Source of the DNA: a virus
Taxonomy: Duplodnaviria > Heunggongvirae > Uroviricota > Caudoviricetes
IMG/VR virus record: IMGVR_UViG_2778261447_000008
Location: 1 to 13,187 of that record
Reading direction: 5' to 3' (one strand)
DNA length: 13,187 bases
Part shown: piece by piece, positions 1 through 13,187 of the stretch
How positions within the stretch are numbered: position 1 is the first letter of the stretch
How the letters are laid out: every line of letters begins with the position of its first letter
Notes under the pieces: generated by a model
Databases searched by the model: none
Told to the model about the DNA's origin: nothing
What the model saw: only the letters and a program-made list of their open reading frames with translations
Program-made: the position numbers and the translations under genes

Positions 1-266
1 CTAGTCTAAAAACTAGTATTAAGACTATCACTTATTTAAGTGATACTGGTTGTCTGGAGATTCAGGGGGCCAGTCTAACCGCCCTGCAATAATCGAAATA
101 TTAGAAACAACCACTACAACTGTGGAGGCGATGATCGCACATCTGAATAGTATCGATAGTATTTACCATGAACCGATTTACAAAGCGGTTTACGAGTGGG
201 CCGTAAAGATTTTCTATCGATGATACTTCGTTATCTTGCTGGCATTCACAATACCTTTACATACTA

Positions 267-893
267 ATGACATGCCAGCACAATACTGTCACTTACAACC
301 GTTCGGATTACCTAGAGAAAAGTATGATTCAGGATTTACTGATCGAAGCAATTAGTCACGATAGGATGCATAAAAAGTTAAATGAACTGAATTGCTACTT
401 CTACAATCGCAAACATGAAACTCAAATACGTGATGAGTTAGTTGTTATTCTCAATCAAATCAGCACACTAACTGCTTTAAGTGAGCATCCAAAACTCGGT
501 ATCGGCGCTGTTGACATATCACTTTATAACCAGTCGATATTAACGTCTGAACATAATGGCAATGTTGCAACCATCGAGATCAAACACCATTACCCAAAGG
601 ATTTACTTTATCGGCAAGTTCAAGAAGACATCATTTCCGATATTTCAAGAGTAATAGTTTCACCAACTACACATTTTATCCATATAATCCAGCAAAGAAC
701 TAGGATTAATACTCCTTCTTTTGGCCAAGTGAAATTCCTTGAACGTGATGCAAGTGATATCAGCACTTATGTGCAATGCCTTGAAGAGCTAAGTTCCTTC
801 CCCAGTATCTTTCATAAAAAAAGTATATGTATTGAGGTACTTGGTGAAATTATGTCGACATATACCTTTAACGTATATTCATTTGACAACTGA
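267..893 (+). CDS. hypothetical protein; AT-rich cargo (moron) gene convergent with the lysis cassette
   Basis: 208-codon ORF in the track. Codon usage is AT-rich, unlike the flanking phage genes. No family recognised. No Shine-Dalgarno before 267; the Met20 ATG at 324 is preceded by a purine-rich stretch (gagaaaag) and may be the true start. Confidence 0.45.
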   Translation: MTCQHNTVTYNRSDYLEKSMIQDLLIEAISHDRMHKKLNELNCYFYNRKHETQIRDELVVILNQISTLTALSEHPKLGIGAVDISLYNQSILTSEHNGNVATIEIKHHYPKDLLYRQVQEDIISDISRVIVSPTTHFIHIIQQRTRINTPSFGQVKFLERDASDISTYVQCLEELSSFPSIFHKKSICIEVLGEIMSTYTFNVYSFDN

Positions 894-914
894 TTAATTT
901 GACAATTTTATTGC

Positions 915-1172
915 TTAATGGTTAGTTCTCTCTGCATCTATTTTACGAATATCAGCTTTATCCCGATTGCAGTTAGCCAGTGCAGACAACAGACTCACAT
1001 TCAGCTCCAGGCTGGCACCATAAGTCAGAGGATTTGGTATGAACGGTACAGGTGTTTCAGAAGTCAGACTAGTCGGTAATGTTGTAGCCGGAGTGCTCAC
1101 GTAAACTGTCCGCGTACTTCCGCAACCGCTCAGCAGCGGCAGCAGGCACAAGGCGTGCAGCACAACCATCAT
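915..1172 (-). CDS. Rz1-type outer-membrane spanin lipoprotein (o-spanin)
   Basis: Track ORF 915..1238 in a different frame from Rz. Internal Met-Met (ATG at 1172..1170) is followed by a signal peptide with lipobox LLSG|C and a proline-rich mature part (PATTLPTSLTSETPVPFIPNP). It starts inside Rz and runs past the Rz stop. Confidence 0.6.
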   Translation of the reverse strand: MMVVLHALCLLPLLSGCGSTRTVYVSTPATTLPTSLTSETPVPFIPNPLTYGASLELNVSLLSALANCNRDKADIRKIDAERTNH

Positions 1173-1449
1173 CCGCAACAGCCACTTTGATATCTTTCTG
1201 GGTTCTCTGTGACTCCAGTGCGATCTGCTGTTTTGCATGCTGGTTAACCTCTATAACTGTATTGACGATTTGCAGTGATTGCAGGACGTTACGGGTAATG
1301 GCTGTTGCAGATTCAGCATTTTGTACAGCCTCATCAGCACGTTTCTTTTCGTGCTGATATTTGCTGTAGTAGTGGTTGGCAGACCAGATGAAAGAACCGA
1401 TGACAGTAAAGAAGAATGCAGCGATAACCAGCTTATAGCTCAACTTCAT
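1069..1449 (-). CDS. Rz-type inner-membrane spanin (i-spanin)
   Basis: 126 aa with an N-terminal transmembrane helix (LVIAAFFFTVIGSFIW) and a charged, coiled-coil-like periplasmic part. Sits directly downstream of the endolysin and overlaps the Rz1 frame. Confidence 0.7.
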   Translation of the reverse strand: MKLSYKLVIAAFFFTVIGSFIWSANHYYSKYQHEKKRADEAVQNAESATAITRNVLQSLQIVNTVIEVNQHAKQQIALESQRTQKDIKVAVADDGCAARLVPAAAAERLRKYADSLREHSGYNITD

Positions 1450-1909
1450 TTACCACCCCACCAGCCTCTTTAAATCGGGCAATCAGGTCACCGATTTTAT
1501 GTTCATACTGACCGTAACCTGCACCAGGTAACGACGCCCAGATATTGCTGCAACGGTCGATTGCCTGACGAATATCACCGCGATCAATCATCGGTAAAGC
1601 GCCACGCTCTTTAATCTGCTGCAATGCCACAGCATCCTGGCTTTTGGGAGAGAAGTCTTTCAGAGCAAGCTGCTTACGGTAGGCATCCCACCAGCGTGAA
1701 AGAAGCTGGTAACGTCCGGCGGCTGTTGATTTGAGTTTGGGGTTTAGCGTGACAAGTTTGCGAGGGTGATCGGAGTAATCAGTGAACAGTTTGCCACCAA
1801 CAATAACATCATAACCGTGGTTACGTGTCGGTTGTCGCCCGTTATCCGTTCCTTCTGACCAAGCCACCATATCAAGGAAAGCTTTACGCTGGGAATTTAG
1901 TACCTGCAT
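1433..1909 (-). CDS. R: endolysin, lambda R-type lytic transglycosylase
   Basis: The 158 aa translation is near-identical over most of its length to lambda R as I recall it (QRKAFLDM.AWSEGTDNGRQ.TRNHGYDVIVGG, GRYQLLSRWWDAYRKQL, DRCSNIWASLPGAGYGQ). Positioned between holin and Rz. Confidence 0.9.
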   Translation of the reverse strand: MQVLNSQRKAFLDMVAWSEGTDNGRQPTRNHGYDVIVGGKLFTDYSDHPRKLVTLNPKLKSTAAGRYQLLSRWWDAYRKQLALKDFSPKSQDAVALQQIKERGALPMIDRGDIRQAIDRCSNIWASLPGAGYGQYEHKIGDLIARFKEAGGVVNEVEL

Positions 1910-1912
1910 AAA

Positions 1913-2239
1913 TTACTCCTTAGAGCCACCAAATTTGTTACCGATTACTCGCATTGCAGCCCCACGAATAGCATCGACACCGATCAGCCCCACTCCACCA
2001 CCAATGGCAACAGATAGTGATTTAGGCCATCCGACATACTCAAGAGCGGATGCAAAAGTCAGCGTCAGAGCGCCACAGAGTAGAATTTCGAGTGTTTTTC
2101 GCTTCCAGCCACCACCACCGCCAAAATAGGCAATACGTAAACCAGCCATAACAATCGACATAATCACTGCGCCCAGCGGTGTGTCTCCACGCCACCAGCT
2201 CTGGACCAACTCCAACCAGGTATTTGGGTTATGAGGCAT
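1913..2239 (-). CDS. holin (three predicted transmembrane segments)
   Basis: 108 aa with three hydrophobic segments and a charged C-terminus. Stop lies 3 nt upstream of the endolysin start. First gene after a late-leader terminator. Confidence 0.7.
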   Translation of the reverse strand: MPHNPNTWLELVQSWWRGDTPLGAVIMSIVMAGLRIAYFGGGGGWKRKTLEILLCGALTLTFASALEYVGWPKSLSVAIGGGVGLIGVDAIRGAAMRVIGNKFGGSKE

Positions 2240-2377
2240 TTGTAGTTATCTCTCACCTCGCTGATACAGCAGGTGCAAATTGAGGAAACATCATGTACCG
2301 CAAATCAGAAGCGGAAACGTCAAAGAAGCCGAGTCAATGGATAACTGCGGGATAGGCCAGGACCAAGGAATCCCCAG

Positions 2378-2413
2378 ACCCAGAAACGACAAAACCCGCT
2401 CGATGGCGGGTTT
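2378..2413 (-). terminator. intrinsic terminator in the late leader (tR'-like), minus-strand sense
   Basis: Perfect 8-bp stem aaacccgc / gcgggttt (2392-2399 and 2406-2413) with a 6-nt loop. On the minus strand it is followed by ttttgtcgttt; the plus-strand side has only three T. Confidence 0.5.
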
Positions 2414-2420
2414 AAGCTGT

Positions 2421-2530
2421 GTGGCGAAGTGAGCACACTTAACAGATTACGATATTTTTTGCGTACGCGTTAGTGTTTTGATAGAATTTTCAGCCGCATA
2501 AAAATTCATTCTTATAATTCGGGATATATA
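2421..2530. promoter_or_regulatory. intergenic control region: candidate late promoter/qut on the minus strand and candidate cassette promoter on the plus strand
   Basis: Non-coding gap between the terminator hairpin and the cassette start. A perfect TATAAT lies at 2513-2518 (plus), 12 nt before the ATG at 2531, with no good -35. The minus-strand pR'-like hexamers could not be pinned down by eye. Confidence 0.3.
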
Positions 2531-3706
2531 ATGGATATAACTTGTTTAGAATGTGGCAATGTTCTTGACGACCCAACTGTAGCTTGCGATAAATGCGGTG
2601 CCACGCCTCATGTTGTAGTGCTGGGCAAACAATCGTACTTTCCTATTGGTGCTGTAACAGCAAATCTTGAAAAAAATGATTCAAGAGCATTTGATTATCG
2701 ATTAGGTGAAGTTTGGGATCTAAAAAATGAAGTCACATCTGAATTCATAACCAGAATTGAGAAAAAATTTAGCCGAAAAAACAAATTTCATAACTTCCTA
2801 GACTCAGATCACAACCCTTCATCCATTCCTACGATCCTAAAAAAATACATTAATAAAAATAATGAATTCATTGATTTATCTAGAGCTATAATAGAGAAGC
2901 TTAAACATAATGCTAATAACGAATCGAGAGTTGCCCAACTTCAGGGGGGGAGCGTTGTTTTCATCCACTATAAGTCTACCGAACCAGAGGATTTGGGGAA
3001 ACTTCTAATCGTAATGGTTGATAAACAAAGCGCCTATGACTTTGATTCGGATAAGTTGACCCCAACAAGATTAAATCCAATTAATACCGATGCCTTACGG
3101 CAGGCTGCGATGTTCGATTTAACTTTATTCGAAGCCAGTTATCCAGAAAACAAGGGTGACTCATATGTACATTTCTTGCAAGGTAAATCTAAAAGCGATT
3201 TTTTCAAAGACTCATTAGGTTGCCGACATGATTCGGACAATAAAAGAAGCATTCAGCAATTATTCAGTGCTATAGATATTTTTGCTAGTAAAAACTCACT
3301 CGGTCGTGTACTGCGTGATACTATTGACAATGAAGTTAAATCCTTACTGGAAAAAAAATCAAAAGATAAATACGGAAATAAGTCCGTTAAGATAGAGGAT
3401 ATTTCAAAAATAATTGACTCATGCCTGACTGATTCACACAAATGTAAGGGAACGTTTGTCGATTTTGTTAATCTTAATGGTTTCCAGATTGACCCTCAAT
3501 TTGAACCAACTCCTAAAGCAGCTGAAAGCGCGCTTACAATTGAAGTGGCAGATAACGACAATAATTTTAAGTTGAAAATAATGCGTGGAGCTATTGGAGA
3601 CGAAAAGTCAAATAAGCCTGTAATTCTCACTGACAACAAATGCGAAATTGTGATAAAATTGAGTCAGGCAAATTATGATGAACTCAAAAGATATAGAGAC
3701 AGCTAA
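2531..3706 (+). CDS. zinc-ribbon protein with NdpA/YejK (NA37)-like nucleoid-associated-protein region; first gene of AT-rich cargo cassette
   Basis: 391 aa. N-terminal Cys4 motif (CLECGN...CDKCG). The central region carries motifs I recognise from E. coli YejK/NdpA (GGSVVFIHY vs GGFVLFCHY; YVHFLQGKSKSDFFKDSLG vs [22 protein letters not shown]), recalled from memory. Very AT-rich. Confidence 0.6.
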   Translation: MDITCLECGNVLDDPTVACDKCGATPHVVVLGKQSYFPIGAVTANLEKNDSRAFDYRLGEVWDLKNEVTSEFITRIEKKFSRKNKFHNFLDSDHNPSSIPTILKKYINKNNEFIDLSRAIIEKLKHNANNESRVAQLQGGSVVFIHYKSTEPEDLGKLLIVMVDKQSAYDFDSDKLTPTRLNPINTDALRQAAMFDLTLFEASYPENKGDSYVHFLQGKSKSDFFKDSLGCRHDSDNKRSIQQLFSAIDIFASKNSLGRVLRDTIDNEVKSLLEKKSKDKYGNKSVKIEDISKIIDSCLTDSHKCKGTFVDFVNLNGFQIDPQFEPTPKAAESALTIEVADNDNNFKLKIMRGAIGDEKSNKPVILTDNKCEIVIKLSQANYDELKRYRDS

Positions 3707-3708
3707 TA

Positions 3709-4269
3709 ATGACAATTGCTGATGACTTATCAAGATTAGCGCAGATTATTAACGGAGCCTCAAGCAGAGTTGAGGGCTACTACACTGTCATAAGTCTTGA
3801 AGAAAGCATTGTTATTGTAAATAGTTCTGAAATAATTAGACTGTTACAATCTATAGGTTATAAAAAGGCAACAACCTGCATCGAAAATAATGAAATTTGG
3901 CTAGATCGCCAAGCTTCATCTTGGGATGACGCTATAATTTATGAGAATGTTGAGTCTTTTTGGTCTAGAGTAAACACCCAAAACGCTCTTCCGAAAAATT
4001 ATATCATCGGAACGCCGTTAATACTCCCTACTTCTAAGAATGAAAGCATCGAAAAAATCCATATTTTCTTTATGTGGAAAGATATCCTTTCATTAATTGC
4101 TGATCATCATAACAGTGACTGCTCTGTCTTATTTTTCACCAATGAAGACAAAAGTTATACAGTCGAACTCACGCATTTTTTACAATATAGCGAGATTAAT
4201 CGCTTATCGAACTCGTCTCTTAAATATGAAATTATAAAGGAGCTTCTCGACACAATAAAAAATCAATGA
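3709..4269 (+). CDS. hypothetical protein; second gene of cargo cassette
   Basis: 186 aa. The ATG overlaps the tandem stop codons of the upstream gene (taaTAATG), indicating translational coupling. AT-rich; no recognisable family. Confidence 0.55.
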   Translation: MTIADDLSRLAQIINGASSRVEGYYTVISLEESIVIVNSSEIIRLLQSIGYKKATTCIENNEIWLDRQASSWDDAIIYENVESFWSRVNTQNALPKNYIIGTPLILPTSKNESIEKIHIFFMWKDILSLIADHHNSDCSVLFFTNEDKSYTVELTHFLQYSEINRLSNSSLKYEIIKELLDTIKNQ

Positions 4270-4354
4270 TTTACACAAAAGCGAGCGCAAACTCGTTATA
4301 CGCTCAGCCATAAACGAAGTATTTAAAGCAAATGGTACGTTCAATTTCTTTGAC

Positions 4355-4924
4355 TTGCTTAACTCTACTGAACTCGTCAGGAAAAAATATGATGAACTAT
4401 ATGAGATTTACACAAAGAGGTTTTCTGTAAATAAAATTCTTAACGAACTCGATGAGAAAAATCTTGAGTTCACGAGTAAAATTAACGAATTCATATCATC
4501 TAATCAGACAAAAGCATTGACTATTCCCGGTGCATTAATAGCAGCTGGTGGCTTAGTGAAGGCTAATGAAACAACCGAAGCAATATTGATTATCGCAGGA
4601 CTTTGGATGATAAAAAAAGTCAATTACATTTCTATTGAGATATTCAATGAAACATTCGACAACTTACGTTCTCGAGTGGAGTCCGCTTTCGATAAGTATT
4701 TAAAGTTTGAAGAAAATAAAGAAATCAAAGATAATGCAGATAGTATTAAGAGTAGCATTACAGGTTTGATTGATAAAGCTAAAAAAAGGATGAGAACTGT
4801 TAAATATCTCGCATCAGCCATGTTTTATGGAGGCCTTATTTACGTTGGATATAAACAGTTCCCAGTCTTTTTTGAAAAATCGGCAGTAAATCTATTTTAT
4901 TTTTTATGCCATACTATAAGCTAA
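4355..4924 (+). CDS. small predicted membrane protein (two hydrophobic helices); third gene of cargo cassette; start codon uncertain
   Basis: 189-codon frame with hydrophobic segments ALTIPGALIAAGGLV...ILIIAGLWMI and YLASAMFYGGLIYVGY. The track start is TTG with no Shine-Dalgarno and there is no in-frame ATG before residue 84. A strong AGGA-N6-ATG at 4379-4391 is in another frame. The 3' end overlaps the Q 3' end by 21 bp. Confidence 0.45.
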   Translation: MLNSTELVRKKYDELYEIYTKRFSVNKILNELDEKNLEFTSKINEFISSNQTKALTIPGALIAAGGLVKANETTEAILIIAGLWMIKKVNYISIEIFNETFDNLRSRVESAFDKYLKFEENKEIKDNADSIKSSITGLIDKAKKRMRTVKYLASAMFYGGLIYVGYKQFPVFFEKSAVNLFYFLCHTIS

Positions 4925-5275
4925 CATTGCTAAACAGCCGTCAACAAACCCCATTGCAGTTTGCAGTTCCTTCCTAATTGTGCCATCAGAGCATTTTCTC
5001 TTCTTCGCAATAGTGCGTAATGAGATACCGATAACAAAGTGGGCGATGATGAGCTCATATTCCTCTGGTTTATACCTTCTCAACCGAGCCACACAACTGT
5101 CTATCATGATGCCTTCGTCATCATCACACTGAATCCGTGACTTTTTGCCATGAGGTAAAAGTCCCTTGAAACCAGCCGCTATCGGCTGCCAGTCCACTCC
5201 GCTATTGTCTGAAGCAGCCCAAGCTCCCCAACGATCCATTACTTCATACATATCACGCATCAACTTTCTCCACAA
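4904..5275 (-). CDS. Q: late-gene antiterminator Q (QuuD / phage-82-type)
   Basis: 123 aa with the motifs RWGAWAA, IAAGFKGL, KSRIQCDDD, C.ARL and CSDG.I.K.LQ that I recall from E. coli QuuD-type Q proteins. Last gene of the minus-strand early operon, upstream of the lysis genes. Confidence 0.8.
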   Translation of the reverse strand: MWRKLMRDMYEVMDRWGAWAASDNSGVDWQPIAAGFKGLLPHGKKSRIQCDDDEGIMIDSCVARLRRYKPEEYELIIAHFVIGISLRTIAKKRKCSDGTIRKELQTAMGFVDGCLAMLAYSMA

Positions 5276-5277
5276 AA

Positions 5278-6273
5278 TCAGGCCAGCACACCAATTGCCA
5301 GCGCACGATCGATAAAACGAAATATCAACTCCAGCTGGGAGCCATACTTCTCTTCAAATGCCACGGTATCCGCATGCAGCTCGTCGTGATGCTTTCTGCA
5401 CAAAGGCAACACAAAGAGATCATGCGCTTTTGTACCCATTCCCCCCTGACCGTGGCCTATCAGATGGTGGGGATCATCAGCAGGCTTTCCACAACATGCA
5501 CACGGCTGCGTCTTAACCCAGCGCGTGTACTTTTCATTAACCCAGCGGCGACGTTTTGGGCGTAACATAAAAGACTCCGGCGACTCCGGCTCCACTTTCA
5601 GCGCCAGCACCTTTTTCGCTTTATCCTGGATGATGCTGGTGGCAGGAACCGAAGGAACAAGGTCACTTTCCCGGGTGACAGACGGCACAACAGGCTTCGG
5701 TAATCTCAGTGCCTTACGGGCTGCACTTTCCGGTAAGGCATCCGCCAGGTCATTACGAACCAGCCACCAGCATAGTTCCGGCATTGTCACAACGTGACTA
5801 TCATCAAAACCGAGATCCCGACGCACAACAGACAATACCCAGCGGGCACAGTTATCCGTTGCCATTGATTCCAGCCGTTCCGTGAACTGATCGCGCAGCT
5901 GGTTATCGCAGTGCCAGCACAGACGGATTGCGCCCGGAGCGTGTCGCATTGTGGTCATGTTCTCGCTGTGCCAGTCGGAATGAGGCCACTGGCAGCCTTT
6001 TTCACGAAGTAACCAGCTTTCAAGACATTCCACCCCACCAGCACGACGGATCACTGTCTCATTGCGGAACACGGCCCGAACGGCAGGATCATCCGCCAGC
6101 GTTTGTGATGCCGCCGGAACGGCACCACTGGCAAAAGATGAATAACGTTCCGGCTCAGGCTCCAGCAGGACACGCCCCTGCATAAACAGGGGCATCAGCT
6201 CTGAACCTGGTCTGAACAATACGATCCCCATACGCGGGGCAATTTCAGGGGTCAGTAGCGCTCTCACGGTCAC
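5278..6273 (-). CDS. DUF968-family prophage protein with HNH-like Cys/His cluster (YdfU-like)
   Basis: 331 aa; the C-terminus carries CACCGKPADDPHHLIGHGQGG...CRKHHDELH. Typical nin-region position between KilA-N and Q. Tightly packed against both neighbours. Confidence 0.7.
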   Translation of the reverse strand: MTVRALLTPEIAPRMGIVLFRPGSELMPLFMQGRVLLEPEPERYSSFASGAVPAASQTLADDPAVRAVFRNETVIRRAGGVECLESWLLREKGCQWPHSDWHSENMTTMRHAPGAIRLCWHCDNQLRDQFTERLESMATDNCARWVLSVVRRDLGFDDSHVVTMPELCWWLVRNDLADALPESAARKALRLPKPVVPSVTRESDLVPSVPATSIIQDKAKKVLALKVEPESPESFMLRPKRRRWVNEKYTRWVKTQPCACCGKPADDPHHLIGHGQGGMGTKAHDLFVLPLCRKHHDELHADTVAFEEKYGSQLELIFRFIDRALAIGVLA

Positions 6274-6274
6274 C

Positions 6275-7084
6275 TCAATGAACGGTATCGAGCAGCTTTA
6301 ACAGCTCAGGGAATCGGGATTCGAAGAAATGCGGCTGCGTCTCGCGCGGATTTGCGGGACTGGTGATGTTCTTGCCGAACATGCAACCTTTCGCTGTCAG
6401 CGACCAGAATTTTTTGATGTTGTTAATCGCGGTACGGCTGTATCGTTCGCGCTGCTCGACGATCCCCAGTTTCACCATCTGGTGATATGCCTGATTAGCC
6501 GTCAGGCGTATACCATACTGTTTCAGCAGTGCGCTCAGTGACAGTGTCGGGCGACTTGAGCCATCGTGTGCATCAGCAGGAGCATCAATGGCATAGCGCG
6601 GTGCCAGATTCGGTAAGCCAACAGCCTCCTGGAGTTTCTGACAGGCACCAAGCACTGAAGAGTTAGACAGGTTTAACTCCCGGCGCATAAAGTCCAGCAG
6701 GATCACGCCAGCCTGCATCTTGTCAGCAGCCTGTCCGGATAATTTTTCCGGTGCGCTGGTTACCATATCGAAAGTACGGATCACCTTCAGATGGAATGAC
6801 GGGCTGATCCACATTGCATAGGCATACACCAGTTCCTTGCAGACATACGTTCCCCGTTCATTTCCCCCATGAATCACACTCACCGGGTCAACACCCAAAT
6901 TCTGGGTGTTGGTCAATTCATGAACAAGCTCAACAGTTTGTTGGCTGGAAAGAAACTTTCCCGGCTCCTTGGTTCTGGCATTTGCACCAGATGCTACTGC
7001 TGCGCGATGCAGATCGTTCAGGCTGTAACGCCCATAAGCATCACGACGAACTTCAATACCATCAATGACCATCAGATTATTCAT
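6275..7084 (-). CDS. KilA-N domain protein
   Basis: Starting at Met12 of the track ORF (ATG 7084..7082) gives an AAGGAG Shine-Dalgarno 9 nt upstream. N-terminal region (MVIDGIEVRRDAYGRYSLNDLHRAA) resembles KilA-N DNA-binding domains. Confidence 0.65.
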   Translation of the reverse strand: MNNLMVIDGIEVRRDAYGRYSLNDLHRAAVASGANARTKEPGKFLSSQQTVELVHELTNTQNLGVDPVSVIHGGNERGTYVCKELVYAYAMWISPSFHLKVIRTFDMVTSAPEKLSGQAADKMQAGVILLDFMRRELNLSNSSVLGACQKLQEAVGLPNLAPRYAIDAPADAHDGSSRPTLSLSALLKQYGIRLTANQAYHQMVKLGIVEQRERYSRTAINNIKKFWSLTAKGCMFGKNITSPANPRETQPHFFESRFPELLKLLDTVH

Positions 7085-7103
7085 ACTTCGTTTCTCCTTT
7101 TGC

Positions 7104-7493
7104 TCAGGCGGCTGCACCCGCCGTTTTCTCGTACTTACTGATAGTGATCTCGACCTTCCCTTCCGGGATAACCGGTCCCCACTCCACCAGCATTCTTTTC
7201 ACCTGACTGTCGTCTTCCCACACACCCGCGTGGGTCAGGGCGTCAAACAGTGCCTTGTTATAGTTGTCCAGATCGCGGATCCGGTTATCCGGAGGAAACA
7301 ACACGATCTCCACTGAAGCAGGTGCCGACGTTGGTTTCGGCAGACGACGTAACTGCTCAACTATTGCTGCGCACGCCGCGCTCTGGAATTTGCGCCCCGC
7401 CGCGCTTATCAGGCTCTTACCTGCAAACGCCCCTTTGTTGGGGTGTCGCCAGTACGTGTTCACGCTGAGCGGAAAAGGCCGGATCAGCTTCAT
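7104..7493 (-). CDS. rusA: RusA-family Holliday junction resolvase
   Basis: 129 aa with RDLDNYNKALFDALTHAGVWEDDSQV, matching the RusA catalytic-core pattern (RRDLDN...FDALT.AG.W.DD.QV). Confidence 0.85.
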   Translation of the reverse strand: MKLIRPFPLSVNTYWRHPNKGAFAGKSLISAAGRKFQSAACAAIVEQLRRLPKPTSAPASVEIVLFPPDNRIRDLDNYNKALFDALTHAGVWEDDSQVKRMLVEWGPVIPEGKVEITISKYEKTAGAAA

Positions 7494-7816
7494 ACTTTCA
7501 GGTCCCTCTCATGTAACCAGTGGGTTGCACGCAGCCTTGCGTTTTCCTCACCGGCAAGCAGTGCGCGGATAATCCCGACCGCCTCGCTGTCGTCGTCCTT
7601 CACCGCGGTATGAAGCGTTATCCCCCGGGCCACGCCACGCTTTATCGTGATGACGCCTTTTTTCTCCAGTGCGCGAAGATGCTCCACCGCTGCATTCACT
7701 GAACGGTATCCCAGCATGGTTGCCACCTCCTGATTGGTTGGCGGGAAGCCACGTTCTTTCTGATAAGAAATCAGCATATCCAGCACCTGCTGCTGGCATT
7801 GAGTTAACGTCGTCAT
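7490..7816 (-). CDS. LexA N-terminal DNA-binding-domain protein (no peptidase domain)
   Basis: 108 aa. Residues 1-70 align with the LexA winged-helix domain (QQQVLDMLISYQKERGFPPTNQEVATMLGYRSVNAAVEHLRALEKKGVI vs LexA [50 protein letters not shown]). No S24 Ser/Lys domain. ATGA overlap with rusA. Confidence 0.75.
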   Translation of the reverse strand: MTTLTQCQQQVLDMLISYQKERGFPPTNQEVATMLGYRSVNAAVEHLRALEKKGVITIKRGVARGITLHTAVKDDDSEAVGIIRALLAGEENARLRATHWLHERDLKV

Positions 7817-8466
7817 GCCGCCATCTCCCTGACCAGTTTTTCCGCCTGCTGGCGAACCTGCGCCAGAAACGCCTCACCACATGCCTCAAGTTCATCGCGC
7901 CCGATGTAGCTGATTGCCGGTCCCTTCCAGGTCTTATCGAAAACAGCAATAGCACCAGCGAAGAAAGCGCCTGTCGGCACCTGCTTCTCATCCTTCGGGA
8001 TAAACCAGGCAGGCAGTTCAAAACCAATACGCCCGCGAATAAAAGCAATATGATCTGCATCTTCCGGCCACCACACTTCGCTGGTGGCAGCTTTGATCAG
8101 GAAAACATAGCGCCCGCCCTTATCACGCATGGCACTGGCATGCTTCATGATGTAACGCATGCCAGTGATGTATTGCCCCTCATGCTGACTGGCGCGGCTG
8201 TATGGGGGATTACCAAAGGCAGCACCTTTAAGCTCCACAAGACGTTCTGACCAGTCATGCGCCAGCGCGTTGTCTTCCGCCGTGTAATACGCAGCACATT
8301 TGGCGTTATCACCATCAGTGAACAGATCCAGAACAAACGGGCCAAACAGGGTGTTAATTCCCCAGAAAATGTTATCCGGCGTGCGCCACTGATCGCCCAC
8401 TTCCTTCAGTTCATGGGCTGGTTTGTTCCGCAGTTCCGCCAGCGCCTGGCAATATTTATTACTCAT
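7813..8466 (-). CDS. phage DNA N6-adenine methyltransferase (Dam-like)
   Basis: NPPY catalytic motif (AAFGNPPYSRA). Start chosen at Met12 (ATG 8466..8464) because it overlaps the upstream stop as TAATG; the track ORF extends to 8499. Confidence 0.75.
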   Translation of the reverse strand: MSNKYCQALAELRNKPAHELKEVGDQWRTPDNIFWGINTLFGPFVLDLFTDGDNAKCAAYYTAEDNALAHDWSERLVELKGAAFGNPPYSRASQHEGQYITGMRYIMKHASAMRDKGGRYVFLIKAATSEVWWPEDADHIAFIRGRIGFELPAWFIPKDEKQVPTGAFFAGAIAVFDKTWKGPAISYIGRDELEACGEAFLAQVRQQAEKLVREMAA

Positions 8467-8960
8467 TAAGCCCCCACGTAATTCCCTGACAGATACCACT
8501 CTTCACCCGATGCCGCGCGCTTGCTGCTTTTCCGTAAGCACCGCTCACGACGCTCCAGAAAATTGTTTCGTTCTGGCTGGGAGTGGCTTTCACGGAATGC
8601 CGCCATCCACACCGTTGCAGCACGACGGTATAAGCCCCTGGACTCCAGTTCTTCCGCCTGGCGGGTCAGGCACAAAATCACCCGCGGGTCGTTAGTGCCG
8701 ACATAGAAATTGCGCACAGGTCTGGTTTCACGAACTGGTTGTGGTTCCGGATCCTGCGCTCTCTCAGTCAGGCGCGGGAAATGTCTGCGTGTATCTCCTT
8801 CACAACGGTGAGCCACACGCCCACTCTGACGTAACTTGCTTGCTGACTGCAGAACGTTCTGCCGTGAGTAACCTGCAAAAGCATCCGCAATGTCTCCGGA
8901 AGTACACCCCGGATGGGCTTCAATGAATTTCTGAACTTCATTCAAAAGACTCATAATCAC
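8466..8960 (-). CDS. hypothetical regulator with PerC-like motif
   Basis: 164 aa. The segment AEELESRGLYRRAATVWMAAF resembles the conserved PerC/Pch activator core (LE..GLWRRAA..W) as I recall it. Start overlaps the stop of the O-like gene. Confidence 0.45.
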   Translation of the reverse strand: MIMSLLNEVQKFIEAHPGCTSGDIADAFAGYSRQNVLQSASKLRQSGRVAHRCEGDTRRHFPRLTERAQDPEPQPVRETRPVRNFYVGTNDPRVILCLTRQAEELESRGLYRRAATVWMAAFRESHSQPERNNFLERRERCLRKSSKRAASGEEWYLSGNYVGA

Positions 8961-9898
8961 CCCCTGAATCCTGCAGGGATCTGGCTGTAGTCCACGTTGT
9001 CGTAACTGGCTTTGAAGTACGGGTCTTCGCGTTTTTCTGTGTACGTGCTGACGGACGGCGATAAGCGCAGGGAAAGCTCATCCCATTTTTCCCGCAACTT
9101 CGACGGGCTGAGCACGTTACGGCACCAGAACGGATCGCGGCTGACGCGGCTGTACATCTCGCAGATTTGTTTGTGAGTACGACCATCCTGCACACACATC
9201 AGGCGAATTTCGTTTGCCCAGGCTGTCCAGTTAGGTTCTTTGGGACGAACCACCTCGCCGTCACATTCGGCGGCCTGCTCGTACAGGGCGATGATTTTTT
9301 TCCAGAGCCACTGTGCGCAGGTCAAATCATCCTGCGTTCCCCACTGGCGATTTTTAGGGCTGAATACAACCGCATCAGGATAGCGAGTTAAAAAATCCTG
9401 TTCAGCCTTCTGCGTGTCCGGTTGCGAAGCGTCCGGACAAGAAGGTTTTTTATCTGACGGATCATGTTTTGATTTTACTGACGGATCCCCGCCAGATTCT
9501 GACGGGTGAAAACCCGCTTTTTTGCCAGATTTCGACGCATCAAATTTTGACGGGTCAGATTTTGATGCGTCAGATTTTGACGGGTCAGAATCTGACAGTT
9601 GAGAAAATGCCGCTGCCTGAAGCTTCGCAACGTTAAGCTGATAAACATTCGACGCATTGCGGTTACCCTGGCGACGCGCCTTACGCGTTAACCAGCCTTC
9701 TGCTTCCAGCCGTGCGATAGCCGTTCTGACGGTACTCATCCCCGCGCCAATCTGGCGGGCAATGGTTTCAATTGATGGCCAGCACACACCTTCGTCATTA
9801 CTGAAATCAGCCAGGCGGGCCATAATTGCCACGCTGGATAACTTCATGCCTGACGCAGCGCAACCATCCCATACATAGCCGGTTAATTTAGTGCTCAT
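8957..9898 (-). CDS. replication initiation protein (O-like) with N-terminal helix-turn-helix and an iteron-encoded linker
   Basis: 313 aa. The N-terminus (SIETIARQIGAGMSTVRTAIARLEAEGWLTRK) is a winged-helix typical of phage replication initiators. A low-complexity SDPSKSDASKSD linker is encoded by tandem DNA iterons, as in lambda O. Confidence 0.7.
   Translation of the reverse strand: MSTKLTGYVWDGCAASGMKLSSVAIMARLADFSNDEGVCWPSIETIARQIGAGMSTVRTAIARLEAEGWLTRKARRQGNRNASNVYQLNVAKLQAAAFSQLSDSDPSKSDASKSDPSKFDASKSGKKAGFHPSESGGDPSVKSKHDPSDKKPSCPDASQPDTQKAEQDFLTRYPDAVVFSPKNRQWGTQDDLTCAQWLWKKIIALYEQAAECDGEVVRPKEPNWTAWANEIRLMCVQDGRTHKQICEMYSRVSRDPFWCRNVLSPSKLREKWDELSLRLSPSVSTYTEKREDPYFKASYDNVDYSQIPAGFRG
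9493..9600. repeat. replication-origin iterons (tandem ~15-bp repeats, consensus CAGATTTTGACGGGT) inside the O-like gene
   Basis: Seven head-to-tail copies read directly: cagattctgacgggt, cagatttcgacgcat, caaattttgacgggt, cagattttgatgcgt, cagattttgacgggt, cagaatctgacagtt, plus tgacgga-type degenerate copies at 9448-9484. Confidence 0.65.
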
Positions 9899-9907
9899 GA
9901 CCGACCT

Positions 9908-10246
9908 CTATTTCTCTGAATTTACGACGAAACTGTTCGAGCGGGCTGAAGCACTCATGCTCATAGCCTTCGCGGAGGTAGATAACCCGTTGTGTTTCCG
10001 GCTCCCAACGAATGACTCTGACGGGTACTCCGTAGTGATCTTTGAACCAGCGGTTAACTTGTCGCAAAGGACTGTCTCCTTCTGCCGGTTGAAATCACCC
10101 ACAGCCCACTCTGCAAAGCTGTGGGTTACAATTTCCCTGTCACCTGGTACATTCACTGCATAGCAATATTCCACCTTCGCTTTTCCACCCGGTACAGGAA
10201 GCGCAATCAGTTGCGAGCGACGGTAGTGTGTTGTTAAACTGTTCAT
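9908..10246 (-). CDS. hypothetical protein, translationally coupled between the CII-like and O-like genes
   Basis: 112 aa. Its ATG overlaps the upstream stop as ATGA (10246..10243) and its stop lies 10 nt before the O-like start. No family recognised. Confidence 0.5.
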
Positions 10247-10812
10247 GCGTTAGTTTCTCCACAACCAGAAGCAATCGACGCCACGACGCCCGGAGCTGCA
10301 CACTCGCGGGCGTCATTACTTTCTGAAATGCAAAAAATTTTGTAGACCAGTGCTGCATGCTCCTGCAGCTTCGAAATTGAGAGATACAGCTCGTCGTTAA
10401 TTGCTGTCTTCTCATGCGGTTCCACTACACCGTCTTCGATTGCTGAACGAATCTGTTTTGAATAACTGCCGATCTGTTCAATGACTTCCAGCAGACGCTG
10501 GTTAATATCGGCGTTGTCCACATCCTCGACGTCAGGAAGAGACACAAAGACGCCATTTGTAGACTGCGCCACAGCATCAGCAATGAAGTGAGTGCCACCA
10601 GCACGCTGTAAAACCATTGCCCATCCCAGCGGGAAAATCTGATCGCCATCTGCACGAAGGCGGTTGAATAAAGCGTTTTCTGTTACATCGAGCCAGTCAG
10701 CCGCTTCAGCGTAACCACCCGGCAACGCCGCGATAGTTTTTCTGACAGCTTTCACGTACCACTCAGGCTGTTTTTCTATTTTCCAGTGATGCTTACCCAC
10801 GATTAGCCTCAT
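10243..10812 (-). CDS. putative CII-type regulatory protein (family assignment tentative)
   Basis: 189 aa, second gene after cro, in the position of lambda cII. Weak resemblance to CP76-type phage regulatory protein CII (L.N.L motif region). Not lambda CII itself. Confidence 0.45.
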
Positions 10813-10843
10813 CGTTCTGTGGTTAAAAATTGAAAGTGTTCTG

Positions 10844-11044
10844 CTAATCTTTCGGATAGATATCCGGTCTTAAGTCAGATTTCGTAATTGCACCTGACGT
10901 GCATTGCTCAAGTTTTTTAGCCAGCACAAAACTGGCTTTTTTATAGCCATTGAAAACCAGCCGTAAGTAGCCAGGTGTTGAGCCAACTTTTCCGGCCAAC
11001 TCGCCCTGCTGTTCTTTGGTTAAAGAGTCCCAATACGCTTTCAT
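10844..11044 (-). CDS. cro: Cro/YdaS-like helix-turn-helix regulator
   Basis: 66 aa from the ATG at 11044..11042 (MKAYWDSLTKEQQGELAGKVGSTPGYLRLVFNGYKKASFVLAKKLEQ), divergent from cI. The track ORF extends upstream into the operator region, which is implausible. An alternative start is at 11068. Confidence 0.65.
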   Translation of the reverse strand: MKAYWDSLTKEQQGELAGKVGSTPGYLRLVFNGYKKASFVLAKKLEQCTSGAITKSDLRPDIYPKD

Positions 11045-11047
11045 ACG

Positions 11048-11119
11048 ATATGTACCTACGGTGTACATATTACATGATTGAAATGAACCTTCAAGATACT
11101 TGTACCTTAACGGTACAAG
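11048..11119. promoter_or_regulatory. oR-like operator/promoter region between cro and cI
   Basis: Two palindromes: ATATGTAC-N7-GTACATAT (11048-11070) and CTTGTACC-N5-GGTACAAG (11099-11119). Candidate cro promoter on the minus strand: -35 TTGAAG (11094..11089), 16-nt spacer, -10 TAATAT (11072..11067). Confidence 0.55.
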
Positions 11120-11134
11120 GGTTTTAATTTCGTT

Positions 11135-11809
11135 ATGAAAACAATCCATGACATCCGGCGGTCTAACGCCAGAAAACTGAGAGATGGTGTTGGCGGGAAT
11201 TCTTCCTTTGCCACTATGATTGATCGCGAGCCAACCCAGACCAGCAGGTTTATGGGAGATGGTGCTACTAAAAATATCGGTGACAGCATGGCACGACACA
11301 TCGAAAAATGTTTCGACCTGCCTGTCGGATGGCTCGATCAAGAACACCAGACAACGAACATCACAAAAAAACCTGATGTTTCAATCACTAATAAACAAAT
11401 CACATTAGTCCCTGTCATATCATGGGTACAGGCCGGAGCATGGAAAGAAGTTGGATATTCTGAGGTTGATTTGAGCACAGCAGAAACGTATCCCTGCCCT
11501 GTACCCTGTGGGGAAATGACTTATATCTTGCGGGTGATAGGTGATTCAATGATTGATGAGTACCGCCCGGGAGACATGATTTTTGTCGATCCTGAAGTAC
11601 CTGCCTGCCACGGTGACGACGTTATTGCATTGATGCACGATACAGGTGAAACCACCTTCAAAAGGTTGATAGAAGATGGGACACAGCGTTATCTCAAAGC
11701 GTTAAACCCAAACTGGCCTGAGCCTTACATTAAGATCAACGGTAATTGCTCTATAATTGGAACTGTGATTTTCTCAGGAAAACCAAGAAGATACAAAATC
11801 AAAGCCTAA
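11135..11809 (+). CDS. cI: CI-type prophage repressor (helix-turn-helix plus S24 LexA-like peptidase domain)
   Basis: The C-terminal domain closely parallels lambda cI (PVISWVQAG..., GDSM serine motif, TFKRL lysine, ALNPNWPEP vs lambda LNPQYPMIP). The N-terminal DNA-binding domain is divergent, implying a different immunity specificity. Confidence 0.85.
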   Translation: MKTIHDIRRSNARKLRDGVGGNSSFATMIDREPTQTSRFMGDGATKNIGDSMARHIEKCFDLPVGWLDQEHQTTNITKKPDVSITNKQITLVPVISWVQAGAWKEVGYSEVDLSTAETYPCPVPCGEMTYILRVIGDSMIDEYRPGDMIFVDPEVPACHGDDVIALMHDTGETTFKRLIEDGTQRYLKALNPNWPEPYIKINGNCSIIGTVIFSGKPRRYKIKA

Positions 11810-11821
11810 TCAATGTTTATG

Positions 11822-11846
11822 AACCTGCTTCGGCAGGTTTTTTTAT
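11822..11846 (+). terminator. intrinsic terminator downstream of cI
   Basis: Hairpin aacctgc-ttcg-gcaggtt (11822-11839) followed by a run of T (11838-11845), 13 nt after the cI stop. Confidence 0.6.
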
Positions 11847-11848
11847 AC

Positions 11849-11876
11849 TTGACAATGTACCTTTGAGATACATAAT
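11849..11876 (+). promoter_or_regulatory. pL-like strong sigma-70 promoter with overlapping operator
   Basis: Consensus -35 TTGACA (11849-11854), 16-nt spacer, -10 CATAAT (11871-11876). The spacer holds ATGTACCTTTGAGATACAT, which matches the oR palindrome at 14 of 19 positions. Confidence 0.55.
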
Positions 11877-11986
11877 GTACCCAAGAGAAACAACAAACAG
11901 GCAGGACGCCCACGAAGTAGCCGCCTGGGGCATATGAAGTCCAGGATGATTCGTTAGCAACAAAAAAGCGCCCTACAGGACGCTTA

Positions 11987-11998
11987 GCTCTTTAACAA
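11987..11998 (+). promoter_or_regulatory. boxA-like antitermination element (rrn-type)
   Basis: GCTCTTTAACAA matches the rrn boxA core (TGCTCTTTAACAA) at 12 of 12 positions. It sits in the leader about 110 nt downstream of the pL-like promoter, preceded by a small stem-loop (aagcg...cgctt, 11966-11985). Confidence 0.4.
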
Positions 11999-12043
11999 TC
12001 TGGTCCCCATCAACAAGTAACTGATAACTTGAGGAGGTGTGAA

Positions 12044-12250
12044 ATGCACAAAACAGAACCAAAAATCGTCGCGCCCGGATACACAAATGAGGAAATTTAC
12101 GAGTGGATGGCAAAGAAGCTGGCAGCTATAAACCAGCTTCGTGAAGTGCTGTCTTATCGACAGGTAACAATAGACTCCTTAAAAAAACTGGATCAGGAAA
12201 TCACGGTTTTATCACAGGATGTTACTTTAGATATTGTGCAGACAAATTAG
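12044..12250 (+). CDS. small hypothetical protein, first ORF downstream of the pL-like promoter
   Basis: 68 aa from the ATG at 12044, with a strong Shine-Dalgarno GAGGAGG (12031-12037) 6 nt upstream. Not arginine-rich, so not an N-like antiterminator. The track ORF starts 15 nt earlier at a TTG. Confidence 0.55.
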   Translation: MHKTEPKIVAPGYTNEEIYEWMAKKLAAINQLREVLSYRQVTIDSLKKLDQEITVLSQDVTLDIVQTN

Positions 12251-12656
12251 GATCCCATTCATTTTCGTCAAAATCATCAAAGTGATGAATTTGTGATCTC
12301 CAGTCTCGATAATCTAAAAATTTCTGGGCGGTTACGCTTATTTTATCAAGCGTGAGTTCATCCTGAATTGAAAGAAGAAGTTCATCAAATTTCATCTCAT
12401 TAATCTGTTTTGGCATCCAGTGATGCTTCATCAGAATAAGGTGAACCAGAGCTTTTTTCCCATTCAACTGATTATAGGGAGTACCGAATTTCTTCCGGTG
12501 CTCATGTAAGACAAGGTCCAGAAGAGTAAGTAATGTTGCCCTTGATTCAACTTTGCTTATTTCGACTGATGACACTACCCCACTGATTTCAATGCCCCGA
12601 TACTTTCCAACATTTTCACAGTGGGATTTGTACAGCGTATAGATATTACCGGACAT
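12222..12656 (-). CDS. hypothetical protein; AT-rich cargo gene in the immunity region
   Basis: 144-codon ORF with an ATG start, AT-rich. Convergent with the pL-proximal gene, with 29 bp of 3' overlap. No family recognised. Confidence 0.5.
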   Translation of the reverse strand: MSGNIYTLYKSHCENVGKYRGIEISGVVSSVEISKVESRATLLTLLDLVLHEHRKKFGTPYNQLNGKKALVHLILMKHHWMPKQINEMKFDELLLSIQDELTLDKISVTAQKFLDYRDWRSQIHHFDDFDENEWDPNLSAQYLK

Positions 12657-12672
12657 TTCTTTTCCTTTTGCG

Positions 12673-12723
12673 TTGTTGGGGATAACCAGATTAACCGAAT
12701 CCTTGTTGTTGGGGAATAACCAG
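12673..12723. repeat. pair of 17-18-bp direct repeats upstream of the 12222..12656 gene
   Basis: TTGTTGGGGATAACCAG (12673-12689) and TTGTTGGGGAATAACCAG (12706-12723), differing by one inserted A and 33 bp apart start to start. They lie 17-70 bp upstream of the ATG at 12656. Confidence 0.5.
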
Positions 12724-12940
12724 GTCCACCTCGCCTGATGTGGCTAAAAGCAGGCACATAACAGCTAAGTATTTTCAACCAGAGAGAATCCTTAGCGTTG
12801 TGGTGAATGCGGCTCAGCGCACGCGGGTTAAGGTTGAGGCTGACAGTCGACCTTCTGTGGATACCCACCCGTCTGGTGTGCAACCTTCGCCAGGCACCGG
12901 GAGGCACCCGGCACCACAACTTTATGCTGTGTGTAGTCTT

Positions 12941-12987
12941 GACGGTACCAGTTTGTACCCTTGCTTCCGGCTGGTACCGTCCTTTTT
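12941..12987 (+). terminator. strong hairpin with T-tract (candidate intrinsic terminator or structured RNA 3' end), plus-strand sense
   Basis: Perfect 11-bp inverted repeat GACGGTACCAG (12941-12951) / CTGGTACCGTC (12971-12981) with a 19-nt loop, followed by CTTTTT (12982-12987). Confidence 0.4.
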
Positions 12988-13187
12988 ACAAAACAGAGAA
13001 GAGCATCACCGGACGACGGGCTCATAACCCAATCCATCCAGGCGGCAGTCATCGCAGGTGTTCTTCTCTGTTTTGTGGAGAAACTAACCGACCTTGCAGG
13101 GTCGATATGCTGAAGTGGTCAACAAAAACTGGCCACCGAGTTAGAGTTTTTTCCAGTATCGATTTTCCGATTCGTTTGGTGGTAACC

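Follow-up and report, generated by a model that had tools for sequence, protein, structure and literature searches.

What is a single AT-rich gene, read against the lysis genes and lodged between them and the packaging genes of a lambdoid prophage, likely to do? The gene in question lies near the left end of the window, by which we mean the whole stretch of 13,187 nucleotides that was analysed (IMG/VR record IMGVR_UViG_2778261447_000008, positions 1 to 13,187). A first-pass annotation had described it as an orphan of 208 aa in the position of lambda bor, and as a candidate single-gene defence or host-interaction factor. The reading that we favour, at a probability of roughly 0.5, is that it is a moron for a stand-alone nuclease of the PD-(D/E)xK fold, which would protect the lysogen by cutting incoming foreign DNA.

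The window belongs to an Escherichia coli prophage of the lambdoid, SfV/SfIV/e14-like kind. Its lysis genes match those of SfIV, SfII and SfV at 91-93%, and the whole arrangement is also found in E. coli 2014C-3338. In phage order, which follows the minus strand of the window, an early region with cI/cro-like and replication genes, an intact gene for a Dam-like methyltransferase, RusA, KilA-N, DUF968 and Q is followed by a cargo island and then by the holin, endolysin and Rz/Rz1 genes. Two plus-strand genes (111 and 189 aa) come next, the second of which is the subject of this study, and after them HNH, the small and large terminase genes, head genes and Mu-like tail genes. The cargo island between holin and Q, which is AT-rich as well (34.8% GC), encodes a DS-1 anti-phage system. 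Its first ORF matches the NCBIfam model DS1_1_antiphage (nucleoid-associated, YejK/NA37-like) with 451 bits at a cut-off of 330; two further ORFs match positions 1-143 and 175-337 of the DS1_2_antiphage profile in different frames, so that a frameshift or stop near 4270-4354 seems to have split DS1_2. In sister prophages the Q-to-holin slot holds other cargo in each case and is a variable cargo hotspot (Table 1).

An ORF of 208 codons, counted from its first ATG, does run from 267 to 893 on the plus strand, convergent with the lysis genes, and the distance of 21 bp given in the first-pass annotation between its stop and that of Rz1, whose frame ends at 915 on the minus strand, proved exact. 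No terminator-like hairpin is found in this spacer. The AT-rich composition was likewise borne out, with a GC content of 0.356 at 324-893 versus 0.487 in the lysis genes and 0.502 at 4925-13187. When the region between the neighbouring genes (224-914) was shuffled 5,000 times, the longest ORF averaged 54 codons and reached 141 at most, versus the 208 observed. Pairwise dN/dS is 0.10-0.19 (dS 0.04-0.18) among 38 distinct E. coli alleles, which represent 58 full-length copies, and about 0.11 versus homologues at 68-70% protein identity. The gene at 324-893 is real and under purifying selection. The strength of this selection, together with 127 related protein clusters, rules out a spurious ORF in AT-rich DNA. 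Broken copies also occur. In three IMG/VR contigs (L062, L063 and L064) the gene stops after codon 38 and is followed by an IS3-family element and rearranged terminase/HNH copies, and in one prophage (L034) it is frameshifted; these cases point to occasional decay of the gene.

The true start is most likely the ATG at 324, giving a protein of 189 aa, rather than that at 267. The RefSeq annotation of the identical locus begins there (WP_000613841.1), the profile phrog_12494 aligns over its full length (1-189 of 189) to residues 20-208 of the long ORF (E = 1.7e-127), and the homologues of other genera all begin with MIQ or MIH at this position. Between E. coli lineages whose coding regions are about 4% different, the 57 nt that separate both ATGs differ at 7 positions, a divergence some three times that of the coding sequence as counted from the alignment, and this stretch is probably an untranslated leader or promoter rather than coding sequence. 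It overlaps a promoter-like element, and a weak candidate Shine-Dalgarno tract lies close to the downstream ATG (Table 1). In a scan for promoters and terminators, matches were found only at or below the level expected from shuffled sequence; the upstream stretch with the promoter-like element is nevertheless kept in two prophages (L007 and L031) despite a different upstream neighbour. Homology between E. coli lineages with different upstream neighbours starts about 125 bp 5' of the ATG at 324, and the gene therefore carries its own upstream DNA. An Rfam search of the whole window returned no RNA family.

Table 1. Features of the window and of loci compared with it (positions are those of the window unless a locus number, L, is given).
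Feature	Position	Strand	Remarks
Terminal 77 nt of an insertion sequence	1-77		breaks the 111-aa gene near codon 63
3' remnant (about residues 64-111) of the 111-aa cargo gene	78-223	+	WP_001089762-like; cut off by the insertion sequence
Promoter-like TTTACA-17 nt-CACAAT	256-284	+	consensus match only; overlaps ATG 267; corresponds to L001 15027-15055
5' extension of the maximal ORF	267-323	+	outside the RefSeq coding sequence and the PHROG profile; absent in homologues of other genera; faster divergence
Purine-rich tract AGAGAAAAG	314-322	+	weak Shine-Dalgarno candidate just 5' of ATG 324; kept in all aligned E. coli lineages
Coding sequence, candidate 189-aa stand-alone PD-(D/E)xK-type nuclease	324-893	+	identical to RefSeq WP_000613841.1; phrog_12494
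K30-H31-E32 (AAA CAT GAA)	411-419	+	start of core helix 30-46; E32 is the proposed first acidic catalytic residue
D64 (GAC)	513-515	+	start of strand 65-68; 'D' of PD-(D/E)xK; invariant
E85-I86-K87 (GAG ATC AAA)	576-584	+	strand 80-89; 'ExK'; E85 and K87 invariant
Spacer from the nuclease-gene stop to the facing Rz1 stop	894-914		21 bp, TTAATTTGACAATTTTATTGC
Lysis cassette	915-2239	-	Rz1 915-1178, within the Rz frame; Rz 1069-1449; endolysin 1433-1909; lambda-family holin 1913-2239
DS-1 cargo island	2531-4924	+	DS1_1 2531-3706; DS1_2 parts 3709-4269 and 4355-4924
Dam-like methyltransferase gene	7816-8466		intact
111-aa gene and homologues	L001 14659-14994; L081, L084 5001-5333
Q-to-holin cargo of sister prophages	L001 17328-20480		1,050-aa metallophosphoesterase
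	L006 8003-10748		DNA methyltransferase and hypothetical genes
	L007 8248-9659		KwaB-like pair
	L009 2405-4324		transposase and hypothetical genes
Lamassu pair	L005 118-3018; L055 2710-5610; L056 2823-5723
PDC-S45	L046 2175-3068
Entry for the Yersinia frederiksenii prophage	L002 5514-6697, 7080-7802, 8602-9222
Truncated nuclease gene copies	L062, L063, L064 around 6001-6114
Possible tandem paralogues	L077 616-1164, 1219-1767		metagenomic contig
Gene for P0151	L088 7001-7936

The predicted protein has no hit in Pfam, NCBIfam or PADLOC, and neither the protein nor the family profiles gave a usable match in sequence searches of the PDB. The words 'orphan' and 'no recognisable family' were nonetheless overstated, since the protein is a member of phrog_12494 and of a family with no fewer than 127 clusters, Bacteroidota and Acinetobacter included, and carries a PD-(D/E)xK motif and predicted fold. 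An exhaustive profile search of 1.84 billion representatives retrieved 42 clusters at E <= 0.001, and a profile made from these 42 reached 127, mostly of 190-215 aa and from Bacteroidota and other phyla. The larger set also holds Acinetobacter proteins of about 310 aa, several of them with a precomputed DUF6508 hit. These are among longer relatives of 284-316 aa (P0144-P0147, P0151, P0155 and P0166), in several of which DUF6508 (PF20118) is precomputed beside the nuclease domain, including P0166, the only one named Acinetobacter baumannii; P0151 (311 aa, Acinetobacter halotolerans) has no Pfam family on record and a housekeeping neighbourhood. On one metagenomic contig, the gene for P0034 (182 aa), a distant member of the family, is preceded by an unannotated gene for another 182 aa, possibly a tandem paralogue.

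When 33 members (20-70% identity) are aligned, just six positions show no variation, namely K30, E32, D64, E85, K87 and D93, and another six (N28, R36, E54, P56, D106 and Y180) are nearly invariant. The AlphaFold2 model (pLDDT 83.8, pTM 0.84) contains a helix at 30-46, strands at 50-53, 65-68 and 80-89, a helix at 97-107 and a strand at 117-127, and thereby reproduces the alpha-beta-beta-beta-alpha-beta topology of the PD-(D/E)xK core. D64, E85 and K87 supply the conserved D...(D/E)-x-K of the second and third strands of the core and E32 the acidic residue on the first helix; these four are predicted to bind the metal and to act in catalysis. Among distant members, a few have Pfam hits below threshold, namely to HSDR_N (2 of 33, best E = 1.4e-4), PDDEXK_9 and DUF234, one member has a precomputed PDDEXK_4 hit (PF14281), and one is named 'Restriction endonuclease' in UniRef. 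Profile HMMs of Pfam and NCBIfam place the window protein in no curated family of the PD-(D/E)xK clan, and Foldseek found no significant match in the PDB or BFVD. From motif and modelled fold, the window protein is probably a nuclease of the PD-(D/E)xK type.

Of 5,426 complete E. coli genomes, 80 carry the gene, and in 75 of these the match covers >=80% of its length at 95-100% identity; it is also found in 54 IMG/VR prophage contigs. Searches with tblastn gave no match in 50,697 deposited phage genomes and one truncated fragment only in plasmids. Homologues at 60-72% identity occur in Yersinia, Pectobacterium, Citrobacter, Enterobacter and Klebsiella, and at about 50% in Proteus. All prophages inspected have the gene between the lysis cassette and the HNH or small-terminase gene, on the strand opposite to both; in the window it follows Rz/Rz1 directly. 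In close relatives the interval between Rz1 and HNH is empty (about 290 bp in SfIV and 190 bp in vB_EcoM-720R4), and the gene is therefore an insertion, a moron, in agreement with the earlier view of it as cargo convergent with Rz/Rz1. In a prophage of Yersinia frederiksenii (L002), the homologue lies between two genes that lack annotation, one for 240 aa (upstream, opposite strand) and one for 206 aa (downstream, same strand), for neither of which a Pfam or PADLOC match was found; genes nearby, by their motifs, may encode a ParB-like nuclease and a Mom-like DNA-modification protein.

The company that the family keeps bears on its function. In three Proteus prophages the nuclease homologue stands beside a Lamassu pair (LmuA, E = 1e-148; LmuB, E = 9e-237). 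The pair, whose LmuA has a Cap4-nuclease domain, is placed between the homologue and the HNH/terminase genes. In another prophage (L046) the homologue shares the same slot with an adjoining gene for PDC-S45, a trypsin-like candidate defence protein, and in others the slot holds other small genes. The slot between lysis and terminase genes behaves as a hotspot of cargo and defence genes, and because it holds anti-phage systems elsewhere, the gene is a reasonable defence candidate. The Tai immunity genes of lambdoid phages also lie 'upstream of the packaging module' (PMC11364771). Among distant homologues, that of Tamlana is situated on an integrase-bearing element between Kiwa (KwaA/KwaB) and a cluster of type I restriction-modification, Fic and Abi_2 genes; one metagenomic homologue has a WYL regulator, cpYpsA, SocA and PDDEXK_2 as its neighbours, and another distant one adjoins an AAA_15/AAA_21 ATPase. 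Several further homologues lie in housekeeping neighbourhoods. The family thus recurs beside known defence systems and in mobile-element hotspots, and its neighbourhoods are suggestive of a role in defence. Of the two functions initially proposed, defence is therefore plausible by association (with Lamassu and PDC-S45 in the slot, and with Kiwa and type I restriction-modification through a distant homologue).

Could the gene act with a partner? The most obvious candidate is the upstream gene for the 111-aa protein, which accompanies the nuclease gene, adjacent and co-oriented, in most E. coli copies, and whose acidic product could neutralise the nuclease as the immunity half of a toxin-immunity pair. 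We consider such a pair most improbable. In three prophages (L007, L031 and L032), an unrelated minus-strand gene stands in place of the 111-aa gene and the nuclease gene is intact. In the window, the first 77 nt are the end of an insertion sequence, which we take to resemble the left end of IS2, and homology to the intact locus L001 starts at base 78, so that the 111-aa gene is destroyed here and the 189-aa gene untouched. The same end occurs in 4,676 of 5,426 E. coli genomes, at 20,752 sites altogether, and adjoins a transposase pseudogene in the example examined; its junction with the 111-aa gene is in no complete RefSeq E. coli genome. Homologues of the 111-aa protein (68-76% identity) are encoded alone in the lysis-terminase slot of other phages, with no nuclease homologue, and the nuclease homologues of other genera have different neighbours. 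The 111-aa protein, which has no match in Pfam, PADLOC or NCBIfam and is likewise encoded antisense in the slot, forms a small Enterobacterales family of its own. We have rejected it as an antitoxin, an immunity protein or any other partner: the slot holds two cargo genes that are independent of each other, and the earlier description of the nuclease gene as a single-gene unit holds. A methyltransferase would be the other conceivable partner, the nuclease then being the cutting component of a type II restriction-modification system that has been split, with its methyltransferase encoded elsewhere, by the Dam-like gene or near the holin. The best structural matches are indeed orthodox type II enzymes of similar size, the Dam-like gene is intact in the window, and a methyltransferase gene lies upstream of the holin in three prophages (L003, L006 and L053). 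However, L007 has an intact nuclease gene alongside a Dam-like gene with a frameshift, and the holin-proximal methyltransferase and the nuclease each occur without the other. The copies in E. coli, Yersinia and Proteus prophages have no adjacent methyltransferase, and 9 of 10 contexts of distant homologues have none nearby, the tenth holding a type I system complete with hsdM/hsdS/hsdR, for which an additional nuclease is superfluous. As no cognate methyltransferase was found to be adjacent or strictly co-inherited, and as the Dam-like and holin-proximal candidates both failed, a split system is very unlikely.

If the gene acts alone, it might serve itself, the phage or the host. As a selfish, free-standing endonuclease of the homing type, it would cleave the lysis-terminase junction of phage genomes without the gene, and repair by recombination would then copy it in. 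PD-(D/E)xK homing endonucleases exist, and homing would explain the recurrence at the same junction, the presence/absence polymorphism at one junction among near-identical prophages, and a single AT-rich gene with its own flanks and no fixed partner. We nevertheless regard it as unlikely. The spanins and terminases flanking the gene in Yersinia, Citrobacter and Proteus phages have no detectable similarity to those of E. coli, so that no common homing target site is evident across genera; many members of the family are chromosomal, outside phages; and the unrelated cargo in the same slot, defence systems included, fits a permissive module boundary better. Service to the phage's own lytic cycle or recombination, for instance in the breakdown of host DNA or the resolution of branched structures, appears quite unlikely, given that in each of the Enterobacterales prophages examined the gene runs antisense to the late operon, that fully functional relatives do without it, that it is absent from the deposited phage genomes, and that the prophage already has RusA. 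A host-interaction or virulence factor in the manner of bor, as the first-pass annotation had also entertained, is, like the spurious ORF dismissed above, hardly credible. Besides the AT-richness, what speaks for it is the gene's position and orientation, which are the same on the lambdoid map as those of lambda bor; we take the place of bor, downstream of Rz/Rz1 on the opposite strand, to be equivalent to this slot and the analogy to be fair, and bor, like presumably the gene of the window, is an independently transcribed cargo gene. Bor, however, is a small outer-membrane lipoprotein. The N-terminus of the window protein, MIQDLLIEAISHDRMHKK, is not hydrophobic, neither a lipoprotein signal peptide nor a cysteine lipobox was found, no Pfam profile was hit, that of the Bor family included, and the modelled protein has a globular nuclease fold, predicted to be cytoplasmic.

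The defence nuclease, by contrast with these alternatives, is favoured by a gene that is real and under selection, by motif and modelled fold, by a conserved position, by the lack of a fixed partner and by co-location with known defence systems. From these we infer nuclease activity, a DNA substrate, expression in the lysogen, a defence role and self-sparing by antisense transcription, which could fit together as follows. The moron, a self-contained unit of one gene and some 125 bp of upstream DNA, sits between the lysis cassette and the HNH/terminase genes, and the prophage would express from the moron's own promoter, in the lysogen, a cytoplasmic, probably dimeric and metal-dependent nuclease that attacks incoming DNA, of phages or from other foreign sources. 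Since neither a methyltransferase nor an extra sensor domain is present, self would have to be told from non-self by the substrate, such as modified or structurally unusual DNA, by activation on infection, or by tight control of expression. The gene is antisense within the Q-dependent late transcript, and no terminator separates it from Rz1, so that late transcription could silence it: on induction, it would collide with the nuclease transcript, produce antisense RNA and shut the gene off, which could spare the phage's own DNA. Going further, and only tentatively, the gene may be the founder of an uncatalogued family of single-gene defence systems, in which a minimal PD-(D/E)xK nuclease of about 190 aa restricts superinfecting phages with no methyltransferase, antisense read-through from the Q-dependent late promoter acts as the switch for the own prophage, and members are used in prophage slots and defence islands across Proteobacteria and Bacteroidota.

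Should it prove active as a defence nuclease, the protein would add a very small, methyltransferase-free effector of the restriction type to the defence repertoire of prophages, and the junction between Rz1 and terminase in SfV/e14-like and other lambdoid prophages would be a second cargo hotspot besides that between Q and holin. Being so small, it would lend itself well to the study of how a minimal nuclease discriminates between self and invader, and the gene is a worthwhile candidate for the bench.

How, then, does the protein compare with systems already known? It would act in the manner of a small type II-style or solitary defence nuclease. It is uncharacterised and lies outside the curated families and catalogued defence systems: the anti-phage models of PADLOC-DB 2.0 and NCBIfam, DS-1 to DS-42 included, give no hit at E <= 1, and its RefSeq accessions were not found in the literature or in the supplements and tables of DefensePredictor (PMC13092281). 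Orthodox type II enzymes with the PD-(D/E)xK fold (R.SwaI, 5tgq; BglI; EcoRV; BamHI) share 13-18% identity with it and no HMM relationship, and unlike the window protein they have a cognate methyltransferase. HSDR_N, the nuclease domain of type I R subunits that also occurs in small solitary proteins, is of the same superfamily, whereas the window protein itself has no HSDR_N hit and no helicase or motor partner. Another parallel is offered by DefensePredictor, which lists 13-14 PD-(D/E)XK systems among DS-1 to DS-42 and places 21% of its uncharacterised predicted defence genes in prophages (PMC13092281). Compared with these nucleases, the window protein is smaller than most, has no accessory domain and matches neither the DS-x models of NCBIfam nor PADLOC. 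As in the single-protein nucleases of that set, however, an accessory gene encodes a PD-(D/E)xK core with no methyltransferase. Solitary PD-(D/E)xK nucleases are the commonest domain among newly validated defence genes of E. coli (PMC13092281), and the window protein, which overturns no current view, thus belongs to a kind that is already known.

Follow-up and report, generated by a model that had tools for sequence, protein, structure and literature searches.

We believe, with a probability of about 85%, that positions 2486-2383 on the minus strand of the 13,187-nt stretch analysed here (the window) form the late-control module of this prophage, which would consist of a constitutive PR' promoter, a Q-loading region and the terminator tR'. 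The module stands next to the holin gene and is separated from the gene of the antiterminator Q by a cassette encoded on the opposite strand. From the comparison with related loci, the split between Q and module appears to be a standing, always-occupied cargo slot in this Q clade and not a one-off insertion, and the cassettes look as if they had been swapped between conserved flanks.

The minus strand of the window reads as a lambdoid late junction (Table 1). Q and the holin gene are 2.66 kb apart, and the gap is filled by an AT-rich cassette of plus-strand ORFs with a GC content of 33-38%, against 47-56% in the flanks. An earlier sequence-only reading of this DNA had claimed that the Q stop is parted from the holin by an antisense cassette, which is borne out. 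The last of the plus-strand ORFs (4355..4924) runs convergently into Q, with an overlap of 21 nt at the stop. The genes of Q, holin, endolysin and Rz are all intact ORFs in the window. A second low-GC stretch (33-40%) occupies window 1-900, downstream of Rz/Rz1. Where relatives have, after Rz, genes for an HNH endonuclease and terminase, the window has a different, AT-rich ORF (267..893, +, 208 aa), which is antisense to the late genes and gave no match in an NCBIfam search; this stretch may be another cargo slot. Beyond the repressor region, at 12222-12656 (-), lies the gene of an ECs1072-family phage-associated protein (NCBIfam NF033230), which is unrelated to the question of late control.

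Table 1 Features of the late junction and its cargo in the window, by position.
Feature	Position	Strand	Basis or remark
Endolysin gene	1433..1909	-	follows the holin gene, then Rz/Rz1
Holin S gene (lambda family), first late gene	1913..2239	-	Pfam PF05106 and annotation of relatives
Leader, ~145 nt, terminator to holin start	2240..2382	-	conserved with SfII, SfIV and E. coli relatives
Candidate tR': stem CCCGC/GCGGG plus A-U pairs, 6-nt loop, then UUUUGUCGUUUC	2383..2413	-	terminator scan and MFE fold
Late-control module (PR', presumed Q-loading region, tR')	2383..2486	-	homology to the PR' region of 933W/Sakai, DLP12, SfII, SfIV and cdtI
Conserved block around and after the start, consensus TAAGAGTGGTTACTTCGCCACACAGC	2416..2441	-	fuzzy search and alignments; predicted +1 at 2437 +/- 2
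Predicted PR' core: -35 CTAACG at 2473-2468, -10 TAATCT at 2449-2444	2444..2473	-	column homology with VT2-Sakai
Palindrome GCGTACGC, 8-10 bp, at about -31..-24, overlapping the -35 and reaching just downstream of it	2461..2468	-	clade-specific
Candidate cassette promoter TTGATA-16-AAAAAT, back to back with PR'	2478..2505	+	consensus scan, 9/12 matches
Variable cargo segment filling the Q-to-PR' slot	2487..4932	+	low GC; flanks conserved across loci with unrelated cargo
ORFs between Q and holin	2531..3706, 3709..4269, 4355..4924	+	ORF layout
DS1_1 gene, nucleoid-associated (YejK/NA37-like) anti-phage protein, 391 aa	2531..3706	+	NCBIfam NF053868 DS1_1_antiphage, Pfam NA37
DS1_2 anti-phage protein gene, split into 3709..4269 and 4355..4924	3709..4924	+	NF053869 via intact homologue
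Antiterminator Q gene, 123 aa, Q21/Q933W family	4904..5275	-	Pfam PF06530 Phage_antitermQ
DUF968/HNH protein gene	5278..6273	-	adjoins Q

An alignment of the Q-holin intergenic regions revealed a block of ~100 nt common to the window, SfII, SfIV, an E. coli relative and Stx2a_WGPS2. The block is kept whatever adjoins it, with different cassettes upstream and either the holin gene or the stx region downstream. In the cargo-less phage Stx2_12E129_yecE the same module comes immediately behind the Q stop. The VT2-Sakai copy overlaps the stop of Q and falls on the annotated late promoter, TTTACG-16-TATCAT, together with the first hairpin; alignment to known PR' regions, a check proposed with the sequence-only reading, thus matched window 2486-2383 with the PR'/terminator region of VT2-Sakai/933W. 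Searched by nhmmer with an HMM of the block, the window gave an E-value of 3e-31. We collected 38 Q-bearing loci from phage records and 30 Enterobacterales genomes, one of them cut by a contig end, together with 80 IMG/VR contigs that carry a Q 87-99% identical to that of the window. Exactly one module copy per locus was found in 37 of the 38 loci and in 77 of the 80 IMG/VR loci (the remaining three are cut by contig ends), always downstream of Q.

The position of the start site was taken from the Sakai phage, in which dRNA-seq placed the PR' start 258 nt upstream of the tR' 3' end and the PR' transcript has an RNase E site, GU|AUU, at +173 (Sy et al. 2020, PMC7547250). A start at position 2960 of the VT2-Sakai locus (L006), the A after TAAG that lies 7 nt past TATCAT and aligns with window ~2437, agrees with both distances. 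These internal distances were used because the published coordinate (1,266,203) falls inside Q in NC_002695.2, presumably owing to a different record version. The window's -35 and -10 match the consensus at three of six positions each and were not flagged by the promoter scan; the promoter is therefore called by its homology, from which we infer that PR' is active in this phage. The sequence-only reading had offered as one option a late promoter within 2421-2530, with the cassette lying between Q and that promoter, and this option gains support, as the interval holds the predicted -35, -10 and start.

The +1..+25 block is highly conserved across the modules. A search for a promoter-proximal, -10-like pause in it gave no convincing element and no clear TAnnnT hexamer common to all modules; 933W carries TACATT at +8..+13. 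An inverted repeat GTGG..CCAC at about +3..+18 (window 2419-2434, -) is kept in many modules, with a compensatory change in one locus (GTGA..TCAC in L030) and alternative registers GTC..GAC elsewhere. Its pairing register is inconsistent, and the repeat may act as an RNA hairpin or as a DNA site.

The terminator scan of window 1800-5400 (3.6 kb) found eight sites, against 2.5 +/- 1.6 in shuffled sequences. The list is headed by the hairpin at 2413..2392 (-), which has eight pairs, five of them G-C, a loop of 6 nt and the tail TGTCGTTTCT. It is also present in the MFE fold of the leader. By column homology its stem is at 2410-2395, the U-tract runs from 2394, and hairpin and tract end near +48. 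A hairpin with a U-run that ends at ~+42..+57 occurs at the homologous place in about 21 of the 38 modules, by a crude per-sequence scan whose raw tally of 27 of 38 includes a few hairpins further downstream. The stems differ (for example CCCGCC/GGCGGG, CCUCGC/GCGGGG and CCCUGCCA/UGGCGGGG), and because a hairpin persists across homologous modules although the stem sequence changes, it is more than a chance fold. RNAalifold on a MAFFT alignment of 29 leaders gave a 3-bp GUG/CAC helix alone and did not recover the terminator, as indels throw the hairpins out of register.

Between 2390 and the holin ATG no other terminator-like or promoter-like site was found; in a search for a secondary promoter in the leader (2240-2390), TTGACT and TTGACG were present with no usable -10 at 16-19 nt. 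An intrinsic terminator is hence predicted between PR' and the first late gene, and transcription probably terminates there. The minus-strand terminator and the leader of ~150 nt upstream of the holin, both named in the sequence-only reading, were found again in our scan. In VT2-Sakai a strong terminator-like hairpin lies at +27..+49 of the mapped PR' transcript (L006 2986-3008), yet the published transcript is 258 nt long; polymerase may read through this hairpin, or very short RNAs may have been missed, and which of the two holds bears on termination at the homologous hairpin of the window. The 3' end reported for Sakai is that of a second terminator at +258 and not that of the first hairpin, which is the homolog of the window's; in the window and in DLP12 the first hairpin is the only terminator-like site before the holin.

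Taken as a late-control module, the region would work as follows. PR' would start at ~2437 and be followed by tR' about 25-50 nt after the start, then by the 145-nt leader and the lysis genes. In the lysogen, PR' transcripts would stop at the hairpin. Upon induction, Q made from the early operon 2.4 kb away would act in trans, so that polymerase could read into S-R-Rz and beyond.

Q itself is a member of the family PF06530 (E 3e-47, 159.8 bits against a cutoff of 26). It is 46% identical to the Q of VT2-Sakai/933W and gives a weak phmmer match (E 1e-3) to the solved Q21 structures 6P18/6JNX; Q21 and Q933W were grouped as one family by Yin et al. A short palindrome in the promoter region follows the clade of Q. 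The window's form, GCGTACGC, is carried by all 110 modules with a Q at least 74% identical, whereas the next 42 nt show 40 variants. The corresponding palindrome is GCGGTCCGC in the clade of cdtI, SfIV, 12E129, 716R3 and APSE-2, TACGATCGTA in 933W and TACGTACGTA in DLP12 and ev207. SfIV combines a Q of the second clade with the palindrome of that clade, the two standing apart by 2.5 kb of cargo and IS; it agrees with the window's clade in the holin and in the 3' half of the module. Such a pattern would be expected of a cognate Q-binding element, although linkage could also yield it, and the palindrome appears as a plausible candidate for this role. The site of Q21 consists of two TGAGCA direct repeats at -21 and -13 (PMC6606751). 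The window's palindrome at -31..-24 lies upstream of these positions and also differs in symmetry.

The conserved block could instead serve mainly as a small regulatory RNA, like StxS, or as the site of a regulator other than Q, with the palindrome as the operator of a dimeric repressor. We regard this as unlikely. PR'-to-tR' transcripts do act as sRNA in Stx phages (PMC7547250), and the element is a perfect palindrome that overlaps the -35 region, while Q21 binds direct repeats. The terminated transcript would, however, be just ~45-50 nt here, Rfam searches by gathering threshold and by E-value returned no match, and the palindrome tracks the Q clade even across the 2.5 kb of unrelated cargo in SfIV. 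The sRNA and operator roles are moreover compatible with a PR' role.

It is still less probable that the module is a relic in a defective prophage, with its promoter or Q-loading site inactivated by clustered substitutions. Compared with its nearest relatives (98% identical), the window's module has seven differences within 30 nt (2431-2455, around the -10 and +1..+7). Three of them are in the near-invariant TAAGAGTGGTTAC block, and one is at the base homologous to the mapped +1. The frameshift in the neighbouring DS1_2 gene and the replacement of the endonuclease and terminase genes after Rz by an AT-rich ORF would agree with decay. Against this, the window's module allele is found exactly in 44 E. 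coli records and about 10 IMG/VR contigs, and the substitutions are therefore not private decay. The lysis genes and Q are intact, and the palindrome and the hairpin are unchanged. The window's -10, TAATCT, is that of cdtI. These data suggest that the module is a recombinant or a functionally distinct allele.

In the window, the late-control module starts 2414 nt after the Q stop, and Q is thus not directly upstream of the promoter. The adjoining of Q and PR' is a typical feature and not a functional requirement, since Q acts in trans. For two cargo-less relatives, whose Q proteins are 47% and 59% identical to the window's, the distance between Q stop and module is -25 and -7 nt. In 35 genome and phage loci the module lies 586-2618 nt from the Q stop with an intervening GC content of 32-42%, and in the 77 uncut IMG/VR contigs it lies 871-3735 nt downstream. 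All 112 complete loci of this kind hold cargo between a related Q and the module, 0.6-3.7 kb long, low in GC and almost always antisense. The 3' end of Q was joined in silico to the module, and this artificial junction was compared with 5,426 complete E. coli genomes; parts of it were matched in 408 genomes, and no site covered both parts. Likewise, this Q allele was found within ~715 nt of the module in none of the 5,426 genomes. The comparison with relatives that lack the cassette, proposed with the sequence-only reading, thus held as far as the module stands directly at their Q stop, but these relatives belong to other Q clades and the window's own clade is always filled. In the ancestral layout, Q and its target would have been adjacent, the module beginning at the stop codon of Q or within it; in this clade they would be held apart by the slot, whose AT-rich cargo would have its own promoter and be transcribed toward Q.

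The boundary of the variable segment on the module side is at ~2486. On the other side, the last ~10 codons of Q (4904-4933) are cargo-specific: the tail diverges after GF(V/I)(D/E)G and differs between loci with different cassettes, and the megablast similarity to Stx2a_WGPS2 begins at window 4933. From these alignments, the Q-side boundary appears to be inside the Q coding sequence at ~4933, each cassette apparently bringing its own last few Q codons. The claim that the cassette was inserted precisely between Q and the promoter is consequently right as to position, while a private, precise insertion is contradicted by the permanent occupation of the slot and by the boundary within Q.

That the late promoter lies directly after Q (~4900), with late transcripts running antisense through the whole cassette to the holin, was the other option of the sequence-only reading and is very improbable: although this is the canonical place of PR' in lambda, 933W and 12E129 and one weak minus-strand promoter-like match lies inside the cassette (4634-4607), promoter-like matches in the AT-rich stretch are at chance (12 found, 10.6 expected), the single module copy is on the holin side, and what follows the Q stop is specific to the cargo at every locus, which leaves no room for a conserved promoter there.

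The slot is rich in cargo. Its ORFs fall into 28 blastp families and at least 14 unrelated cassette types in 36 loci, to which the IMG/VR contigs add five size classes. Three cassettes match validated or candidate defence systems, namely DS-1 (in the window and several other loci), a PD-Lambda-5_A-like system with a Dam methylase, and a PDC-M53A-like system in SfII. Weaker hints come from a three-gene set with an MBL fold, a pair of RelA/SpoT-like and NA37-like genes and an SDH Clp-fold protease; most slot cassettes match no known family. Conserved flanks, many unrelated cassettes and some known defence systems, by which a prophage defence hotspot is recognized, are all found here. We found no description of the Q/PR' slot as a defence hotspot in the searchable literature, though it may have been described earlier. 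On its complementary strand, an A-tract upstream of the -35 of PR' (window 2474-2486) resembles a -35 element: it gives TTGATA, TTGTAT, TTGTAA or TTGACA in roughly 19 of the 33 cargo-bearing loci (among L001-L039), whose cassettes are unrelated, and the conserved flank may thereby supply half of a divergent cassette promoter.

The cassette of the window was identified as DS-1 through NCBIfam alone, as PADLOC (2023 models) gave no DS-1 match. DS1_1 scores 451 bits against NF053868 (cutoff 330), and a defensive system with a YejK domain has been validated (PMC13092281). An intact DS1_2 homologue of 404 aa (L004 5296..6510) scores 375 bits against NF053869 (cutoff 315). In a pairwise alignment with this intact relative, the DS1_2 frameshift of the window is one extra A in the A-run at 4257-4262 (six A against five), which could mean that the gene is truly a pseudogene, that the tract is prone to slippage or that the sequencing erred. 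Besides the candidate cassette promoter of Table 1, a perfect TATAAT at 2513-2518 may be read directly as an alternative -10.

The terminator scan found no intrinsic terminator after the Q stop for early rightward Q transcripts, nor a plus-strand terminator that would end cassette transcription before it runs into Q. With no terminator on either side of the junction, convergent transcription is likely in both states. In the lysogen it could lower Q expression, and after induction it could shut the cassette off. In lambda, the antisense RNA paQ damps Q expression. If the same holds here, cassette transcription converging on Q would damp leaky Q in the lysogen, and early transcription past Q after induction would silence the defence cassette and spare the phage from its own immunity; a comparable silencing has been proposed for the antisense Tai in phi80 (PMC11364771). 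The sequence-only reading had tied the cassette to the lytic switch through late transcripts. This route falls away, and any coupling would come from early rightward transcription past Q.

It is conceivable, though we would not count on it, that the junction of Q and its target is a dedicated, always-occupied antisense slot in an entire clade of lambdoid prophages with a Q of the Q933W family across Enterobacterales, whose placement is functional in damping Q, in silencing that spares the phage itself and as a source of defence systems. The slot would then be a compact source of uncharacterised defence systems. By way of the short conserved flanks on its two sides, namely the 3' end of Q and the ~100-nt module, cargo cassettes can be retrieved from enterobacterial genomes. 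In this prophage group the late switch would adjoin the holin and not Q, which matters for the annotation of SfII/SfIV-like, cdtI-like and some Stx prophages, and the position of the switch bears on the prediction of toxin or lysis control. The four palindrome variants each go with one of four Q clades and form a natural series in which the DNA specificity of Q933W-type antiterminators can be tested directly.

Among known systems, 933W/VT2-Sakai shares with the window the Q family PF06530, a homologous promoter block, the start block (TAAGAGTGGTTAC..GCCAC), the first hairpin and the placement of the module directly before the Q-controlled late genes. The 933W module overlaps the Q stop, whereas that of the window is 2.4 kb off behind the antisense cassette. 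The palindrome is TACGATCGTA in 933W and GCGTACGC in the window. In 933W a second terminator at +258 yields the 258-nt StxS RNA, while the window has the first hairpin alone and a different leader.

The split layout of the window is also that of DLP12 in E. coli K-12, in which quuD is followed by the antisense porin gene nmpC, the module (NC_000913.3 577198-577282) and then the lysis genes essD/rrrD/rzpD, essD being the holin gene; nmpC is interrupted by IS5 (L125, NC_000913.3 574529-577282). The split architecture is therefore not new; it is an ordinary one. In the lambda-like phage ev207 (L123) this slot is filled by an antisense porin gene that is intact, and the classic nmpC/lc porin moron of DLP12 and ev207 thus sits, antisense, in the slot between Q and the PR' module. 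A passage in PMC7918800, citing Rueggeberg 2013/2015, reports the DLP12 lysis operon to be under a Q-type antiterminator, and a reporter fragment covering -121 to +650 of the regulatory region of this operon was used there. DLP12 differs in that its cargo is a porin and not a defence system, its Q is of another clade (47% identity) and its palindrome is TACGTACGTA.

Q21 and PR'21 of phage 21 resemble the window in the protein family and in the general scheme predicted for it, with a promoter DNA site, a sigma-dependent pause and a nearby terminator. Q21, with 162 aa, is only weakly similar (E 1e-3) to the window's Q of 123 aa. The TGAGCA direct repeats at -21/-13 were not seen in the window, whose clade-specific element is the palindrome at -31..-24.

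The hotspots of P2/P4 (Rousset 2022) and the phi80 Tai (PMC11364771) share with the window conserved flanks, variable low-GC defence cassettes and an orientation of the cargo against the lytic transcription of the phage. The slot of the window is upstream of the late promoter, between a regulator gene and its DNA target, whereas the phi80 Tai is inside the late operon. Unlike defence genes in a late operon, the cargo of the window would meet any interference from early transcripts and not from late ones.

Follow-up and report, generated by a model that had tools for sequence, protein, structure and literature searches.

The window analysed here is a stretch of 13,187 nucleotides of Caudoviricetes DNA (positions 1 to 13,187 of IMG/VR record IMGVR_UViG_2778261447_000008). 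Between its antiterminator gene Q and its holin gene, the listing of open reading frames (ORFs) gives three plus-strand ORFs at 2531–3706 (391 aa), 3709–4269 (186 aa), and 4355–4924 (189 aa). A preliminary description of this DNA had read them as a three-gene cassette; the three ORFs are indeed present, but the gene count does not hold: the second and third ORFs derive from a single gene that a frameshift has split in two. The features that define the locus, with the cassette genes named after the anti-phage system DS-1, are:

1913–2239, minus strand: lambda-family holin, first gene of the lysis cassette (PF05106, gene call)
2392–2413, minus strand: hairpin with a trailing T-run, resembling a terminator and located upstream of the holin; candidate for the late-leader terminator (hairpin scan)
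2490–4937, no strand assigned: AT-rich module of exchangeable cargo, lying between Q and the late-leader/holin region (breaks in backbone similarity, GC)
2531–3706, plus strand: DS-1A, intact YejK/NA37-like nucleoid-associated anti-phage protein, 391 aa (NF053868, Pfam NA37, phrog_3767)
3704–3711, plus strand: junction TAATAATG, comprising the DS-1A stop, 2 nt, and the DS-1B start (sequence reading)
3709–4924, plus strand: DS-1B, a 404-aa protein in its intact form (WP_000150292.1), here broken by a +1 frameshift (split NF053869 match, alignment to CP029747)
4904–5260 or 5275, minus strand: antiterminator Q (PF06530, E 3e-47; gene call; annotation)

The cassette had been described as far more AT-rich than the phage backbone and as dominated by AAA, AAT, GAT, and ATT codons, and the compositional comparison proposed at that stage bears this out for GC, GC3, and codon usage alike. 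GC is 0.348 in the cassette versus 0.528 on the Q-to-replication side and 0.487 in the lysis genes, and GC3 is 0.31 versus 0.54 in the backbone. AAA, ATT, AAT, and GAT make up 7.0%, 5.1%, 4.9%, and 4.4% of cassette codons (GAA also reaches 5.1%) compared with 3.4%, 1.9%, 1.4%, and 3.5% of backbone codons. Similarity to two backbones with other cargo (L025 and L026) stops at 2488/2489 and resumes at 4932/4938, and the right end of the cargo module takes in the last ~10 codons of Q. The Q–holin interval is a site at which cargo is swapped, and the placement of the cassette between two minus-strand genes, Q and the holin, was read correctly. No direct or inverted repeats were found flanking the cassette, and hence there is no sign of transposition.

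The segment from the holin side to 2488/2489 (2239–2488 in L026) is conserved in both backbones, and the hairpin sits in backbone DNA common to prophages with different cargo. With every cargo, the terminator-bearing backbone piece remains joined to the holin, and the cassette therefore appears to sit between Q and the late leader rather than within the late transcript; in Stx phages, stx lies inside the late transcript. A consensus scan found no minus-strand promoter that could represent the late promoter pR' in 2414–2530, where manual reading gave only poor hexamers, and the Q stop (4904) and the DS-1B stop (4924) leave no room for pR' between them; the two genes are convergent, with the 3' end of Q overlapping the DS-1B stop by 21 nt. 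For DS-1A, the promoter scan found no clear sigma-70 promoter, the best candidate (TTGATA-16-AAAAAT, 2478–2505) having 9 of 12 matches, no better than in shuffled sequences. The junction TAATAATG, noted earlier as a sign of translational coupling between the first two genes, is present at 3704–3711, and its sequence makes coupling of DS-1A and DS-1B likely.

Identity with DS-1 and the frameshift in DS-1B

The cassette is, with near certainty, a frameshifted copy of the already known two-gene anti-phage system DS-1 (working identifier D390), which emerged from DefensePredictor and was cloned and tested in Escherichia coli (DeWeirdt et al., Science 2026; PMC13092281). In that study, the pair WP_000355468.1 and WP_000150292.1 is D390, i.e. 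DS-1, and is scored defensive TRUE and replicated TRUE (Tables S6 and S8, PMC13092281). Intact DS-1 gives up to 10^7-fold protection and restricts Bas1 completely, with no plaques; −log10 efficiencies of plating are 7.6 for Bas1, 2.7 for Bas26, 1.7 for Bas3, 1.7 for T3, 1.0 for T5, and 0.9 for T7, and T4 is absent from the phages listed as restricted (Table S7, PMC13092281). The study gives the phenotype and no mechanism (PMC13092281). The earlier statement that no named anti-phage system matches the cassette is contradicted by two NCBIfam models, NF053868 (DS1_1_antiphage, a curated equivalog model, cut-off 330 bits) and NF053869 (DS1_2_antiphage, cut-off 315 bits). NF053868 matches the first gene with 451.2 bits over profile positions 3–369 of 369, and DS-1A shares 390 of 391 residues with WP_000355468.1, the sole difference being H281Y. 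The two proteins, their order, and the 2-nt junction are the same in DS-1 copies that occupy the same slot of the same backbone in other E. coli genomes, and RefSeq labels the intact pair on this prophage backbone "nucleoid-associated anti-phage protein" and "anti-phage protein". At the DNA level, the cassette is 99.8% identical to intact copies, and it therefore represents a disrupted DS-1 locus and not a separate system.

Other collections were less informative. A megablast of 2400–5000 against the INPHARED phage records gave no match; the cassette occurs in prophages of bacterial genomes and in PHROGs families 3767 and 5023. DS-1A and the N-terminal DS-1B fragment matched no model in PADLOC-DB v2.0 (2023), whose systems include CBASS membrane effectors, Kiwi, and Zorya, and 30 DS-1A homologues gave only scattered single matches to PADLOC models, at E > 1e-3. 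Two matches of the third ORF were rejected: that to a CBASS "1TM effector" (E 5.5e-4) was lost with full-length DS-1B and 33 homologues, and that to LeoBC (PADLOC v2) was not reproduced.

Apart from H281Y, the present copy differs from DS-1 as published by a +1 frameshift after DS-1B residue 184, which divides the gene as follows:

3709–4269, plus strand: N-terminal fragment ORF of 186 aa with the acidic alpha/beta domain, residues 1–184 of DS-1B, then N, Q, and a stop
4257–4262, plus strand: A6 homopolymer, the frameshift site; A5 in every other copy examined but one (alignment)
4355–4924, plus strand: C-terminal remnant ORF of 189 aa, residues 216–404 of DS-1B, not an independent gene

The "unknown protein" and the "small membrane protein" of the preliminary description are thus not two proteins, and the idea that the two ORFs are separate genes was discarded: one extra A (A6 versus A5) splits a 404-aa gene. 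Residues 1–184 and 216–404 are identical to WP_000150292.1, and the NF053869 match is divided between the ORFs, with positions 1–143 on the first (98.8 bits) and 175–337 on the second (230.5 bits), neither of which reaches the cut-off. The remnant contains a juxtamembrane helix, the hydrophobic hairpin, and long helices; the first start-like codon of its frame is TTG 4355, which the alignment reading shows to have no Shine–Dalgarno sequence upstream. Co-occurrence of a trio in other genomes had been proposed as a check, and what recurs is the pair: of 17 loci from other species, 15 have a B gene made up of a single ORF directly after the A gene. The membrane module occupies about residues 215–400 of a 370–490-aa protein in almost every one of 145 library representatives.

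Could the extra A be a sequencing or assembly error, such that the strain carries an intact and functional two-gene DS-1? The alleles differ by a single base in the length of a homopolymer, the site is A5 in 107 of 107 other matching complete-genome E. coli records, DS-1B is free of further damage elsewhere, and on a metagenome scaffold the Y281 allele of DS-1A goes together with an intact 404-aa DS-1B. Against this, a Logan assembly of SRR3974397, built separately, has the same A6 allele (100% identity over 2601 nt), which rules out an artefact of a single assembler; moreover, a run of six A is short for a systematic short-read error. DS-1 is also known to decay independently: IS1 interrupts DS-1A in strain AF5, and split or truncated copies occur in Stutzerimonas, Photorhabdus, and Halioglobus. 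We therefore consider an error unlikely, if still a reading of some weight. The present copy, most likely a recently inactivated pseudogene, is in our assessment quite probably inactive: because of the frameshift it is probably non-working, since truncation after residue 184 leaves the domain that putatively binds DS-1A detached from the membrane effector.

Protein architecture and a candidate mechanism

Two further features carry the structural argument:

2543–2596, plus strand: four-cysteine CxxC-N10-CxxC zinc-ribbon-like motif at the DS-1A N terminus (C5, C8, C19, C22)
4514–4624, plus strand: predicted transmembrane hairpin of DS-1B, residues ~269–305, ALTIPGALIAAGGLV ... EAILIIAGLWMIKKV (hydropathy)

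DS-1A is a diverged YejK paralogue with an added N-terminal zinc-ribbon-like motif. It contains a Pfam NA37 domain (E 1.4e-23), and its AlphaFold2 (AF2) model (pLDDT 85) predicts a YejK-like fold, with YejK structure 9BE2 as the top Foldseek match (E 3.5e-14) and a sequence-profile match to the same entry at 5e-20. Housekeeping YejK (NdpA; 9BE2) shares the fold and the NA37 family, whereas DS-1A is only ~19% identical to it, has the extra Cys4 motif, and belongs to a prophage operon that also encodes a membrane protein. An assignment of DS-1A as the housekeeping orthologue was rejected on its score of 80.7 bits versus the 341-bit cut-off of the equivalog model NF001557. Of the earlier reading as a zinc-ribbon/NA37-like protein, the NA37 part stands and the CxxC...CxxC motif is present, but the Pfam zinc-ribbon models remain below threshold (E 0.07). 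Confidence in the motif region is low (pLDDT 53–65), and the four cysteines are kept in Enterobacterales homologues and in P0092, but homologues from Pseudomonas, Oceanimonas, and Vogesella lack the motif.

DS-1B begins with an acidic, cytoplasmic domain, continues as a helical stalk, and ends in a membrane region at its C terminus. The N-terminal domain has a net charge of −9 and a pI of 4.9, is net-negative in 31 of 33 aligned family members, and is modelled by AF2 as mixed alpha/beta over residues 1–165. Hydropathy peaks at residues 269–291, and the predicted hairpin is the most conserved block of the family. A transmembrane region at 269–404 was reported previously (Table S8, DeWeirdt et al., PMC13092281). 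No significant structural similarity to alpha-pore-forming toxins (ClyA/AhlB/SmhB) or CorA-type channels was detected.

This architecture resembles that of the type II PANGU system, in which a YejK-like nucleoid-associated protein relocalises from the nucleoid on T4 infection, and in which Pag2A binds the acidic DMK domain of the transmembrane effector Pag2B with a KD of 19 nM (Li et al., bioRxiv 10.64898/2026.04.06.716658). Both genes are needed, growth curves fit abortive infection, and the YejK-like protein is described as leaving the degraded nucleoid and binding the DNA-mimicking effector domain (bioRxiv 10.64898/2026.04.06.716658). Like type II PANGU, DS-1 is bicistronic with the gene for the YejK-like protein first, and the 2-nt gap between its genes is within the <40 bp to the partner gene that defines a type II operon. 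In layout, the partners both combine an acidic N-terminal domain with a C-terminal transmembrane region, which starts at residue 269 in DS-1B; the charge of the DS-1B domain does not in itself tell whether it mimics DNA. The tested type II example comes from E. coli and, as DS-1 does, restricts lytic coliphages; PANGU-Ecu was tested on T4, a phage missing from the DS-1 table, which comprises Bas1, Bas26, Bas3, T3, T5, and T7. Type I PANGU (Pag1A with the GRel toxSAS Pag1B) shares the sensor class and the proposed logic of release followed by binding, but its effector is a cytoplasmic (p)ppGpp-synthesising toxin in place of a membrane protein, and a Pfam search found no toxSAS domain in the window.

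By analogy with type II PANGU and on the strength of the shared architecture, we lean somewhat towards a PANGU-like mechanism for DS-1. In a healthy cell, DS-1A would be held on chromosomal DNA. Degradation or displacement of the host nucleoid by a phage would free DS-1A, which would then bind the acidic, DNA-like N-terminal domain of DS-1B at the membrane. This contact would activate the membrane module; oligomerisation, with membrane integrity or potential being lost, is the most plausible route. Phage growth would then no longer be supported by the infected cell, an outcome known as abortive infection. We infer the sensing and killing steps, as we do the loss of function in the present copy. 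An earlier suggestion of a DNA-sensing component with a membrane effector holds up well: the cassette is an anti-phage system that pairs a DNA-binding, YejK-like protein with a membrane partner, and abortive infection is how the closest studied systems act. The reading that best explains the whole of the data, and that we regard as probable, is a DS-1 copy with a PANGU-like mechanism that is inactivated here.

A different view of the trigger is also conceivable. T4 degrades host DNA and is not listed as restricted by DS-1, restriction of Bas1 is complete, the prophage location and the membrane-protein partner recall classical exclusion systems, and YejK has no counterpart of the added zinc-ribbon-like motif. 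DS-1 might thus sense the incoming phage (DNA or protein, perhaps via the zinc ribbon) and block injection or early steps, giving superinfection exclusion or direct immunity and no cell death. Yet many homologues with the same two-gene operon are without the motif, and the zinc ribbon therefore cannot be the core sensor; the only YejK-like defence systems studied act by nucleoid release and abortive infection, and the restricted phages T5-like Bas26, T5, T3, and T7 degrade host DNA. We consider this reading distinctly improbable. It is less probable again, and a long shot, that DS-1 is a YejK-like/membrane-effector system apart from type II PANGU with a trigger other than T4-type genome degradation, as full restriction of the Drexlerviridae-like Bas1 and the missing T4 might indicate; the split allele might then comprise a soluble sensor-binding domain and a working membrane module, a ready-made dissection of effector gating.

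A working split allele could also take the form of a three-part variant, with a soluble, acidic, DS-1A-binding regulator and a membrane module translated from TTG 4355. In the AF2 model, the frameshift lies in a predicted loop that connects helices 169–184 and 190–208, near the point where the N-terminal domain gives way to the helical/membrane part, and a few short library proteins (~206–221 aa) are mostly membrane module. Such a variant would, however, start at a TTG without a Shine–Dalgarno sequence, with no ATG ahead of the second hydrophobic helix, and would lose 31 residues (185–215) of conserved helix. The split allele is seen in none of the 107 matching complete-genome records, nearly all DS-1B family members are single ~400-aa proteins, and under the PANGU model an untethered N-terminal domain would merely soak up the sensor. 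This alternative is highly improbable, and inactivation of the DS-1 copy by the frameshift is the reading that we retain.

The Q–holin slot and its cargo

The Q-to-S interval had been named as the classic lambdoid cargo hotspot, harbouring nmpC in DLP12 and stx in Stx phages, and this proved right: in DLP12-type prophages, DS-1 lies exactly where K-12 has nmpC, and both are antisense to Q and the lysis genes. Here, the cargo is a defence operon. In other strains, the same slot holds other defence candidates, namely a PDC-S60/DS-8-like metallophosphoesterase and a TIGR04255 trio, and in other taxa the neighbours of homologous pairs include integrases, transposases, Septu, methyltransferases, and PDC candidates.

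Some AT-rich morons at this site have no defence role, nmpC among them, and the DS-1A family consists of chromosome-binding proteins, such that one might picture the cassette as a lysogenic-conversion module in which a prophage nucleoid protein reshapes host or prophage transcription, with defence not its primary role. The up to 10^7-fold protection by the intact allele in plaque assays (PMC13092281) speaks against this, and across classes the A gene is obligately paired with that for a membrane protein, in neighbourhoods of defence islands and mobile elements, as fits a defence operon; we give this reading almost no credence.

The defence phenotype of DS-1, the curated NCBI models, and the mechanistic framework for YejK-like systems are already known, and the present analysis adds little as discovery. 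It does imply that the present locus should not be counted as an intact system or as a three-gene system. The natural break between the DS-1B halves marks an obvious construct for studying DS-1B activation and killing, and because the Q–holin slot swaps defence candidates between strains, it is a good place for finding further systems.

A two-gene cassette between Q and the lysis genes

The preliminary description placed three plus-strand open reading frames (ORFs) between minus-strand genes of this prophage, and all are present at the positions proposed.

Features of the cassette and surrounding backbone (window coordinates, strand, description)
1913-2239, minus, lambda-family holin, then GH24 lysozyme and Rz/Rz1
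2413-2392, minus, terminator-like hairpin upstream of the holin
2531-3706, plus, ORF 1, 391 aa
3709-4269, plus, ORF 2, 186 aa
4355-4924, plus, ORF 3, 189 aa
4904-5260, minus, antiterminator Q (PF06530, E 3e-47)
8957-9898, minus, HTH_36 replication-protein gene, containing the repeats at 9526-9600

The AT-rich compositional break was also borne out and is large: GC content is 0.348 for the cassette, whereas the Q-to-replication side has 0.528 and the lysis genes 0.487, and GC3 is 0.31 versus 0.54. The four codons said to dominate (AAA, AAT, GAT and ATT) are all enriched in the cassette, as is GAA. The junction of genes 1 and 2 reads TAATAATG.

The count of three genes did not hold, because ORFs 2 and 3 are the halves of a single gene, DS-1B. 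The NCBIfam profile DS1_2_antiphage (NF053869; 337 positions) is split between them, positions 1-143 matching the 186-aa ORF and positions 175-337 the 189-aa ORF. Alignment with E. coli CP029747, in which the gene encodes a single 404-aa protein, reveals one extra A in the window (A6 at 4257-4262 versus A5 in the reference). The 186-aa ORF carries DS-1B residues 1-184 and then ends, after N and Q, at a stop, while the 189-aa ORF corresponds exactly to residues 216-404; TTG 4355 has no Shine-Dalgarno sequence before it and is simply the first start-like codon of the remnant frame. In 15 of 17 loci from other species (including Pseudescherichia, several Pseudomonas, Oceanimonas, Proteus, Marinospirillum, Aliidiomarina, Thalassotalea, Vibrio and Vogesella), a homologue of gene 1 (DS-1A) is immediately adjoined on the same strand by one ORF spanning the whole DS-1B profile, in agreement with a count of two genes. 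The 189-aa remnant, searched against 1.84 billion cluster representatives, retrieved 145 relatives, in nearly all of which the matched part lies at approximately residues 215-400 of a 370-490-aa protein. A DS-1 pair is also present on a 2.6-kb contig (JAATEZ010000277.1) of a MAG labeled 'Lactobacillales bacterium', where DS-1A shares 49% identity with its E. coli counterpart; because all other DS-1 matches are in Proteobacteria, the contig was likely binned wrongly and does not represent DS-1 in a Gram-positive organism.

Identity of the cassette with DS-1 and a proposed model for its function

The preliminary description recognised no named anti-phage system in the cassette; it is DS-1, a two-gene system that already has a name, experimental validation, and database annotation. 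Against NF053868 ('DS1_1_antiphage, nucleoid-associated anti-phage protein'; cut-off 330), gene 1 reaches 451 bits, and it differs from WP_000355468.1 solely by H281Y; WP_000355468.1 and WP_000150292.1 together make up transcription unit D390, which bears the name DS-1 (DeWeirdt et al., DefensePredictor, Science 2026, PMC13092281). In that study, DS-1 is listed as defensive = TRUE and replicated = TRUE with an annotated YejK/NA37 domain (Tables S6/S8), and the main text includes 'a YejK nucleoid-associated domain' among newly validated defence domains (PMC13092281). The D390 data of Table S7 comprise seven rows in total, from which T4 is absent, with -log10 EOP values of 7.6 for Bas1 (no plaques), 2.7 for Bas26, 1.7 for Bas3, 1.7 for T3, 1.0 for T5, 0.9 for T7, and -0.15 for SECphi27 (PMC13092281). 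In strain TUM1226, an intact pair lies in a prophage backbone shared with the window (DUF968, KilA-N, RusA, LexA-family, Dam, PerC), and recent RefSeq annotation calls its members 'nucleoid-associated anti-phage protein' and 'anti-phage protein'. The cassette is found at ≥99% identity in 107 records, representing 106 of 5,426 complete E. coli genomes. PADLOC-DB v2 (2023) holds no model for DS-1A or DS-1B, which fits the later description of the system.

DS-1A resembles E. coli YejK (PDB 9BE2) both by sequence profile (5e-20) and by Foldseek comparison of its AF2 model (mean pLDDT 85; E 3.5e-14, 19% identity). Its score of 80.7 bits against the YejK equivalog model is far under the cut-off of 341, indicating a diverged paralogue of YejK. 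Enterobacterales homologues and one further sequence share a conserved N-terminal Cys4 motif; because Pseudomonas, Oceanimonas, and Vogesella homologues keep the operon without it, this motif is accessory and not core. In the DS-1B model (pLDDT 85, pTM 0.62), an alpha/beta N-domain (residues ~1-165) is followed by helices as far as residue 268 and a hydrophobic hairpin (~269-305), along with two very long helices; we found no solved structure with significant likeness to it. Residues 269-404 were annotated as the transmembrane (TM) region (PMC13092281), and conservation within the family peaks in the juxtamembrane stretch KYDELYEIYTKRFSVNKILNELDEKNLEFTSKINEFISSNQTKALTIPGALIAAGG. The N-domain is acidic (net charge -9, pI 4.9) and is net-negative in 31 of 33 aligned family members.

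The only mechanistic study of YejK-like defence proteins that we found concerns PANGU, a bicistronic operon of a YejK-like nucleoid-associated protein (NAP) and an effector (Li et al., bioRxiv 10.64898/2026.04.06.716658). The type I NAP coats chromosomal DNA irrespective of sequence, requiring DNA >200 bp, and departs from the nucleoid when T4 nucleases degrade the genome, whereupon it binds a toxSAS effector at the latter's acidic 'DNA-mimicking' domain, thereby activating it; with a DNA-binding-deficient NAP, the pair is toxic without phage (bioRxiv 10.64898/2026.04.06.716658). In type II, the NAP is Pag2A, and its partner Pag2B carries an acidic DNA-mimicking domain at the N-terminus and a TM domain at the C-terminus. 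In the tested example, from uropathogenic E. coli, both genes are required, Pag2A binds the acidic domain with a KD of 19 nM and relocalises upon T4 infection, and growth curves are consistent with abortive infection, while Pag2B activation 'remains to be determined' (bioRxiv 10.64898/2026.04.06.716658).

DS-1 likewise has the NAP gene first, with 2-nt spacing, and DS-1B likewise combines an acidic N-domain with a C-terminal membrane region. Because the layouts agree in every feature that we could compare, the PANGU type II model is our preferred explanation, and we suggest that, by analogy, DS-1 most likely works in this way: a damaged nucleoid would release DS-1A, the freed protein would bind the N-domain of DS-1B, and the membrane module would then be activated, leading to abortive infection. 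Breakdown of host DNA is a feature of T5, T5-like phages (Bas26), and T3/T7, and such degradation by the restricted phages fits nucleoid release. T4, however, was used in the Pag2A work and is absent from the DS-1 table, a misfit to the release model. The earlier guess of a DNA-binding sensor and a membrane effector acting by abortive infection agrees with the later publications.

A frameshifted copy and decay of DS-1

The window is the entire contig NOCS01000094.1 of GCA_002549495.1, and its A6 allele occurs in none of the 107 cassette-bearing complete-genome records, every one of which differs at the site. Run SRR3974397, in its separately built Logan assembly, has the allele too (100% identity across 2601 nt), making an artefact of one assembler unlikely, yet a single read set may underlie both assemblies. 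On a metagenome scaffold, this DS-1A allele is accompanied by an intact 404-aa DS-1B, which argues that the frameshift is recent. Under a PANGU-type model, the frameshift separates the sensor-binding half of DS-1B from its killing half and should leave this copy inactive; it is probably broken. In E. coli AF5 (NZ_OZ547033.1), IS1 interrupts DS-1A (L001 6132-8081), an independent inactivation, and split, fragmented or truncated homologues are found in Stutzerimonas (L014 9055-10388), Photorhabdus (L020 7992-8836), and Halioglobus (L023 7992-9529). Decay of DS-1 seems to recur across genomes.

The Q-holin slot

When the window is set against this prophage backbone from other strains, the exchanged module spans ~2490-4937; it takes in the last ~10 Q codons and has no flanking repeats. 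In part of the E. coli genomes that bear the cassette, the latter lies in a DLP12-type prophage at the exact place of nmpC in K-12. The 21-nt overlap of Q and DS-1B (4904-4924) leaves no room for a late promoter beside Q, and we found no convincing minus-strand candidate for a Q-dependent late promoter between the hairpin and DS-1A (2414-2530).

Elsewhere in the window, a second AT-rich moron (324-893, plus strand, GC 0.356) lies just past Rz/Rz1; its 189-aa ORF matches phrog_12494 (unknown function) and nothing in Pfam, NCBIfam or PADLOC. Contigs L005 and L006 have this moron, but the nearest complete E. coli genomes, with matches that begin at 938-955, lack it. Adjoining the immunity region, an AT-rich patch (GC 0.36-0.40) holds a 144-aa ORF (12222-12656, minus strand) with matches to NF033230 (ECs1072 family phage-associated protein) and phrog_5286. 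The 15-nt-period repeats at 9526-9600 (CAGATTTTGACGGGT-like; copies starting at 9526, 9541, 9556, and 9571) look like iterons of a lambda-type origin within an O-like gene.

Genes near the DS-1 homologues of ten other genomes include Septu (PtuA/PtuB), PDC-S31/S73, an nSTAND3 NTPase, type II methyltransferases, integrases, and transposases; the Pseudescherichia homologue has the same lambdoid genes as neighbours. In the prophage backbone itself, the slot has other plus-strand cargo in other strains: E. coli JS316 (L025 2218-3945) has a TIGR04255-family protein and two hypothetical proteins there, and E. coli JNE120442 (L026 319-3471) has a 1050-aa metallophosphoesterase that matches PADLOC PDC-S60 (1e-97) and is distantly related, at a sub-threshold score, to DS-8. 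Because the holin-side backbone with its terminator-like hairpin is kept under either cargo (window 1497-2489 matched in JS316, window 2239-2488 in JNE120442), the cargo appears to be placed between Q and the late-leader region. The Q-holin slot of this prophage backbone behaves as a site at which defence genes are swapped.

Follow-up and report, generated by a model that had tools for sequence, protein, structure and literature searches.

Genes and features at the locus

The stretch of DNA that we analyzed (the window) is 13,187 nucleotides long and corresponds to positions 1 to 13,187 of the IMG/VR virus record IMGVR_UViG_2778261447_000008. It comes from a lambdoid prophage of E. coli or Shigella, of which it covers the early-right and lysis region. 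On its minus strand are the cI/Cro-side genes, the replication genes, the antiterminator gene Q, and the holin, lysin, and Rz genes, along with PerC-like, Dam, LexA-like, RusA, KilA-N, and DUF968/HNH genes. Between Q and the holin gene, and antisense to them, the plus strand carries a cassette of two genes, DS-1A and DS-1B. The features of the cassette and its edges are as follows.

1913..2239, minus strand: gene for a holin of the lambda family, first in the lysis cassette (TIGR01594, E = 1.8e-35)
2392..2413, minus (late-gene) strand: terminator-like GC hairpin and T tract between the cassette and the holin gene, also present in SfIV
2478..2505, plus strand: TTGATA-16-AAAAAT, a promoter-like site at the cassette's left edge (from a consensus scan, in which the count of such sites was not above the shuffled expectation)
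2531..3706, plus strand: DS-1A, a 391-amino-acid "nucleoid-associated anti-phage protein" of the YejK/NA37 family (open reading frame from ATG to stop; NF053868; phrog_3767)
2543..2596, plus strand: Cys4 zinc-ribbon-like knuckles (C5, C8, C19, C22), followed by a low-confidence linker (residues 26-34) (translation, weak Pfam matches, and conservation of the cysteines)
2636..3700, plus strand: two-domain NA37/YejK core, residues ~36-390 (Pfam, PHROG match to residues 36-390, Foldseek, and hhalign)
3709..4269, plus strand: N-terminal fragment of DS-1B (residues 1-184 identical to WP_000150292.1, then N-Q-stop)
4257..4262, plus strand: A6 homopolymer with one extra A, the frameshift site (A5 in all intact copies)
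4262..4924, plus strand: rest of DS-1B (residues 185-404), which is in the +1 frame, with the conserved core and the hydrophobic or transmembrane helices and without an obvious start codon of its own
4904..5275, minus strand: antiterminator Q gene (PF06530, E = 3e-47), convergent with DS-1B and overlapping it by 21 nucleotides at the 3' end

As cargo of a lambdoid E. coli prophage, DS-1A and DS-1B make up a "moron" cassette that is low in GC: 33-37%, as compared to 48-57% in the flanks. Outside of the cassette, the window is 96-98% identical to phages of the SfIV, SfV, SfII, and PhiR29 type. SfIV does not carry DS-1, and its homology to the window (from blastn) ends at 2479 and restarts at 5151. 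As this second point is inside Q, it is not just the cargo that differs from SfIV but also the C-terminal part of Q. A block from 1497 to 5296, comprising the lysin, holin, DS-1, and Q genes, is common to the window and a DLP12-type prophage (PEC403). The initial annotation of this DNA described the gene at 2531..3706 as phage cargo. The coordinates hold up (plus strand, ATG start, 391 amino acids), and the gene is indeed prophage cargo, located between the Q and holin genes.

That gene is almost certainly DS-1A, which is half of the published two-gene anti-phage system DS-1. The predicted protein matches the NCBIfam model NF053868 with E = 2.5e-135 and 451.2 bits (the cut-off is 330). NF053868 is an equivalog model (DS1_1_antiphage) whose description is "nucleoid-associated anti-phage protein." Furthermore, the protein is identical to WP_000355468.1 at 390 of 391 positions (99.7%), and the sole difference is a tyrosine instead of histidine at position 281. 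DS-1 (working id D390) was identified by DefensePredictor (DeWeirdt et al., Science 2026; PMC13092281), and the published locus (NZ_RRVY01000002.1, 220602-222994) encodes WP_000355468.1 (391 amino acids) and WP_000150292.1 (404 amino acids). The window has the same genes, and its DS-1B coding sequence is identical except for one inserted A. So the window differs from the published system by Y281 instead of H281 in DS-1A and by a frameshift after residue 184 of DS-1B.

The intact DS-1 system was assayed in E. coli MG1655, from a low-copy plasmid and under its native promoter, and the result is recorded as replicated (PMC13092281). Protection was strongest against Bas1 (-log10 EOP of 7.6), followed by Bas26 (2.7, with small plaques), Bas3 (1.7), T3 (1.7), T5 (1.0), and T7 (0.9), according to Table S7 of that paper; for SECphi27, EOP was unreduced and the plaques were smaller (PMC13092281). 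Bas01 is a T1-like phage of the Drexlerviridae and Bas26 is a T5-like phage of the Markadamsvirinae (PMC8594841). The authors counted "a YejK nucleoid-associated domain" among the domains that they newly validated in defense, and the main text of their paper gives neither a mechanism nor single-gene deletions for DS-1 (PMC13092281).

The gene pair is thus already known: it is in the 2026 publication, it has curated NCBIfam models, and it is named in recent RefSeq annotations, where PGAP calls the two proteins "nucleoid-associated anti-phage protein" and "anti-phage protein." The initial annotation considered a protein of this kind on phage cargo to be in an unusual context. As a claim of an unrecognized oddity, this does not stand, given the publication, the curated equivalog model, and the PGAP name. 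Neither DS-1A, DS-1B, nor the cargo genes of SfIV are represented by a model in the 2023 release of PADLOC-DB, but this database is older than the DS-1 paper, so the absence is uninformative.

Of 5,426 complete E. coli genomes, 106 have the DS-1 cassette at 99% identity or above (O104:H4 and O103:H2 strains are among them), and across these 106 genomes the system has the same Q-proximal position in a prophage as it does in the window. The host prophage varies: the window has an SfIV/HK97-like backbone, while many of the other genomes with the cassette have it in a DLP12-like prophage. A scan of GTDB species genomes with a profile of the DS-1A family returned 16 loci, from Pseudescherichia, Pseudomonas, Stutzerimonas, Oceanimonas, Marinospirillum, Aliidiomarina, Thalassotalea, Pseudoalteromonas, Marinomonas, Vogesella, and Halioglobus. 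In all 16, a homolog of DS-1B lies directly downstream on the same strand (tblastn, E = 1e-12 to 9e-86). That the two genes are paired in every distant locus that we examined supports the view that they form a sensor-effector unit.

Could DS-1A instead be a nucleoid protein that serves the prophage, that is, a phage-encoded regulator or organizer of prophage or host DNA rather than an immune sensor? NA37 homologs occur on mobile elements and in phages (see also PMC8565334), and PHROGs places phrog_3767 under DNA metabolism. Also, the NA37 proteins of Pseudomonas F116-like phages and NdpA2 of the integrative and conjugative element (ICE) PAPI-1 belong to the same family, are encoded by mobile elements as DS-1A is, and are described as regulators or nucleoid proteins rather than as defense proteins. 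But DS-1A is only about 20% identical to these proteins, over 66-71% of the length. When we searched 50,697 phage genomes for the DS-1 cassette, we found none that had it; what we found were NA37 genes in Pseudomonas phages, at about 20% identity to DS-1A. The constant pairing with a membrane protein (16 of 16 loci) is another argument against a role in organizing DNA for the prophage. Finally, a near-identical pair that was cloned by itself into MG1655 gave replicated anti-phage defense. This reading is largely refuted by the published plaque assays, and we consider it to be very improbable.

A YejK-like core and a variable N terminus

The initial annotation proposed that DS-1A is homologous to the nucleoid-associated protein YejK (also known as NdpA), based on two motif blocks. 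The first block is present as GGSVVFIHY. The second is present as well (YVHFLQGKSKSDFFKDSLG), except that the gap between the glycine and the DFF is 4 residues rather than 6. The homology is borne out by several kinds of comparison, which rule out a chance similarity. Pfam's NA37 model (PF04245) matches residues 64-376 of DS-1A with E = 1.4e-23 and 84.2 bits (the gathering score is 24.6), and the match spans positions 27-318 of the 325 in the profile. In a phmmer search of the sequences in the PDB, DS-1A matched YejK (9be2_A) and nothing else (E = 1.3e-9). A profile-profile comparison (hhalign) of a 25-sequence DS-1A family profile to YejK from E. coli K-12 gave a probability of 98%.

The predicted structure agrees. 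We ran AlphaFold2 on the 25-sequence family alignment and obtained a model of DS-1A with pLDDT of 83.8 and pTM of 0.73. When we compared this model to the PDB with Foldseek, YejK (9be2) was the sole match with E ≤ 0.001 (E = 4.2e-15, probability 1.0). Like YejK, the monomer model has C-terminal beta-hairpins and a terminal helix. The global TM-score to 9be2 is just 0.41-0.47 and the rmsd is high, which is consistent with the two domains having a different relative orientation in DS-1A than in YejK.

Although DS-1A has the two-domain fold of E. coli YejK and shares its motif blocks (GG.V.F.HY and Y..FL.G...DFF.D.LG), it is not YejK itself. It scores 80.7 bits against the YejK equivalog model NF001557, far short of the cut-off of 341; DS-1A belongs to a paralogous family and is not an ortholog. 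DS-1A is ~20% identical to YejK and has an additional Cys4 ribbon and linker at its N terminus. The genes differ in their setting too: yejK is a standalone housekeeping gene of the chromosome, while DS-1A is prophage cargo and is obligately paired with a membrane protein.

The crystal structure of YejK is an asymmetric dimeric clamp with an electropositive pore of 30 Å (PMC11229321). YejK binds double-stranded DNA with no sequence preference and with higher affinity for longer DNA, and binding is lost in the mutants R173A/R176A/K177A and R276A/R280A/K284A (PMC11229321). The residues of YejK that matter for dimerization and for DNA binding fared differently in our alignments. The hydrophobic residues of the dimerization hairpin are retained (I135/L176, P/P178, and Y140/L181 in YejK/DS-1A). 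In contrast, just one of the six basic residues that line the pore is conserved in position. Namely, R176 of YejK pairs with K219 of DS-1A, with K221 and K226 close by, whereas R276, R280, and K284 pair with P328, E332, and T336 (from hhalign), and R173 lies in a three-residue deletion in DS-1A. The position of R280 is a lysine in many homologs of DS-1A. Given the poor conservation of the pore residues, it is not assured that DS-1A binds DNA.

At the N terminus of DS-1A, the four cysteines (C5, C8, C19, and C22; CLEC...CDKC; MDITCLECGNVLDDPTVACDKCG) are just as the initial annotation described them. Pfam's zinc-ribbon models give weak matches to this region (E = 0.07-0.28). In the DefensePredictor study, HHpred assigned residues 3-26 to NinF/Zn_Beta_Ribbon with 86% probability and residues 42-382 to NA37 (PMC13092281). 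In our AlphaFold2 model, residues 1-34 are of low confidence: the Cys4 ribbon has pLDDT of 55-70, and the linker to the core is below 50.

A CxxC...CxxC pattern is present within the first 60 residues in 48 of 88 full-length clusters of DS-1A homologs, and the four cysteines are invariant among these 48, down to about 35-41% identity. This argues for a genuine zinc-ribbon-like module. The other 40 clusters are ribbon-less, with an acidic low-complexity tail instead or no tail. Since these 40 of 88 clusters still score above the cut-off of the DS-1A equivalog model and still have DS-1B beside them (P0063, P0095, and P0110 are examples), the ribbon cannot be the core sensor, and it does not define the family. 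Judging from its conservation, we would describe the ribbon as a selected accessory that is restricted to a clade, and not as the core of the DS-1 system. In other words, it is an optional appendage.

The partner gene and its frameshift

The initial annotation mentioned neither the partner gene nor its frameshift. DS-1B starts 2 nucleotides past the stop codon of DS-1A. Pfam searches with DS-1B and with its 69 clusters of homologs did not match any domain. The N-terminal ~184 residues have a net charge of -9 and a pI of 4.9, and this domain is net negative in 26 of 27 homologs (the median is -7). The C-terminal 139 residues are basic (pI of 9.3), and there are hydrophobic segments at about 268-309 and 372-392. 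An AlphaFold2 model of DS-1B (pLDDT of 84.3) has an alpha/beta N-terminal domain (1-185) and then long helices. In summary, DS-1B is a membrane protein whose N-terminal domain is acidic and soluble; a highly conserved motif in a central helix and C-terminal hydrophobic helices follow.

In the window, DS-1B is split. Three-frame translation shows that residues 1-184 and 185-404 are both identical to WP_000150292.1 and are joined by one extra A. The extra base leads to N-Q-TGA, with the stop codon at 4267-4269. The upstream open reading frame (3709-4269; 186 amino acids) matches positions 1-143 of the DS-1B model NF053869 with 98.8 bits, and the downstream open reading frame (4355-4924; 189 amino acids) matches positions 175-337 with 230.5 bits. 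The cut-off is 315, and an intact DS-1B (P0111) scores 375 bits. Since each fragment falls below the cut-off, the window does not have an intact DS-1B downstream of DS-1A.

The frameshift is private to the window. First, all 8 of the comparator loci have A5 at this site, where the window has A6. Second, over 11.6 kb the window aligns with a genome contig (L021) at 99.97% identity, and the sole gap is the extra A. Third, the exact DS-1A allele of the window is present in 436 index blocks, and among the matches listed, 6 of 6 have an intact DS-1B of 404 amino acids beside it. The extra A is then either a recent inactivating mutation or a sequencing error in a homopolymer.

We considered whether other copies of DS-1 share the lesion. 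The copy in PK12 was a candidate, but its frameshift is within DS-1A instead. Similarly, the copy in NZ_OZ547033 has an IS1 insertion within DS-1A. In a sample of 60 records, at least 5 had copies of DS-1 that were split or were off in length by 1-2 nucleotides.

Lost through the frameshift are D187, R193, the near-invariant core (KYDELYEIYTKRFSVNKILNELDEKNLEFTSKINEFISSNQTKALTIPGALIA), and every hydrophobic helix, and the first methionine in the downstream frame is M299. We also considered whether the full-length protein might be made anyway. Programmed frameshifting at A AAA AAT is not a good candidate: a -1 slip leads to the wrong frame and an early stop, and DS-1B requires a +1 shift. Transcriptional slippage is not a good candidate either, as six A's is a short run. 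Based on the sequence, rescue of full-length DS-1B from the A6 allele is unlikely, and the DS-1 cassette in the window is probably inactive if the extra A is real.

These observations raise the possibility that the cassette in the window is a decaying pair of pseudogenes, with DS-1A as an orphan that has no effector and no current function. The extra A cuts DS-1B before D187 and R193, the core, and the hydrophobic helices, which leaves two fragments that both score below 315 bits, and there are damaged copies in other E. coli (PK12, NZ_OZ547033, and the 5 or more sampled records). On the other hand, a one-base change in a homopolymer, with no other gap in 11.6 kb relative to a genome that is 99.97% identical, is typical of an error in sequencing or assembly. 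Also, DS-1A is intact and is one residue away from the validated allele. We view decay as a serious possibility, if somewhat short of an even one. Whether DS-1 is functional in the genome that the window came from hinges on the origin of the extra A, which may be a sequencing error, and we would put this between doubtful and an even call. The question matters because a frameshifted copy of the effector affects how the defense-system content of this genome should be scored.

A possible PANGU-like mechanism for DS-1

How might DS-1 work? The PANGU systems were recently described as two-gene operons with YejK-like nucleoid proteins that are freed when phage nucleases degrade the chromosome (bioRxiv 10.64898/2026.04.06.716658). 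The freed protein binds a DNA-mimicking acidic domain of the effector, which leads to activation and to abortive infection (bioRxiv 10.64898/2026.04.06.716658). In type II PANGU, the YejK-like protein is Pag2A, and the effector is Pag2B, whose N-terminal domain is acidic (the "DMK" domain) and whose C-terminal domain is transmembrane (bioRxiv 10.64898/2026.04.06.716658). The evidence for this mechanism includes the binding of Pag2A to the DMK domain (KD of 19 nM), the departure of Pag2A-GFP from the nucleoid during T4 infection, and T4 mutants that escape from PANGU-Ecu (from E. coli), which map to the phage nuclease gene denA; both genes of PANGU-Ecu are required (bioRxiv 10.64898/2026.04.06.716658).

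DS-1 has the architecture of type II PANGU: a pair of genes spaced by 2 nucleotides, which are adjacent in 16 of 16 loci, with an effector that has an acidic N-terminal domain and C-terminal hydrophobic helices. Because the architecture is the same, a PANGU-like mechanism is the best supported one for DS-1, and, by analogy, we lean slightly towards it. A dimer of DS-1A would clamp long chromosomal double-stranded DNA nonspecifically, in the manner of YejK. Degradation of the host chromosome by a phage would free DS-1A, and DS-1A would then bind the acidic, DNA-mimicking N-terminal domain of DS-1B and switch on the membrane effector. The infected cell would cease to support the growth of the phage (abortive infection). 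T5, T7, and T3 are classic degraders of host DNA, and their presence among the phages that DS-1 restricts fits this model. We note that the N-terminal domain of DS-1B is only mildly acidic (net -9 over 184 amino acids), which counts against this model.

The likeness to type II PANGU is one of architecture (in E. coli, a bicistronic operon in which a YejK-like protein is joined by an effector that is acidic in its N-terminal domain and transmembrane in its C-terminal region), and there are differences. PANGU-Ecu was reported to be active against T4 (with IPTG induction), whereas the phages recorded for DS-1 are Bas1, Bas3, Bas26, T3, T5, and T7, without T4. Also, DS-1A has a zinc ribbon, and the preprint does not mention one for Pag2A (bioRxiv 10.64898/2026.04.06.716658). 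Still, we think it likely that the gene pair as a whole is best explained as the published DS-1 system, carried as prophage cargo and acting in a PANGU-like way, with the effector frameshifted in the window.

Alternatively, DS-1A might sense the phage directly: the ribbon, the clamp, or both would recognize phage DNA (as it is injected or replicates) or a phage protein and activate DS-1B, and degradation of the host genome would not be involved. The strict conservation of the four cysteines within their clade suggests a specific ligand. A direct sensor could also account for the narrow and very uneven host range of DS-1 (10^7.6-fold for Bas1 as compared to about 10-fold for T5 and T7) and for the poor conservation in DS-1A of the pore residues of YejK. 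But the 40 of 88 clusters without a ribbon still pass the DS-1A equivalog cut-off and retain DS-1B. Furthermore, the sole mechanistic data on YejK-like defense proteins indicate release from the host nucleoid. So we consider direct sensing of the phage to be unlikely, although it deserves some weight. The initial annotation suggested that the protein senses nucleic acids. A role in sensing fits with the defense activity of DS-1 and with the preprint on YejK-like sensors, but in the published model, what is sensed is the loss of host DNA and not a foreign nucleic acid.

Returning to the PANGU-like mechanism, the frameshift in the window might have an effect beyond the loss of the effector. Because it falls exactly at the border between the N-terminal domain of DS-1B and the rest of the protein, it would free a soluble N-terminal domain, and this could titrate DS-1A, which would amount to a natural "off" state. 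The Cys4 module, which is replaced by an acidic tail in the Pseudomonas-type members of the family, could be a second input to the DNA clamp or an autoinhibitory lid on it. With the Cys4 module of the ribbon-bearing enterobacterial clade as a second input or lid, DS-1 would perhaps not be simply a type II PANGU, but we view these readings as quite improbable. A second input or lid at the N terminus, if true, might give DS-1 its very uneven host range.

Lesions in DS-1B and in other cassette copies

DS-1B, which encodes the membrane partner of the YejK/NA37-family protein DS-1A, is split in the window:

4257-4262, + strand: DS-1B frameshift site (within 3709-4924), homopolymer with an additional A, A6 versus A5 in the comparators

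When the loci are compared, this homopolymer is A5 in 8 of 8 comparators, and in an alignment to a genome that is 99.97% identical, the extra A is the sole gap in 11.6 kb. The split may reflect either an error in sequencing or a genuine pseudogene. Lesions are also present in further copies of the cassette among E. coli genomes, namely PK12 and the search matches H16 (NZ_OZ547033.1), H89, H111, H122, and H126. For example, PK12 (L025 5732-6908) has a frameshift in DS-1A, and in NZ_OZ547033.1, DS-1A is interrupted by IS1. Split annotations or length deviations of 1-2 nt affect at least 5 of the 60 cassette records that we sampled. Taken across copies, the lesions point to recurrent decay or else to homopolymer errors in the AT-rich DS-1 cassette.

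Cargo between Q and holin, and near the terminase side

Shigella phage SfIV, which lacks DS-1, has a different gene pair and an IS1 element between its antiterminator gene Q and its holin gene:

L001 2147-4066, + strand: SfIV Q-holin slot with different cargo, counterpart of window 2480-4900
SfIV_49, + strand: 356 aa, phrog_3482, unknown function
SfIV_48, + strand: 108 aa, hydrophobic
Window 2392-2413, - strand: strong terminator-like hairpin between cassette and holin, also in SfIV

Neither SfIV_49 nor SfIV_48 has a match in PADLOC or NCBIfam. They may be another module of soluble plus membrane cargo, and the slot may be a cargo hotspot. Homology to SfIV stops at 2479 and picks up again only at 5151, within Q. 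The C-terminal two-thirds of this gene (4904-5150) thus vary together with the cargo.

The window also contains a second cargo ORF:

267-893, also 50-223, + strand: low GC (38-41%), phrog_12494, unknown function

The 267-893 ORF falls between Rz and the terminase side, and it has no match in Pfam, NCBIfam, or PADLOC. In DLP12-type prophages, iss/bor are situated past the lysis genes.

Relatives on other elements

Temperate Pseudomonas phages (i.e., H66, F116, LKA5, phiC725A, and PseuP_224; phage records H46-H59) carry genes for distant NA37 proteins, which match at ~20% identity (E~1e-7) and are annotated as nucleoid-associated protein or yejK. DS-1A itself, at 92-99.7% identity, is found in records classed as plasmids (H61-H63; 35 kb and 64 kb from E. 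coli and 316 kb from K. pneumoniae). On the 64-kb record, a Q gene adjoins DS-1A, so this element may be either a misassigned prophage or a phage-plasmid. Finally, a Halioglobus MAG (L018 6001-7532) has a truncated DS-1A-like ORF (197 aa) followed by a truncated DS-1B-like ORF (285 aa), and the two may be what is left of a degraded cassette.

Follow-up and report, generated by a model that had tools for sequence, protein, structure and literature searches.

Does the reading frame that ends at 4924 encode a protein of its own, and if so, from which codon is it read? In the 13,187-nt stretch of viral DNA analysed here (the window), the initial annotation described this frame as the third gene of a cassette, a membrane protein without a canonical start. 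The observations behind that description were reproduced. The first canonical start of the 189-codon open reading frame (ORF) is a TTG at 4355, with no Shine-Dalgarno (SD) sequence in the 20 nt upstream (GTACGTTCAATTTCTTTGAC), and its first in-frame ATG comes as late as codon 85 (4607). An AGGA at 4379-4382 is followed after 6 nt by ATGATG (4389-4394), which lies in another frame and runs into a TAA at 4428-4430 after 13 codons. The initial annotation overlooked that the long frame extends without a stop beyond the TTG, as far upstream as 4259. This point is inside an A-run (4257-4262), just ahead of the TGA at 4267-4269.

Judged from sequence comparison, 4270-4924 is almost certainly the back half of a known 404-residue protein, DS-1B, whose gene was split by one extra A; in other words, it would be part of an ordinary broken gene. 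The features of the locus are as follows.

2531..3706, plus strand: DS-1A, 391 aa, YejK/NA37-like, intact (NF053868, 451 bits; Pfam NA37, 1.4e-23)
3709..4269, plus strand: 5' fragment of DS-1B, a 186-aa ORF (NF053869 positions 1-143 only, 98.8 bits)
4257..4262, plus strand: frameshift site, A6 (A5 in intact relatives)
4259..4924, plus strand: 3' part of DS-1B, codons 184-404 and the stop, shifted to the +1 frame with respect to the start of the gene (NF053869 positions 143-337)
4355..4357, plus strand: TTG, the start taken by ORF callers; internal codon Leu216 by residue mapping
4379..4394, plus strand: SD-like AGGA-N6-ATGATG; by codon mapping, a coincidental by-product of codons R224-K-K-Y-D-E229
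4389..4430, plus strand: 13-codon out-of-frame ORF, no gene judging from its translation; the same in intact relatives
4904..5260, minus strand: antiterminator Q, 118 aa (Pfam Phage_antitermQ, 3.2e-47)

Intact relatives and the split of DS-1B

A megablast search with 2400-5000 against complete E. coli genomes gave 107 records at an identity of at least 99%. In the six records whose annotation was inspected (L001, L002, L003, L006, L007 and the strain of the paper on DS-1), 3709-4924 is a single coding sequence (CDS) of 1215 nt and 404 aa, and its product in the first five is WP_000150292.1 or WP_000150293.1. In the inspected relatives, this CDS is preceded by that of a 391-aa nucleoid-associated protein, WP_000355468.1, and the cassette consists of two genes (391 aa and 404 aa), not three. 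In L002 and L007, DS-1B is whole and only DS-1A is broken. What had been counted as the second and third cassette genes is one gene, and the comparison of homologous cassettes, which had been proposed for locating the start, places it at ATG 3709 and not at TTG 4355.

In base-by-base alignments, the run at 4257-4262 is A6 in the window and A5 in L001, L002 and L003. L001 and L003 differ from the window by five substitutions and the single extra A in this run. Within the DS-1B gene, the differences between the window and these relatives (L001-L003) are found solely at 3930, 4257 and 4291, and from 4292 to 5000 there are zero differences between the window and intact relatives. When one A is deleted, the repaired ORF encodes 404 aa and is 100% identical to WP_000150292.1, to whose CDS (L001 2810-4024) the 5' fragment aligns. 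The 186-aa ORF is made of codons 1-184 of the 404-aa gene followed by out-of-frame N and Q and then the TGA, and the 189-codon ORF is contained within the 3' part (4259..4924). The A6 allele is absent from the 107 E. coli records, in which an 86-nt probe across the site reaches 97.7% at best. A recent frameshift or indel that inactivated the gene had been among the earlier suggestions; this was right in kind and wrong in place and consequence, the change being the extra A at 4257-4262.

NCBIfam holds one model for each of the two proteins, NF053868 (DS1_1_antiphage) with a cut-off of 330 bits and NF053869 (DS1_2_antiphage) with a cut-off of 315 bits. DS-1A of the window scores 451.2 bits, above its cut-off, and differs from WP_000355468.1 at 1 of 391 residues (Y281 against H). 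DS-1B as encoded in the window stays below its cut-off in every piece: the 5' fragment has 98.8 bits, the frame from 4259 has 264.8 bits over positions 143-337, where it adjoins the 5' fragment at position 143, and the ORF from the TTG has 230.5 bits over positions 175-337 only. The repaired DS-1B matches positions 1-337 with 375.2 bits. Since no fragment attains the cut-off while the repaired protein passes it, what the window contains is a pseudogene of DS-1B rather than the gene itself. The matches to positions 1-143 and 143-337 indicate that the two ORFs are collinear halves meeting at the A-run. DS-1A ends at 3706 and is separated by a 2-nt gap from the co-oriented ATG at 3709, and the same arrangement is found in L001, L003 and L006.

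The one-piece form of DS-1B is conserved beyond these relatives. In a homologue search over 5.8 billion proteins, 69 homologues of DS-1B were found, down to 26% identity (Enterobacterales, Pseudoalteromonas and Pseudoteredinibacter). The 45 full-length homologues that were aligned (391-527 aa, 82-100% query coverage) are all single-frame proteins. Between the frameshift (codon 184) and Leu216, D187 and R193 are invariant in these 45, and E192, V196 and R198 are near-invariant. A megablast search of a phage GenBank collection gave zero matches. The above comparisons demonstrate that the gene is split and where, that the cassette is DS-1, and that the protein is conserved in one piece.

DS-1 comes from the DefensePredictor study (Science 2026; PMC13092281), in whose supplementary tables WP_000150292.1 and WP_000355468.1 make up transcription unit D390, which is DS-1. 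The study validated the system in MG1655, where it was carried on a low-copy plasmid, and replicated the result (PMC13092281). Values of -log EOP for intact DS-1 are 7.6 for Bas1, 2.7 for Bas26, 1.7 for both Bas3 and T3, ~1 for T5 and 0.9 for T7 (PMC13092281, Table S7). The YejK nucleoid-associated domain was highlighted as new to defence with no mechanism given, and the paper contains no demonstration that DS-1B is required for DS-1 defence (PMC13092281). The window has the same two-gene operon as DS-1 in the same prophage slot, one residue of 391 apart in DS-1A and 100% identical in DS-1B once one A is removed. The difference is that DS-1B is split here at codon 184 by the change from A5 to A6; both fragments fall under the family cut-off, and thus the system here is probably inactive.

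In an AF2 model of intact DS-1B (mean pLDDT 82.8), residues 1 to ~185 form an alpha/beta domain at the N-terminus, predicted with confidence, and residues 190-403 a bundle of very long helices at the C-terminus; the frameshift falls at the boundary of the two domains predicted by this model. In the hydropathy profile of DS-1B, one window exceeds 1.2, near residue 300; the label 'membrane protein' for the 3' frame is a weak one.

Origin of the extra A

The most likely course of events is replication slippage in the lineage of the isolate, by which A5 at 4257-4262 would have become A6 in a one-base homopolymer expansion. The extra A would shift the frame at codon 184/185, so that translation from the true start, ATG 3709, would end at the TGA (4267-4269) after 186 residues. 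The residual 221 codons (the 3' 55% of DS-1B) would be left open yet out of frame. ORF finders would then take the first start in the leftover frame, TTG 4355, and a seeming gene with neither SD nor ATG would result. The products expected in the strain are DS-1A and the N-terminal domain of DS-1B, whereas the conserved C-terminal domain should be scarce or absent. On these grounds, DS-1 in this isolate is probably non-functional. Trace restoration of the frame could take place if RNA polymerase slipped or if tRNA-Lys moved by +1 on AAA-A, and since restoration at such a low level may occur, the loss of function is put here no higher than probable. Similar cases are known as homopolymer-slippage pseudogenes in bacterial accessory and defence genes, which share the single-base gain in a short A-run, the restriction to one lineage, the truncation, and the leftover frame mis-called as a gene with an odd start. 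One minor by-product was also seen at the site: an ATG overlapping the new TGA (ATGA) opens a 15-codon frame at 4266-4313 (MIYTKASANSLYAQP*), which resembles translational coupling. This frame is owed to the frameshift alone and has no gene counterpart in relatives.

The organism itself might still carry A5 and an intact gene, the extra A being a homopolymer miscall in a draft contig. Indeed, the changed position sits in a homopolymer, and NOCS01000094.1 (GCA_002549495.1), which corresponds to the whole window, is a draft WGS contig. The 186-aa fragment is encoded by just one other contig on record, the Logan contig of SRR3974397. This assembly, made by a separate pipeline, shows no difference from the window across 4707 nt (100% identity) and has A6 as well; the reproduction of A6 favours a real mutation over an assembly error. 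GCA_002549495.1 may have been built from the reads of SRR3974397 themselves; a systematic miscall would then be shared by the two assemblies. Against a miscall, the extra A is the sole indel in 5378 nt, beside 103 substitutions, when the window is compared with its nearest relative, APEC O2-211, although the DS-1B gene contains 14 homopolymers at least 5 nt long, among which two are A7 and thus longer than the run in question. Genuine independent knock-outs found elsewhere, including three nonsense substitutions, also make a loss plausible. A slippage mutation is therefore more likely than an assembly error, and the miscall is considered unlikely. We infer with reasonable confidence that the extra A is both a true mutation and the cause of a loss of defence.

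Such losses are not restricted to this isolate. A look-up of the leftover 189-aa ORF, which by its nature is biased towards broken copies of DS-1B, gave 21 contigs with various upstream lesions. Among the contigs inspected (L010, L012, L014, L015, L016 and L018), the DS-1B lesions are W123*, E153*, L158*, delT455, delA621 and one rearrangement, and the copy with delT455 has the same SNP background as the window. Two N-gap scaffolds obtained in the same look-up were rejected as artefacts rather than genuine lesions. DS-1A is affected by a +1 nt insertion in PK12 and is a split gene in UTAK-10, and IS1 lies within the cassette in NZ_OZ547033.1. Nonsense, frameshift, IS1 and rearrangement lesions of DS-1 occur in at least eight other assemblies. 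Despite the bias of the look-up, this shows that loss-of-function alleles are no rarity, and it hints at frequent loss of the system. In the broken copies, gene callers invent the same 'TTG gene' every time. What the recurrent, independent lesions offer is a modest clue to how costly prophage-borne defence systems are or how they turn over, not a new mechanism.

It could be imagined that loss of DS-1 is selected and that short A/T runs such as 4257-4262 serve as reversible off-switches, or that the freed N-terminal domain of DS-1B acts as a regulator or decoy beside DS-1A. In the former case, some backgrounds might suffer a cost or auto-toxicity from DS-1, and the repeated knock-outs of DS-1A and DS-1B would have their explanation there. 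These ideas are regarded as a long shot.

Recoding and separate starts in the 3' frame

Recoding, which had been offered by the initial annotation, would make the A-run a +1 frameshift site, a transcriptional-slippage site or an on/off switch of phase variation. The site is a homopolymer, tRNA-Lys could by sequence re-pair perfectly after a +1 slip on AAA-A, and DS-1 genes are repeatedly disrupted in other strains. This reading fails in several respects and is highly improbable. A6 is private to this one isolate, with the 107 complete-genome records lacking it and the 45 aligned homologues being single-frame, and the restriction of the 186-aa fragment to two contigs on record also argues against programmed recoding. 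No stimulatory element was found at the right spacing, and the AAGGAG located 14 nt upstream is coding sequence in all relatives. The needed +1 shift would have to take place between 4259 and 4266, with neither a hungry codon nor a stop codon in the A site. No single switch site emerges from the other knock-outs, which affect different positions, most of them outside homopolymers. Efficient transcriptional slippage in E. coli requires runs of about 9 or more, for which A6 is too short. In comparison with classic contingency loci, the A-run is shorter and the variant is not polymorphic across strains.

An independent third gene of 189 aa, initiated at the TTG and encoding a helical or membrane effector, is even less credible. 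In its favour, the ORF has no internal stop and is picked up by gene finders, it contains the C-terminal domain, which is the best-conserved part of the family, and it is matched weakly by the '1TM effector' model of PADLOC (E = 5.5e-4). This match is marginal and concerns the 3' fragment only, and PADLOC (2023) was without a model for either DS-1 protein. The frame is open for 96 nt upstream of the TTG, and this stretch adds 34 bits to the family match. A protein starting at the TTG would lose the invariant D187 and R193, whereas the full-length homologues are all single proteins of ~400 aa, and the TTG is Leu216 in the intact relatives. In a scan for promoters and terminators, no promoter-like site was found upstream of the TTG, where an SD is also missing, and site counts were near the shuffle expectation. 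Where an ORF with a rare start and no SD follows directly on a short ORF, the usual explanation is a broken gene of which it forms the tail.

The good SD-like spacing to ATGATG had suggested that an indel at 4389-4430 parted this start from the long ORF; this model was discarded, since 4292-5000, including that whole interval, is identical to relatives with intact DS-1B, and ATGATG is the out-of-frame reading of TAT GAT GAA (Y227-D-E). The stretch AGGAAAAAATATGATG encodes R224-K-K-Y-D-E, in which K226 is near-invariant and Y227 invariant among the 45 homologues, and by this codon reading the SD-like motif is a coincidental by-product of coding for conserved residues. The motif is also not rare enough to carry meaning by itself, as the window has 10 copies of AGGA-N5-9-ATG where shuffled sequences have 8.3 +/- 3.1, and 64 of 200 shuffles reach 10. 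The locus is an already known defence gene that has been pseudogenised, with no new gene and no recoding signal. For annotation, it should be given as DS-1A and a frameshifted DS-1B pseudogene rather than as three genes, and in scoring the strain, its DS-1 should be counted as present but probably inactive.

Cassette, Q and the prophage

In this lambdoid prophage, DS-1 forms a cargo cassette of low GC content (34.8%, against 49-52% in the flanks), which is bordered by Q on one side and by the holin-endolysin-Rz genes on the other and is transcribed convergently with Q. The minus-strand ORF of Q ends at 4904, which confirms the 21-bp tail-to-tail overlap described earlier: the last 7 codons of Q overlap the 3' end of DS-1B. 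This overlap is present in all intact relatives and is annotated in L001, L003 and L006. The overlap had also been taken as the mark of the insertion junction; the overlap is real, but the junction itself lies beyond it, at ~4941-4959. In comparison with Q genes that have no cassette beside them, DNA homology is lost 37-55 nt inside Q (~4941-4959), and in protein alignment Q of NCCP12480 diverges from residue 103 onward. This break in homology places the recombination junction within the 3' end of Q, just past the 21-bp overlap.

A low-GC cargo between Q and the lysis genes is also found in the lambdoid 'moron' slot, as with stx in Stx phages. Cargo of the stx type is co-oriented with late transcription. 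The cassette described here differs from it in being convergent with Q and in that the final codons of Q come from its 3' end.

Several further observations were made around the cassette. The interval between Q and holin (2240-4960 in the window, 718-2445 in L008) is a cargo slot for cassettes convergent with Q. In NCCP12480, the slot is occupied by a TIGR04255-family gene and two hypothetical genes instead of DS-1. Residues 103-118 of Q are cassette-specific, the cargo supplying the C-terminus of Q. On the minus strand at 2392-2413, in the stretch that separates holin from the 5' end of the cassette, there is a GC-rich hairpin with a T-run (AAACCCGC...GCGGGTTT), which is plausibly the terminator of a short late-leader transcript (tR'). 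With tR' at this position, the late promoter and the Q-utilisation site would lie 2.4 kb away from Q, across the cassette on the side of holin.

At the left end of the window, positions 1-1000 have a GC content of 35-38% and contain a 208-aa ORF (267-893, plus strand) with no Pfam match. At this position, relatives carry iss/bor or another hypothetical gene. Cargo may also be accommodated here, in a second slot 3' of the lysis genes.

Follow-up and report, generated by a model that had tools for sequence, protein, structure and literature searches.

The closest described system is found in GIL01, a temperate tectivirus of Bacillus thuringiensis. Its gp6 is a phage-encoded, truncated LexA homologue of 66 aa that is expressed early. 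Gp6 does not bind the LexA box but a palindrome of its own, GaCACAnnTGTGaC, at −43.5, and activates the late promoter P3. Residue K38 of its recognition helix is essential for gp6 (PMC6182141). For LexA itself, the DNA-contacting residues are S39, N41, A42, E44 and E45 (PMC3091678), and the N-terminal domains contact each other on the operator (PMC3159453).

Two further groups were used for comparison. The LexA(1-84) autocleavage fragment and the non-inducible LexA(Ind-) mutants represent LexA DNA-binding domains that RecA* is unable to remove. The fragment reportedly binds DNA weakly and is said to be degraded by ClpXP via its new C-terminus. DinI-like proteins and GIL01 gp7 represent phage-borne tuning of the host SOS circuit; their targets are RecA or the LexA protein, and a LexA-type DNA-binding domain is not involved.

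The locus described here lies in a window (the whole analysed stretch of 13,187 nt) that is the early-right, nin-like and lysis part of an SfV/mEp460-type lambdoid E. coli prophage. It encodes a LexA-like protein of 108 aa. Like gp6, the protein comes from an early gene of a temperate phage, has the winged-helix domain without an S24 domain and would be insensitive to RecA. The two families were connected by profile comparison (hhalign probability 96.7%, 33% identity over 63 columns, with gp6 K38 aligned to N41); BLASTP against gp6 gave no pairwise alignment. Unlike the 108-aa protein, which has an extra two-helix tail of 38 aa, gp6 has no tail and belongs to the Gram-positive LexA lineage. 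Moreover, gp6 activates the late promoter P3, whereas the phage of the window uses Q antitermination. The two families are independent domestications of Gram-positive and proteobacterial LexA, respectively.

Compared with E. coli LexA (PDB 1LEA, 1JHH, 3JSO), the N-terminal 70 residues have the same fold and about 50% identity, and S39, N41, A42, E45, G61, R64 and G65 are conserved. In contrast to LexA, the 108-aa protein is phage-encoded in an early operon, lacks the S24 domain, the Ser119/Lys156 pair and a conserved Ala-Gly, and carries Val in place of Glu44. A helical tail replaces the dimerising catalytic domain. It also differs from LexA(1-84) in its end (..RDLKV), its conserved extra tail and the changed contact residue. 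The likeness to LexA(1-84) and LexA(Ind-) is the functional analogy behind the model of an SOS mimic. The 108-aa protein has no sequence relationship to DinI-like proteins or gp7, but dinI adjoins a sister subfamily of the gene (see below).

The LexA-like protein and its operon

The Pfam model LexA_DNA_bind (PF01726) was covered over 65 of 65 positions (E=2.9e-19) in the 108-aa ORF. The top sequence matches among solved structures were the N-terminal domain of E. coli LexA and full-length LexA (E about 1e-15). The secondary structure was that of a winged helix, with helices at residues 6–22, 28–35 and 40–52 and strands at 56–58 and 66–68. A single-sequence AlphaFold2 model was poor (pLDDT 58) and was replaced by a model based on a 34-sequence family alignment. 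The latter reached a pLDDT of 82 and showed the LexA topology in residues 1–70, with a monomer pTM of only 0.56. Residues 1–68 of this model fitted LexA of the LexA–DNA crystal structure with 1.0 Å at 50% identity (structure matches 3jso and 1leb). Hence, the original prediction of a stand-alone LexA winged helix was confirmed by the full-length PF01726 match, by ~50% identity and by the superposition on the LexA N-terminal domain.

The protease half is missing. The protein stops at residue 108, gave no match to the S24 peptidase model (PF00717) and lacks the Ser119/Lys156 dyad. The lexA equivalog model TIGR00498 was aligned at positions 1–91 of 203 and scored 70.6 bits vs a cutoff of 110.95. 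Without an S24 domain and its Ser/Lys dyad, the protein, judged from its sequence, is not open to inactivation by RecA-stimulated autocleavage. This had been predicted as well, and it agrees with an Ala-Gly pair that is unconserved and lies in a predicted helix.

The position of the S24 domain is taken by a two-helix tail (Table 1). Its residues L86, L87, A93, A97, W100 and L101 are conserved across genera, and a search of the tail against the PDB returned zero matches. The tail is presumed to be a dimerisation element. HMMER paired its LLAGE with VAAGE of LexA, and A88-G89 was aligned with LexA Ala84-Gly85. A cleavage-site mimic or pseudo-substrate was considered and rejected: homologues carry AN, VG, ER, DD, NN and other pairs at this position, and the segment falls inside the predicted helix 75–88, not in an extended cleavage loop. 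The most economical origin would be a proteobacterial LexA that was cut short just past the hinge and whose remainder was remodelled into a helical hairpin.

Table 1. Positions of the genes and protein segments in the window; the early operon is on the − strand, and the genes are given in its order, from right to left across the window
Feature	Position	Strand	Remark
cI-like S24 repressor	11135–11809	+	
Cro-like gene			between cI-like repressor and CII-like gene
CII-like gene	10243–10812		
HTH_36 replication protein	8957–9898	−	
PerC-like protein	8466–8960	−	upstream of Dam
N6-adenine methyltransferase Dam	7813–8466	−	PF05869, E=1e-45; upstream neighbour
ATGA overlap, Dam stop TGA/LexA-like start ATG	7813–7816	−	sequence read
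LexA-like gene, 108 aa	7490–7816	−	
LexA-type winged helix-turn-helix	7607–7816	−	residues 1–70
Recognition helix SVNAAVEHLRALEK	7661–7702	−	residues 39–52; codons read
Beta-hairpin wing VITIKRGVARGITL	7613–7654	−	residues 55–68; alignments
Two-helix tail in place of LexA S24	7508–7594	−	residues 75–103 (helices 75–88, 93–103); AlphaFold2, pLDDT 85–87
ATGA overlap, LexA-like stop TGA/rusA start ATG	7490–7493	−	sequence read
RusA Holliday-junction resolvase	7104–7493	−	PF05866, E=6e-14; downstream neighbour
KilA-N protein	6275–7117		
DUF968/HNH protein	5278–6273	−	
Q	4904–5275		
Moron block, three genes	2531–4924	+	
Holin	1913–2239		endolysin and spanins beside

The likely start of Dam is the ATG at 8466, which matches the annotation of mEp460 and SfV. 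A GGAG was found 8 nt upstream of the LexA-like ATG. Translational coupling to the methyltransferase and rusA had been claimed. The ATGA overlaps are present at both gene junctions, and from them we infer a probable coupling of the LexA-like gene to both neighbours.

From the replication gene to Q, the genes abut with zero intergenic space, and neither an internal − strand promoter nor a strong terminator was found in this block. The LexA-like gene should therefore be expressed with the delayed-early operon. As there is no intergenic space, any linked operator would have to sit within coding sequence; the alternative is a target in the host chromosome. The dam promoter annotated in SfV was considered as a sign of expression in lysogens and set aside: it is a weak prediction, and the −35 element is different in the window.

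The PerC-like protein has a PerC-type domain (E=8e-9) and a weak MarR-like N-terminal winged helix-turn-helix (YfdN family). With it, the close-packed block has two putative regulators, and the PerC-like protein is kept alongside the LexA-like gene in four genera. The most constant neighbour is the DUF968/HNH-like protein, which, in all contexts looked at (8 genera), stood downstream of the LexA-like gene and before Q.

The moron block lies antisense between Q and the holin and comprises a 391-aa homologue of the nucleoid-associated protein NA37, orf186 and orf189. The NA37 homologue is named 'nucleoid-associated anti-phage protein' by PGAP in near-identical prophages; PADLOC gave no significant match for the moron block. 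Late transcripts would need to cross 2.4 kb of antisense moron genes. In a Cronobacter prophage, the same slot (L007:7880-9955) holds RelA_SpoT and NA37.

DNA-reading residues and possible targets

Four of the five LexA contact positions are kept in the 108-aa protein (S39, N41, A42 and E45, codons verified), and the fifth is V44. In the wing, G61, R64, G65 and I66 agree with LexA. The control set for these comparisons consisted of 76 full-length lexA genes of beta- and gamma-proteobacteria, taken from a contig scan that returned mostly host lexA. The motif of the control genes was S-[APV]-N-[AS]-A-E-[ED]-H, and Glu44 was found in all 76. None of the 122 sampled family members with an aligned tail had Glu44; the residue at this position was V, T, N, A, L, F, Y or I. 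Position 45 was E or D in most of them and L, T, I or G in some. The sole family member seen with Glu44 was from Scandinavium. Subfamilies differ from one another at positions 40, 44 and 45.

Altered and diversifying operator specificity would be expected to leave such a pattern, because a contact that is invariant in LexA has been lost and positions 40, 44 and 45 vary although the hosts share one SOS box. As four of five contact residues and the wing are kept, canonical boxes may still be bound, e.g. with relaxed specificity. The original prediction had named a divergent recognition helix as a sign of unrelated specificity, and the result is mixed: Glu44 is replaced and positions 40, 44 and 45 are variable, but S39, N41, A42, most of the helix and the wing are kept. 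The DNA target probably differs somewhat from the host SOS box.

We checked the window for sites of the form CTGT-N8-ACAG with at most one mismatch. Nine matches were found vs 4.6 expected, and 8 of 200 shuffles reached nine. A position weight matrix (PWM) of the SOS box was derived from 19 boxes of E. coli. The best score in the window was 11.7, inside an ORF, vs 12.9–27.2 for known sites. The search for LexA-box-like sites in the phage, which had been proposed as a check, thus gave no convincing SOS box in the window with either the mismatch scan or the PWM.

CTG-N10-CAG, in the frame of the SOS box, occurred 12 times in the window vs about 3–5 expected. Four of these sites are in kilA-N and form two close pairs (6629/6655 and 6975/6997). 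The excess was rejected as an operator signal and treated as chance: the sites are heterogeneous, and the kilA-N pair 6629/6655 is destroyed in the Salmonella orthologue. The intergenic inverted repeats of the window contained no new operators, only cI/Cro-type operators and terminators. Palindromes common to the window, SfV and mEp460 were also rejected, being merely homologous coding DNA. Overall, neither the window nor the co-inherited block yielded a candidate operator.

Two near-perfect LexA boxes (L001:11253-11272 and L001:2202-2221) were seen in phage mEp460, another carrier of the LexA-like gene; both regions are absent from the window. The box TACTGTATGTAAAAACAGTA is inside an annotated prophage repressor CDS, and the box CACTGTTTATTTTTACAGTA is at the 5' end of a late-region DNA methylase gene.

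Family, distribution and the sister subfamily

The 327-bp gene was present at 95–100% identity in 41% of complete E. coli genomes (2233 of 5426), with up to four copies per genome. It was also found in SfV, SfII, SfIV, mEp460, cdtI, many Stx2a, Stx2c and Stx2k phages, and others. Copies in E. coli with 100% identity bear the PGAP name 'LexA family transcriptional regulator'. In SfII and mEp460 (mEp460_046), the annotation is 'LexA DNA binding domain protein', and SfV orf42 is listed as 'unknown'; SfV orf42 and mEp460_046 have 96–100% protein identity to the 108-aa protein. PHROG 362 ('transcriptional repressor') was matched with E=3.8e-59, residues 1–108 against profile positions 1–106 of 106, tail included. 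In a comparative analysis of Stx phages (PMC8136144), 15 phages have a pham called 'LexA family transcriptional regulator' whose sole domain is pfam01726. This pham (237) is probably the same gene. In the searchable literature, we found annotation-level mentions only and no experimental study of the family. The gene is common and already annotated; its reading as a LexA DNA-binding domain is correct but not new.

The family was defined by profile and exhaustive searches. It consists of enterobacterial prophage proteins of 105–135 aa with the winged helix and the same two-helix tail, and it was found in Escherichia, Salmonella, Citrobacter, Cronobacter, Klebsiella, Enterobacter, Atlantibacter, Kosakonia and Scandinavium (40–60% identity between genera). 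The invariant residues were Q8, G23, P26, E30, G36, S39, N41, L50, K53, I56, R64, G65, I66, A97 and L101. The gene moves between phages that differ in their immunity, late and tail modules. Travel among such unlike backbones points to a target either within the block or in the host chromosome; the latter would favour binding to SOS boxes.

In Cronobacter, Salmonella and Atlantibacter, the order of replication protein, PerC, methylase(s), LexA-like gene, RusA, KilA-N or Rha/ANT, DUF968 and Q recurs. The situation is different in a sister subfamily with an N-terminal extension (130–135 aa). In all four genera examined, a canonical, high-scoring LexA box heads the same-strand string of genes that contains the sister gene. 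In Klebsiella (L002:4385-5393), the box TACTGTTTATTTATACAGTA is 20 nt before a phage dinI, which is followed by orfX and the LexA-like gene. In Scandinavium (L037:1778-4312), the box is followed by dinI, further genes and the LexA-like gene. A metagenomic phage (L010:340-2231) has two boxes, a phage recA, orfX and the LexA-like gene, and Enterobacter (L009:3560-4408) has a box, orfX and the LexA-like gene.

These strings indicate that host LexA controls them and that the gene keeps company with genes of the SOS circuit. The upstream SOS box is a sign of control by host LexA and not of binding by the phage protein; the Klebsiella sister proteins have Leu at both positions 44 and 45. A link of the LexA-like protein to the SOS response is plausible, since the wing and most of the helix are kept and the sister genes stand behind LexA-box promoters beside dinI or recA.

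The sister module as a whole consists of the SOS box(es), dinI, recA or nothing, a conserved 77–97-aa orfX, the LexA-like gene, a conserved 66–67-aa ORF, RusA in some cases, DUF968, a Q-like gene and lysis genes. From its layout, it looks like an SOS-controlled prophage module that has been undescribed so far. The phage RecA homologue (L010:404-1513) has 369 aa, is about 70% identical to E. coli RecA and has its own double SOS box. It lies inside the prophage early region, downstream of a cytosine-methylase-like gene and a terminator. In Klebsiella, the 5' extension of the LexA-like ORF contains a terminator-like hairpin (13-bp stem, then a T-run; L002:5034-5066). For the Klebsiella subfamily, the annotation of the start codon or of the N-terminal extension may be in question.

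Competing explanations

The reading we prefer, with a probability of about 0.4, is a RecA-insensitive, LexA-derived dimeric regulator which resembles gp6 and reads a CTGT-class palindrome differently at the position of Glu44. A proteobacterial LexA winged helix-turn-helix with a family-specific helical hairpin would form a small protein of the transcription-factor type. Its gene, placed between the replication genes and Q, would be read as part of the long delayed-early (pR-side) transcript. We infer that it dimerises via the helical tail and/or LexA-like wing–wing contacts on DNA. It would bind a LexA-class (CTGT) palindrome, and the site would be read differently where LexA uses Glu44, given the systematic exchange of that residue in the family. 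As the cleavage machinery is lacking, binding should be insensitive to RecA*, and the protein would be active exactly once host LexA is destroyed. It would act on its own target promoter(s) as GIL01 gp6 does and not as a plain copy of host LexA. Several points speak against this reading. The searches of the window and the co-inherited block gave no candidate operator, the retained contact residues and wing might allow binding to canonical boxes, and for dimerisation through the tail the monomer model has a low pTM (0.56). As to the likeness to gp6, Q antitermination drives the late genes, so a gp6-like role as a late activator has no obvious slot.

The strongest competitor, less probable than the gp6-like regulator, is the uncleavable LexA mimic of the original prediction. 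Such a protein would bind the canonical SOS boxes of the host (CTGT-N8-ACAG). Once LexA is destroyed by RecA*, it would re-repress SOS genes together with LexA-controlled genes of co-resident prophages and colicin plasmids, and so damp the SOS response in lytic growth. The about 50% identity and the 1.0 Å rmsd to the DNA-bound LexA N-terminal domain agree with a mimic, as do the retained S39, N41, A42, E45 and wing residues G61, R64 and G65. The contacts between N-terminal domains on the operator, known for LexA (PMC3159453), fit as well. So do the sister genes behind LexA boxes, with dinI in Klebsiella (L002-4) and Scandinavium (L037), with recA in L010 or directly in Enterobacter (L009), and the movement of the gene among unrelated phage backbones would fit a host-encoded target. 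However, the contact Glu44 is present in 76 of 76 LexA genes and replaced in 122 of 122 sampled family members. If a fixed host site were tracked, LexA-like constraint would be expected; the variation of the 44/45 pair (VE, AE, TD, ND, LL, FI, LT) in hosts that share one SOS box therefore counts against a mimic. Positions 44 and 45 are both Leu in the Klebsiella subfamily, whose genes follow the best SOS box, and this box reflects control by host LexA. Moreover, a strong SOS box is missing from the window (best PWM score 11.7 vs 12.9–27.2), and gp6, the only truncated LexA homologue of a phage known to have been characterised, does not use the LexA box. That the protein is in fact a RecA-proof LexA surrogate, re-occupying SOS-type operators after LexA cleavage and acting as a brake on the SOS response, is unlikely in our view.

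Three further explanations were weighed. An accessory DNA-binding factor for the Dam and C5 methylases, RusA and DUF968/HNH would target or shield sites or act as a controller protein of a methylase. The tight ATGA coupling to Dam and RusA would suit this, and the order of Dam (/C5 methylase or D12 methylase), LexA-like gene and RusA is seen in Escherichia, Cronobacter, Salmonella and Atlantibacter, with DUF968 downstream in every context. However, there is no adjoining methylase in the Klebsiella, Enterobacter and metagenome subfamily and no RusA in the Klebsiella and L010 loci, so the association is not obligatory. The synteny is also simply that of the whole nin-like block, and we know of no precedent for a LexA winged helix-turn-helix as an accessory to DNA enzymes; this explanation is improbable. 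Still less probable is a protein decoy or partner with no operator of its own, which would form mixed dimers with LexA on DNA or titrate a factor specific for the N-terminal domain or the cleavage region of LexA. The HMMER and TIGR00498 alignments do extend through the LexA hinge and cleavage region (VAAGE vs LLAGE), and the wing that mediates contacts between N-terminal domains is conserved. However, the AG pair is unconserved in a segment predicted to be helical rather than an extended cleavage loop, and the strictly conserved residues are the DNA-reading S39, N41, R64 and G65, which points to DNA binding. Finally, the protein resembles a LexA truncated just after the cleavage site and might be a functionless, decaying remnant of a captured lexA. 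Its length, start, tail and key residues are conserved at 40–60% identity in at least nine genera, and 41% of the complete E. coli genomes carry it at 95–100% identity. A conserved length and tail rule out a decaying fragment, and we give this explanation next to no weight.

If the regulator is gp6-like, it would be a second, independent case of a phage-domesticated LexA DNA-binding domain. The lambdoid nin region, commonly regarded as containing accessory enzymes only, would also gain a regulator. If SOS-type operators are bound with immunity to RecA*, a gene of nearly half of the E. coli genomes would modulate the DNA-damage response. Mutagenesis, persistence, induction of its own or rival prophages and toxin release after antibiotics could then be affected. 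If the protein is a surrogate of LexA, host SOS functions would be shut down together with LexA-controlled antirepressors, colicins and toxins of competing elements. The sister subfamily with phage DinI or RecA would then form an SOS-induced negative-feedback module, with consequences for the induction of Stx phages and for competition in polylysogens. The gene is of moderate interest because it is widespread, present in Stx phages and easy to test.

Tandem arrangements of the domain were also seen. The representative library proteins P0130, P0131, P0148, P0150, P0153, P0156 and others (140–350 aa) have two tandem LexA_DNA_bind domains in one chain. They may be single-chain pseudo-dimers of the LexA winged helix.

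Follow-up and report, generated by a model that had tools for sequence, protein, structure and literature searches.

Candidate operators of an e14/SfV-type CI repressor at both early control regions of a lambdoid phage genome

Introduction

The e14 element of E. coli K-12 (ymfK/cohE, ymfT/croE) and the phages SfV and SfIV carry the same immunity element as the locus analysed here, with essentially identical CI and operator DNA. Repressor and Cro binding sites of e14 were reportedly identified by Mehta, Casjens and Krishnaswamy in work of 2004, according to its abstract. A dRNA-seq study of E. coli K-12 mapped five mRNAs that lack a leader, among them that of ymfK (PMC4681348), and YmfK has been listed as an 'SOS-sensitive repressor' (PMC8249747). 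In K-12, the genes flanking ymfK are co-regulated as one set that includes the SOS genes sulA and recN; this iModulon combines the left and right e14 operons with SOS genes and excludes ymfK (PMC12132413, Table 1). For neither YmfK nor YmfT did the searched literature yield footprints, ChIP data or other binding data, and a full-text literature search found no paper with the site sequences or the leader-RNA core described below.

In the operators of phages 434 and P22, central bases are not contacted by the repressor. The repressors of these phages (434 and P22 c2, XRE-type HTH; 2or1, 3jxb) are of the same fold class among the structure matches of the CI studied here, and their operators share with ours the conserved outer arms and drifting central bases, but the proteins have no detectable sequence similarity to this CI and their operators differ in sequence and length. 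Rep of the Salmonella phage SPC32H (PDB 5D50) matches residues 1-75 of CI with a phmmer E-value of 5e-4, a Foldseek TM-score of 0.78-0.80 and 35% identity. Rep tetramers bind their palindrome through domains contributed by different dimers, and an antirepressor inactivates the protein (PMC9638917), whereas the CI of this locus carries a lambda-CI-like self-cleaving domain. The PaaR2/YdaS/YdaT switch of CP-933P (E. coli O157:H7), which has been footprinted, shares a YdaS-type Cro, a leaderless repressor gene, operators over PR and PRM and an additional regulated PL, but PaaR2 is unrelated to YmfK, and the operators are four evenly spaced inverted repeats with the consensus GTTTAGTAA (PMC8630535).

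With lambda, the locus has in common the divergent cI and cro genes, a leaderless cI, partly symmetric operators of a single consensus at pR/pRM and pL that lie over promoter hexamers, a site resembling OR2 at about -43 of pRM, OL as the border of the immunity module, and a homologous LexA-type cleavable C-terminal domain (E 2e-9). It differs in operator sequence, in operator length and centre spacing (17-bp consensus and about 23-24 bp in lambda; 19 bp and 33, 17 and 20 bp here), in the 2 bp shared by OR2 and OR3, in the two visible OL sites, in the lack of rex genes from the 0.8 kb that separate OL and OR, in a distant N-terminal domain (TM about 0.48, no sequence match) and in a YdaS-like Cro.

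Results

The window (the whole stretch of DNA that was analysed, 13,187 nucleotides) contains the e14/SfV immunity element, an ordinary lambda-style arrangement that is essentially already known. DNA identity is 98.7% to K-12 over 10769-11958, about 99% to SfIV and 98.4% to SfV. The cI and cro genes are divergent (plus and minus strand, respectively) and 90 bp apart, with the following genes and signals in the two control regions:

10844 to 11044, minus strand: cro, 66 aa; SfV and SfIV carry the same annotation, and the homologue in E. coli K-12 is ymfT/croE.
11067 to 11094, minus strand: putative pR, -35 TTGAAG (11094 to 11089), 16-bp spacer, -10 TAATAT (11072 to 11067).
11100 to 11135, plus strand: pRM, -35 TTGTAC (11100-11105), 17-bp spacer, -10 TTTAAT (11123-11128).
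11135 to 11809, plus strand: cI, encoding the 224-aa repressor, 224/224 aa identical to E. coli K-12 YmfK (b1145).
11821 to 11847, plus strand: tI, intrinsic cI terminator called by terminator scan, abutting the pL -35.
11849 to 11876, plus strand: pL, TTGACA (11849-11854), 16-bp spacer, CATAAT (11871-11876), 11/12 consensus matches in the promoter scan.

The operators listed below overlap pL, called by scan, pRM, whose leaderless start is confirmed in K-12, and pR, recognised by hand and by conservation only. The pRM start is the A of the cI ATG; a t.taAt -10 at constant distance from the ATG and the lack of a Shine-Dalgarno sequence fit a leaderless mRNA, and the K-12 DNA is identical from 11059 to the cI ATG. 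The pR hexamers have 8/12 consensus matches, below the promoter-scan threshold; across 27 related loci, however, the -35 keeps its TTG and the -10 its TA..AT, and relatives carry CATAAT. At pL, TTGAC is invariant in the 27 loci (the sixth base is T instead of A in L028) and CAT.AT is conserved, with CATTAT in L025 and L026; this promoter is annotated as such in phage Ayreon. The terminator tI is annotated in the SfV and Ayreon records, and a hairpin with a T-run precedes pL in nearly all 27 loci. The LexA box CTGT-N8-ACAG has no match with up to one mismatch in 11045-11134 or 11840-11900. The cro product gives weak YdaS/HTH_3 Pfam matches.

Five operator-like sites were found in these regions. 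They are given without strand, with scores from a half-site matrix that was derived from the three strong sites (OR1, OR3, OL1) and is circular for those three:

11050 to 11068: OR1, ATGTACCTACGGTGTACAT; 0 or 1 mismatch on the two strands, 22.0 bits.
11083 to 11101: OR2 (weak), ATGAACCTTCAAGATACTT; 11.0 bits, matrix match no. 5 in the window.
11100 to 11118: OR3, perfect palindrome, TTGTACCTTAACGGTACAA; 0 mismatches on both strands.
11855 to 11873: OL1, ATGTACCTTTGAGATACAT; 1 mismatch, 22.0 bits.
11875 to 11893: OL2 (weaker), ATGTACCCAAGAGAAACAA; 15.7 bits, matrix match no. 4 in the window.

The three strong sites had been located correctly by a first-pass annotation of this DNA, including the placement of the third within the pL spacer. 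Its written pattern, TGTACC-N7-GTACA, matches none of the three; the actual consensus is TGTACC-N6-GTACA or, over 19 bp, ATGTACC-N5-GGTACAT, with the core GTACC-N5-GRTAC. The additional half-site AATGTACC that it reported at 11874-11881 is indeed present but belongs to the fuller site OL2, of which only the left half had been seen. OR2, the complete OL2, the overlap with pRM and the prior annotation of the region as e14/SfV immunity region had been overlooked.

OR1 takes in the final 2 nt of the putative pR -10 together with the pR start, and overlaps the ribosome-binding site of cro; the centre of OR2 coincides with the pR -35 and lies at -43 relative to the cI start; the left half of OR3 is the pRM -35. 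OL1 occupies the whole spacer of pL and reaches 3 nt into its -10, and OL2 extends from the last 2 nt of this -10 across the pL start site. Centre-to-centre distances are 33 bp for OR1-OR2, 17 bp for OR2-OR3 (which have 2 bp in common) and 20 bp for OL1-OL2, so that the OR1-OR2 and OL1-OL2 pairs each consist of a strong and a weak site on the same face of the DNA, while OR3 is out of phase with OR2. OR holds three operators and OL two recognisable ones, not the lambdoid three at each; no further match of at least 8.1 bits was found in the pL region by matrix scan.

With up to one mismatch, the N6 pattern occurs on both strands of the window only at the three strong sites (0.10 expected), and none of 200 shuffles reached as many matches. 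A genome-wide search, proposed earlier as a check, was made in the complete SfIV genome (39.8 kb): five of the six top matches of the half-site matrix, which is circular for the three strong sites, lie in OR and OL, with five sites observed at 11 bits or more and four at 15 bits or more, compared with 0.57 and 0.057 per genome under a Markov-1 null. In the window as in the whole SfIV genome, the five sites are restricted to the pR/pRM and pL regions. These numbers lie far above chance, and the pattern is not dispersed through the genome. The proposal of a single repressor for the two control regions is supported by the confinement of the same half-site to the cro/cI intergenic region and pL. 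Two further matches were dismissed as chance. One at 11499-11517 (8.1 bits) lies in cI coding DNA that encodes the conserved PCPVPCG and is not kept as DNA in phage yong2; the other, of 11.2 bits in SfIV gtrA, falls within the null of 0.57 per genome. A ranking of site affinity by the outermost positions 1 and 19 was dropped, as the outer bases of OR1 and OL1 double as -10 bases; position 1 of OR1 is itself variable among loci.

Conservation was assessed in 27 distinct related loci with CI 57-100% identical. The half-sites hardly vary, the 5 bp at the centre drift freely, and the spacing is constant without indels. Information content per position reaches 1.6-1.8 bits in the half-sites of OR1, of which the centre is also the cro Shine-Dalgarno sequence; 1.6-2.0 bits in those of OR3 versus 0.30 bits in its centre, the left arm being also the pRM -35; and 1.9-2.0 bits in those of OL1 versus 0.49 bits in its centre, the outer 2-3 nt of both OR1 and OL1 being also -10 bases. 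In OR2, of which the centre is the pR -35, ATGaACC and G..AC are kept at promoter-spacer and upstream positions; ATGAACC reaches 1.75 bits and becomes the canonical ATGTACC in six loci (L023, L028 and the Halomonadaceae loci L032-L035). Part of the conservation of OR1, OR2, OR3 and OL1 can be put down to these promoter and ribosome-binding elements. The left half of OL2 has 1.56 bits and its right arm 0.68 bits per position; this arm is ag.aac in the majority of loci, while L022 and Edwardsiella phage EPP-1 have GATACAC, close to the consensus. The whole site is missing in three loci (L028-L030).

The divergent cI/cro layout is found in 29/29 related loci, with Cro homologues 35-85% identical, and in each locus the sites are inherited along with homologous CI and Cro. 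Homology to other phages stops directly after OL2, the last pL site, in seven independent lineages, which indicates that cro-OR-cI-pL/OL moves as one immunity module. The heteroimmune phages SfII and ST64B have different palindromes, TTGC..GCAA, at the same position. K-12 e14 is identical to the window in OL and differs in OR at two bases, 11048 and 11058, where C->A weakens the cro Shine-Dalgarno sequence within OR1. In the SfV GenBank record U82619, a feature that spans exactly 11050-11118 is labelled 'putative operator region', and the cI terminator is entered as well; none of the database records examined annotates OR2, the OL sites or the 19-bp consensus. The mEpimmI paper was set aside as a precedent, since it concerns a different immunity group.

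The CI protein is also identical to SfIV CI (224/224). Residues 93-212 form a Peptidase_S24 domain (E 1.5e-26) that matches the C-terminal domain of lambda CI and is a predicted self-cleaving peptidase of the LexA/lambda-CI type; the predicted cleavage site A100-G101 is present, and S138 and K176 are nearly invariant. The N-terminal domain has no Pfam HTH match and no sequence match to that of lambda cI. Its model (pLDDT 85) matches XRE-type folds, with a predicted helix at 22-28 and a predicted recognition helix at 33-40, and SPC32H Rep is its best solved relative (TM 0.78-0.80, compared with about 0.48 for lambda cI-NTD). The DNA-binding domain thus differs from that of lambda, as had been suggested, and with no N-terminal sequence match to lambda cI and ATGTACC arms unrelated to those of lambda, the immunity is not imm-lambda.

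Discussion

From sequence, layout and conservation, we consider it highly probable that the palindromes are operators of the e14/SfV-type CI (YmfK), through which both early promoters would be silenced in a lambda-style switch. The analysis demonstrates the sites with their enrichment and conservation, the overlap with pL, the leaderless start of cI, the domain composition of the repressor and its identity to YmfK; binding itself, the position of the pR start, the order of the sites, cooperativity, activation and the sharing of sites by Cro are inferred. In this mechanism, CI dimers would read the 7-bp arms ATGTACC / GGTACAT via the N-terminal helix-turn-helix. At pL, repressor on OL1 would fill the -35/-10 spacer and on OL2 cover the start; at pR, OR1 would place it over the start, the edge of the -10 and the ribosome site of cro, and OR2 over the -35. 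As both promoters would be covered in this way, bound repressor would keep RNA polymerase off both early operons. The coincidence of OR3 with the -35 of pRM makes negative autoregulation possible, and OR2, at -43, would be positioned like lambda OR2, which activates pRM. By analogy, the strong-weak pairs on one DNA face suggest pairwise cooperativity as in lambda. Cro (YmfT) would presumably compete for the same sites, and in the SOS response both promoters would be freed when RecA stimulates the repressor to cut itself at Ala100-Gly101 by means of its Ser138/Lys176 dyad.

OR3 is the most perfect palindrome, at the place where simple lambda logic expects the weakest CI site. The non-lambda spacings (33, 17 and 20 bp), the two OL sites 0.8 kb from OR and the Rep-like domain could point to another mode of assembly on the DNA, such as a tetramer that bridges OR1-OR2 and OL1-OL2, the loop between OL and OR being very short. 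OR3 would then be the primary Cro or autoregulatory site; we regard such an assembly as rather improbable.

It is unlikely, though the most substantial of the other explanations, that only OR1, OR3 and OL1 are repressor sites and that OR2 and OL2 are look-alikes under constraint from the -35 and spacer of pR and from the start region of pL. The low scores of the two sites (11.0 and 15.7 versus 22 bits), the position of the OR2 centre on the pR -35, the poorly conserved right arm of OL2 and its absence from three loci all fit this explanation, as does the chance match in SfIV gtrA, which scores as high as OR2. Yet OR2 and OL2 are the fifth and fourth best matches in 13 kb, both adjoin strong sites at invariant spacing, ATGAACC is conserved in a promoter spacer that is normally free to vary and turns canonical in six loci, and OL2 is near-consensus in EPP-1 and L022. 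It appears very improbable that the main protein on the palindromes is not CI but Cro (YmfT) or a different regulator of the phage, for instance the CII-like YmfL. Protein assignment is impossible from sequence alone, Cro is co-inherited with the sites throughout, and the best palindrome, OR3, lies where lambda Cro binds first; however, the CII-like gene is absent from 10/29 loci that retain the sites, the pL sites adjoin cI and are distant from cro, as is classic for repressor sites, and upkeep of e14 repression with SOS release requires a cleavable repressor at both promoters. Operators are common to repressor and Cro in lambdoid phages and CP-933P (PMC8630535), so binding by both proteins is likely here, and not by Cro only.

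The inverted repeats would almost certainly not be terminator or attenuator hairpins in place of protein sites. The terminator scan called 11099-11119 as a stem-loop followed by GGTTTTAATT, and a hairpin would likewise show a conserved stem and a variable loop. The arms, however, have one fixed sequence at five places in 27 lineages without compensatory changes, which argues for sequence-specific recognition rather than structure, and a genuine RNA helix 20 bp downstream covaries freely, unlike the operator arms. The called site moreover lies between divergent promoters, upstream of both transcripts. With invariant arms and no covariation, OR3 was rejected as a terminator.

As a textbook lambdoid arrangement, the biology of CI-operator control described here will not surprise a specialist. 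The region is present at 80% query coverage or more in 1,325 of 5,426 complete E. coli genomes, and the analysis fixes operator consensus and five-site layout for one of the commonest E. coli immunity types. The same repressor occurs in the serotype-converting Shigella phages SfV and SfIV, in Stx2c-converting phages and in the CDT-I phage, with a recognition domain that is identical or differs only by I4V and with the operator arms retained; e14-type prophages are therefore predicted to be homoimmune and cross-regulating with these toxin and serotype converters, and induction of these prophages is predicted to follow YmfK cleavage. Footprinting, ChIP in K-12 and the engineering of e14-based switches can be aimed precisely at these sites.

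A covarying structured RNA was also observed at 11893-11954, in the pL leader. Rfam gave only two sub-threshold chance matches for the region, homology to HK022 put was discarded (no sequence or model match in HK022 27-34 kb), and no second copy was found downstream of pR in SfIV. This leader RNA seems more novel than the operators.

Operator sites

The four sequences that the first-pass annotation had quoted as TGTACC-type operators are all found in the window at the positions it gave, three as 19-bp sites (OR1, 11050-11068; OR3, 11100-11118; OL1, 11855-11873) and one as an additional half-site (11874-11881). Their spacing had been given as TGTACC-N7-GTACA, which is off by one and literally matches 0 of the sites; the true spacing is N6, and the 19-mer reads ATGTACC-N5-GGTACAT. 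Searching both strands of the 13,187 bp with at most one mismatch, the N6 pattern returned only these three sites (0.10 expected; three-site count reached in 0/200 shuffles). With a half-site matrix derived from the six arms of these sites, 11875-11893 (OL2, 15.7 bits) and 11083-11101 (OR2, 11.0 bits) ranked fourth and fifth in the window, followed by a match of 8.1 bits. The additional half-site is the left arm of OL2. In the complete genome of Shigella phage SfIV (39.8 kb), the five sites were five of the six best matches, with 5, 4 and 3 matches observed at ≥11, ≥15 and ≥20 bits, respectively, versus 0.57, 0.057 and none in simulated genomes. By these scans of the window and SfIV, the motif is confined and not genome-wide.

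For the comparative footprint, one genome per species and two diverged phages were sampled, yielding 27 distinct OR and OL regions, whose CI proteins are 57-100% identical. The OR alignment contained no indels between OR1 and OR3, with the consensus.TGTACCTCC...gTACAT..TaCA..a...aaATGaACC..CAAG..ACTTGTACC.....GgTACA.....t.taAt......ATG; the OL consensus was terminator-TTGACAATGTACC.....G.TACATAATgtacc.a..ag.aac. The centre is under no other constraint in OR3 and OL1 alone, and conservation in these two sites is 1.6-2.0 bits per position in the arms versus 0.3-0.5 bits in the central 5 bp; in OR1 the centre is the cro Shine-Dalgarno, and in OR2 it is the pR -35. OR2 has as its left arm, within the promoter spacer, a conserved near-consensus ATGAACC, which is the canonical ATGTACC in the related loci L023 and L028 and in Halomonadaceae loci. 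OL2, missing from three loci, has a weak right arm (0.68 bits), which reads GATACAC in the Edwardsiella lineage.

Locus identity and repressor

The region shares ~99% identity with the cI-cro loci of the Shigella phages SfIV and SfV, and 98.7% with e14, a cryptic prophage of E. coli K-12; the 224-aa repressor equals YmfK (b1145) in every residue, and cro is ymfT. At least 80% of the query was covered in 1,325 of 5,426 complete E. coli genomes. Downstream of cro lie a CII-like gene (Phage_CP76; 10243-10812, minus strand), homologous to ymfL, and a 112-aa ORF (9908-10246, minus strand), homologous to ymfM, which encodes SfiC, an SOS-inducible inhibitor of cell division. Filamentation is therefore expected when pR is derepressed in this prophage. 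The SfV GenBank record marks a 'putative operator region' running from the outer edge of OR1 to that of OR3 (window 11050-11118), and likewise the cI terminator. The locus is the known e14/SfV immunity region, its OR operator region having been annotated in the public record from the 2002 SfV genome work. Mehta, Casjens & Krishnaswamy, in an abstract (BMC Microbiol 2004; 4:4), reportedly identified e14 repressor and Cro binding sites via comparison with SfV. The two OL sites, OR2 and the consensus across the family may add incrementally to this.

The C-terminal half of CI is a Peptidase_S24 domain, homologous to that of lambda CI (E 2e-9), with an Ala100-Gly101 site and nearly invariant Ser138 and Lys176. 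The N-terminal 75 residues matched no Pfam HTH model; they are confidently predicted (pLDDT 85) to form a bundle of helices in which residues 22-28 / 33-40 make a helix-turn-helix. Among solved structures, phage SPC32H Rep is the closest (TM 0.78-0.80, 35% identity, phmmer E 5e-4), followed by the 434, P22 and lambda repressors at TM about 0.5, so that the DNA-binding domain belongs to the Cro/CI class but, as had been claimed, is unlike that of lambda.

This repressor is common to Stx2c-converting phages (locus L220 of our comparison), phage cdtI (L221), Ayreon (L003), SfV (L001) and SfIV; in the Stx2c- and CDT-I-converting loci it is identical at 222-225 of 225 positions, and in all five the recognition domain is identical or carries I4V. 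The operator arms are kept in all five, with different centres in the Stx2c- and CDT-I-converting phages. The shared recognition domain and arms together predict homoimmunity with e14 and SfV, the practical value being the predicted homoimmunity of Stx2c, CDT-I, Ayreon, SfV and SfIV phages with e14.

Promoters and proposed switch

The pL promoter (TTGACA 11849-11854, 16 bp, CATAAT 11871-11876) is near-consensus and clear in the promoter scan, and OL1 fills its spacer, as the first-pass annotation had noted; OL1 is centred near -19 and OL2 near +1. For pRM, the left arm of OR3 provides TTGTAC (11100-11105), followed after 17 bp by the hexamer TnTAAT (11123-11128), which is conserved and leaves 6 nt to the ATG of cI; cI has no ribosome site. 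As ymfK is one of only five leaderless mRNAs in E. coli K-12 according to differential RNA-seq (PMC4681348), the pRM start is placed at 11135, with OR3 centred at -26 and OR2 at -43. By our reading, pR is probably TTGAAG 11094..11089, 16 bp, TAATAT 11072..11067 on the minus strand; it falls just under the scan threshold, is conserved and is stronger in relatives. With this pR, OR2 would sit on the -35, and OR1 would cover both the start and the cro ribosome site.

The best explanation of this arrangement is a lambda-style switch. CI dimers on OL1 and OL2 would occlude pL and those on OR1 and OR2 pR, with OR3, over the pRM -35, giving autoregulation. The strong and weak sites of each pair lie on one DNA face (OL1-OL2, 20 bp; OR1-OR2, 33 bp), an arrangement suggestive of pairwise cooperativity, and OR3, at 17 bp, is out of phase. 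We infer repressor binding, the order of filling, pRM activation and Cro use of the sites; no footprint, EMSA or ChIP for YmfK or YmfT was found in the literature searched. Departures from lambda are that OR3 is the best palindrome and that there are only two OL sites.

That one repressor serves both the cro and pL promoters, as first proposed, is backed by co-inheritance, a module edge and co-expression in K-12. CI and the sites come with a Cro homologue in 29/29 loci, and the CII-like gene is absent from 10 of the 29. Homology with unrelated phages ends at 11880-11906, directly after OL2, in seven independent lineages; SfII and ST64B carry the same downstream leader as the window, with other repressors and with TTGC..GCAA palindromes at the same place. 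In K-12, the left operon (ymfJ, ymfH, xisE, intE) and the right operon (ymfT, ymfL, ymfM, ymfN, others) form one co-expression module, which includes sulA and recN and excludes ymfK (PMC12132413, Table 1); YmfK appears in PMC8249747 as the SOS-sensitive repressor of e14. Neither control region contains a LexA box, so SOS control must go via the repressor.

Position 11058, which lies in both OR1 and the cro ribosome-binding site, is A in the window but C in K-12 e14, SfIV, SfV and every other related locus (triplet TCC in 24/26 other loci, CCC in L030, TCT in L025). The change converts the cro Shine-Dalgarno from GGAGGT to GTAGGT and may weaken Cro translation, thus biasing this prophage towards stable lysogeny. 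The second difference from K-12 is at 11048.

Candidate structured RNA in the pL leader

Directly after OL2, downstream of pL, the leader contains a candidate structured RNA, with helices from the covariation consensus:

11893-11954, plus strand, candidate structured RNA, 62 nt
11893-97/11950-54, plus strand, P1 helix
11900-02/11908-10, plus strand, P2 helix
11922-28/11941-48, plus strand, P3 helix

Phages of many different immunity types (e14, SfII, ST64B, mEp237, phiNP, ZF40, YeP1, SPN3UB and others) have the element 100-190 bp downstream of the repressor gene, always about 25-35 nt after a strong promoter. The consensus from twenty copies has three helices with compensatory double changes at 9/15 pairs; 96.7% of cells are paired versus 22-41% with partners slid, and the covariation score was reached in 0/500 shuffles. 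An exact 23-mer of the core occurs in at least 120 viral contigs, one copy each, with 20 different P3 stems, all complementary, and P1 variants such as GCGAA/TTCGC, CCACC/GGTGG and TCATC/GATGG. In 111 of the contigs the upstream sequence runs to 1,200 nt or more; TGTACC operators precede the element in just 18 of these. Rfam gave no match at E ≤ 1, and no counterpart was found in the 27-34 kb part of HK022, nor a second copy downstream of pR in SfIV. SfV-type phages are reported to lack N (PMC3851460), which makes a put-like cis-acting leader a reasonable guess; in these N-less phages, the element may act in antitermination, in the manner of put, or as a leader element. It appears to be more novel than the operator sites.

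Further downstream, a GC-rich hairpin (11966-11985) scores as a minus-strand intrinsic terminator and is followed by GCTCTTTAACAA (11987-11998, plus strand), which is the rrn-type boxA consensus and may act in the pL transcript as a NusB/NusE-dependent anti-termination signal. Positions 11966-11998 are also found in SfIV and PhiR29 and are absent from K-12 e14. The first ORF of the pL operon (12044-12250, plus strand, 68 aa) matches no Pfam family and lacks an arginine-rich motif, and is therefore not an N-like antiterminator. The first pL gene varies among SfIV, SfV, e14 and Ayreon, which have the promoter and leader in common.

What the first reader, a model, noticed from the sequence alone, without database searches (positions are those of the whole stretch)
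11966..12046. rrn-type boxA in the pL leader without a recognisable N gene
GCTCTTTAACAA matches the ribosomal-operon boxA core exactly and is preceded by a short stem-loop, the rrn order (boxB then boxA) rather than the lambda nut order. The first pL gene (68 aa) is not arginine-rich and does not look like N. This suggests host Nus-factor-dependent antitermination that may not need a phage N protein, or an N-like gene outside the window.
Basis: partly seen in the sequence, partly recalled or inferred. Interest (0 to 1): 0.5.

Follow-up and report, generated by a model that had tools for sequence, protein, structure and literature searches.

The report
rRNA-style boxA in N-less prophage leader
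An SfIV/SfV-like prophage with no N antiterminator carries, just after its early leftward promoter, an exact copy of the ribosomal-RNA boxA signal joined to a long-range RNA helix that brackets a swappable backward-facing gene cassette, which suggests the phage borrows the host's rRNA transcription machinery to read through that cassette.

Summary
GCTCTTTAACAA lies at 11987-11998 (+), about 104 nt after a repressor-controlled pL promoter, and follows a hairpin at 11966-11985. The 68-aa ORF is not arginine-rich.

The hairpin is not a boxB. Its loop varies freely, and on the minus strand it is a canonical intrinsic terminator for the convergent cassette gene.

The boxA looks functional:
- It is invariant across at least 12 different cassette types, except at the two positions the published consensus GYTCTTTAANA leaves free.
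- The same 17-mer follows early host-type promoters in T7, K1E/SP6-like phages and a Rac-like prophage.
- About 20 nt match the E. coli 16S-23S spacer boxA.

As in that spacer, boxA abuts the 5' arm of a long-range helix. The 3' arm lies beyond the cassette (12672-12692), and the two arms co-vary between cassette types.

No N-like protein and no second nut-like site were found in the window or in phage SfIV.

Best reading: N-independent, rrn-type Nus-factor loading that protects pL transcription across antisense, untranslated cassette RNA and helps loop that RNA out. All of this is computational. Nus binding, Rho protection and RNase III cleavage are inferred, not shown.

The parts
11135..11809 (+). 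cI-type repressor gene (LexA-like S24 peptidase)
   Evidence: Pfam PF00717, E 1.5e-26. Annotated as cI in SfIV and SfV.
11821..11840 (+). intrinsic terminator after cI
   Evidence: Annotated as a terminator in SfV and Ayreon.
11849..11876 (+). pL promoter (TTGACA-16-CATAAT) with ATGTACC operator-like repeats
   Evidence: 11 of 12 consensus matches. Annotated as a promoter in phage Ayreon.
11895..11953 (+). conserved structured pL leader RNA; hairpin 11924-11928 / 11941-11945 with 12-nt loop GGCAUAUGAAGU, then GAUGAUUCG
   Evidence: Shared by at least 5 different immunity/promoter types. The stem co-varies: 93.9% of cells paired, 23 double-change cells against 4.3 in shuffles, 0 of 500 shuffles as high. 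Covariance-model hit of 91 bits, one copy per phage.
11956..11985 (-). intrinsic terminator of the convergent cassette gene (stem 11985-11966, U-tract 11965-11956); on the + strand, a weakened hairpin 1 nt upstream of boxA
   Evidence: Loop variable and stem conserved. A minus-strand ORF ends just downstream in 43 of 45 cassette types.
11987..11998 (+). rrn-type boxA GCTCTTTAACAA (consensus GYTCTTTAANA = 11987-11997)
   Evidence: The same 17-mer occurs in T7 and other phage early leaders. About 20 nt match the rrnH spacer boxA.
11997..12017 (+). 5' arm of the long-range helix (AAUCUGGUCCCCAUCAACAAG), beginning at the last two A of boxA
12044..12250 (+). 68-aa cassette ORF with a GAGGAGG ribosome-binding site; not arginine-rich; no family match
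   Evidence: Annotated as a hypothetical protein by PGAP.
12222..12656 (-). 144-aa cassette gene ('ECs1072 family phage-associated protein'), convergent with pL
   Evidence: No Pfam or PADLOC match.
12672..12692 (+). 3' arm R1 of the long-range helix (GUUGUUGGGGAUAACCAGAUU)
   Evidence: duplex -31.2 kcal/mol against -18.2 +/- 3.4 for shuffled arms.
12702..12724 (+). second, direct copy of the 3' arm (R2), an alternative pairing partner (93% complementary to 12004-12017)
12726..12743 (+). small conserved hairpin CCAC...GUGG followed by AAAAGCAGGCA, at the right edge of the conserved block
   Evidence: CCGC/GCGG variant in L216. It also appears in the folds.
12767..12990 (+). STnc100-like RNA ending in a terminator-like hairpin; the next element in the pL path
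   Evidence: Rfam RF02076, 44.7 bits (gathering score 47), E 4e-7. Conserved in SfV, SfII, ST64B and others.

Best explanation
The 12-mer is a working rrn-type boxA in the early leftward (pL) transcript of an N-less SfIV/SfV-like lambdoid prophage.

It is the middle piece of a conserved ~55-nt module at the left edge of a swappable cassette of one or two genes:
1. An A-tract plus hairpin, which terminates the convergent minus-strand cassette gene.
2. BoxA.
3. The 5' arm of a long-range helix. The 3' arm lies on the far side of the cassette.

Proposed mechanism when pL fires:
- NusB/NusE(S10) bind boxA and, with NusA, NusG and SuhB, form an rrn-like elongation complex without any phage N.
- That complex resists Rho while RNA polymerase crosses roughly 450-900 nt of largely untranslated RNA antisense to the cassette gene.
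- By staying tethered to boxA, it keeps the 5' arm close until the 3' arm emerges. The cassette RNA is then looped out in a leader-trailer helix, a likely RNase III substrate, just as the 23S rRNA is bracketed downstream of the spacer boxA.

Shown here: the sequence, its conservation pattern, its strand and promoter context, covariation of the helix, and the absence of N and of a second site.

Inferred: Nus-factor binding, Rho resistance, RNA looping and RNase III cleavage.
For: BoxA itself:
- Exact boxA matching GYTCTTTAANA.
- In samples anchored only on the leader or the hairpin, the boxA positions stay nearly fixed: two of 18 unique sequences carry one change each at a fixed position. The flanking base and the consensus 'N' position vary freely, and sequence beyond +18 diverges over 12 cassette types.
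- The module precedes 45 different downstream contexts and follows several unrelated leaders.
- BoxA+TCTGG is kept in Rac-like prophages, where the upstream hairpin is not a terminator.
- The identical 17-mer lies 63 nt after T7 promoter A3 and in K1E/SP6-like early regions.
- Of 43 other distinct contexts, 23 have a sigma70-like promoter within 150 nt upstream in sense, against 1 in antisense.

The rrn parallel:
- The rrnH spacer reads GCTCTTTAAAAATCTGGAT. The segment right after that boxA pairs with the 23S-5S spacer.

The phage helix:
- Inverted repeats start at the last AA of boxA in nearly every cassette.
- 76% of cells are paired, against 32-48% when the partner is slid; 18 pairs change on both sides; covariation score 0.207 against 0.134, with 0 of 500 shuffles as high.
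- The helix appears in minimum-free-energy folds. The window duplex is -31.2 kcal/mol, about 3.8 sd better than shuffled arms.
- 67 transition mismatches are G.U on the + strand, against 29 on the - strand.
- Unrelated phages place different long arms directly after boxA: scores 32-44, against a shuffle maximum of 26.

No N:
- No N-like ORF in the SfIV pL operon and N reported absent.
- No second copy of boxA or the leader.

Published background:
- BoxA alone is necessary and sufficient for rrn complex formation (PMC10250234).
- BoxA protects untranslated CRISPR arrays from Rho (PMC7665894).
Against: - There is no experimental evidence of any kind.
- 47 of 124 related leaders (the SfV type) lack the whole module yet share the same downstream operon, so boxA is not essential for pL operon expression as such.
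- The module always travels with a minus-strand gene, so the terminator alone would explain its position.
- Inverted repeats pair equally well in the minus-strand mRNA (-29.8 against -31.2 kcal/mol). The G.U asymmetry could reflect faster decay of the left arm rather than selection, and the sequences are not independent.
- In this window the helix is imperfect (75% and 93% over 20 and 14 nt), and a translated 68-aa ORF fills part of the supposedly untranslated stretch.
- rrn-type complexes are poor at intrinsic terminators (from my knowledge of the literature), and a terminator-like hairpin at about 12946-12990 still lies ahead of yfdP.
- C>G (rut-like) composition in the antisense stretch is only modest.
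Confidence: 0.55

Rival explanations
1. The module is only the minus-strand terminator of the cassette gene plus a conserved junction used for homologous cassette exchange. The boxA-like 12-mer and the inverted repeats are passengers, or act at the DNA level as terminal repeats of a mobile cassette, with no role in the pL RNA.
For: The hairpin is a canonical terminator on the minus strand. A minus-strand ORF ends next to the module in 43 of 45 contexts. SfV-type phages do without the module. Each cassette type carries its own matching arms, as a mobile unit would. AAC flanks both arms in the window, which could be a target duplication (read directly from the sequence).
Against: The variation pattern inside the 12-mer follows the NusB/E consensus. 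BoxA+TCTGG persists where the hairpin is not a terminator. The same 17-mer sits in sense downstream of strong promoters in T7-like and other phages, 23 of 43 against 1 of 43. About 20 nt are identical to the rrn spacer boxA context. Unrelated arm sequences in other phages keep the same position relative to boxA. No cassette was seen in the inverted orientation.
Confidence: 0.17
2. The boxA is functional but repressive, as at suhB. The Nus complex bound about 32 nt upstream of the GAGGAGG ribosome-binding site blocks translation of the 68-aa ORF and so promotes Rho termination, which damps pL expression.
For: BoxA ends 45 nt upstream of the ORF start, inside the 50-nt range used to find suhB-like targets (PMC5725501). 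The ORF has a strong ribosome-binding site (sequence).
Against: Most cassette types have no + strand ORF behind boxA, yet boxA is conserved in all of them. The rrn-like helix architecture is not explained.
Confidence: 0.08
3. A lambda-type nut site used by a phage N-like protein encoded elsewhere, with the hairpin acting as boxB.
For: The position in the pL leader and the presence of a hairpin next to boxA.
Against: No arginine-rich ORF in the SfIV pL operon. N reported absent in SfII, SfV and SfIV. The hairpin loop is not conserved (TACA, TATA, CATA, CCGTA, CATC and others). The order is hairpin then boxA. No nutR-like second copy. The module is absent from sister phages with the same operon.
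Confidence: 0.04
4. Processive antitermination in this phage group is carried out by the conserved structured leader RNA (11895-11953) acting on RNA polymerase by itself, in the manner of HK022 put. BoxA would be an accessory limited to cassette-bearing variants.
For: The leader lies directly after pL in every immunity type and in SfV-type phages without boxA. Its stem co-varies and its loop is conserved. An intrinsic-terminator-like hairpin ahead of yfdP needs some means of readthrough (alignment).
Against: No similarity to HK022 put regions by blastn-short or by the covariance model. Only one copy per genome, whereas HK022 has putL and putR (PMC9378689). One 5-bp hairpin is far simpler than the two-stem put fold.
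Confidence: 0.12

Closest known systems
E. coli rrn operon 16S-23S spacer boxA with the 23S leader-trailer (processing) helix
   Same: The boxA core is identical, and about 20 nt match: GCTCTTTAA(A/C)AATCTGGAT. In both, boxA is followed at once by the 5' strand of a long-range helix whose 3' strand lies beyond the enclosed RNA. A hairpin lies upstream of boxA. No phage N is needed.
   Different: The enclosed RNA is 450-900 nt antisense to a protein gene, not a 2.9-kb rRNA. The helix has about 14-26 bp. The upstream hairpin doubles as a terminator for the opposite strand. Nus binding and RNase III cleavage are untested here.
Phage lambda nutL / N antitermination
   Same: A boxA in the pL leader of a lambdoid phage, placed between pL and the early leftward genes.
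   Different: No N protein. No boxB with a conserved GNRA-like loop. The order is hairpin then boxA. No nutR counterpart. The boxA is the full rrn consensus rather than lambda's weaker CGCTCTTA (lambda sequence from memory).
BoxA upstream of Salmonella and other CRISPR arrays, and the suhB boxA
   Same: A stand-alone boxA matching GYTCTTTAANA, placed near the start of a transcript. At CRISPR arrays it protects long untranslated RNA from Rho (PMC7665894, PMC5725501).
   Different: Those elements are chromosomal and have no adjoining long-range helix reported. At suhB the effect is repression.
T7 early leader (between promoter A3 and gene 0.3)
   Same: The identical 17-mer GCTCTTTAACAATCTGG, in sense, 63 nt after a strong host-type promoter.
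   Different: In T7 it is followed by a local hairpin region before gene 0.3 (the R0.3 RNase III site, from memory) rather than a cassette-spanning helix. It is not annotated in the RefSeq record. T7 is a lytic phage.
HK022 put RNAs
   Same: N-independent antitermination in a lambdoid phage by an element in the nascent early transcript.
   Different: put acts without host Nus factors through a two-stem RNA that binds the beta' zinc-binding domain, and it occurs as putL and putR. There is no sequence or model similarity here.

Membership tests
rrn-type boxA (NusB/NusE loading site) | Sequence matches the gamma-proteobacterial consensus GYTCTTTAANA | tested here: met
   11987-11997 = GCTCTTTAACA. 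Relatives vary freely only at the free positions, with single exceptions in 2 of 18 unique sequences.
rrn-type boxA (NusB/NusE loading site) | Lies in the transcribed sense strand, promoter-proximal | tested here: met
   About 104 nt after the pL -10 element. In other phage contexts, 23 of 43 have a sense promoter within 150 nt, against 1 of 43 in antisense.
rrn-type boxA (NusB/NusE loading site) | Binds NusB/NusE and recruits SuhB, NusA and NusG; confers Rho resistance | not testable with these tools
   Needs ChIP, gel shift or reporter assays.
lambda-type nut site | BoxA followed by a boxB hairpin with a conserved loop bound by an arginine-rich N protein | tested here: not met
   The hairpin precedes boxA and its loop is variable. 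No arginine-rich-motif ORF in the SfIV pL operon. N reported absent.
lambda-type nut site | A second site (nutR) in the pR operon | tested here: not met
   No boxA or leader copy on the minus strand of the window or in SfIV/SfV loci.
rRNA-like leader-trailer helix | Complementary segments flank the enclosed RNA and are supported by covariation | tested here: met
   (0 of 500 shuffles as high; slid controls 32-48% paired against 76%). Also.
rRNA-like leader-trailer helix | Cleaved by RNase III | not testable with these tools
   Needs 5'/3' end mapping in wild-type and rnc strains.
Rho-independent (intrinsic) terminator, minus strand | GC-rich stem followed by a U-tract at the 3' end of a gene | tested here: met
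   8-bp stem, 5 G-C pairs, then TTTTTGTTGCT. -11.5 kcal/mol. A minus-strand ORF stops 9-220 nt upstream on that strand in 43 of 45 contexts. Termination itself was not measured.
HK022 put RNA | About 70 nt, two-stem RNA, present downstream of both pL and pR | tested here: not met
   No similarity. The leader model gives one hit per phage and none in HK022. Features taken from PMC9378689.
STnc100 sRNA (RF02076), neighbouring element | Reaches Rfam's gathering score | tested here: inconclusive
   44.7 bits against a gathering score of 47, E 4e-7, full-length match.

The most novel reading that the evidence does not exclude
Temperate and lytic enterobacterial phages share an rRNA-operon mimic: a host-type boxA fused to the 5' arm of a leader-trailer helix. 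It recruits the rrn antitermination/chaperone complex so that an early transcript can run Rho-proof through, then loop out and excise, an inserted cassette. In SfV/CPS-53-like and Rac-like prophages, that cassette is a backward-facing moron that is freely exchanged between these two fixed RNA arms. This would be a dedicated insulator for cargo genes and a third route to early antitermination in lambdoid phages, alongside N/nut and put.
Probability: 0.35. Interest if true: 0.8.

Novelty: new variant of a known kind. Interest (0 to 1): 0.62.

Why it matters
Lambdoid phages are the textbook case of early antitermination by N/nut, with HK022 put as the one known exception. A large group has no N and no described substitute: SfII, SfIV, SfV, CPS-53-like and Rac-like prophages. 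Related sequence is present in about 1,100 of 5,426 complete E. coli genomes.

If the boxA works as proposed, these phages use the host's rRNA antitermination complex directly. That would extend BoxA/Nus regulation (rrn, suhB, CRISPR arrays) to prophage early operons.

It would also explain how a moron or defence-type cassette can sit backwards inside an essential early operon without polarity. And it would offer a compact natural system (boxA plus two short arms around about 0.5 kb) for testing the RNA-looping and RNase III chaperone model of the rrn complex outside the ribosome.

Tried and rejected
- HK022 put homology: blastn-short of the leader and the STnc100 region against the HK022 early region gave only chance words. 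The leader covariance model found nothing in HK022.
- N-like gene: a scan of every + strand ORF of at least 35 aa in the SfIV pL operon for arginine-rich windows found none among annotated genes.
- nutR-like second site: motif scans and the covariance model over the window, SfV and SfIV found none.
- Function of the cassette proteins: Pfam and PADLOC gave no hits for the 68-aa and 144-aa proteins or the 171-aa protein of L005.
- K-12 Rac prophage: it has no boxA in the ydaF-sieB region.
- Origin of the window: an exact search for the prophage/IS junction in representative genomes found nothing.
- The SfV genome paper is not in the library. The library holds no paper linking boxA to SfV-type phages.
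- The minimum-free-energy fold of the whole leader and the RNAalifold consensus were uninformative on their own. The leader hairpin was recovered only by naming the structure.
- Rut-like C>G composition of the antisense stretch is weak and was not used as evidence.

Full report
**Context.** The window is the early regulatory region of an SfIV/SfV-like (CPS-53/YfdP-type) lambdoid prophage. It is 98.7% identical to Shigella phage SfIV over 10803-13113. Pfam identifies cI (S24 peptidase, 11135-11809), cro (10844-11044, -), a CP76-type cII (10243-10812, -) and a Q antiterminator (4904-5275, -). cI is followed by a terminator (11821-11840) and then a near-consensus promoter, TTGACA-16-CATAAT (11849-11876), with ATGTACC operator-like repeats. 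This is the lambda layout, with pL downstream of cI on the same strand.

**Check of the observation.** GCTCTTTAACAA is at 11987-11998 (+) and is the only exact copy in the window. It matches the published gamma-proteobacterial consensus GYTCTTTAANA (PMC5725501). The preceding stem-loop is real (11966-11985). The 68-aa ORF runs 12044-12250, has a strong ribosome-binding site and is not arginine-rich.

**The hairpin is a terminator for the other strand.**
- On the + strand the stem has a C.A mismatch (-7.5 kcal/mol). On the - strand that position is a G.U pair, which gives an 8-bp stem (-11.5 kcal/mol) followed by UUUUUUGUUGCU, and the scan lists it as terminator-like.
- Across relatives the loop is free (TACA, TATA, CATA, CCGTA, CATC and others) while the stem is kept.
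- In 43 of 45 distinct downstream contexts, a 145-255-aa minus-strand ORF ends 9-220 nt from boxA.
- It is therefore not a boxB for an N-like protein.

**The element belongs to a swappable cassette.**
- SfV shares the window up to 11955 and again from 12726, but not in between.
- Of 124 IMG/VR contigs anchored only on the conserved leader, 74 carry hairpin plus boxA, 47 carry the SfV-type cassette without it, and 3 carry something else.
- The hairpin-boxA module precedes at least 45 different cassette sequences. It follows several unrelated leaders and immunity types.

**Is the boxA more than a passenger?**
- In the sample anchored on the leader or the hairpin alone, boxA positions are invariant apart from single changes in 2 of 18 unique sequences. 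The preceding base (A/C/T) and the consensus N position (C/A) vary freely. Conservation runs on through AATCTGG and then collapses.
- BoxA+TCTGGATATCC is retained in Rac-like prophages, where the upstream hairpin (GCCGGA...TCCGGC) has no U-tract on either strand.
- The identical 17-mer GCTCTTTAACAATCTGG lies 63 nt after T7 promoter A3. It also occurs in K1E/SP6-like early regions and ahead of a phage tRNA gene.
- Among 43 further distinct contexts, 23 have a sigma70-like promoter within 150 nt upstream in sense, against 1 in antisense.
- The strand, position and variation pattern are those expected of a NusB/NusE site.

**The rrn parallel goes beyond the 12-mer.** In E. coli rrnH the leader boxA reads GCTCTTTAACAAtttatcag, whereas the 16S-23S spacer boxA reads GCTCTTTAAAAAtctggatcaagc. 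The phage module (GCTCTTTAA[C/A]AATCTGGAT) matches the spacer version over about 20 nt. In rrnH, the segment directly after the spacer boxA is predicted to pair with the 23S-5S spacer, that is, the outer part of the 23S leader-trailer helix.

The phage has the same architecture:
- An inverted repeat starts at the last two A of boxA, and its partner lies 440-900 nt downstream, beyond the cassette.
- Arms differ between cassette types but match within each type: GATATCC, GATGACT and AATCAGTTTGGTGA versions.
- On an alignment of 32 distinct arm pairs, 76% of cells pair, against 32-48% when the partner is slid. Eighteen pairs change on both sides. The covariation score is 0.207 against 0.134 in shuffles, with 0 of 500 as high.
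- The helix closes the cassette in the minimum-free-energy and centroid folds of L005, and less cleanly in the window.
- In the window the arms are 11997-12017 and 12672-12692, with a second copy at 12702-12724. The duplex is -31.2 kcal/mol, against -18.2 +/- 3.4 for shuffled arms, and it is the best partner anywhere in the next kilobase.
- Transition mismatches are G.U on the + strand 67 times and on the - strand 29 times. This is suggestive only, because the sequences are related.
- In unrelated phages (L264, L301, L280, L292), quite different arms of 18-33 nt also begin right after boxA. Their scores are 32-44, against a shuffle maximum of 26.
- SfV-type cassettes, which lack boxA, show no such repeat.

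**No N and no second site.** No ORF in the SfIV pL operon has an N-like arginine-rich stretch. The SfIV paper reports no N in SfII, SfV or SfIV (PMC3851460). Neither boxA nor the conserved leader recurs on the pR side.

**Mechanism proposed.** BoxA is necessary and sufficient for assembly of the rrn complex (PMC10250234). BoxA protects untranslated CRISPR arrays from Rho (PMC7665894). [quoted passage not shown]

By analogy, the pL transcript loads the host Nus complex at 11987-11998 and then crosses the cassette, which is RNA antisense to the 144-aa gene and largely untranslated, without Rho termination. The complex holds the 5' arm until the 3' arm emerges, and the cassette RNA is looped out and probably cut. 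The minus-strand terminator stops cassette transcription from running antisense into pL and cI. Its conserved + strand mismatch may keep it from stopping pL transcription; that last point is my inference. Every biochemical step here is inferred.

**Weak points.**
- SfV-type phages manage without the module.
- The module's position is also explained by the terminator alone.
- The helix could act in the minus-strand mRNA, or at the DNA level as terminal repeats of a mobile cassette.
- The window's own helix is imperfect, and the cassette contains a translated + strand ORF.
- A terminator-like hairpin at the end of the STnc100-like RNA still lies ahead of yfdP, and rrn-type complexes are not known to defeat intrinsic terminators efficiently (from my knowledge of the literature).
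- The conserved, co-varying leader hairpin (11895-11953) has no assigned role and could be the real, or an additional, antitermination element.

**Verdict.** I found no description of this arrangement in the library searched. It is a new variant of a known kind, BoxA/Nus regulation, with an unexpected rrn-like leader-trailer design.

Noticed in passing
window 11895-11953 (+): Conserved structured RNA directly after pL, shared by at least 5 immunity types and present even in SfV-type phages without boxA. It has a 5-bp stem that co-varies (CCUGG/CCAGG, CCCGG/CCGGG, CCGGU/ACCGG, CCACC/GGUGG, CCCCA/UGGGG), a 12-nt conserved loop GGCRUAYGAAKN, then GAUGAUUCG. There is one copy per phage and no match in HK022 or Rac. 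Function unknown.
   Followed up: partly
window 12767-12990 (+): Near-threshold full-length match to the Rfam sRNA STnc100 (44.7 bits, gathering score 47). It ends in the hairpin GGTACCAG...CTGGTACC plus GTCCTTTTT. It lies in the pL path between the cassette and yfdP and is conserved in SfV, SfII, ST64B and phiES15. It may be made from the pL transcript (5' end from cleavage of the long-range helix, 3' end at its own terminator), but this was not tested. SfIV ORFs 34 and 35 and a PGAP 'frameshifted hypothetical protein' are annotated over it.
   Followed up: partly
window 13114-13187: The window leaves SfIV/SfV homology at 13113, exactly at the yfdP start region, and enters the end of an IS3-family element (ISEc52/IS911-like; up to 24 copies per E. 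coli genome, also on plasmids). In this genome the pL operon is therefore cut off by an insertion sequence.
   Followed up: partly
window 12672-12760 (+): Conserved right-hand block after the cassette: two direct copies of the 3' arm (12672-12692, 12702-12724), a small hairpin at 12726-12743 (CCAC/GUGG, CCGC/GCGG in one relative), then AAAAGCAGGCA. It is kept even in phages whose DNA further downstream is unrelated. On the minus strand this is the 5' UTR, and possibly the promoter region, of the cassette gene.
   Followed up: partly
L264 3207-3790; L301; L280; L292 1682-1955 (K1E/SP6-like early region); T7 813-829: The same boxA 17-mer occurs in unrelated phages just after early host-type promoters. 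In several of them it is followed at once by a different long inverted repeat (18-33 nt arms) that encloses 250-700 nt. This suggests a general boxA-plus-helix device in phage early transcripts.
   Followed up: partly
window 12044-12656: The cassette cargo is a convergent gene pair: a 68-aa ORF on + and a 144-aa 'ECs1072 family' gene on -, with 3' ends overlapping by 29 nt. Neither has a Pfam or PADLOC match. This exact cassette is in 408 of 5,426 complete E. coli genomes, and the slot holds dozens of alternative minus-strand genes, so it behaves like a hotspot for accessory or defence-type cargo.
   Followed up: partly
window 10243-10812 (-): Pfam finds a CP76-type cII regulator (E 1.6e-13), although the SfIV genome paper states that SfII, SfV and SfIV have no cII.
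   Followed up: no
window 2531-4924 (+): Three + strand ORFs lie beyond Q, opposite in orientation to the late operon. The first (391 aa) matches the 37-kDa nucleoid-associated protein family NA37 (E 1.4e-23). The other two have no Pfam match. This looks like another cargo insertion.
   Followed up: no
window 9523-9597 (-): A long imperfect palindrome, picked up as a chance miRNA-family match (mir-5880, 30.7 bits against a gathering score of 97), lies inside the replication-gene region. It may be an origin-like or iteron structure.
   Followed up: no

What the first reader, a model, noticed from the sequence alone, without database searches (positions are those of the whole stretch)
12222..12723. 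Immunity-region cargo gene with its own upstream direct repeats, convergent with the pL transcript
A 144-aa AT-rich ORF sits on the minus strand directly opposing the pL-driven gene, with 29 bp of 3' overlap. Upstream of its start are two near-identical 17-18-bp direct repeats (TTGTTGGGGATAACCAG and TTGTTGGGGAATAACCAG) about 33 bp apart, which look like paired binding sites for a regulator. Cargo next to the repressor gene is classically expressed in the lysogen (rexAB, sieB), so this is a candidate lysogen-expressed exclusion gene under dedicated control.
Basis: partly seen in the sequence, partly recalled or inferred. Interest (0 to 1): 0.6.

Follow-up and report, generated by a model that had tools for sequence, protein, structure and literature searches.

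The report
Swappable antisense cargo slot in prophage
The 144-aa gene is real, but the repeats upstream of it belong to a standard "socket" beside the prophage repressor that holds several unrelated backwards-facing genes. The gene itself always travels with a small partner gene, in a layout known from prophage defence and self-immunity pairs.

Summary
There is a 144-aa minus-strand ORF at 12222-12656. It overlaps a pL-driven 68-aa ORF by 29 bp. Two near-identical repeats lie at 12673-12689 and 12705-12722.

The window is an SfIV/e14-type prophage. ORF144 belongs to the uncharacterised "ECs1072 family" (NF033230, PHROG 5286). It has no Pfam, PADLOC, PDB or fold match.

ORF144 is almost always convergent with, and overlapping, a small coiled-coil partner (PHROG 1744/3501). 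The pair lies antisense inside three different lytic operons: pL, pR and the late operon.

The repeats are not dedicated to ORF144. They sit in a conserved arm shared by at least five unrelated antisense cargo genes in this slot, and they are absent where the slot holds a sense gene (SfV). A third, inverted copy lies at the other end of the cassette. That copy directly follows a perfect rrn-type boxA and a minus-strand terminator.

My best reading is an exchangeable moron cassette. The right arm would be the cargo promoter and leader. The left arm would be the terminator plus a boxA read-through device. The cargo would be a candidate defence/counter-defence pair analogous to Tai/Ati, though not homologous to it. 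The function is untested.

The parts
11135..11809 (+). cI-type (LexA/S24 family, YmfK-like) repressor gene
   Evidence: ORF list. It matches NCBIfam LexA/UmuD-type models. It is annotated as cI in SfIV and SfV.
11821..11840 (+). Intrinsic terminator after cI
   Evidence: SfV annotates a terminator at the homologous place.
11849..11892 (+). pL-type promoter (TTGACA, 16 nt, CATAAT; 11849-11876) with two operator-like repeats AATGTACC... (11854-11872 and 11874-11892)
   Evidence: The sequence is identical in e14 of K-12.
11956..12725 (.). Exchangeable cassette plus its 'holder'. This is the block that SfV replaces with a different plus-strand gene.
   Evidence: BLAST breakpoints against SfV fall at 11955/11956 and 12725/12726. 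Alignments show the same.
11966..11985 (-). Intrinsic terminator for the minus-strand cargo transcript (8-bp stem followed by TTTTTTG)
   Evidence: It is conserved at the left end of every holder locus, whatever the cargo.
11987..11998 (+). rrn-type boxA, GCTCTTTAACAA
   Evidence: It is a 12/12 match and the only one in the window. The same 12-mer occurs in the E. coli rrnH leader. It is conserved in all holder loci and absent from SfV and e14.
11997..12017 (+). Left arm: an inverted, degenerate copy of the repeat (AATCTGGTCCCCATCAACAAG), starting inside the end of boxA
   Evidence: Duplex energy with the right arms is -31.0 kcal/mol against -14.8 +/- 3.2 for shuffles.
12044..12250 (+). ORF68, a small coiled-coil partner gene (PHROG 1744) that is sense to pL
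   Evidence: PHROG E-value 2.3e-33. Homologues are convergent with ORF144 homologues in L003, L005, L091 and L119. It is remotely related to the Sb50-type partners of PHROG 3501.
12222..12656 (-). ORF144, an ECs1072-family phage-associated protein. It is all-helical and of unknown function.
   Evidence: NF033230 scores 157.8 bits against a cut-off of 70. PHROG 5286 E-value 1.5e-90. The family spans 76 clusters at 50% identity. AF2 model: pLDDT 78, pTM 0.77.
12672..12692 (-). Proximal repeat, forming the right arm (AATCTGGTTATCCCCAACAAC on the minus strand). It lies directly upstream of the ORF144 Shine-Dalgarno. I infer it is the first ~20 nt of the cargo mRNA and the 3' half of a long-range stem in the pL RNA.
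12688..12693 (-). TAATCT, invariant in all 38 right-arm variants; candidate -10 of a shared cargo promoter (inferred)
   Evidence: Overlapping TATAAT or GATAAT occurs in L116, L150, L175, L157 and L170. Sakai has TATAAT at the homologous place.
12702..12723 (-). Distal repeat (CCTGGTTATTCCCCAACAACAAG on the minus strand). Its invariant core is ATTCCCCAAC. TTCCCC at 12716-12711 is a candidate -35, lying 17 nt upstream of TAATCT (inferred).
   Evidence: It is absent from SfV.
12726..12743 (.). Conserved hairpin CCAC-N10-GTGG at the junction with the invariant flank. It is present even in SfV and e14.
12767..12990 (+). STnc100/PasD-like prophage sRNA element. It is a conserved flank and not part of the cassette.
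   Evidence: Rfam RF02076 scores 44.7 bits against a gathering threshold of 47, E = 1.8e-8. The family is discussed in bioRxiv 10.64898/2026.05.13.724894.

Best explanation
Window 11956-12725 is an exchangeable moron cassette plugged into a standard slot of e14/SfV/SfIV-type prophages. The slot lies between cI-pL and the early-left genes.

Shown: the slot has a conserved 'holder'. On the pL side the holder has a minus-strand intrinsic terminator, a perfect rrn-type boxA, and a ~20-nt arm. On the far side it has an inverted copy of that arm (the proximal repeat), a 15-nt spacer containing an invariant TAATCT, and a second direct copy (the distal repeat). Between the arms sit unrelated genes, always on the minus strand.

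Inferred: the right arm is the shared promoter and 5' leader of the cargo. The -35 would lie in the distal repeat, the -10 would be TAATCT, and the proximal repeat would be the start of the mRNA. The left-end hairpin terminates that mRNA. On the other strand, boxA would let the pL transcript read through several hundred nucleotides of untranslated antisense cargo, as boxA does for rRNA and CRISPR arrays. The left and right arms could pair into an rrn-like long-range stem around the cargo.

Shown: the cargo here is a conserved two-gene unit. ORF144 (ECs1072 family) faces against the lytic operon. ORF68 faces with it. Their 3' ends overlap.

Inferred: ORF144 is made in the lysogen. It is shut down by convergent pL transcription on induction, exactly when ORF68 is made. 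ORF144 would then be a lysogen-phase effector, most likely anti-phage, and ORF68 its lytic-phase antidote. That would make the pair a defence/counter-defence pair of the Tai/Ati 'non-contiguous operon' type.
For: Cassette limits against SfV are set.

Alternative minus-strand cargos share identical arms: a 171-aa, a 167-aa, a 170-aa and a 150-154-aa 2-TM protein. Across holder loci there are 71 distinct cargo sequences in at least 5 unrelated protein families. The largest ORF is on the minus strand in all five real families. Both arms at >=80% coverage occur in 951 of 5426 complete E. coli genomes. The ORF144 cassette itself occurs in 408.

boxA is a 12/12 match. In rrnH the 5' half of the long-range stem starts 0 nt after boxA, which is the same layout as here.

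Inverted partners of the post-boxA arm are enriched: 18 of 48 distinct arms score >=20, against 2-4 of 48 in three controls. Unrelated phages carry unrelated 21-34-nt arms in the same arrangement. The arms change together with the cargo (L095, L092, L093, L005).

TAATCT and ATTCCCCAAC are invariant in 38 right-arm variants. Some variants have TATAAT or GATAAT, and Sakai has TATAAT at the homologous position.

The convergent ORF144-type and partner pair occurs in the pL slot (window, L003, L005, L091, L119), the pR operon (Sakai Sp4) and the late operon (ST64B, Klebsiella KPP5665-2). A Serratia locus whose wider context I did not resolve has it too. The overlaps that I measured are 29-95 bp.

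The two partner families are linked (BLASTP 4e-5; hhalign 84%, E = 7.9e-6).

An experimentally characterised precedent for the logic is phi80 taiEcA/atiEcA (PMC11364771).
Against: No canonical sigma-70 promoter scores on the minus strand. The proposed -35/-10 matches only about 6 of 12 consensus positions.

There is no transcript or TSS evidence here. The only expression hint is a microarray entry for ECs1072.

Among the 97-99% identical ORF144 loci, single substitutions in the arms are not compensated. The right proximal arm stays almost constant while the left arm drifts, which fits a protein site or promoter better than a strict RNA stem.

e14 (ymfJ/ymfI) has an antisense gene in the same slot with no boxA and no repeats. 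The pR and late-operon copies of the ORF144 pair also lack the holder, so the holder is not required for the pair.

L004 has an ORF144 homologue with no recognisable partner.

ORF144 has no similarity to any known defence, exclusion or toxin protein.
Confidence: 0.5

Rival explanations
1. The two direct repeats are paired operator sites for a DNA-binding regulator that specifically controls ORF144.
Against: The repeats precede at least 5 unrelated cargos and are missing from distant ORF144 loci, so any regulator is slot-specific and not gene-specific. No candidate regulator is encoded in the cassette. ORF144 is mildly acidic (pI 6.4). The fold hits are at noise level. A third copy in inverted orientation, 680 bp away and changing together with the cargo, is not explained by this model.
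Confidence: 0.15
2. The arms are primarily RNA elements. In the pL transcript, boxA plus left arm pairs with the right arm(s) to loop out the antisense cargo. This would be an rrn-like Nus/RNase III processing unit. The direct repeat simply offers two alternative 3' partners. Promoter activity would be secondary or absent.
For: The rrnH layout is identical. Inverted partners are enriched, and unrelated phages carry unrelated arm sequences in the same arrangement. The duplex energy is well below shuffles on both strands. The left arm is retained even where no plus-strand ORF follows it (L092, L095).
Against: The arms are short (13-21 bp) with bulges. There are no compensatory changes among close variants. 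The left arms decay while the right arm stays fixed. G-U versus A-C patterns do not favour either strand.
Confidence: 0.2
3. The inverted arms are recombination joints. They would be sites or micro-homologies through which cassettes are exchanged or inverted, with no role in expression.
For: Cargo-specific DNA begins right after AATCTGG on both sides. The arms change together with the cargo.
Against: Inverted sites would invert rather than exchange, and no inverted cargo was seen in any locus. The arms do not resemble hix, gix or attC sites (from my own knowledge). No recombinase is associated with them. The strict strand bias of the cargo argues for an expression constraint.
Confidence: 0.07
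4. ORF144 and ORF68 are not a defence pair. They could be an addiction or toxin-antitoxin-like module, or a lysis-lysogeny modulator acting on the phage's own development.
For: The tight pairing, the 3' overlap and the opposite expression phases fit any antagonistic pair. There is no defence-family similarity.
Against: The pair sits in polymorphic accessory slots alongside other accessory cargos, including a secreted LprI-like protein and a 2-TM protein with weak similarity to PADLOC 2TM effectors. The characterised analogues with this layout are defence systems (PMC11364771, PMC8585504).
Confidence: 0.2

Closest known systems
Tai/Ati (tail assembly inhibition and anti-Tai) of phage phi80 and relatives, arranged as a 'non-contiguous operon' (PMC11364771)
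   Same: A small accessory gene lies antisense inside a lytic operon. In phi80 this is the late operon, as it is for the ORF144 homologues in ST64B and Klebsiella phages. An adjacent small sense gene is expressed only in the lytic cycle. The two genes overlap, and the pair moves as a unit.
   Different: There is no sequence relationship. hhalign of the ORF144 family against TaiEcA gives probability 0.4%, and ORF68 against AtiEcA gives none. TaiEcA is 204 aa, not 144. In phi80 the pair is divergent with a 5' overlap, whereas here it is convergent with a 3' overlap. The function here is untested.
Classical lambdoid morons and immunity-region cargo (lambda rexAB, P22 sieB, BTP1 bstA; PMC8585504)
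   Same: An extra, low-GC gene lies next to the repressor between conserved genes. It has its own terminator and is presumed to be expressed in the lysogen.
   Different: rexAB is co-transcribed with cI, and sieB and bstA are sense to pL (from my own knowledge). Here the cargo is antisense to pL. There is no homology to any of them.
rrn operon leader (boxB-boxA-boxC with the long-range RNase III stem around 16S) and boxA-protected CRISPR arrays
   Same: The same boxA 12-mer is present, with a hairpin just upstream. The 5' half of a long-range inverted repeat starts at the end of boxA, and its partner lies after a several-hundred-nucleotide untranslated segment.
   Different: The arms here are much shorter than the rrnH stem aligned. 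The looped segment is antisense mRNA rather than a structural RNA. Neither Nus nor RNase III involvement is shown.
P2/P4 defence hotspots (PMC9122126)
   Same: Both are fixed prophage loci with conserved flanks and highly variable cargo across E. coli genomes.
   Different: This is a different phage family and a different position. The cargos here are single small genes of about 145-175 aa, none recognised by PADLOC. The slot also carries a defined promoter, terminator and boxA 'holder'.
e14 ymfJ/ymfI of E. coli K-12
   Same: It occupies the same slot with the same cI and pL, and has a pL-sense small gene convergent with an antisense gene (63-bp overlap).
   Different: The proteins are unrelated. 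There is no boxA, no repeats and no minus-strand terminator hairpin.

Membership tests
NCBIfam NF033230, ECs1072 family phage-associated protein | Full-length match to the family HMM above the curated cut-off | tested here: met
   The score is 157.8 bits against a cut-off of 70, covering residues 4-144 of 144. The family name carries no functional information ('hypoth_equivalog').
PHROG 5286 (ORF144) and PHROG 1744 (ORF68) | Profile match over the whole protein | tested here: met
   E-values are 1.5e-90 and 2.3e-33, both full length. Both families are listed as unknown function.
Moron (an extra transcription unit inserted between conserved phage genes) | Absent from otherwise collinear relatives | tested here: met
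   SfV and e14 carry other DNA between identical flanks.
Moron | Own terminator | tested here: met
   A minus-strand hairpin plus T-tract lies at 11985-11966. It is conserved with every cargo.
Moron | Own promoter | tested here: inconclusive
   There is no consensus hit on the minus strand. An invariant TAATCT with ATTCCCCAAC 17 nt upstream is a candidate only.
Moron | Base composition differs from the surrounding genome | tested here: met
   GC is 0.379 for ORF144 and 0.401 for the cassette, against 0.462 for the window.
Tai/Ati defence and counter-defence | Homology to Tai (the published Tai proteins share about 20-74% identity with each other) and to Ati | tested here: not met
   hhalign of the family profile against TaiEcA gives probability 0.4%. 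The partner profile against AtiEcA gives no alignment. Only the phi80 representatives were available for testing.
Tai/Ati defence and counter-defence | Defence gene antisense within a lytic operon, with an adjacent lytic-phase partner | tested here: met
   This layout is seen in the window, L003, L005, L091, L119, Sakai Sp4, ST64B, KPP5665-2 and Serratia.
Tai/Ati defence and counter-defence | Blocks tail assembly of other phages, with the partner neutralising it | not testable with these tools
   This needs phage challenge, electron microscopy and two-hybrid assays.
Known anti-phage defence systems (PADLOC-DB 2.0) | Match to any defence-protein HMM | tested here: not met
   There were no hits at E <= 1 for ORF144 or ORF68, and none at E <= 0.01 for the ST64B pair.
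rexA, rexB and sieB type exclusion genes | Sequence membership (Pfam families) | tested here: not met
   The Pfam scan returned no family for ORF144 at E <= 1.
rrn-type boxA antitermination/processing leader | boxA consensus GCTCTTTAACAA | tested here: met
   A 12/12 match lies at 11987-11998 and is unique in the window. The same 12-mer is present in rrnH.
rrn-type boxA antitermination/processing leader | The 5' half of a long-range stem directly follows boxA, with its partner beyond the enclosed segment | tested here: met
   In rrnH the arm starts 0 nt after boxA. The arms here are short and imperfect.
rrn-type boxA antitermination/processing leader | Nus-factor dependent anti-Rho activity and RNase III cleavage | not testable with these tools
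   This needs genetics and biochemistry.
Rfam RF02076 STnc100 (flanking element 12767-12990) | Score at or above the gathering threshold | tested here: not met
   The score is 44.7 bits against 47. It is a full-length model match with E = 1.8e-8, so it is probably a diverged member or a PasD-like relative.

The most novel reading that the evidence does not exclude
There are two linked possibilities.

(1) e14/SfV-type prophages, and apparently unrelated phages as well, may use an rrn-mimicking device. boxA is immediately followed by one half of a long-range inverted repeat. In these prophages the device would act as a standard 'holder' that lets a lytic transcript run through, and perhaps excise, an antisense accessory cassette. 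The opposite arm would double as the cassette's promoter and leader. That would be a plug-and-play socket for lysogen-phase genes, present in roughly a fifth of complete E. coli genomes.

(2) The ECs1072-family protein and its small coiled-coil partner may form a new prophage defence/self-immunity pair. It would be controlled purely by convergent transcription, and it has colonised pL, pR and late operons.
Probability: 0.3. Interest if true: 0.75.

Novelty: new variant of a known kind. Interest (0 to 1): 0.6.

Why it matters
If this reading is right, one fixed and easily recognised socket (boxA...AATCTGG on one side, CCAGATTAACCGAATCCTTGTTGTTGGGGAAT on the other) marks a reservoir of small, uncharacterised lysogen-phase genes in a large share of E. 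coli and Shigella prophages. At least five families are seen here. They are ready-made candidates for new anti-phage or host-modifying functions.

The ECs1072-type and partner pair would add a second protein family to the recently described 'defence gene antisense inside a lytic operon plus lytic-phase antidote' logic.

The boxA-plus-inverted-arm layout would be a phage use of the rRNA-operon solution for transcribing long untranslated RNA. It is directly testable with nus, rho and rnc genetics.

It also corrects annotation. The ORF144 homologue in ST64B and the partner ORF in Sakai Sp4 are unannotated. Several 'hypothetical proteins' called over the STnc100-like element are probably not genes.

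Tried and rejected
1. Function by homology. Pfam, PADLOC and PDB sequence searches, with both the single sequence and a 48-sequence profile, found nothing.

3. Tai/Ati membership was rejected by hhalign.

4. e14 YmfI and YmfJ as homologues were rejected.

5. Looking for diverged loci in IMG/VR with single diverged proteins was unproductive. The alignment-based scan returned only 100%-identical copies.

6. A sigma-54 promoter, an IHF site, integron attC and Hin/Gin-type crossover sites in the repeats were checked by eye against consensus sequences from memory. None fits.

7. CsrA (ACAAGGA) and Hfq (ARN-repeat) sites in the leader are possible but could not be tested, so they are not claimed.

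8. Compensatory covariation in the arms among the 80 near-identical loci was not found.

9. The idea that the repeats serve the plus-strand STnc100-like sRNA promoter was rejected. SfV and e14 keep the sRNA region but lack the repeats.
Full report
**What the window is.** The right end of the window is 98% identical to Shigella phage SfIV and close to SfV and many E. coli prophages. In SfIV the 144-aa ORF is SfIV_36, annotated as hypothetical. It lies between cI (SfIV_37) and the early-left genes that lead to xis and int. The order on the plus strand is as follows:
- cI at 11135-11809
- its terminator at 11821-11840
- a strong pL-type promoter at 11849-11876 with operator-like repeats
- a leader region
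- a 68-aa ORF at 12044-12250 with a GAGGAGG ribosome-binding site
- ORF144 on the minus strand at 12222-12656

The same cI/pL sequence is present in e14 of E. coli K-12.

**Observation check.** This includes the ORF, the 29-bp 3' overlap, the two repeats at 12673-12689 and 12705-12722, and the low GC (0.379 against 0.462). The repeats are kept in 38 sequence variants of the region from other loci, so they are not chance.

**A conserved convergent gene pair.** In diverged homologous loci, the ORF144-type gene is again convergent with, and overlapping, a small plus-sense ORF:
- E. albertii, 72% identity (L003)
- a metagenome contig, 52% identity (L005)
- Serratia, 35% identity (L008)
- an IMG/VR contig (L091)
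- L119
- Salmonella phage ST64B, where the 144-aa ORF is unannotated and overlaps Sb50 (L089)
- Klebsiella phage KPP5665-2 (L090)
- E. coli O157 Sakai Sp4, the family's namesake, where the partner ORF is unannotated (L224)

The overlaps that I measured range from 29 to 95 bp. The partners fall into PHROG 1744 (ORF68 type) or PHROG 3501 (Sb50 type). The two types are linked by BLASTP (E = 4e-5) and by hhalign (84% probability, E = 7.9e-6) through a shared motif, roughly P-x-x-x-x-E-E/Q-x-x-E/D-W followed by a coiled coil.

The pair sits in three different lytic operons, and the ORF144-type gene is always antisense to the operon. The slots are downstream of pL (window, L003, L005, L091, L119), between the cII-like gene and the replication gene in the pR operon (Sakai), and in the late operon upstream of the holin gene (after Q in Klebsiella phage KPP5665-2, and at the corresponding position in ST64B). 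One locus (L004) has the ORF144-type gene antisense downstream of a repressor without a recognisable partner.

**The repeats belong to the slot, not to the gene.** SfV shares the flanks but replaces window 11956-12725 with a plus-strand gene (orf33) and a plus-strand terminator. It lacks both repeats. Searching complete E. coli genomes with the cassette gave 408 genomes with the whole cassette. About 680 more matched only its ends.

Those loci carry other minus-strand genes between the same ends:
- a 171-173-aa coiled-coil protein with a Cys-rich C-terminus
- a 167-aa protein
- a 170-aa secreted protein with weak LprI similarity
- in IMG/VR contigs, a 150-154-aa two-TM protein with weak similarity to PADLOC '2TM effector' models (E about 0.01)

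The minus-strand sequence upstream of each cargo is identical through the distal repeat and the spacer AAGGATTCGGTTAATCTGG. The proximal repeat is retained in front of three unrelated cargos and partly lost in one. In a survey of all held loci with boxA and the distal-repeat core within 1.5 kb, there are 71 distinct cargo sequences. They fall into five real protein families, and the largest ORF is on the minus strand in every one. Both arms at >=80% coverage occur in 951 of 5426 complete E. coli genomes.

Conversely, the ORF144 pairs in the pR and late-operon slots, and e14's ymfJ/ymfI in this very slot, have no such repeats. It is therefore met for the distant homologues, while close homologues in this slot keep the repeats.

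**Anatomy of the 'holder'.** At the pL side, every holder locus has three elements:
- a hairpin that is a good intrinsic terminator on the minus strand only (11985-11966, then TTTTTTG)
- GCTCTTTAACAA (11987-11998), a 12/12 match to the rrn boxA and unique in the window
- starting within the last bases of boxA, an arm AATCTGG..., which is an inverted copy of the proximal repeat

The arms change together with the cargo:
- L092: left AATCTGGATATCCACAACAG, right AATCTGGATATCCCCAACAAC
- L095: AATCTGGATGACT on both sides
- L093: left AATCTTAGTATCCCCGTAAC, right AATCTTGATACCCCCAATAAC
- window: left AATCTGGTCCCCATCAACAAG, right AATCTGGTTATCCCCAACAAC

Among 48 distinct post-boxA arms, 18 have an inverted partner scoring >=20 within 1.2 kb downstream. 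The three controls (direct orientation, or the upstream DNA) give 2-4.

Unrelated phage contigs (L113, L171, L189) show boxA followed by quite different 21-34-nt arms, with inverted partners 250-800 nt downstream. Some are arranged in tandem promoter-boxA-arm-ORFs-arm units.

I verified on E. coli rrnH that the 5' half of the long-range 16S stem starts 0 nt after boxA. The layout is therefore the same as in rRNA operons. In the window the arms can form a duplex of -31.0 kcal/mol on the plus RNA (shuffles -14.8 +/- 3.2; 1 of 500 reach it). On the minus RNA the value is -27.1 kcal/mol (4 of 500).

**A candidate cargo promoter.** Across the 38 right-arm variants, TAATCT (window 12693-12688, minus strand) is invariant. 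The two bases before it vary. Several loci read TATAAT or GATAAT in the overlapping register, and Sakai has a perfect TATAAT at the homologous position. ATTCCCCAAC of the distal repeat is invariant 17 nt upstream.

This suggests a weak sigma-70 promoter with three features:
- the -35 lies in the distal repeat
- the -10 lies in the spacer
- transcription starts in the proximal repeat, about 25-30 nt before the ATG

The consensus scan does not pick this promoter up, so it remains an inference.

**Mechanistic reading.**

Shown:
- cassette exchange at fixed joints
- the strand bias of the cargo
- the terminator, boxA and three-copy arm architecture
- the conserved convergent pair

Inferred:
- The right arm would be the promoter and leader, and the left hairpin the terminator, of a lysogen-phase minus-strand transcript.
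- boxA would protect the pL transcript from Rho while it crosses untranslated antisense cargo. The arms could pair as they do in rrn operons.
- On induction, pL transcription would collide with and silence ORF144 while producing ORF68.

This is the logic shown experimentally for phi80 taiEcA/atiEcA. There, a constitutively expressed defence gene lies antisense in the Q-dependent operon next to a lytic-phase counter-defence gene (PMC11364771). The phi80 proteins are unrelated to ours, and that pair is divergent rather than convergent. I therefore file the pair as working like Tai/Ati, not as a member of that family.

**Weaknesses.**
- There are no transcript data, apart from ECs1072 appearing in a Sakai microarray list.
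- The promoter is weak by consensus.
- Substitutions in the arms among near-identical loci are uncompensated.
- The right arm is nearly constant and has a palindromic GGATATCC core, while the left arms drift. This is also what a protein-binding site would look like.
- The holder is dispensable for the pair elsewhere.
- The biochemical function of ORF144 is unknown.

**Verdict.** The gene family is already named yet uncharacterised. The slot, its holder and the conserved antisense pair are, as far as my searches of the held literature show, undescribed. Those searches cover only the held library, not the whole literature. I score interest at 0.6 and classify it as a new variant of a known kind: a prophage moron or defence candidate in a non-contiguous-operon layout.

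Noticed in passing
window 12767-12990 (+): An STnc100/PasD-like prophage sRNA element gives a full-length Rfam match just below the gathering threshold (44.7 against 47 bits). It ends in a terminator-like hairpin with a weak DicF-like hit at 12928-12982. It is conserved in SfV, e14 and all slot variants. A candidate plus-strand -10 (CATAAC, 12757-12762) lies just upstream.
   Followed up: partly
window 12575-12919 (-) and 12740-13027 (+): ORFs annotated as hypothetical proteins in SfIV (SfIV_35, SfIV_34), and as a 'frameshifted' pseudogene in RefSeq E. coli genomes, overlap the STnc100-like element. They have no family support and are probably not genes.
   Followed up: partly
L171, L189, L113 (IMG/VR contigs): Unrelated phages carry tandem units of strong promoter, boxA, a 21-34-nt arm, small plus-strand ORFs and the inverted arm. 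This suggests that 'boxA plus long-range stem' is a general phage transcript-organising device.
   Followed up: partly
L096 5498-6085 (E. coli K-12 e14): ymfJ and ymfI occupy the same slot behind the same cI/pL. They are convergent with a 63-bp overlap but unrelated in sequence to ORF68 and ORF144, and they lack boxA and the repeats. ymfI is preceded by an extended -10-like TGGTATGCT.
   Followed up: partly
L224 14117-14852 (E. coli O157 Sakai Sp4): ECs1072 (now ECs_5703) lies antisense in the pR operon between the cII-like gene and the replication gene. A convergent partner ORF with the ORF68/Sb50 motif is not annotated.
   Followed up: partly
L089 3281-3715 (+) (Salmonella phage ST64B): A complete 144-aa ECs1072-family ORF is unannotated in ST64B. 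It is antisense to the late genes upstream of the holin gene, overlapping Sb50 by 71 bp.
   Followed up: yes
L092, L093, L095, L148, L104 (same slot, other cargos): Four further uncharacterised minus-strand cargo families occupy the slot. They are a 171-aa coiled-coil protein with CxxC...CxxC, a 167-aa protein, a 170-aa secreted protein with weak LprI similarity, and a 150-154-aa two-TM protein. The two-TM protein is preceded by a Pro-rich mini-ORF and has weak similarity to PADLOC 2TM effectors.
   Followed up: partly
window 11889-11955 (+): The pL leader between the operators and the cassette stays conserved even in loci whose immunity region differs. Homology breaks at 11889-11892, right after the -10.
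   Followed up: no

Follow-up and report, generated by a model that had tools for sequence, protein, structure and literature searches.

A probable modular RNA leader with two inverted repeats in the early-left operon of an e14/SfIV-type lambdoid prophage

Introduction

Towards the right end of the stretch of viral DNA analysed here (13,187 nucleotides, in the following called the window) two inverted repeats stand side by side in a region without an obvious gene, which raises the question of what they are for. The initial annotation had offered a small RNA, a terminator stack, or a recombination or attachment site. We conclude that 12726-13109 on the + strand is probably a conserved, untranslated and modular RNA leader of the early-left (PL) operon of a lambdoid prophage of the e14/SfV/SfIV/ST64B type, in which the first repeat is the terminator of an Hfq-type sRNA.

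The two inverted repeats

Both repeats are present as described. The arms of the first (12941-12951, GACGGTACCAG; 12971-12981, CTGGTACCGTC) are 100% complementary over 11 bp, enclose a 19-nt loop and are directly followed by CC TTTTT, the T-run being 12983-12987. The second consists of ACAAAACAGAGAAGA at 12988-13002 and its exact reverse complement at 13062-13076. An inverted-repeat tool extends this 15-bp pair to 18 nt at 94%, and RNA folding lengthens it to 25 pairs (12983-13007 with 13057-13081), G·U pairs included. When 12660-13187 was shuffled 1000 times with its dinucleotides preserved, the longest perfect inverted repeat (loop 3-80) had a mean length of 7.4 nt and a maximum of 12 nt; repeats of at least 11 nt occurred in seven shuffles and repeats of at least 15 nt in none. 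The 193 nucleotides from 12920 to 13112 fold with z = -5.1 against shuffles. The final 77 bases of the stretch originally described (13111-13187) come from the terminus of an IS3-family insertion and lie outside the element discussed here.

Prophage context

On the + strand of this e14/SfIV-type lambdoid prophage the region lies downstream of a PL-like promoter under repressor control, with the following landmarks:

11849-11876, + strand: PL-like early-left promoter TTGACA-16-CATAAT (promoter scan, 11 of 12 matches)
11856-11872 and 11876-11892, + strand: repressor-operator copies TGTACC-N5-GRTACA, overlapping and following PL
11987-11998, + strand: exact rrn-type boxA GCTCTTTAACAA, about 115 nt after PL
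13107-13109, + strand: ATG of the first early-left gene
13111-13187: IS3-family end (IS911/ISEc52 group) of about 77 bp, transposase on the minus strand

The 17-bp operator is also found three times between cro and cI (11051, 11084 and 11101), and the window holds 12 operator matches, compared with a chance expectation of 1.2. A point against our reading is that repression of PL is to be expected in a lysogen. The role of boxA in antitermination is established knowledge, and the copy at 11987-11998 is the sole exact match in the window. By analogy it is possible that it serves as a NusB/NusE-dependent antitermination site which lets PL transcripts pass the terminator at 12941-12987. An Rfam scan of the PL leader (11780-12260) by E-value gave only noise.

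SfIV, E. coli 82.0311, mEp460, ST64B, F1055, LLS and Eeyore share a common gene order: cro(-), cI(+), a terminator, an operator-bearing promoter, the leader, the first left-operon gene, xis and int. The element lies at the head of the early-left operon, upstream of several genes.

The IS3-family element interrupts the prophage at ATG 13107 and breaks the early-left operon; the body of the first early-left gene is missing in the window because the IS follows its ATG. More than 2400 plasmid records and 2837 E. coli genomes match 13111-13187 only, and annotated IS911/ISEc52 transposases adjoin these matches. From 2435 plasmid matches we had suspected a leading-region ssDNA promoter of conjugative plasmids (Frpo/ssi). 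This candidate was rejected because nearly all plasmid matches cover only the last 77 bases, the IS911/ISEc52 end; the few plasmid records matching the element itself represent prophage sequence.

The putative small-RNA module

The part of the leader up to and including the first repeat comprises four features:

12726-12756, + strand: conserved 5' motif CCACCTCGCCTGATGTGGCTAAAAGCAGGC
12767-12924, + strand: STnc100-like domain with the long-range helix GUUGUGGUGAAUGCGG...CACCGGGAGGCACCCGGCACCACAAC
12925-12940, + strand: single-stranded "seed" TGCTGTGTGTAGTCTT, identical to nt 62-77 of RprA, the most conserved RprA stretch
12941-12987, + strand: intrinsic (Rho-independent) terminator with an 11-bp stem, a 19-nt loop, CC and T5

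Homology with SfV, SfII, mEp460_4F5 and related phages begins at 12726 (BLAST), and the motif at 12726-12756 is also present in e14, F1055, LLS and Eeyore. It could be an H-type pseudoknot or the DNA of a weak promoter. Immediately upstream of the RNA the promoter scan found no convincing sigma-70 promoter; one might guess at the weak CATAAC at 12757-12762.

The Rfam model of STnc100 (RF02076) aligns over its full length (model 1-206) with 12767-12990 on the + strand, with 44.7 bits and E = 3e-8, and the alignment ends at the T-run. Because this is 2.3 bits below the gathering cut-off of 47 bits, we count the domain among the divergent relatives rather than the curated members of the family. 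The corresponding scores are 38.4 bits in SfIV, 35.1 in ST64B, 34.4 in Qin and 29.2 in e14. The STnc100 core motifs GGUGAAU...CACCGGGAGGCACCCGGCACCA are kept in the window, and the 3' seed region of STnc100 differs from that of the window.

The longest common substring of the window and RprA (sequence from PMC5606850 and PMC7311995) has 16 nt, and the RprA-identical stretch precedes the terminator in 76 of 202 distinct contexts. The RprA model (RF00034) has no match at E <= 10 in the window; in LLS and Eeyore it reaches 39.7-41.2 bits, below its cut-off of 70. When pairing with the rpoS leader was predicted by RNAduplex for the RprA-like stretch, genuine RprA itself was not distinguishable from shuffles.

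The terminator stem has seven G-C pairs out of 11 and a predicted energy of -21.1 kcal/mol, and a simple terminator scan missed it only because its loop limit was 8 nt. A hairpin ending at T5-7 is found in 131 of 132 distinct homologous contexts, with -12 to -33 kcal/mol and 27 different stem starts, and these stems covary across the homologues. The 5' half resembles the DicF hairpin (TTGGCGGTATCAGTTT-TAC in DicF, TTGACGGTACCAGTTTGTAC in the window). The DicF model (RF00039) gives 19.9 bits at 12928-12982, which fails its gathering cut-off of 48, compared with 28.5 bits in e14 and 76.7 for genuine DicF. All three Rfam matches (STnc100, DicF, RprA) are under their gathering cut-offs, and at these thresholds Rfam finds nothing in the whole window.

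The long leader hairpin

The second repeat belongs to a larger structure between the terminator and the start codon:

12983-13081, + strand: long leader hairpin with an outer stem P1 of 25 pairs (12983-13007 with 13057-13081)
13009-13041, + strand: inner helix P3 (13009-13013 with 13037-13041)
13018-13030, + strand: hairpin of 3 bp with a 7-nt loop, GGG-CUCAUAA-CCC, inside P3
13042-13055, + strand: variable hairpin P4, GCGG-CAGUCA-UCGC
13077-13088, + strand: conserved GGAGAAACUAAC, of which GGAGA pairs with the terminator U-run at the base of P1
13089-13104, + strand: small hairpin CGACC-UUGCAG-GGUCG, directly before the start codon

P1 includes the 15-bp repeat and begins within the U-run. 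Its pairing amounts to 94.9% of cells, whereas slid controls reach 42-55%, and across 42 sequences the helix is paired at 95.3%. Double (compensatory) changes occur at 11 pairs, a level reached by none of 500 shuffles, and RNAalifold recovers P1 independently. Each of the five outermost pairs (U-A/U·G) is kept in 38-42 of the 42 sequences. The proposed terminator stack is not borne out, as the second repeat has no U-run on its 3' side and is a separate, covariation-supported hairpin which encloses a conserved domain. The suggestion of a small RNA or terminator applies to the first hairpin, which closes the STnc100-/DicF-/RprA-like module.

The alignment contains 195 G·U cells (about 12% of the paired cells), and 94.9% of the cells are paired when read on the + strand compared with 84.1% on the - strand. 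Read from the opposite strand, or placed in a DNA cruciform, such pairs would become A·C, and they therefore point to a structure of the + strand RNA. A covariance model scores the homologues with 88-117 bits on + and 27-38 bits on - (108 and 30 bits for the hairpin at 12983-13081). This bears on the idea that the repeats act at the DNA level as an attachment or recombination site, a cruciform, a replication signal or an IS target, as could be thought of perfect inverted repeats with an IS inserted 30 bp away. The G·U pairs are strand-specific, however, and only the + strand scores with the covariance model. Moreover, the element lies about 1.1 kb after cI and, in intact relatives, at a distance from int and xis; each prophage has a single copy, always oriented alike, and the IS abuts the ATG and not the repeats and is absent from related copies. 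We give a DNA site next to no credence. A retron msr/msd and an attP were rejected too, as neither the context nor the strand-specific G·U pairing fits them.

The structures could also be a put-like or nut-like signal for processive antitermination acting on RNA polymerase. Like HK022 putL and lambda nutL, the element is situated in the PL leader, the window has no obvious N gene, and the 3' arm of P1, UGCUCUU (UGUUCUU in the window copy), resembles the boxA core. This boxA-like stretch would be buried in a 25-bp stem, however, and a much better boxA is available at 11987-11998. The putL RNA, which we extracted from the HK022 genome via a published primer, shows no similarity, and put acts immediately after the promoter, whereas the hairpin here is downstream of the terminator that would have to be overcome. 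We regard an antitermination signal as very improbable.

At 25 pairs P1 is longer than the roughly two helical turns (at least 20 bp) that RNase III takes as a substrate, and by analogy with dicF-dicB the stem is most likely a substrate of this enzyme. The interior of the hairpin is conserved as well. P3 covaries (CCGGG/CCCGG, CCGGA/UCCGG, CCAGG/CCUGG), and in the window one of its pairs is broken by G>A at 13040; because of this change and the IS-disrupted prophage the window copy may be decaying. The stretch 13017-13030 is identical in 14 of 14 nt to nt 29-42 of the E. coli initiator tRNA (metZ), which form the anticodon arm. ARAGORN finds no tRNA gene in 12600-13187, and it is the anticodon arm alone which is common to the element and tRNA-fMet. 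In a scan anchored elsewhere GGGCTCAT..CCC is kept in 87 of 102 distinct homologues. P4 measures 14 to about 40 nt in the homologues, often has a UUGCAG loop, and is 91% paired with two double-change pairs. The stems of the pre-AUG hairpin vary (CGACC/GGUCG, GGCGG/CCGCC, GCGCC/GGCGC, GGCGGCC/GGCCGCC) around a constant loop, (U/G)GCA or GUGCAG. No Rfam family matches the long hairpin at a meaningful score.

The conservation of the apical domain (P3 and the tRNA-like loop) exceeds what RNase III needs, and the hairpin probably does something more or something else. It occurs without the upstream sRNA or terminator in four distinct contexts representing three arrangements, so that release of an sRNA is not its only role. 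One may ask whether it is mainly a regulatory RNA domain, serving the first early-left gene as a translational operator or as a sensor, and not an RNase III site. It would be read by a protein, a ribosome or a tRNA-directed enzyme through P3, the initiator-tRNA-like loop, and P4 and the pre-AUG hairpin with their common UKGCAG loop. The surplus conservation at the apex, the occurrence without an sRNA, the covarying helices with constant loops and the position of the hairpin, always 25-60 nt before a start codon whatever gene follows, all speak for such a function. On the other side, no partner was identified, natural variants alter the "anticodon" loop (UUAAUAA in e14, CUCCUAA and CCCACCA in others), and a regulatory domain is compatible with RNase III processing and does not exclude it. 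As the main function we find it unlikely, though deserving of serious attention, and we prefer the RNase III substrate.

The first gene and coding potential

The SfIV protein which begins at the ATG equivalent to 13107 matches phrog_204 from residue 3 with E = 1e-50, and the phages diverge straight after this ATG. That no ORF covers the region was only partly correct. From ATG 12807 a frame continues for 127 codons without a stop as far as the window reaches; the ORF lists lack it because it runs off the end. This frame is not conserved and belongs to no Pfam or PHROG family.

A protein-coding region with incidental repeats, an ORF of the ymfH or SfIV_34 type, would agree with this open frame and with the annotations placed over the region (SfIV_34 with 226 aa, K-12 ymfH with 103 aa, and a "frameshifted hypothetical protein"); K-12 YmfH also matches a small PHROG. 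The annotated ORFs are in different frames, however, and the 12807 frame stops after 7 codons in ST64B, 42 in e14, 93 in 82.0311 and 112 in pHNAH. Substitutions track base-pairing and not codon position. Taken by themselves, the last 126 aa of SfIV_34 match phrog_204 from residue 3 onwards, which puts the start of the real gene at ATG 13107. A gene reading through the region, which had been named as an observation that would speak against an RNA, exists by annotation only, the frames of SfIV_34 and K-12 ymfH being different and unconserved. A coding function for the repeats seems to us hardly credible.

Homologues and the K-12 copy

Covariation of both the terminator stem and the long hairpin is seen across about 130 distinct homologues, which come from many Enterobacterales; since these were collected with patterns taken from the element, their apparent sequence conservation is inflated, whereas the covariation is not. 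Of 5426 complete E. coli genomes, 2777 contain sequence resembling 12900-13109, in as many as five copies per genome, and it is also found in prophages of numerous further Enterobacterales. Annotations call it "hypothetical protein" or "ymfH", or pass over it. Seeds of about 15 nt are swapped between phages: RprA-like, mEp460-type and several others. In the literature on RprA- and DicF-like prophage sRNAs, on ymfH and on the element's own sequences we found no description of it.

The e14 copy of K-12, on the minus strand of NC_000913.3 at about 1,201,100-1,201,460, is annotated as the CDS ymfH. In Hfq RIL-seq data ymfH appears in 81 and 117 chimeric fragments with 3-4 partners, its SIC score implies that it is always second in the chimera, and it has an sRNA score of 0.113, that of dicF being 0.103 (PMC8175672, Table S1). 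The second position is expected for an RNA with a terminator at its 3' end. These data support, without proving it, that the K-12 copy acts like an Hfq-dependent sRNA.

Proposed working

Transcripts which stop at the terminator would yield an sRNA, starting either from a weak promoter of its own or from processing of the PL transcript, as for DicF. Its 3' module would consist of the RprA-identical single-stranded stretch and the DicF-like terminator hairpin, behind the STnc100-like 5' domain. Read-through transcripts, probably modified at the boxA near PL during induction, would form the 25-bp stem of the second repeat. Cleavage of this stem by RNase III may then create an alternative 3' end of the sRNA and detach it from the mRNA, and may free the region with GGAGA, the small hairpin and the AUG, thereby controlling the first early-left gene.

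Comparison with known systems

A close parallel is DicF/dicB of Qin, which has the same position after a cI-like repressor gene, in an early-left leader running towards int. There, 8 nt beyond the DicF terminator, a long-range stem of 21 bp begins, which encloses an STnc100-like domain and is followed by dicB. Both loci therefore have a stem of at least 21 bp within a few nucleotides of the terminator, a structured domain, and then the first protein gene. DicF is known in a 53-nt terminated form and a 72-nt form generated by RNase III (PMC5069750), and the extra 19 nt of the latter end inside the long-range stem of Qin. Several differences should be kept in mind. The ftsZ-pairing seed UUUCUGGUGA of DicF is absent in the window, which has the RprA-like UGCUGUGUGUAGUCUU 5' of the hairpin instead; the STnc100-like domain is upstream of the sRNA in the window and downstream of it in Qin; the long stems of the two loci enclose different domains; and processing by RNase III as well as RNase E has been demonstrated for DicF only.

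RprA is a core-genome, Rcs-controlled Hfq sRNA. Of its conserved core AUUGCUGUGUGUAGUCUUUGCC 16 of 22 nt are identical in the window, directly 5' of the terminator, and this core is complete in LLS-type phages, whose similarity covers RprA nt 60-105 including the terminator stem GCCCAUC. The stretch is single-stranded in the window and has the same position as in RprA, whose processed 3' fragment (the 47-nt form) is active alone (PMC9262595). The window element has neither the 5' half of RprA nor an Rcs-regulated promoter, and the locus is not rprA.

STnc100 and PasD are prophage-borne sRNAs of Salmonella and pathogenic E. coli, and the window element is prophage-borne as well. Their copies are located in the late region near Q, stx, an esterase gene and the lysis genes (bioRxiv 10.64898/2026.05.13.724894; PMC12370729). 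Unlike these, the STnc100-like copy of the window is in an early-left leader. The identity of the element with the sRNA PasB was considered and rejected.

The N leader of lambda contains a large RNase III-sensitive hairpin between the antitermination site near PL and the ribosome-binding site that serves the first PL gene, and its processing alters the translation of that gene. We know of no sequence similarity between it and the window element, and unlike in lambda the first early-left gene here is not N. HK022, a lambdoid phage without N, likewise has a structured RNA, put, in its PL leader, but this RNA has no structural similarity to the element and differs in its position relative to promoter and terminator.

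Significance

The long hairpin is a covariation-backed motif outside Rfam, the sequences of which were not found in the searchable literature, and the spurious ORFs ymfH, SfIV_34 and mEp460_036 could be removed from annotation. Beyond this we consider a bolder reading, which we rate as a long shot: the hairpin would be an unrecognised class of phage leader RNA which shows the anticodon arm of the initiator tRNA and acts in cis on initiation or as a decoy or sensor, the prophage sRNA would use the RprA regulon, and a retron-Sen2 effect would be due to RNA. If true, the anticodon-arm copy would be, in cis, an "anti-start-codon" or P-site mimic gating initiation of the first early-left gene, or else a decoy or sensor for host factors such as toxins of the VapC/MvpT type, which cleave initiator tRNA in enteric bacteria. 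A "ymfH" clone reportedly triggers the retron-Sen2 toxin, and this triggering would then be an effect of the RNA and not of a protein.

Recognised as RNA, the element would establish a DicF-type family of prophage sRNAs with swappable seeds. Prophages in half of the E. coli strains, including e14 in K-12, would on the bolder reading use part of the regulon of RprA (Rcs envelope stress), and because many prophages carry the most conserved part of RprA, their use of Rcs, RpoS and biofilm regulation becomes testable.

Genomic context of the repeat region

The window covers an immunity region belonging to a lambdoid prophage of the e14/SfIV type; its main elements are listed here.

Features of the immunity region and the repeat region (window positions)
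11135-11809, plus strand: cI, followed by a terminator and then a strong promoter
11849-11876, plus strand: promoter TTGACA-16-CATAAT; the promoter region (11849-11892) holds two 17-bp operators TGTACC-N5-GRTACA
11987-11998: exact rrn-type boxA GCTCTTTAACAA, ~115 nt after PL, preceded by a hairpin (11966-11998 together)
between boxA and the ECs1072-family gene: small gene, phrog_1744
12222-12656, minus strand (opposite orientation): ECs1072-family gene, phrog_5286, upstream neighbour of the repeat region
12941-12951 and 12971-12981: first repeat, GACGGTACCAG and CTGGTACCGTC, then CC and TTTTT (12983-12987)
12988-13002 and 13062-13076: second repeat, ACAAAACAGAGAAGA and its exact reverse complement
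13111-13187 (terminal ~77 bp): end of an IS3-family element (IS911/ISEc52 group), transposase on the minus strand

The promoter at 11849-11876 is the PL equivalent. Its operator is also present in three copies between cro and cI (11051-11117), and the window contains 12 matches in total where 1.2 are expected. The boxA may be a Nus-dependent antitermination site; no N gene shows in this window. In intact relatives the region is followed on the plus strand by phrog_204/yfdP-type genes, yfdQ, yfdR and then xis and int. From this gene order, together with that of the window, it follows that the repeat region is the leader of the early-left operon.

Some further elements were noticed in this neighbourhood. 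The leader beside boxA (11893-11955) shares homology with the leaders that follow PL in ST64B and Eeyore, where the operators differ. In the 5' region of the ECs1072-family gene a direct repeat, TTGTTGGGGA(A)TAACCAG, occurs in two copies 34 bp apart (12672-12724), and it is also found upstream of the counterpart of this gene in Salmonella phage F1055. The adjacent motif CCACCTCGCCTGATGTGGCTAAAAGCAGGC (12726-12756) is conserved and common to e14, F1055, LLS and Eeyore, lying in LLS ~20 nt past the PL start. With CCAC/GTGG and GCCTG/CAGGC pairings interleaved, an H-type pseudoknot is possible; alternatively, the motif might be weak-promoter DNA (CATAAC, 12757-12762). C4 antisense RNA and IsrK exceed the Rfam gathering cut-off in phage mEp460 (L007 324-512) and ST64B (L008 21-110); these hits adjoin a Rha/antirepressor gene and belong to an ordinary P1/P7-type immunity module unrelated to the leader element.

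Protein-coding potential

The initial annotation took 12660-13187 for one non-coding stretch with no convincing ORF. The stretch is not strictly free of ORFs, as a frame is open from ATG 12807 to the window end, and it is missing from the ORF lists because it runs off that end. Its counterpart in SfIV_34 is the N-terminus, which is annotated too long, and the frame lacks conservation: in relatives it spans 7 codons in ST64B, 42 in e14, 93 in strain 82.0311 and 112 in pHNAH. Searches of the window ORF against Pfam and PHROG gave no family. Existing annotations place ORFs here, namely SfIV_34, ymfH in K-12 and, in 82.0311, a "frameshifted hypothetical protein"; these lie in differing frames, and a protein gene over the region was rejected. 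For SfIV_34, the last 126 residues align with phrog_204 from residue 3 (E = 1e-50), and therefore the real gene starts at the ATG equivalent to 13107-13109. Up to this ATG the phages are 94-99% identical; directly past it they are unrelated.

The last part of the stretch, 13111-13187, is instead the IS3-family end; of the thousands of matches that 12660-13187 has in plasmids and genomes, almost all are due to it.

Both inverted repeats were confirmed at the positions first described. When 12660-13187 was shuffled 1000 times with dinucleotides preserved, the longest perfect inverted repeat had a mean length of 7.4 nt, reaching 11 nt in seven shuffles and 15 nt in none. The fold of 12920-13112 is 5.1 standard deviations better than that of shuffles.

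The first repeat as predicted terminator of a small RNA

Rfam was scanned by E-value and not by gathering cut-off (47 bits for STnc100, 70 bits for RprA). The full STnc100 model (RF02076, 1-206) aligns to 12767-12990 on the plus strand with 44.7 bits (E = 3e-8), slightly below its cut-off, and its terminator coincides with the first repeat. The DicF model matches weakly at 12928-12982 (19.9 bits; 28.5 bits for the e14 copy), the 5' half of the DicF hairpin being similar to the 5' half of the first hairpin. The 16 nt directly 5' of this hairpin, TGCTGTGTGTAGTCTT (12925-12940), equal nt 62-77 of RprA, the most conserved part of this core sRNA. LLS/Eeyore-type phages resemble RprA over nt 60-105, terminator stem included, and there the RprA model scores 40-41 bits. 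RprA is naturally processed to a form consisting of its last 47 nt, which is active in regulation (PMC9262595). The Rfam search proposed in the initial annotation thus gave plus-strand matches to STnc100 and DicF, and all family matches, RprA included, stay below threshold.

Homologues were gathered with two independent sequence anchors; each scan brought in 32 species genomes and no fewer than 120 viral contigs. A hairpin ending at 5-7 T is present in 131 of the 132 distinct upstream contexts; its energy lies between -12 and -33 kcal/mol, and its stem has 27 different starts. The ~15 nt preceding it fall into discrete classes: RprA-like in 76 of 202 contexts, mEp460-type CAGCCACUGCUUU in 16, and several others in the rest. 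Such a constant structure with interchangeable seeds has the look of a trans-acting sRNA family. Of the roles suggested earlier (small RNA, terminator stack, or recombination or attachment-related site), the first repeat fits the first, as the predicted end of a small RNA.

The full enterobacterial element is also present on contigs with the labels Chryseobacterium and Geobacteraceae, probably through contamination. A 20-nt loop pattern also occurs in the MAG contigs L020 and L030, from unrelated organisms (Planctomycetaceae and Thermoplasmatales), without the surrounding hairpin; these matches were considered chance or unrelated and left out.

The second repeat: a conserved hairpin in the RNA

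At the RNA level, this second repeat is predicted to fold into 25 pairs (12983-13007 with 13057-13081), this extension being possible because the terminator U-run can pair with GGAGA. We tested a structure consisting of this outer stem (P1, 25 bp), P3, an inner 2-bp helix, a 3-bp hairpin with a 7-nt loop, and P4 on an alignment of 42 distinct short-form sequences (A2). 94.9% of the cells are paired, versus 42-55% when the partners are slid by 1-3 columns, and none of 500 shuffles was as good. Changes on both sides occur in 11 pairs (60 cells), compared with 2-5 pairs in the slid controls, for example C-G/A-U in columns 11-101, C-G/G-C in 16-96 and G-C/A-U in 33-57. The arms of the long hairpin therefore covary in related elements, as the initial annotation had asked. 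RNAalifold independently recovered P1, P3 and the small hairpin. G·U accounts for 195 of 1637 cells, and for this reason the pairing drops to 84.1% on the minus strand. The covariance model from A2 scores 88-117 bits on the plus strand and 27-38 bits on the minus strand with one copy per prophage, and finds no copy in Qin, CPS-53 or HK022.

A U-run is absent 3' of the long hairpin, which is therefore not a second terminator. It is followed by conserved GGAGAAACUAAC, a small hairpin, the ribosome-binding site and the ATG. Phages differ in the stem of this small hairpin but keep (U/G)GCA or GUGCAG in its loop. Four distinct contexts in three arrangements (L022, L098, L126, L206) have the long hairpin without the upstream T-run and terminator, and in L126, L206 and L022 it directly follows an operator/promoter-like region; the long hairpin is therefore an independent leader module. 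In many homologues the nearly self-complementary sequence U(U/G)GCAG stands both in the P4 loop and in the loop of the pre-AUG hairpin. Such common loops would allow a loop-loop contact or offer two sites for one binding protein. In the window the P4 loop (13046-13051) reads CAGUCA and the shared feature is absent; the pre-AUG loop lies at 13094-13099.

The apical part of the hairpin resembles initiator tRNA, a post hoc observation. The 14 nt at 13017-13030 (C plus the hairpin GGG-CUCAUAA-CCC) are identical to nt 29-42 of E. coli tRNA-fMet, its anticodon arm; a search of the region with ARAGORN gave no tRNA. In a scan anchored on the P1 3' arm, and hence not biased towards the apical motif, GGGCTCAT..CCC is kept in 87 of 102 distinct homologues. 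The others still have an apical hairpin, one with the stem switched to GUG/CAC, and variant "anticodon" loops include UUAAUAA (e14), CUCCUAA and CCCACCA. The strong conservation of this domain suggests that an additional partner exists.

Relation to known RNAs and a possible mechanism

Already known are DicF, as a prophage sRNA in this location, the STnc100/PasD family and RprA. An RprA-identical seed on a DicF-type prophage sRNA, seed swapping across a large syntenic family, and a covariation-supported leader hairpin with a tRNA-fMet-like loop were not found in Rfam 15 or the searchable literature, the coverage of which is incomplete. For this reason, and given the three sub-threshold Rfam matches, we claim no new category for the leader element.

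The closest documented system is dicF-dicB of Qin, located at the same position after the cI-like dicA. DicF comes from operon transcripts, its 5' end being made by RNase E and its 3' end either by termination (53-nt form) or by RNase III (72-nt form) (PMC5069750). In Qin a 21-bp long-range stem starts 8 nt past the DicF terminator, ends just before dicB and encloses a sub-threshold STnc100-like domain (34.4 bits; L006 2936-3105, between dicF and dicB). This stem contains the end of the 19 nt by which the long DicF form exceeds the short one, and its position fits the published RNase III form.

The window has the same layout as Qin, although the module order differs, and on this common layout we base a mechanism in which the cleavage, antitermination and regulatory outcome are inferred from the observed architecture. 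Transcripts stopping at 12983-12987 would yield the small RNA. Read-through transcripts, which probably gain termination resistance at boxA during induction, would fold P1. By analogy to DicF, RNase III would cleave P1 and release the small RNA, and this cleavage would remodel the GGAGA/small-hairpin/AUG region of the first early-left gene.

State of the window copy and the copy in K-12

Because the IS is inserted at the first early-left gene, at or just past its ATG, the leader is cut off from the remainder of the operon and presumably also from xis and int. In addition, P3 is broken by G>A at 13040. For these two reasons the window copy is probably inactive as a cis-regulator.

The element is present in 51% of complete E. 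coli genomes. In K-12, e14 has a complete copy on the minus strand (~1,201,100-1,201,460), annotated as the CDS ymfH (L013 5070-5381 = NC_000913.3 1201069-1201380). In a re-analysis of Hfq RIL-seq, "ymfH" occurs in 81 (exponential phase) and 117 (stationary phase) chimeric fragments, with 3-4 partners and always as second RNA in the chimera (SIC = 1 - 1/k); its sRNA score of 0.113 exceeds both the authors' threshold of 0.1 and the 0.103 of dicF, and was not followed up there (PMC8175672 Table S1). The YmfT iModulon includes ymfH, xisE and intE (PMC12132413). The retron-Sen2 toxin is reported to be triggered by a ymfH clone (bioRxiv 10.1101/2020.06.22.160242), and this clone contains the RNA element. 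Both the RIL-seq behaviour of ymfH and the retron-Sen2 triggering may reflect the RNA and not a protein.
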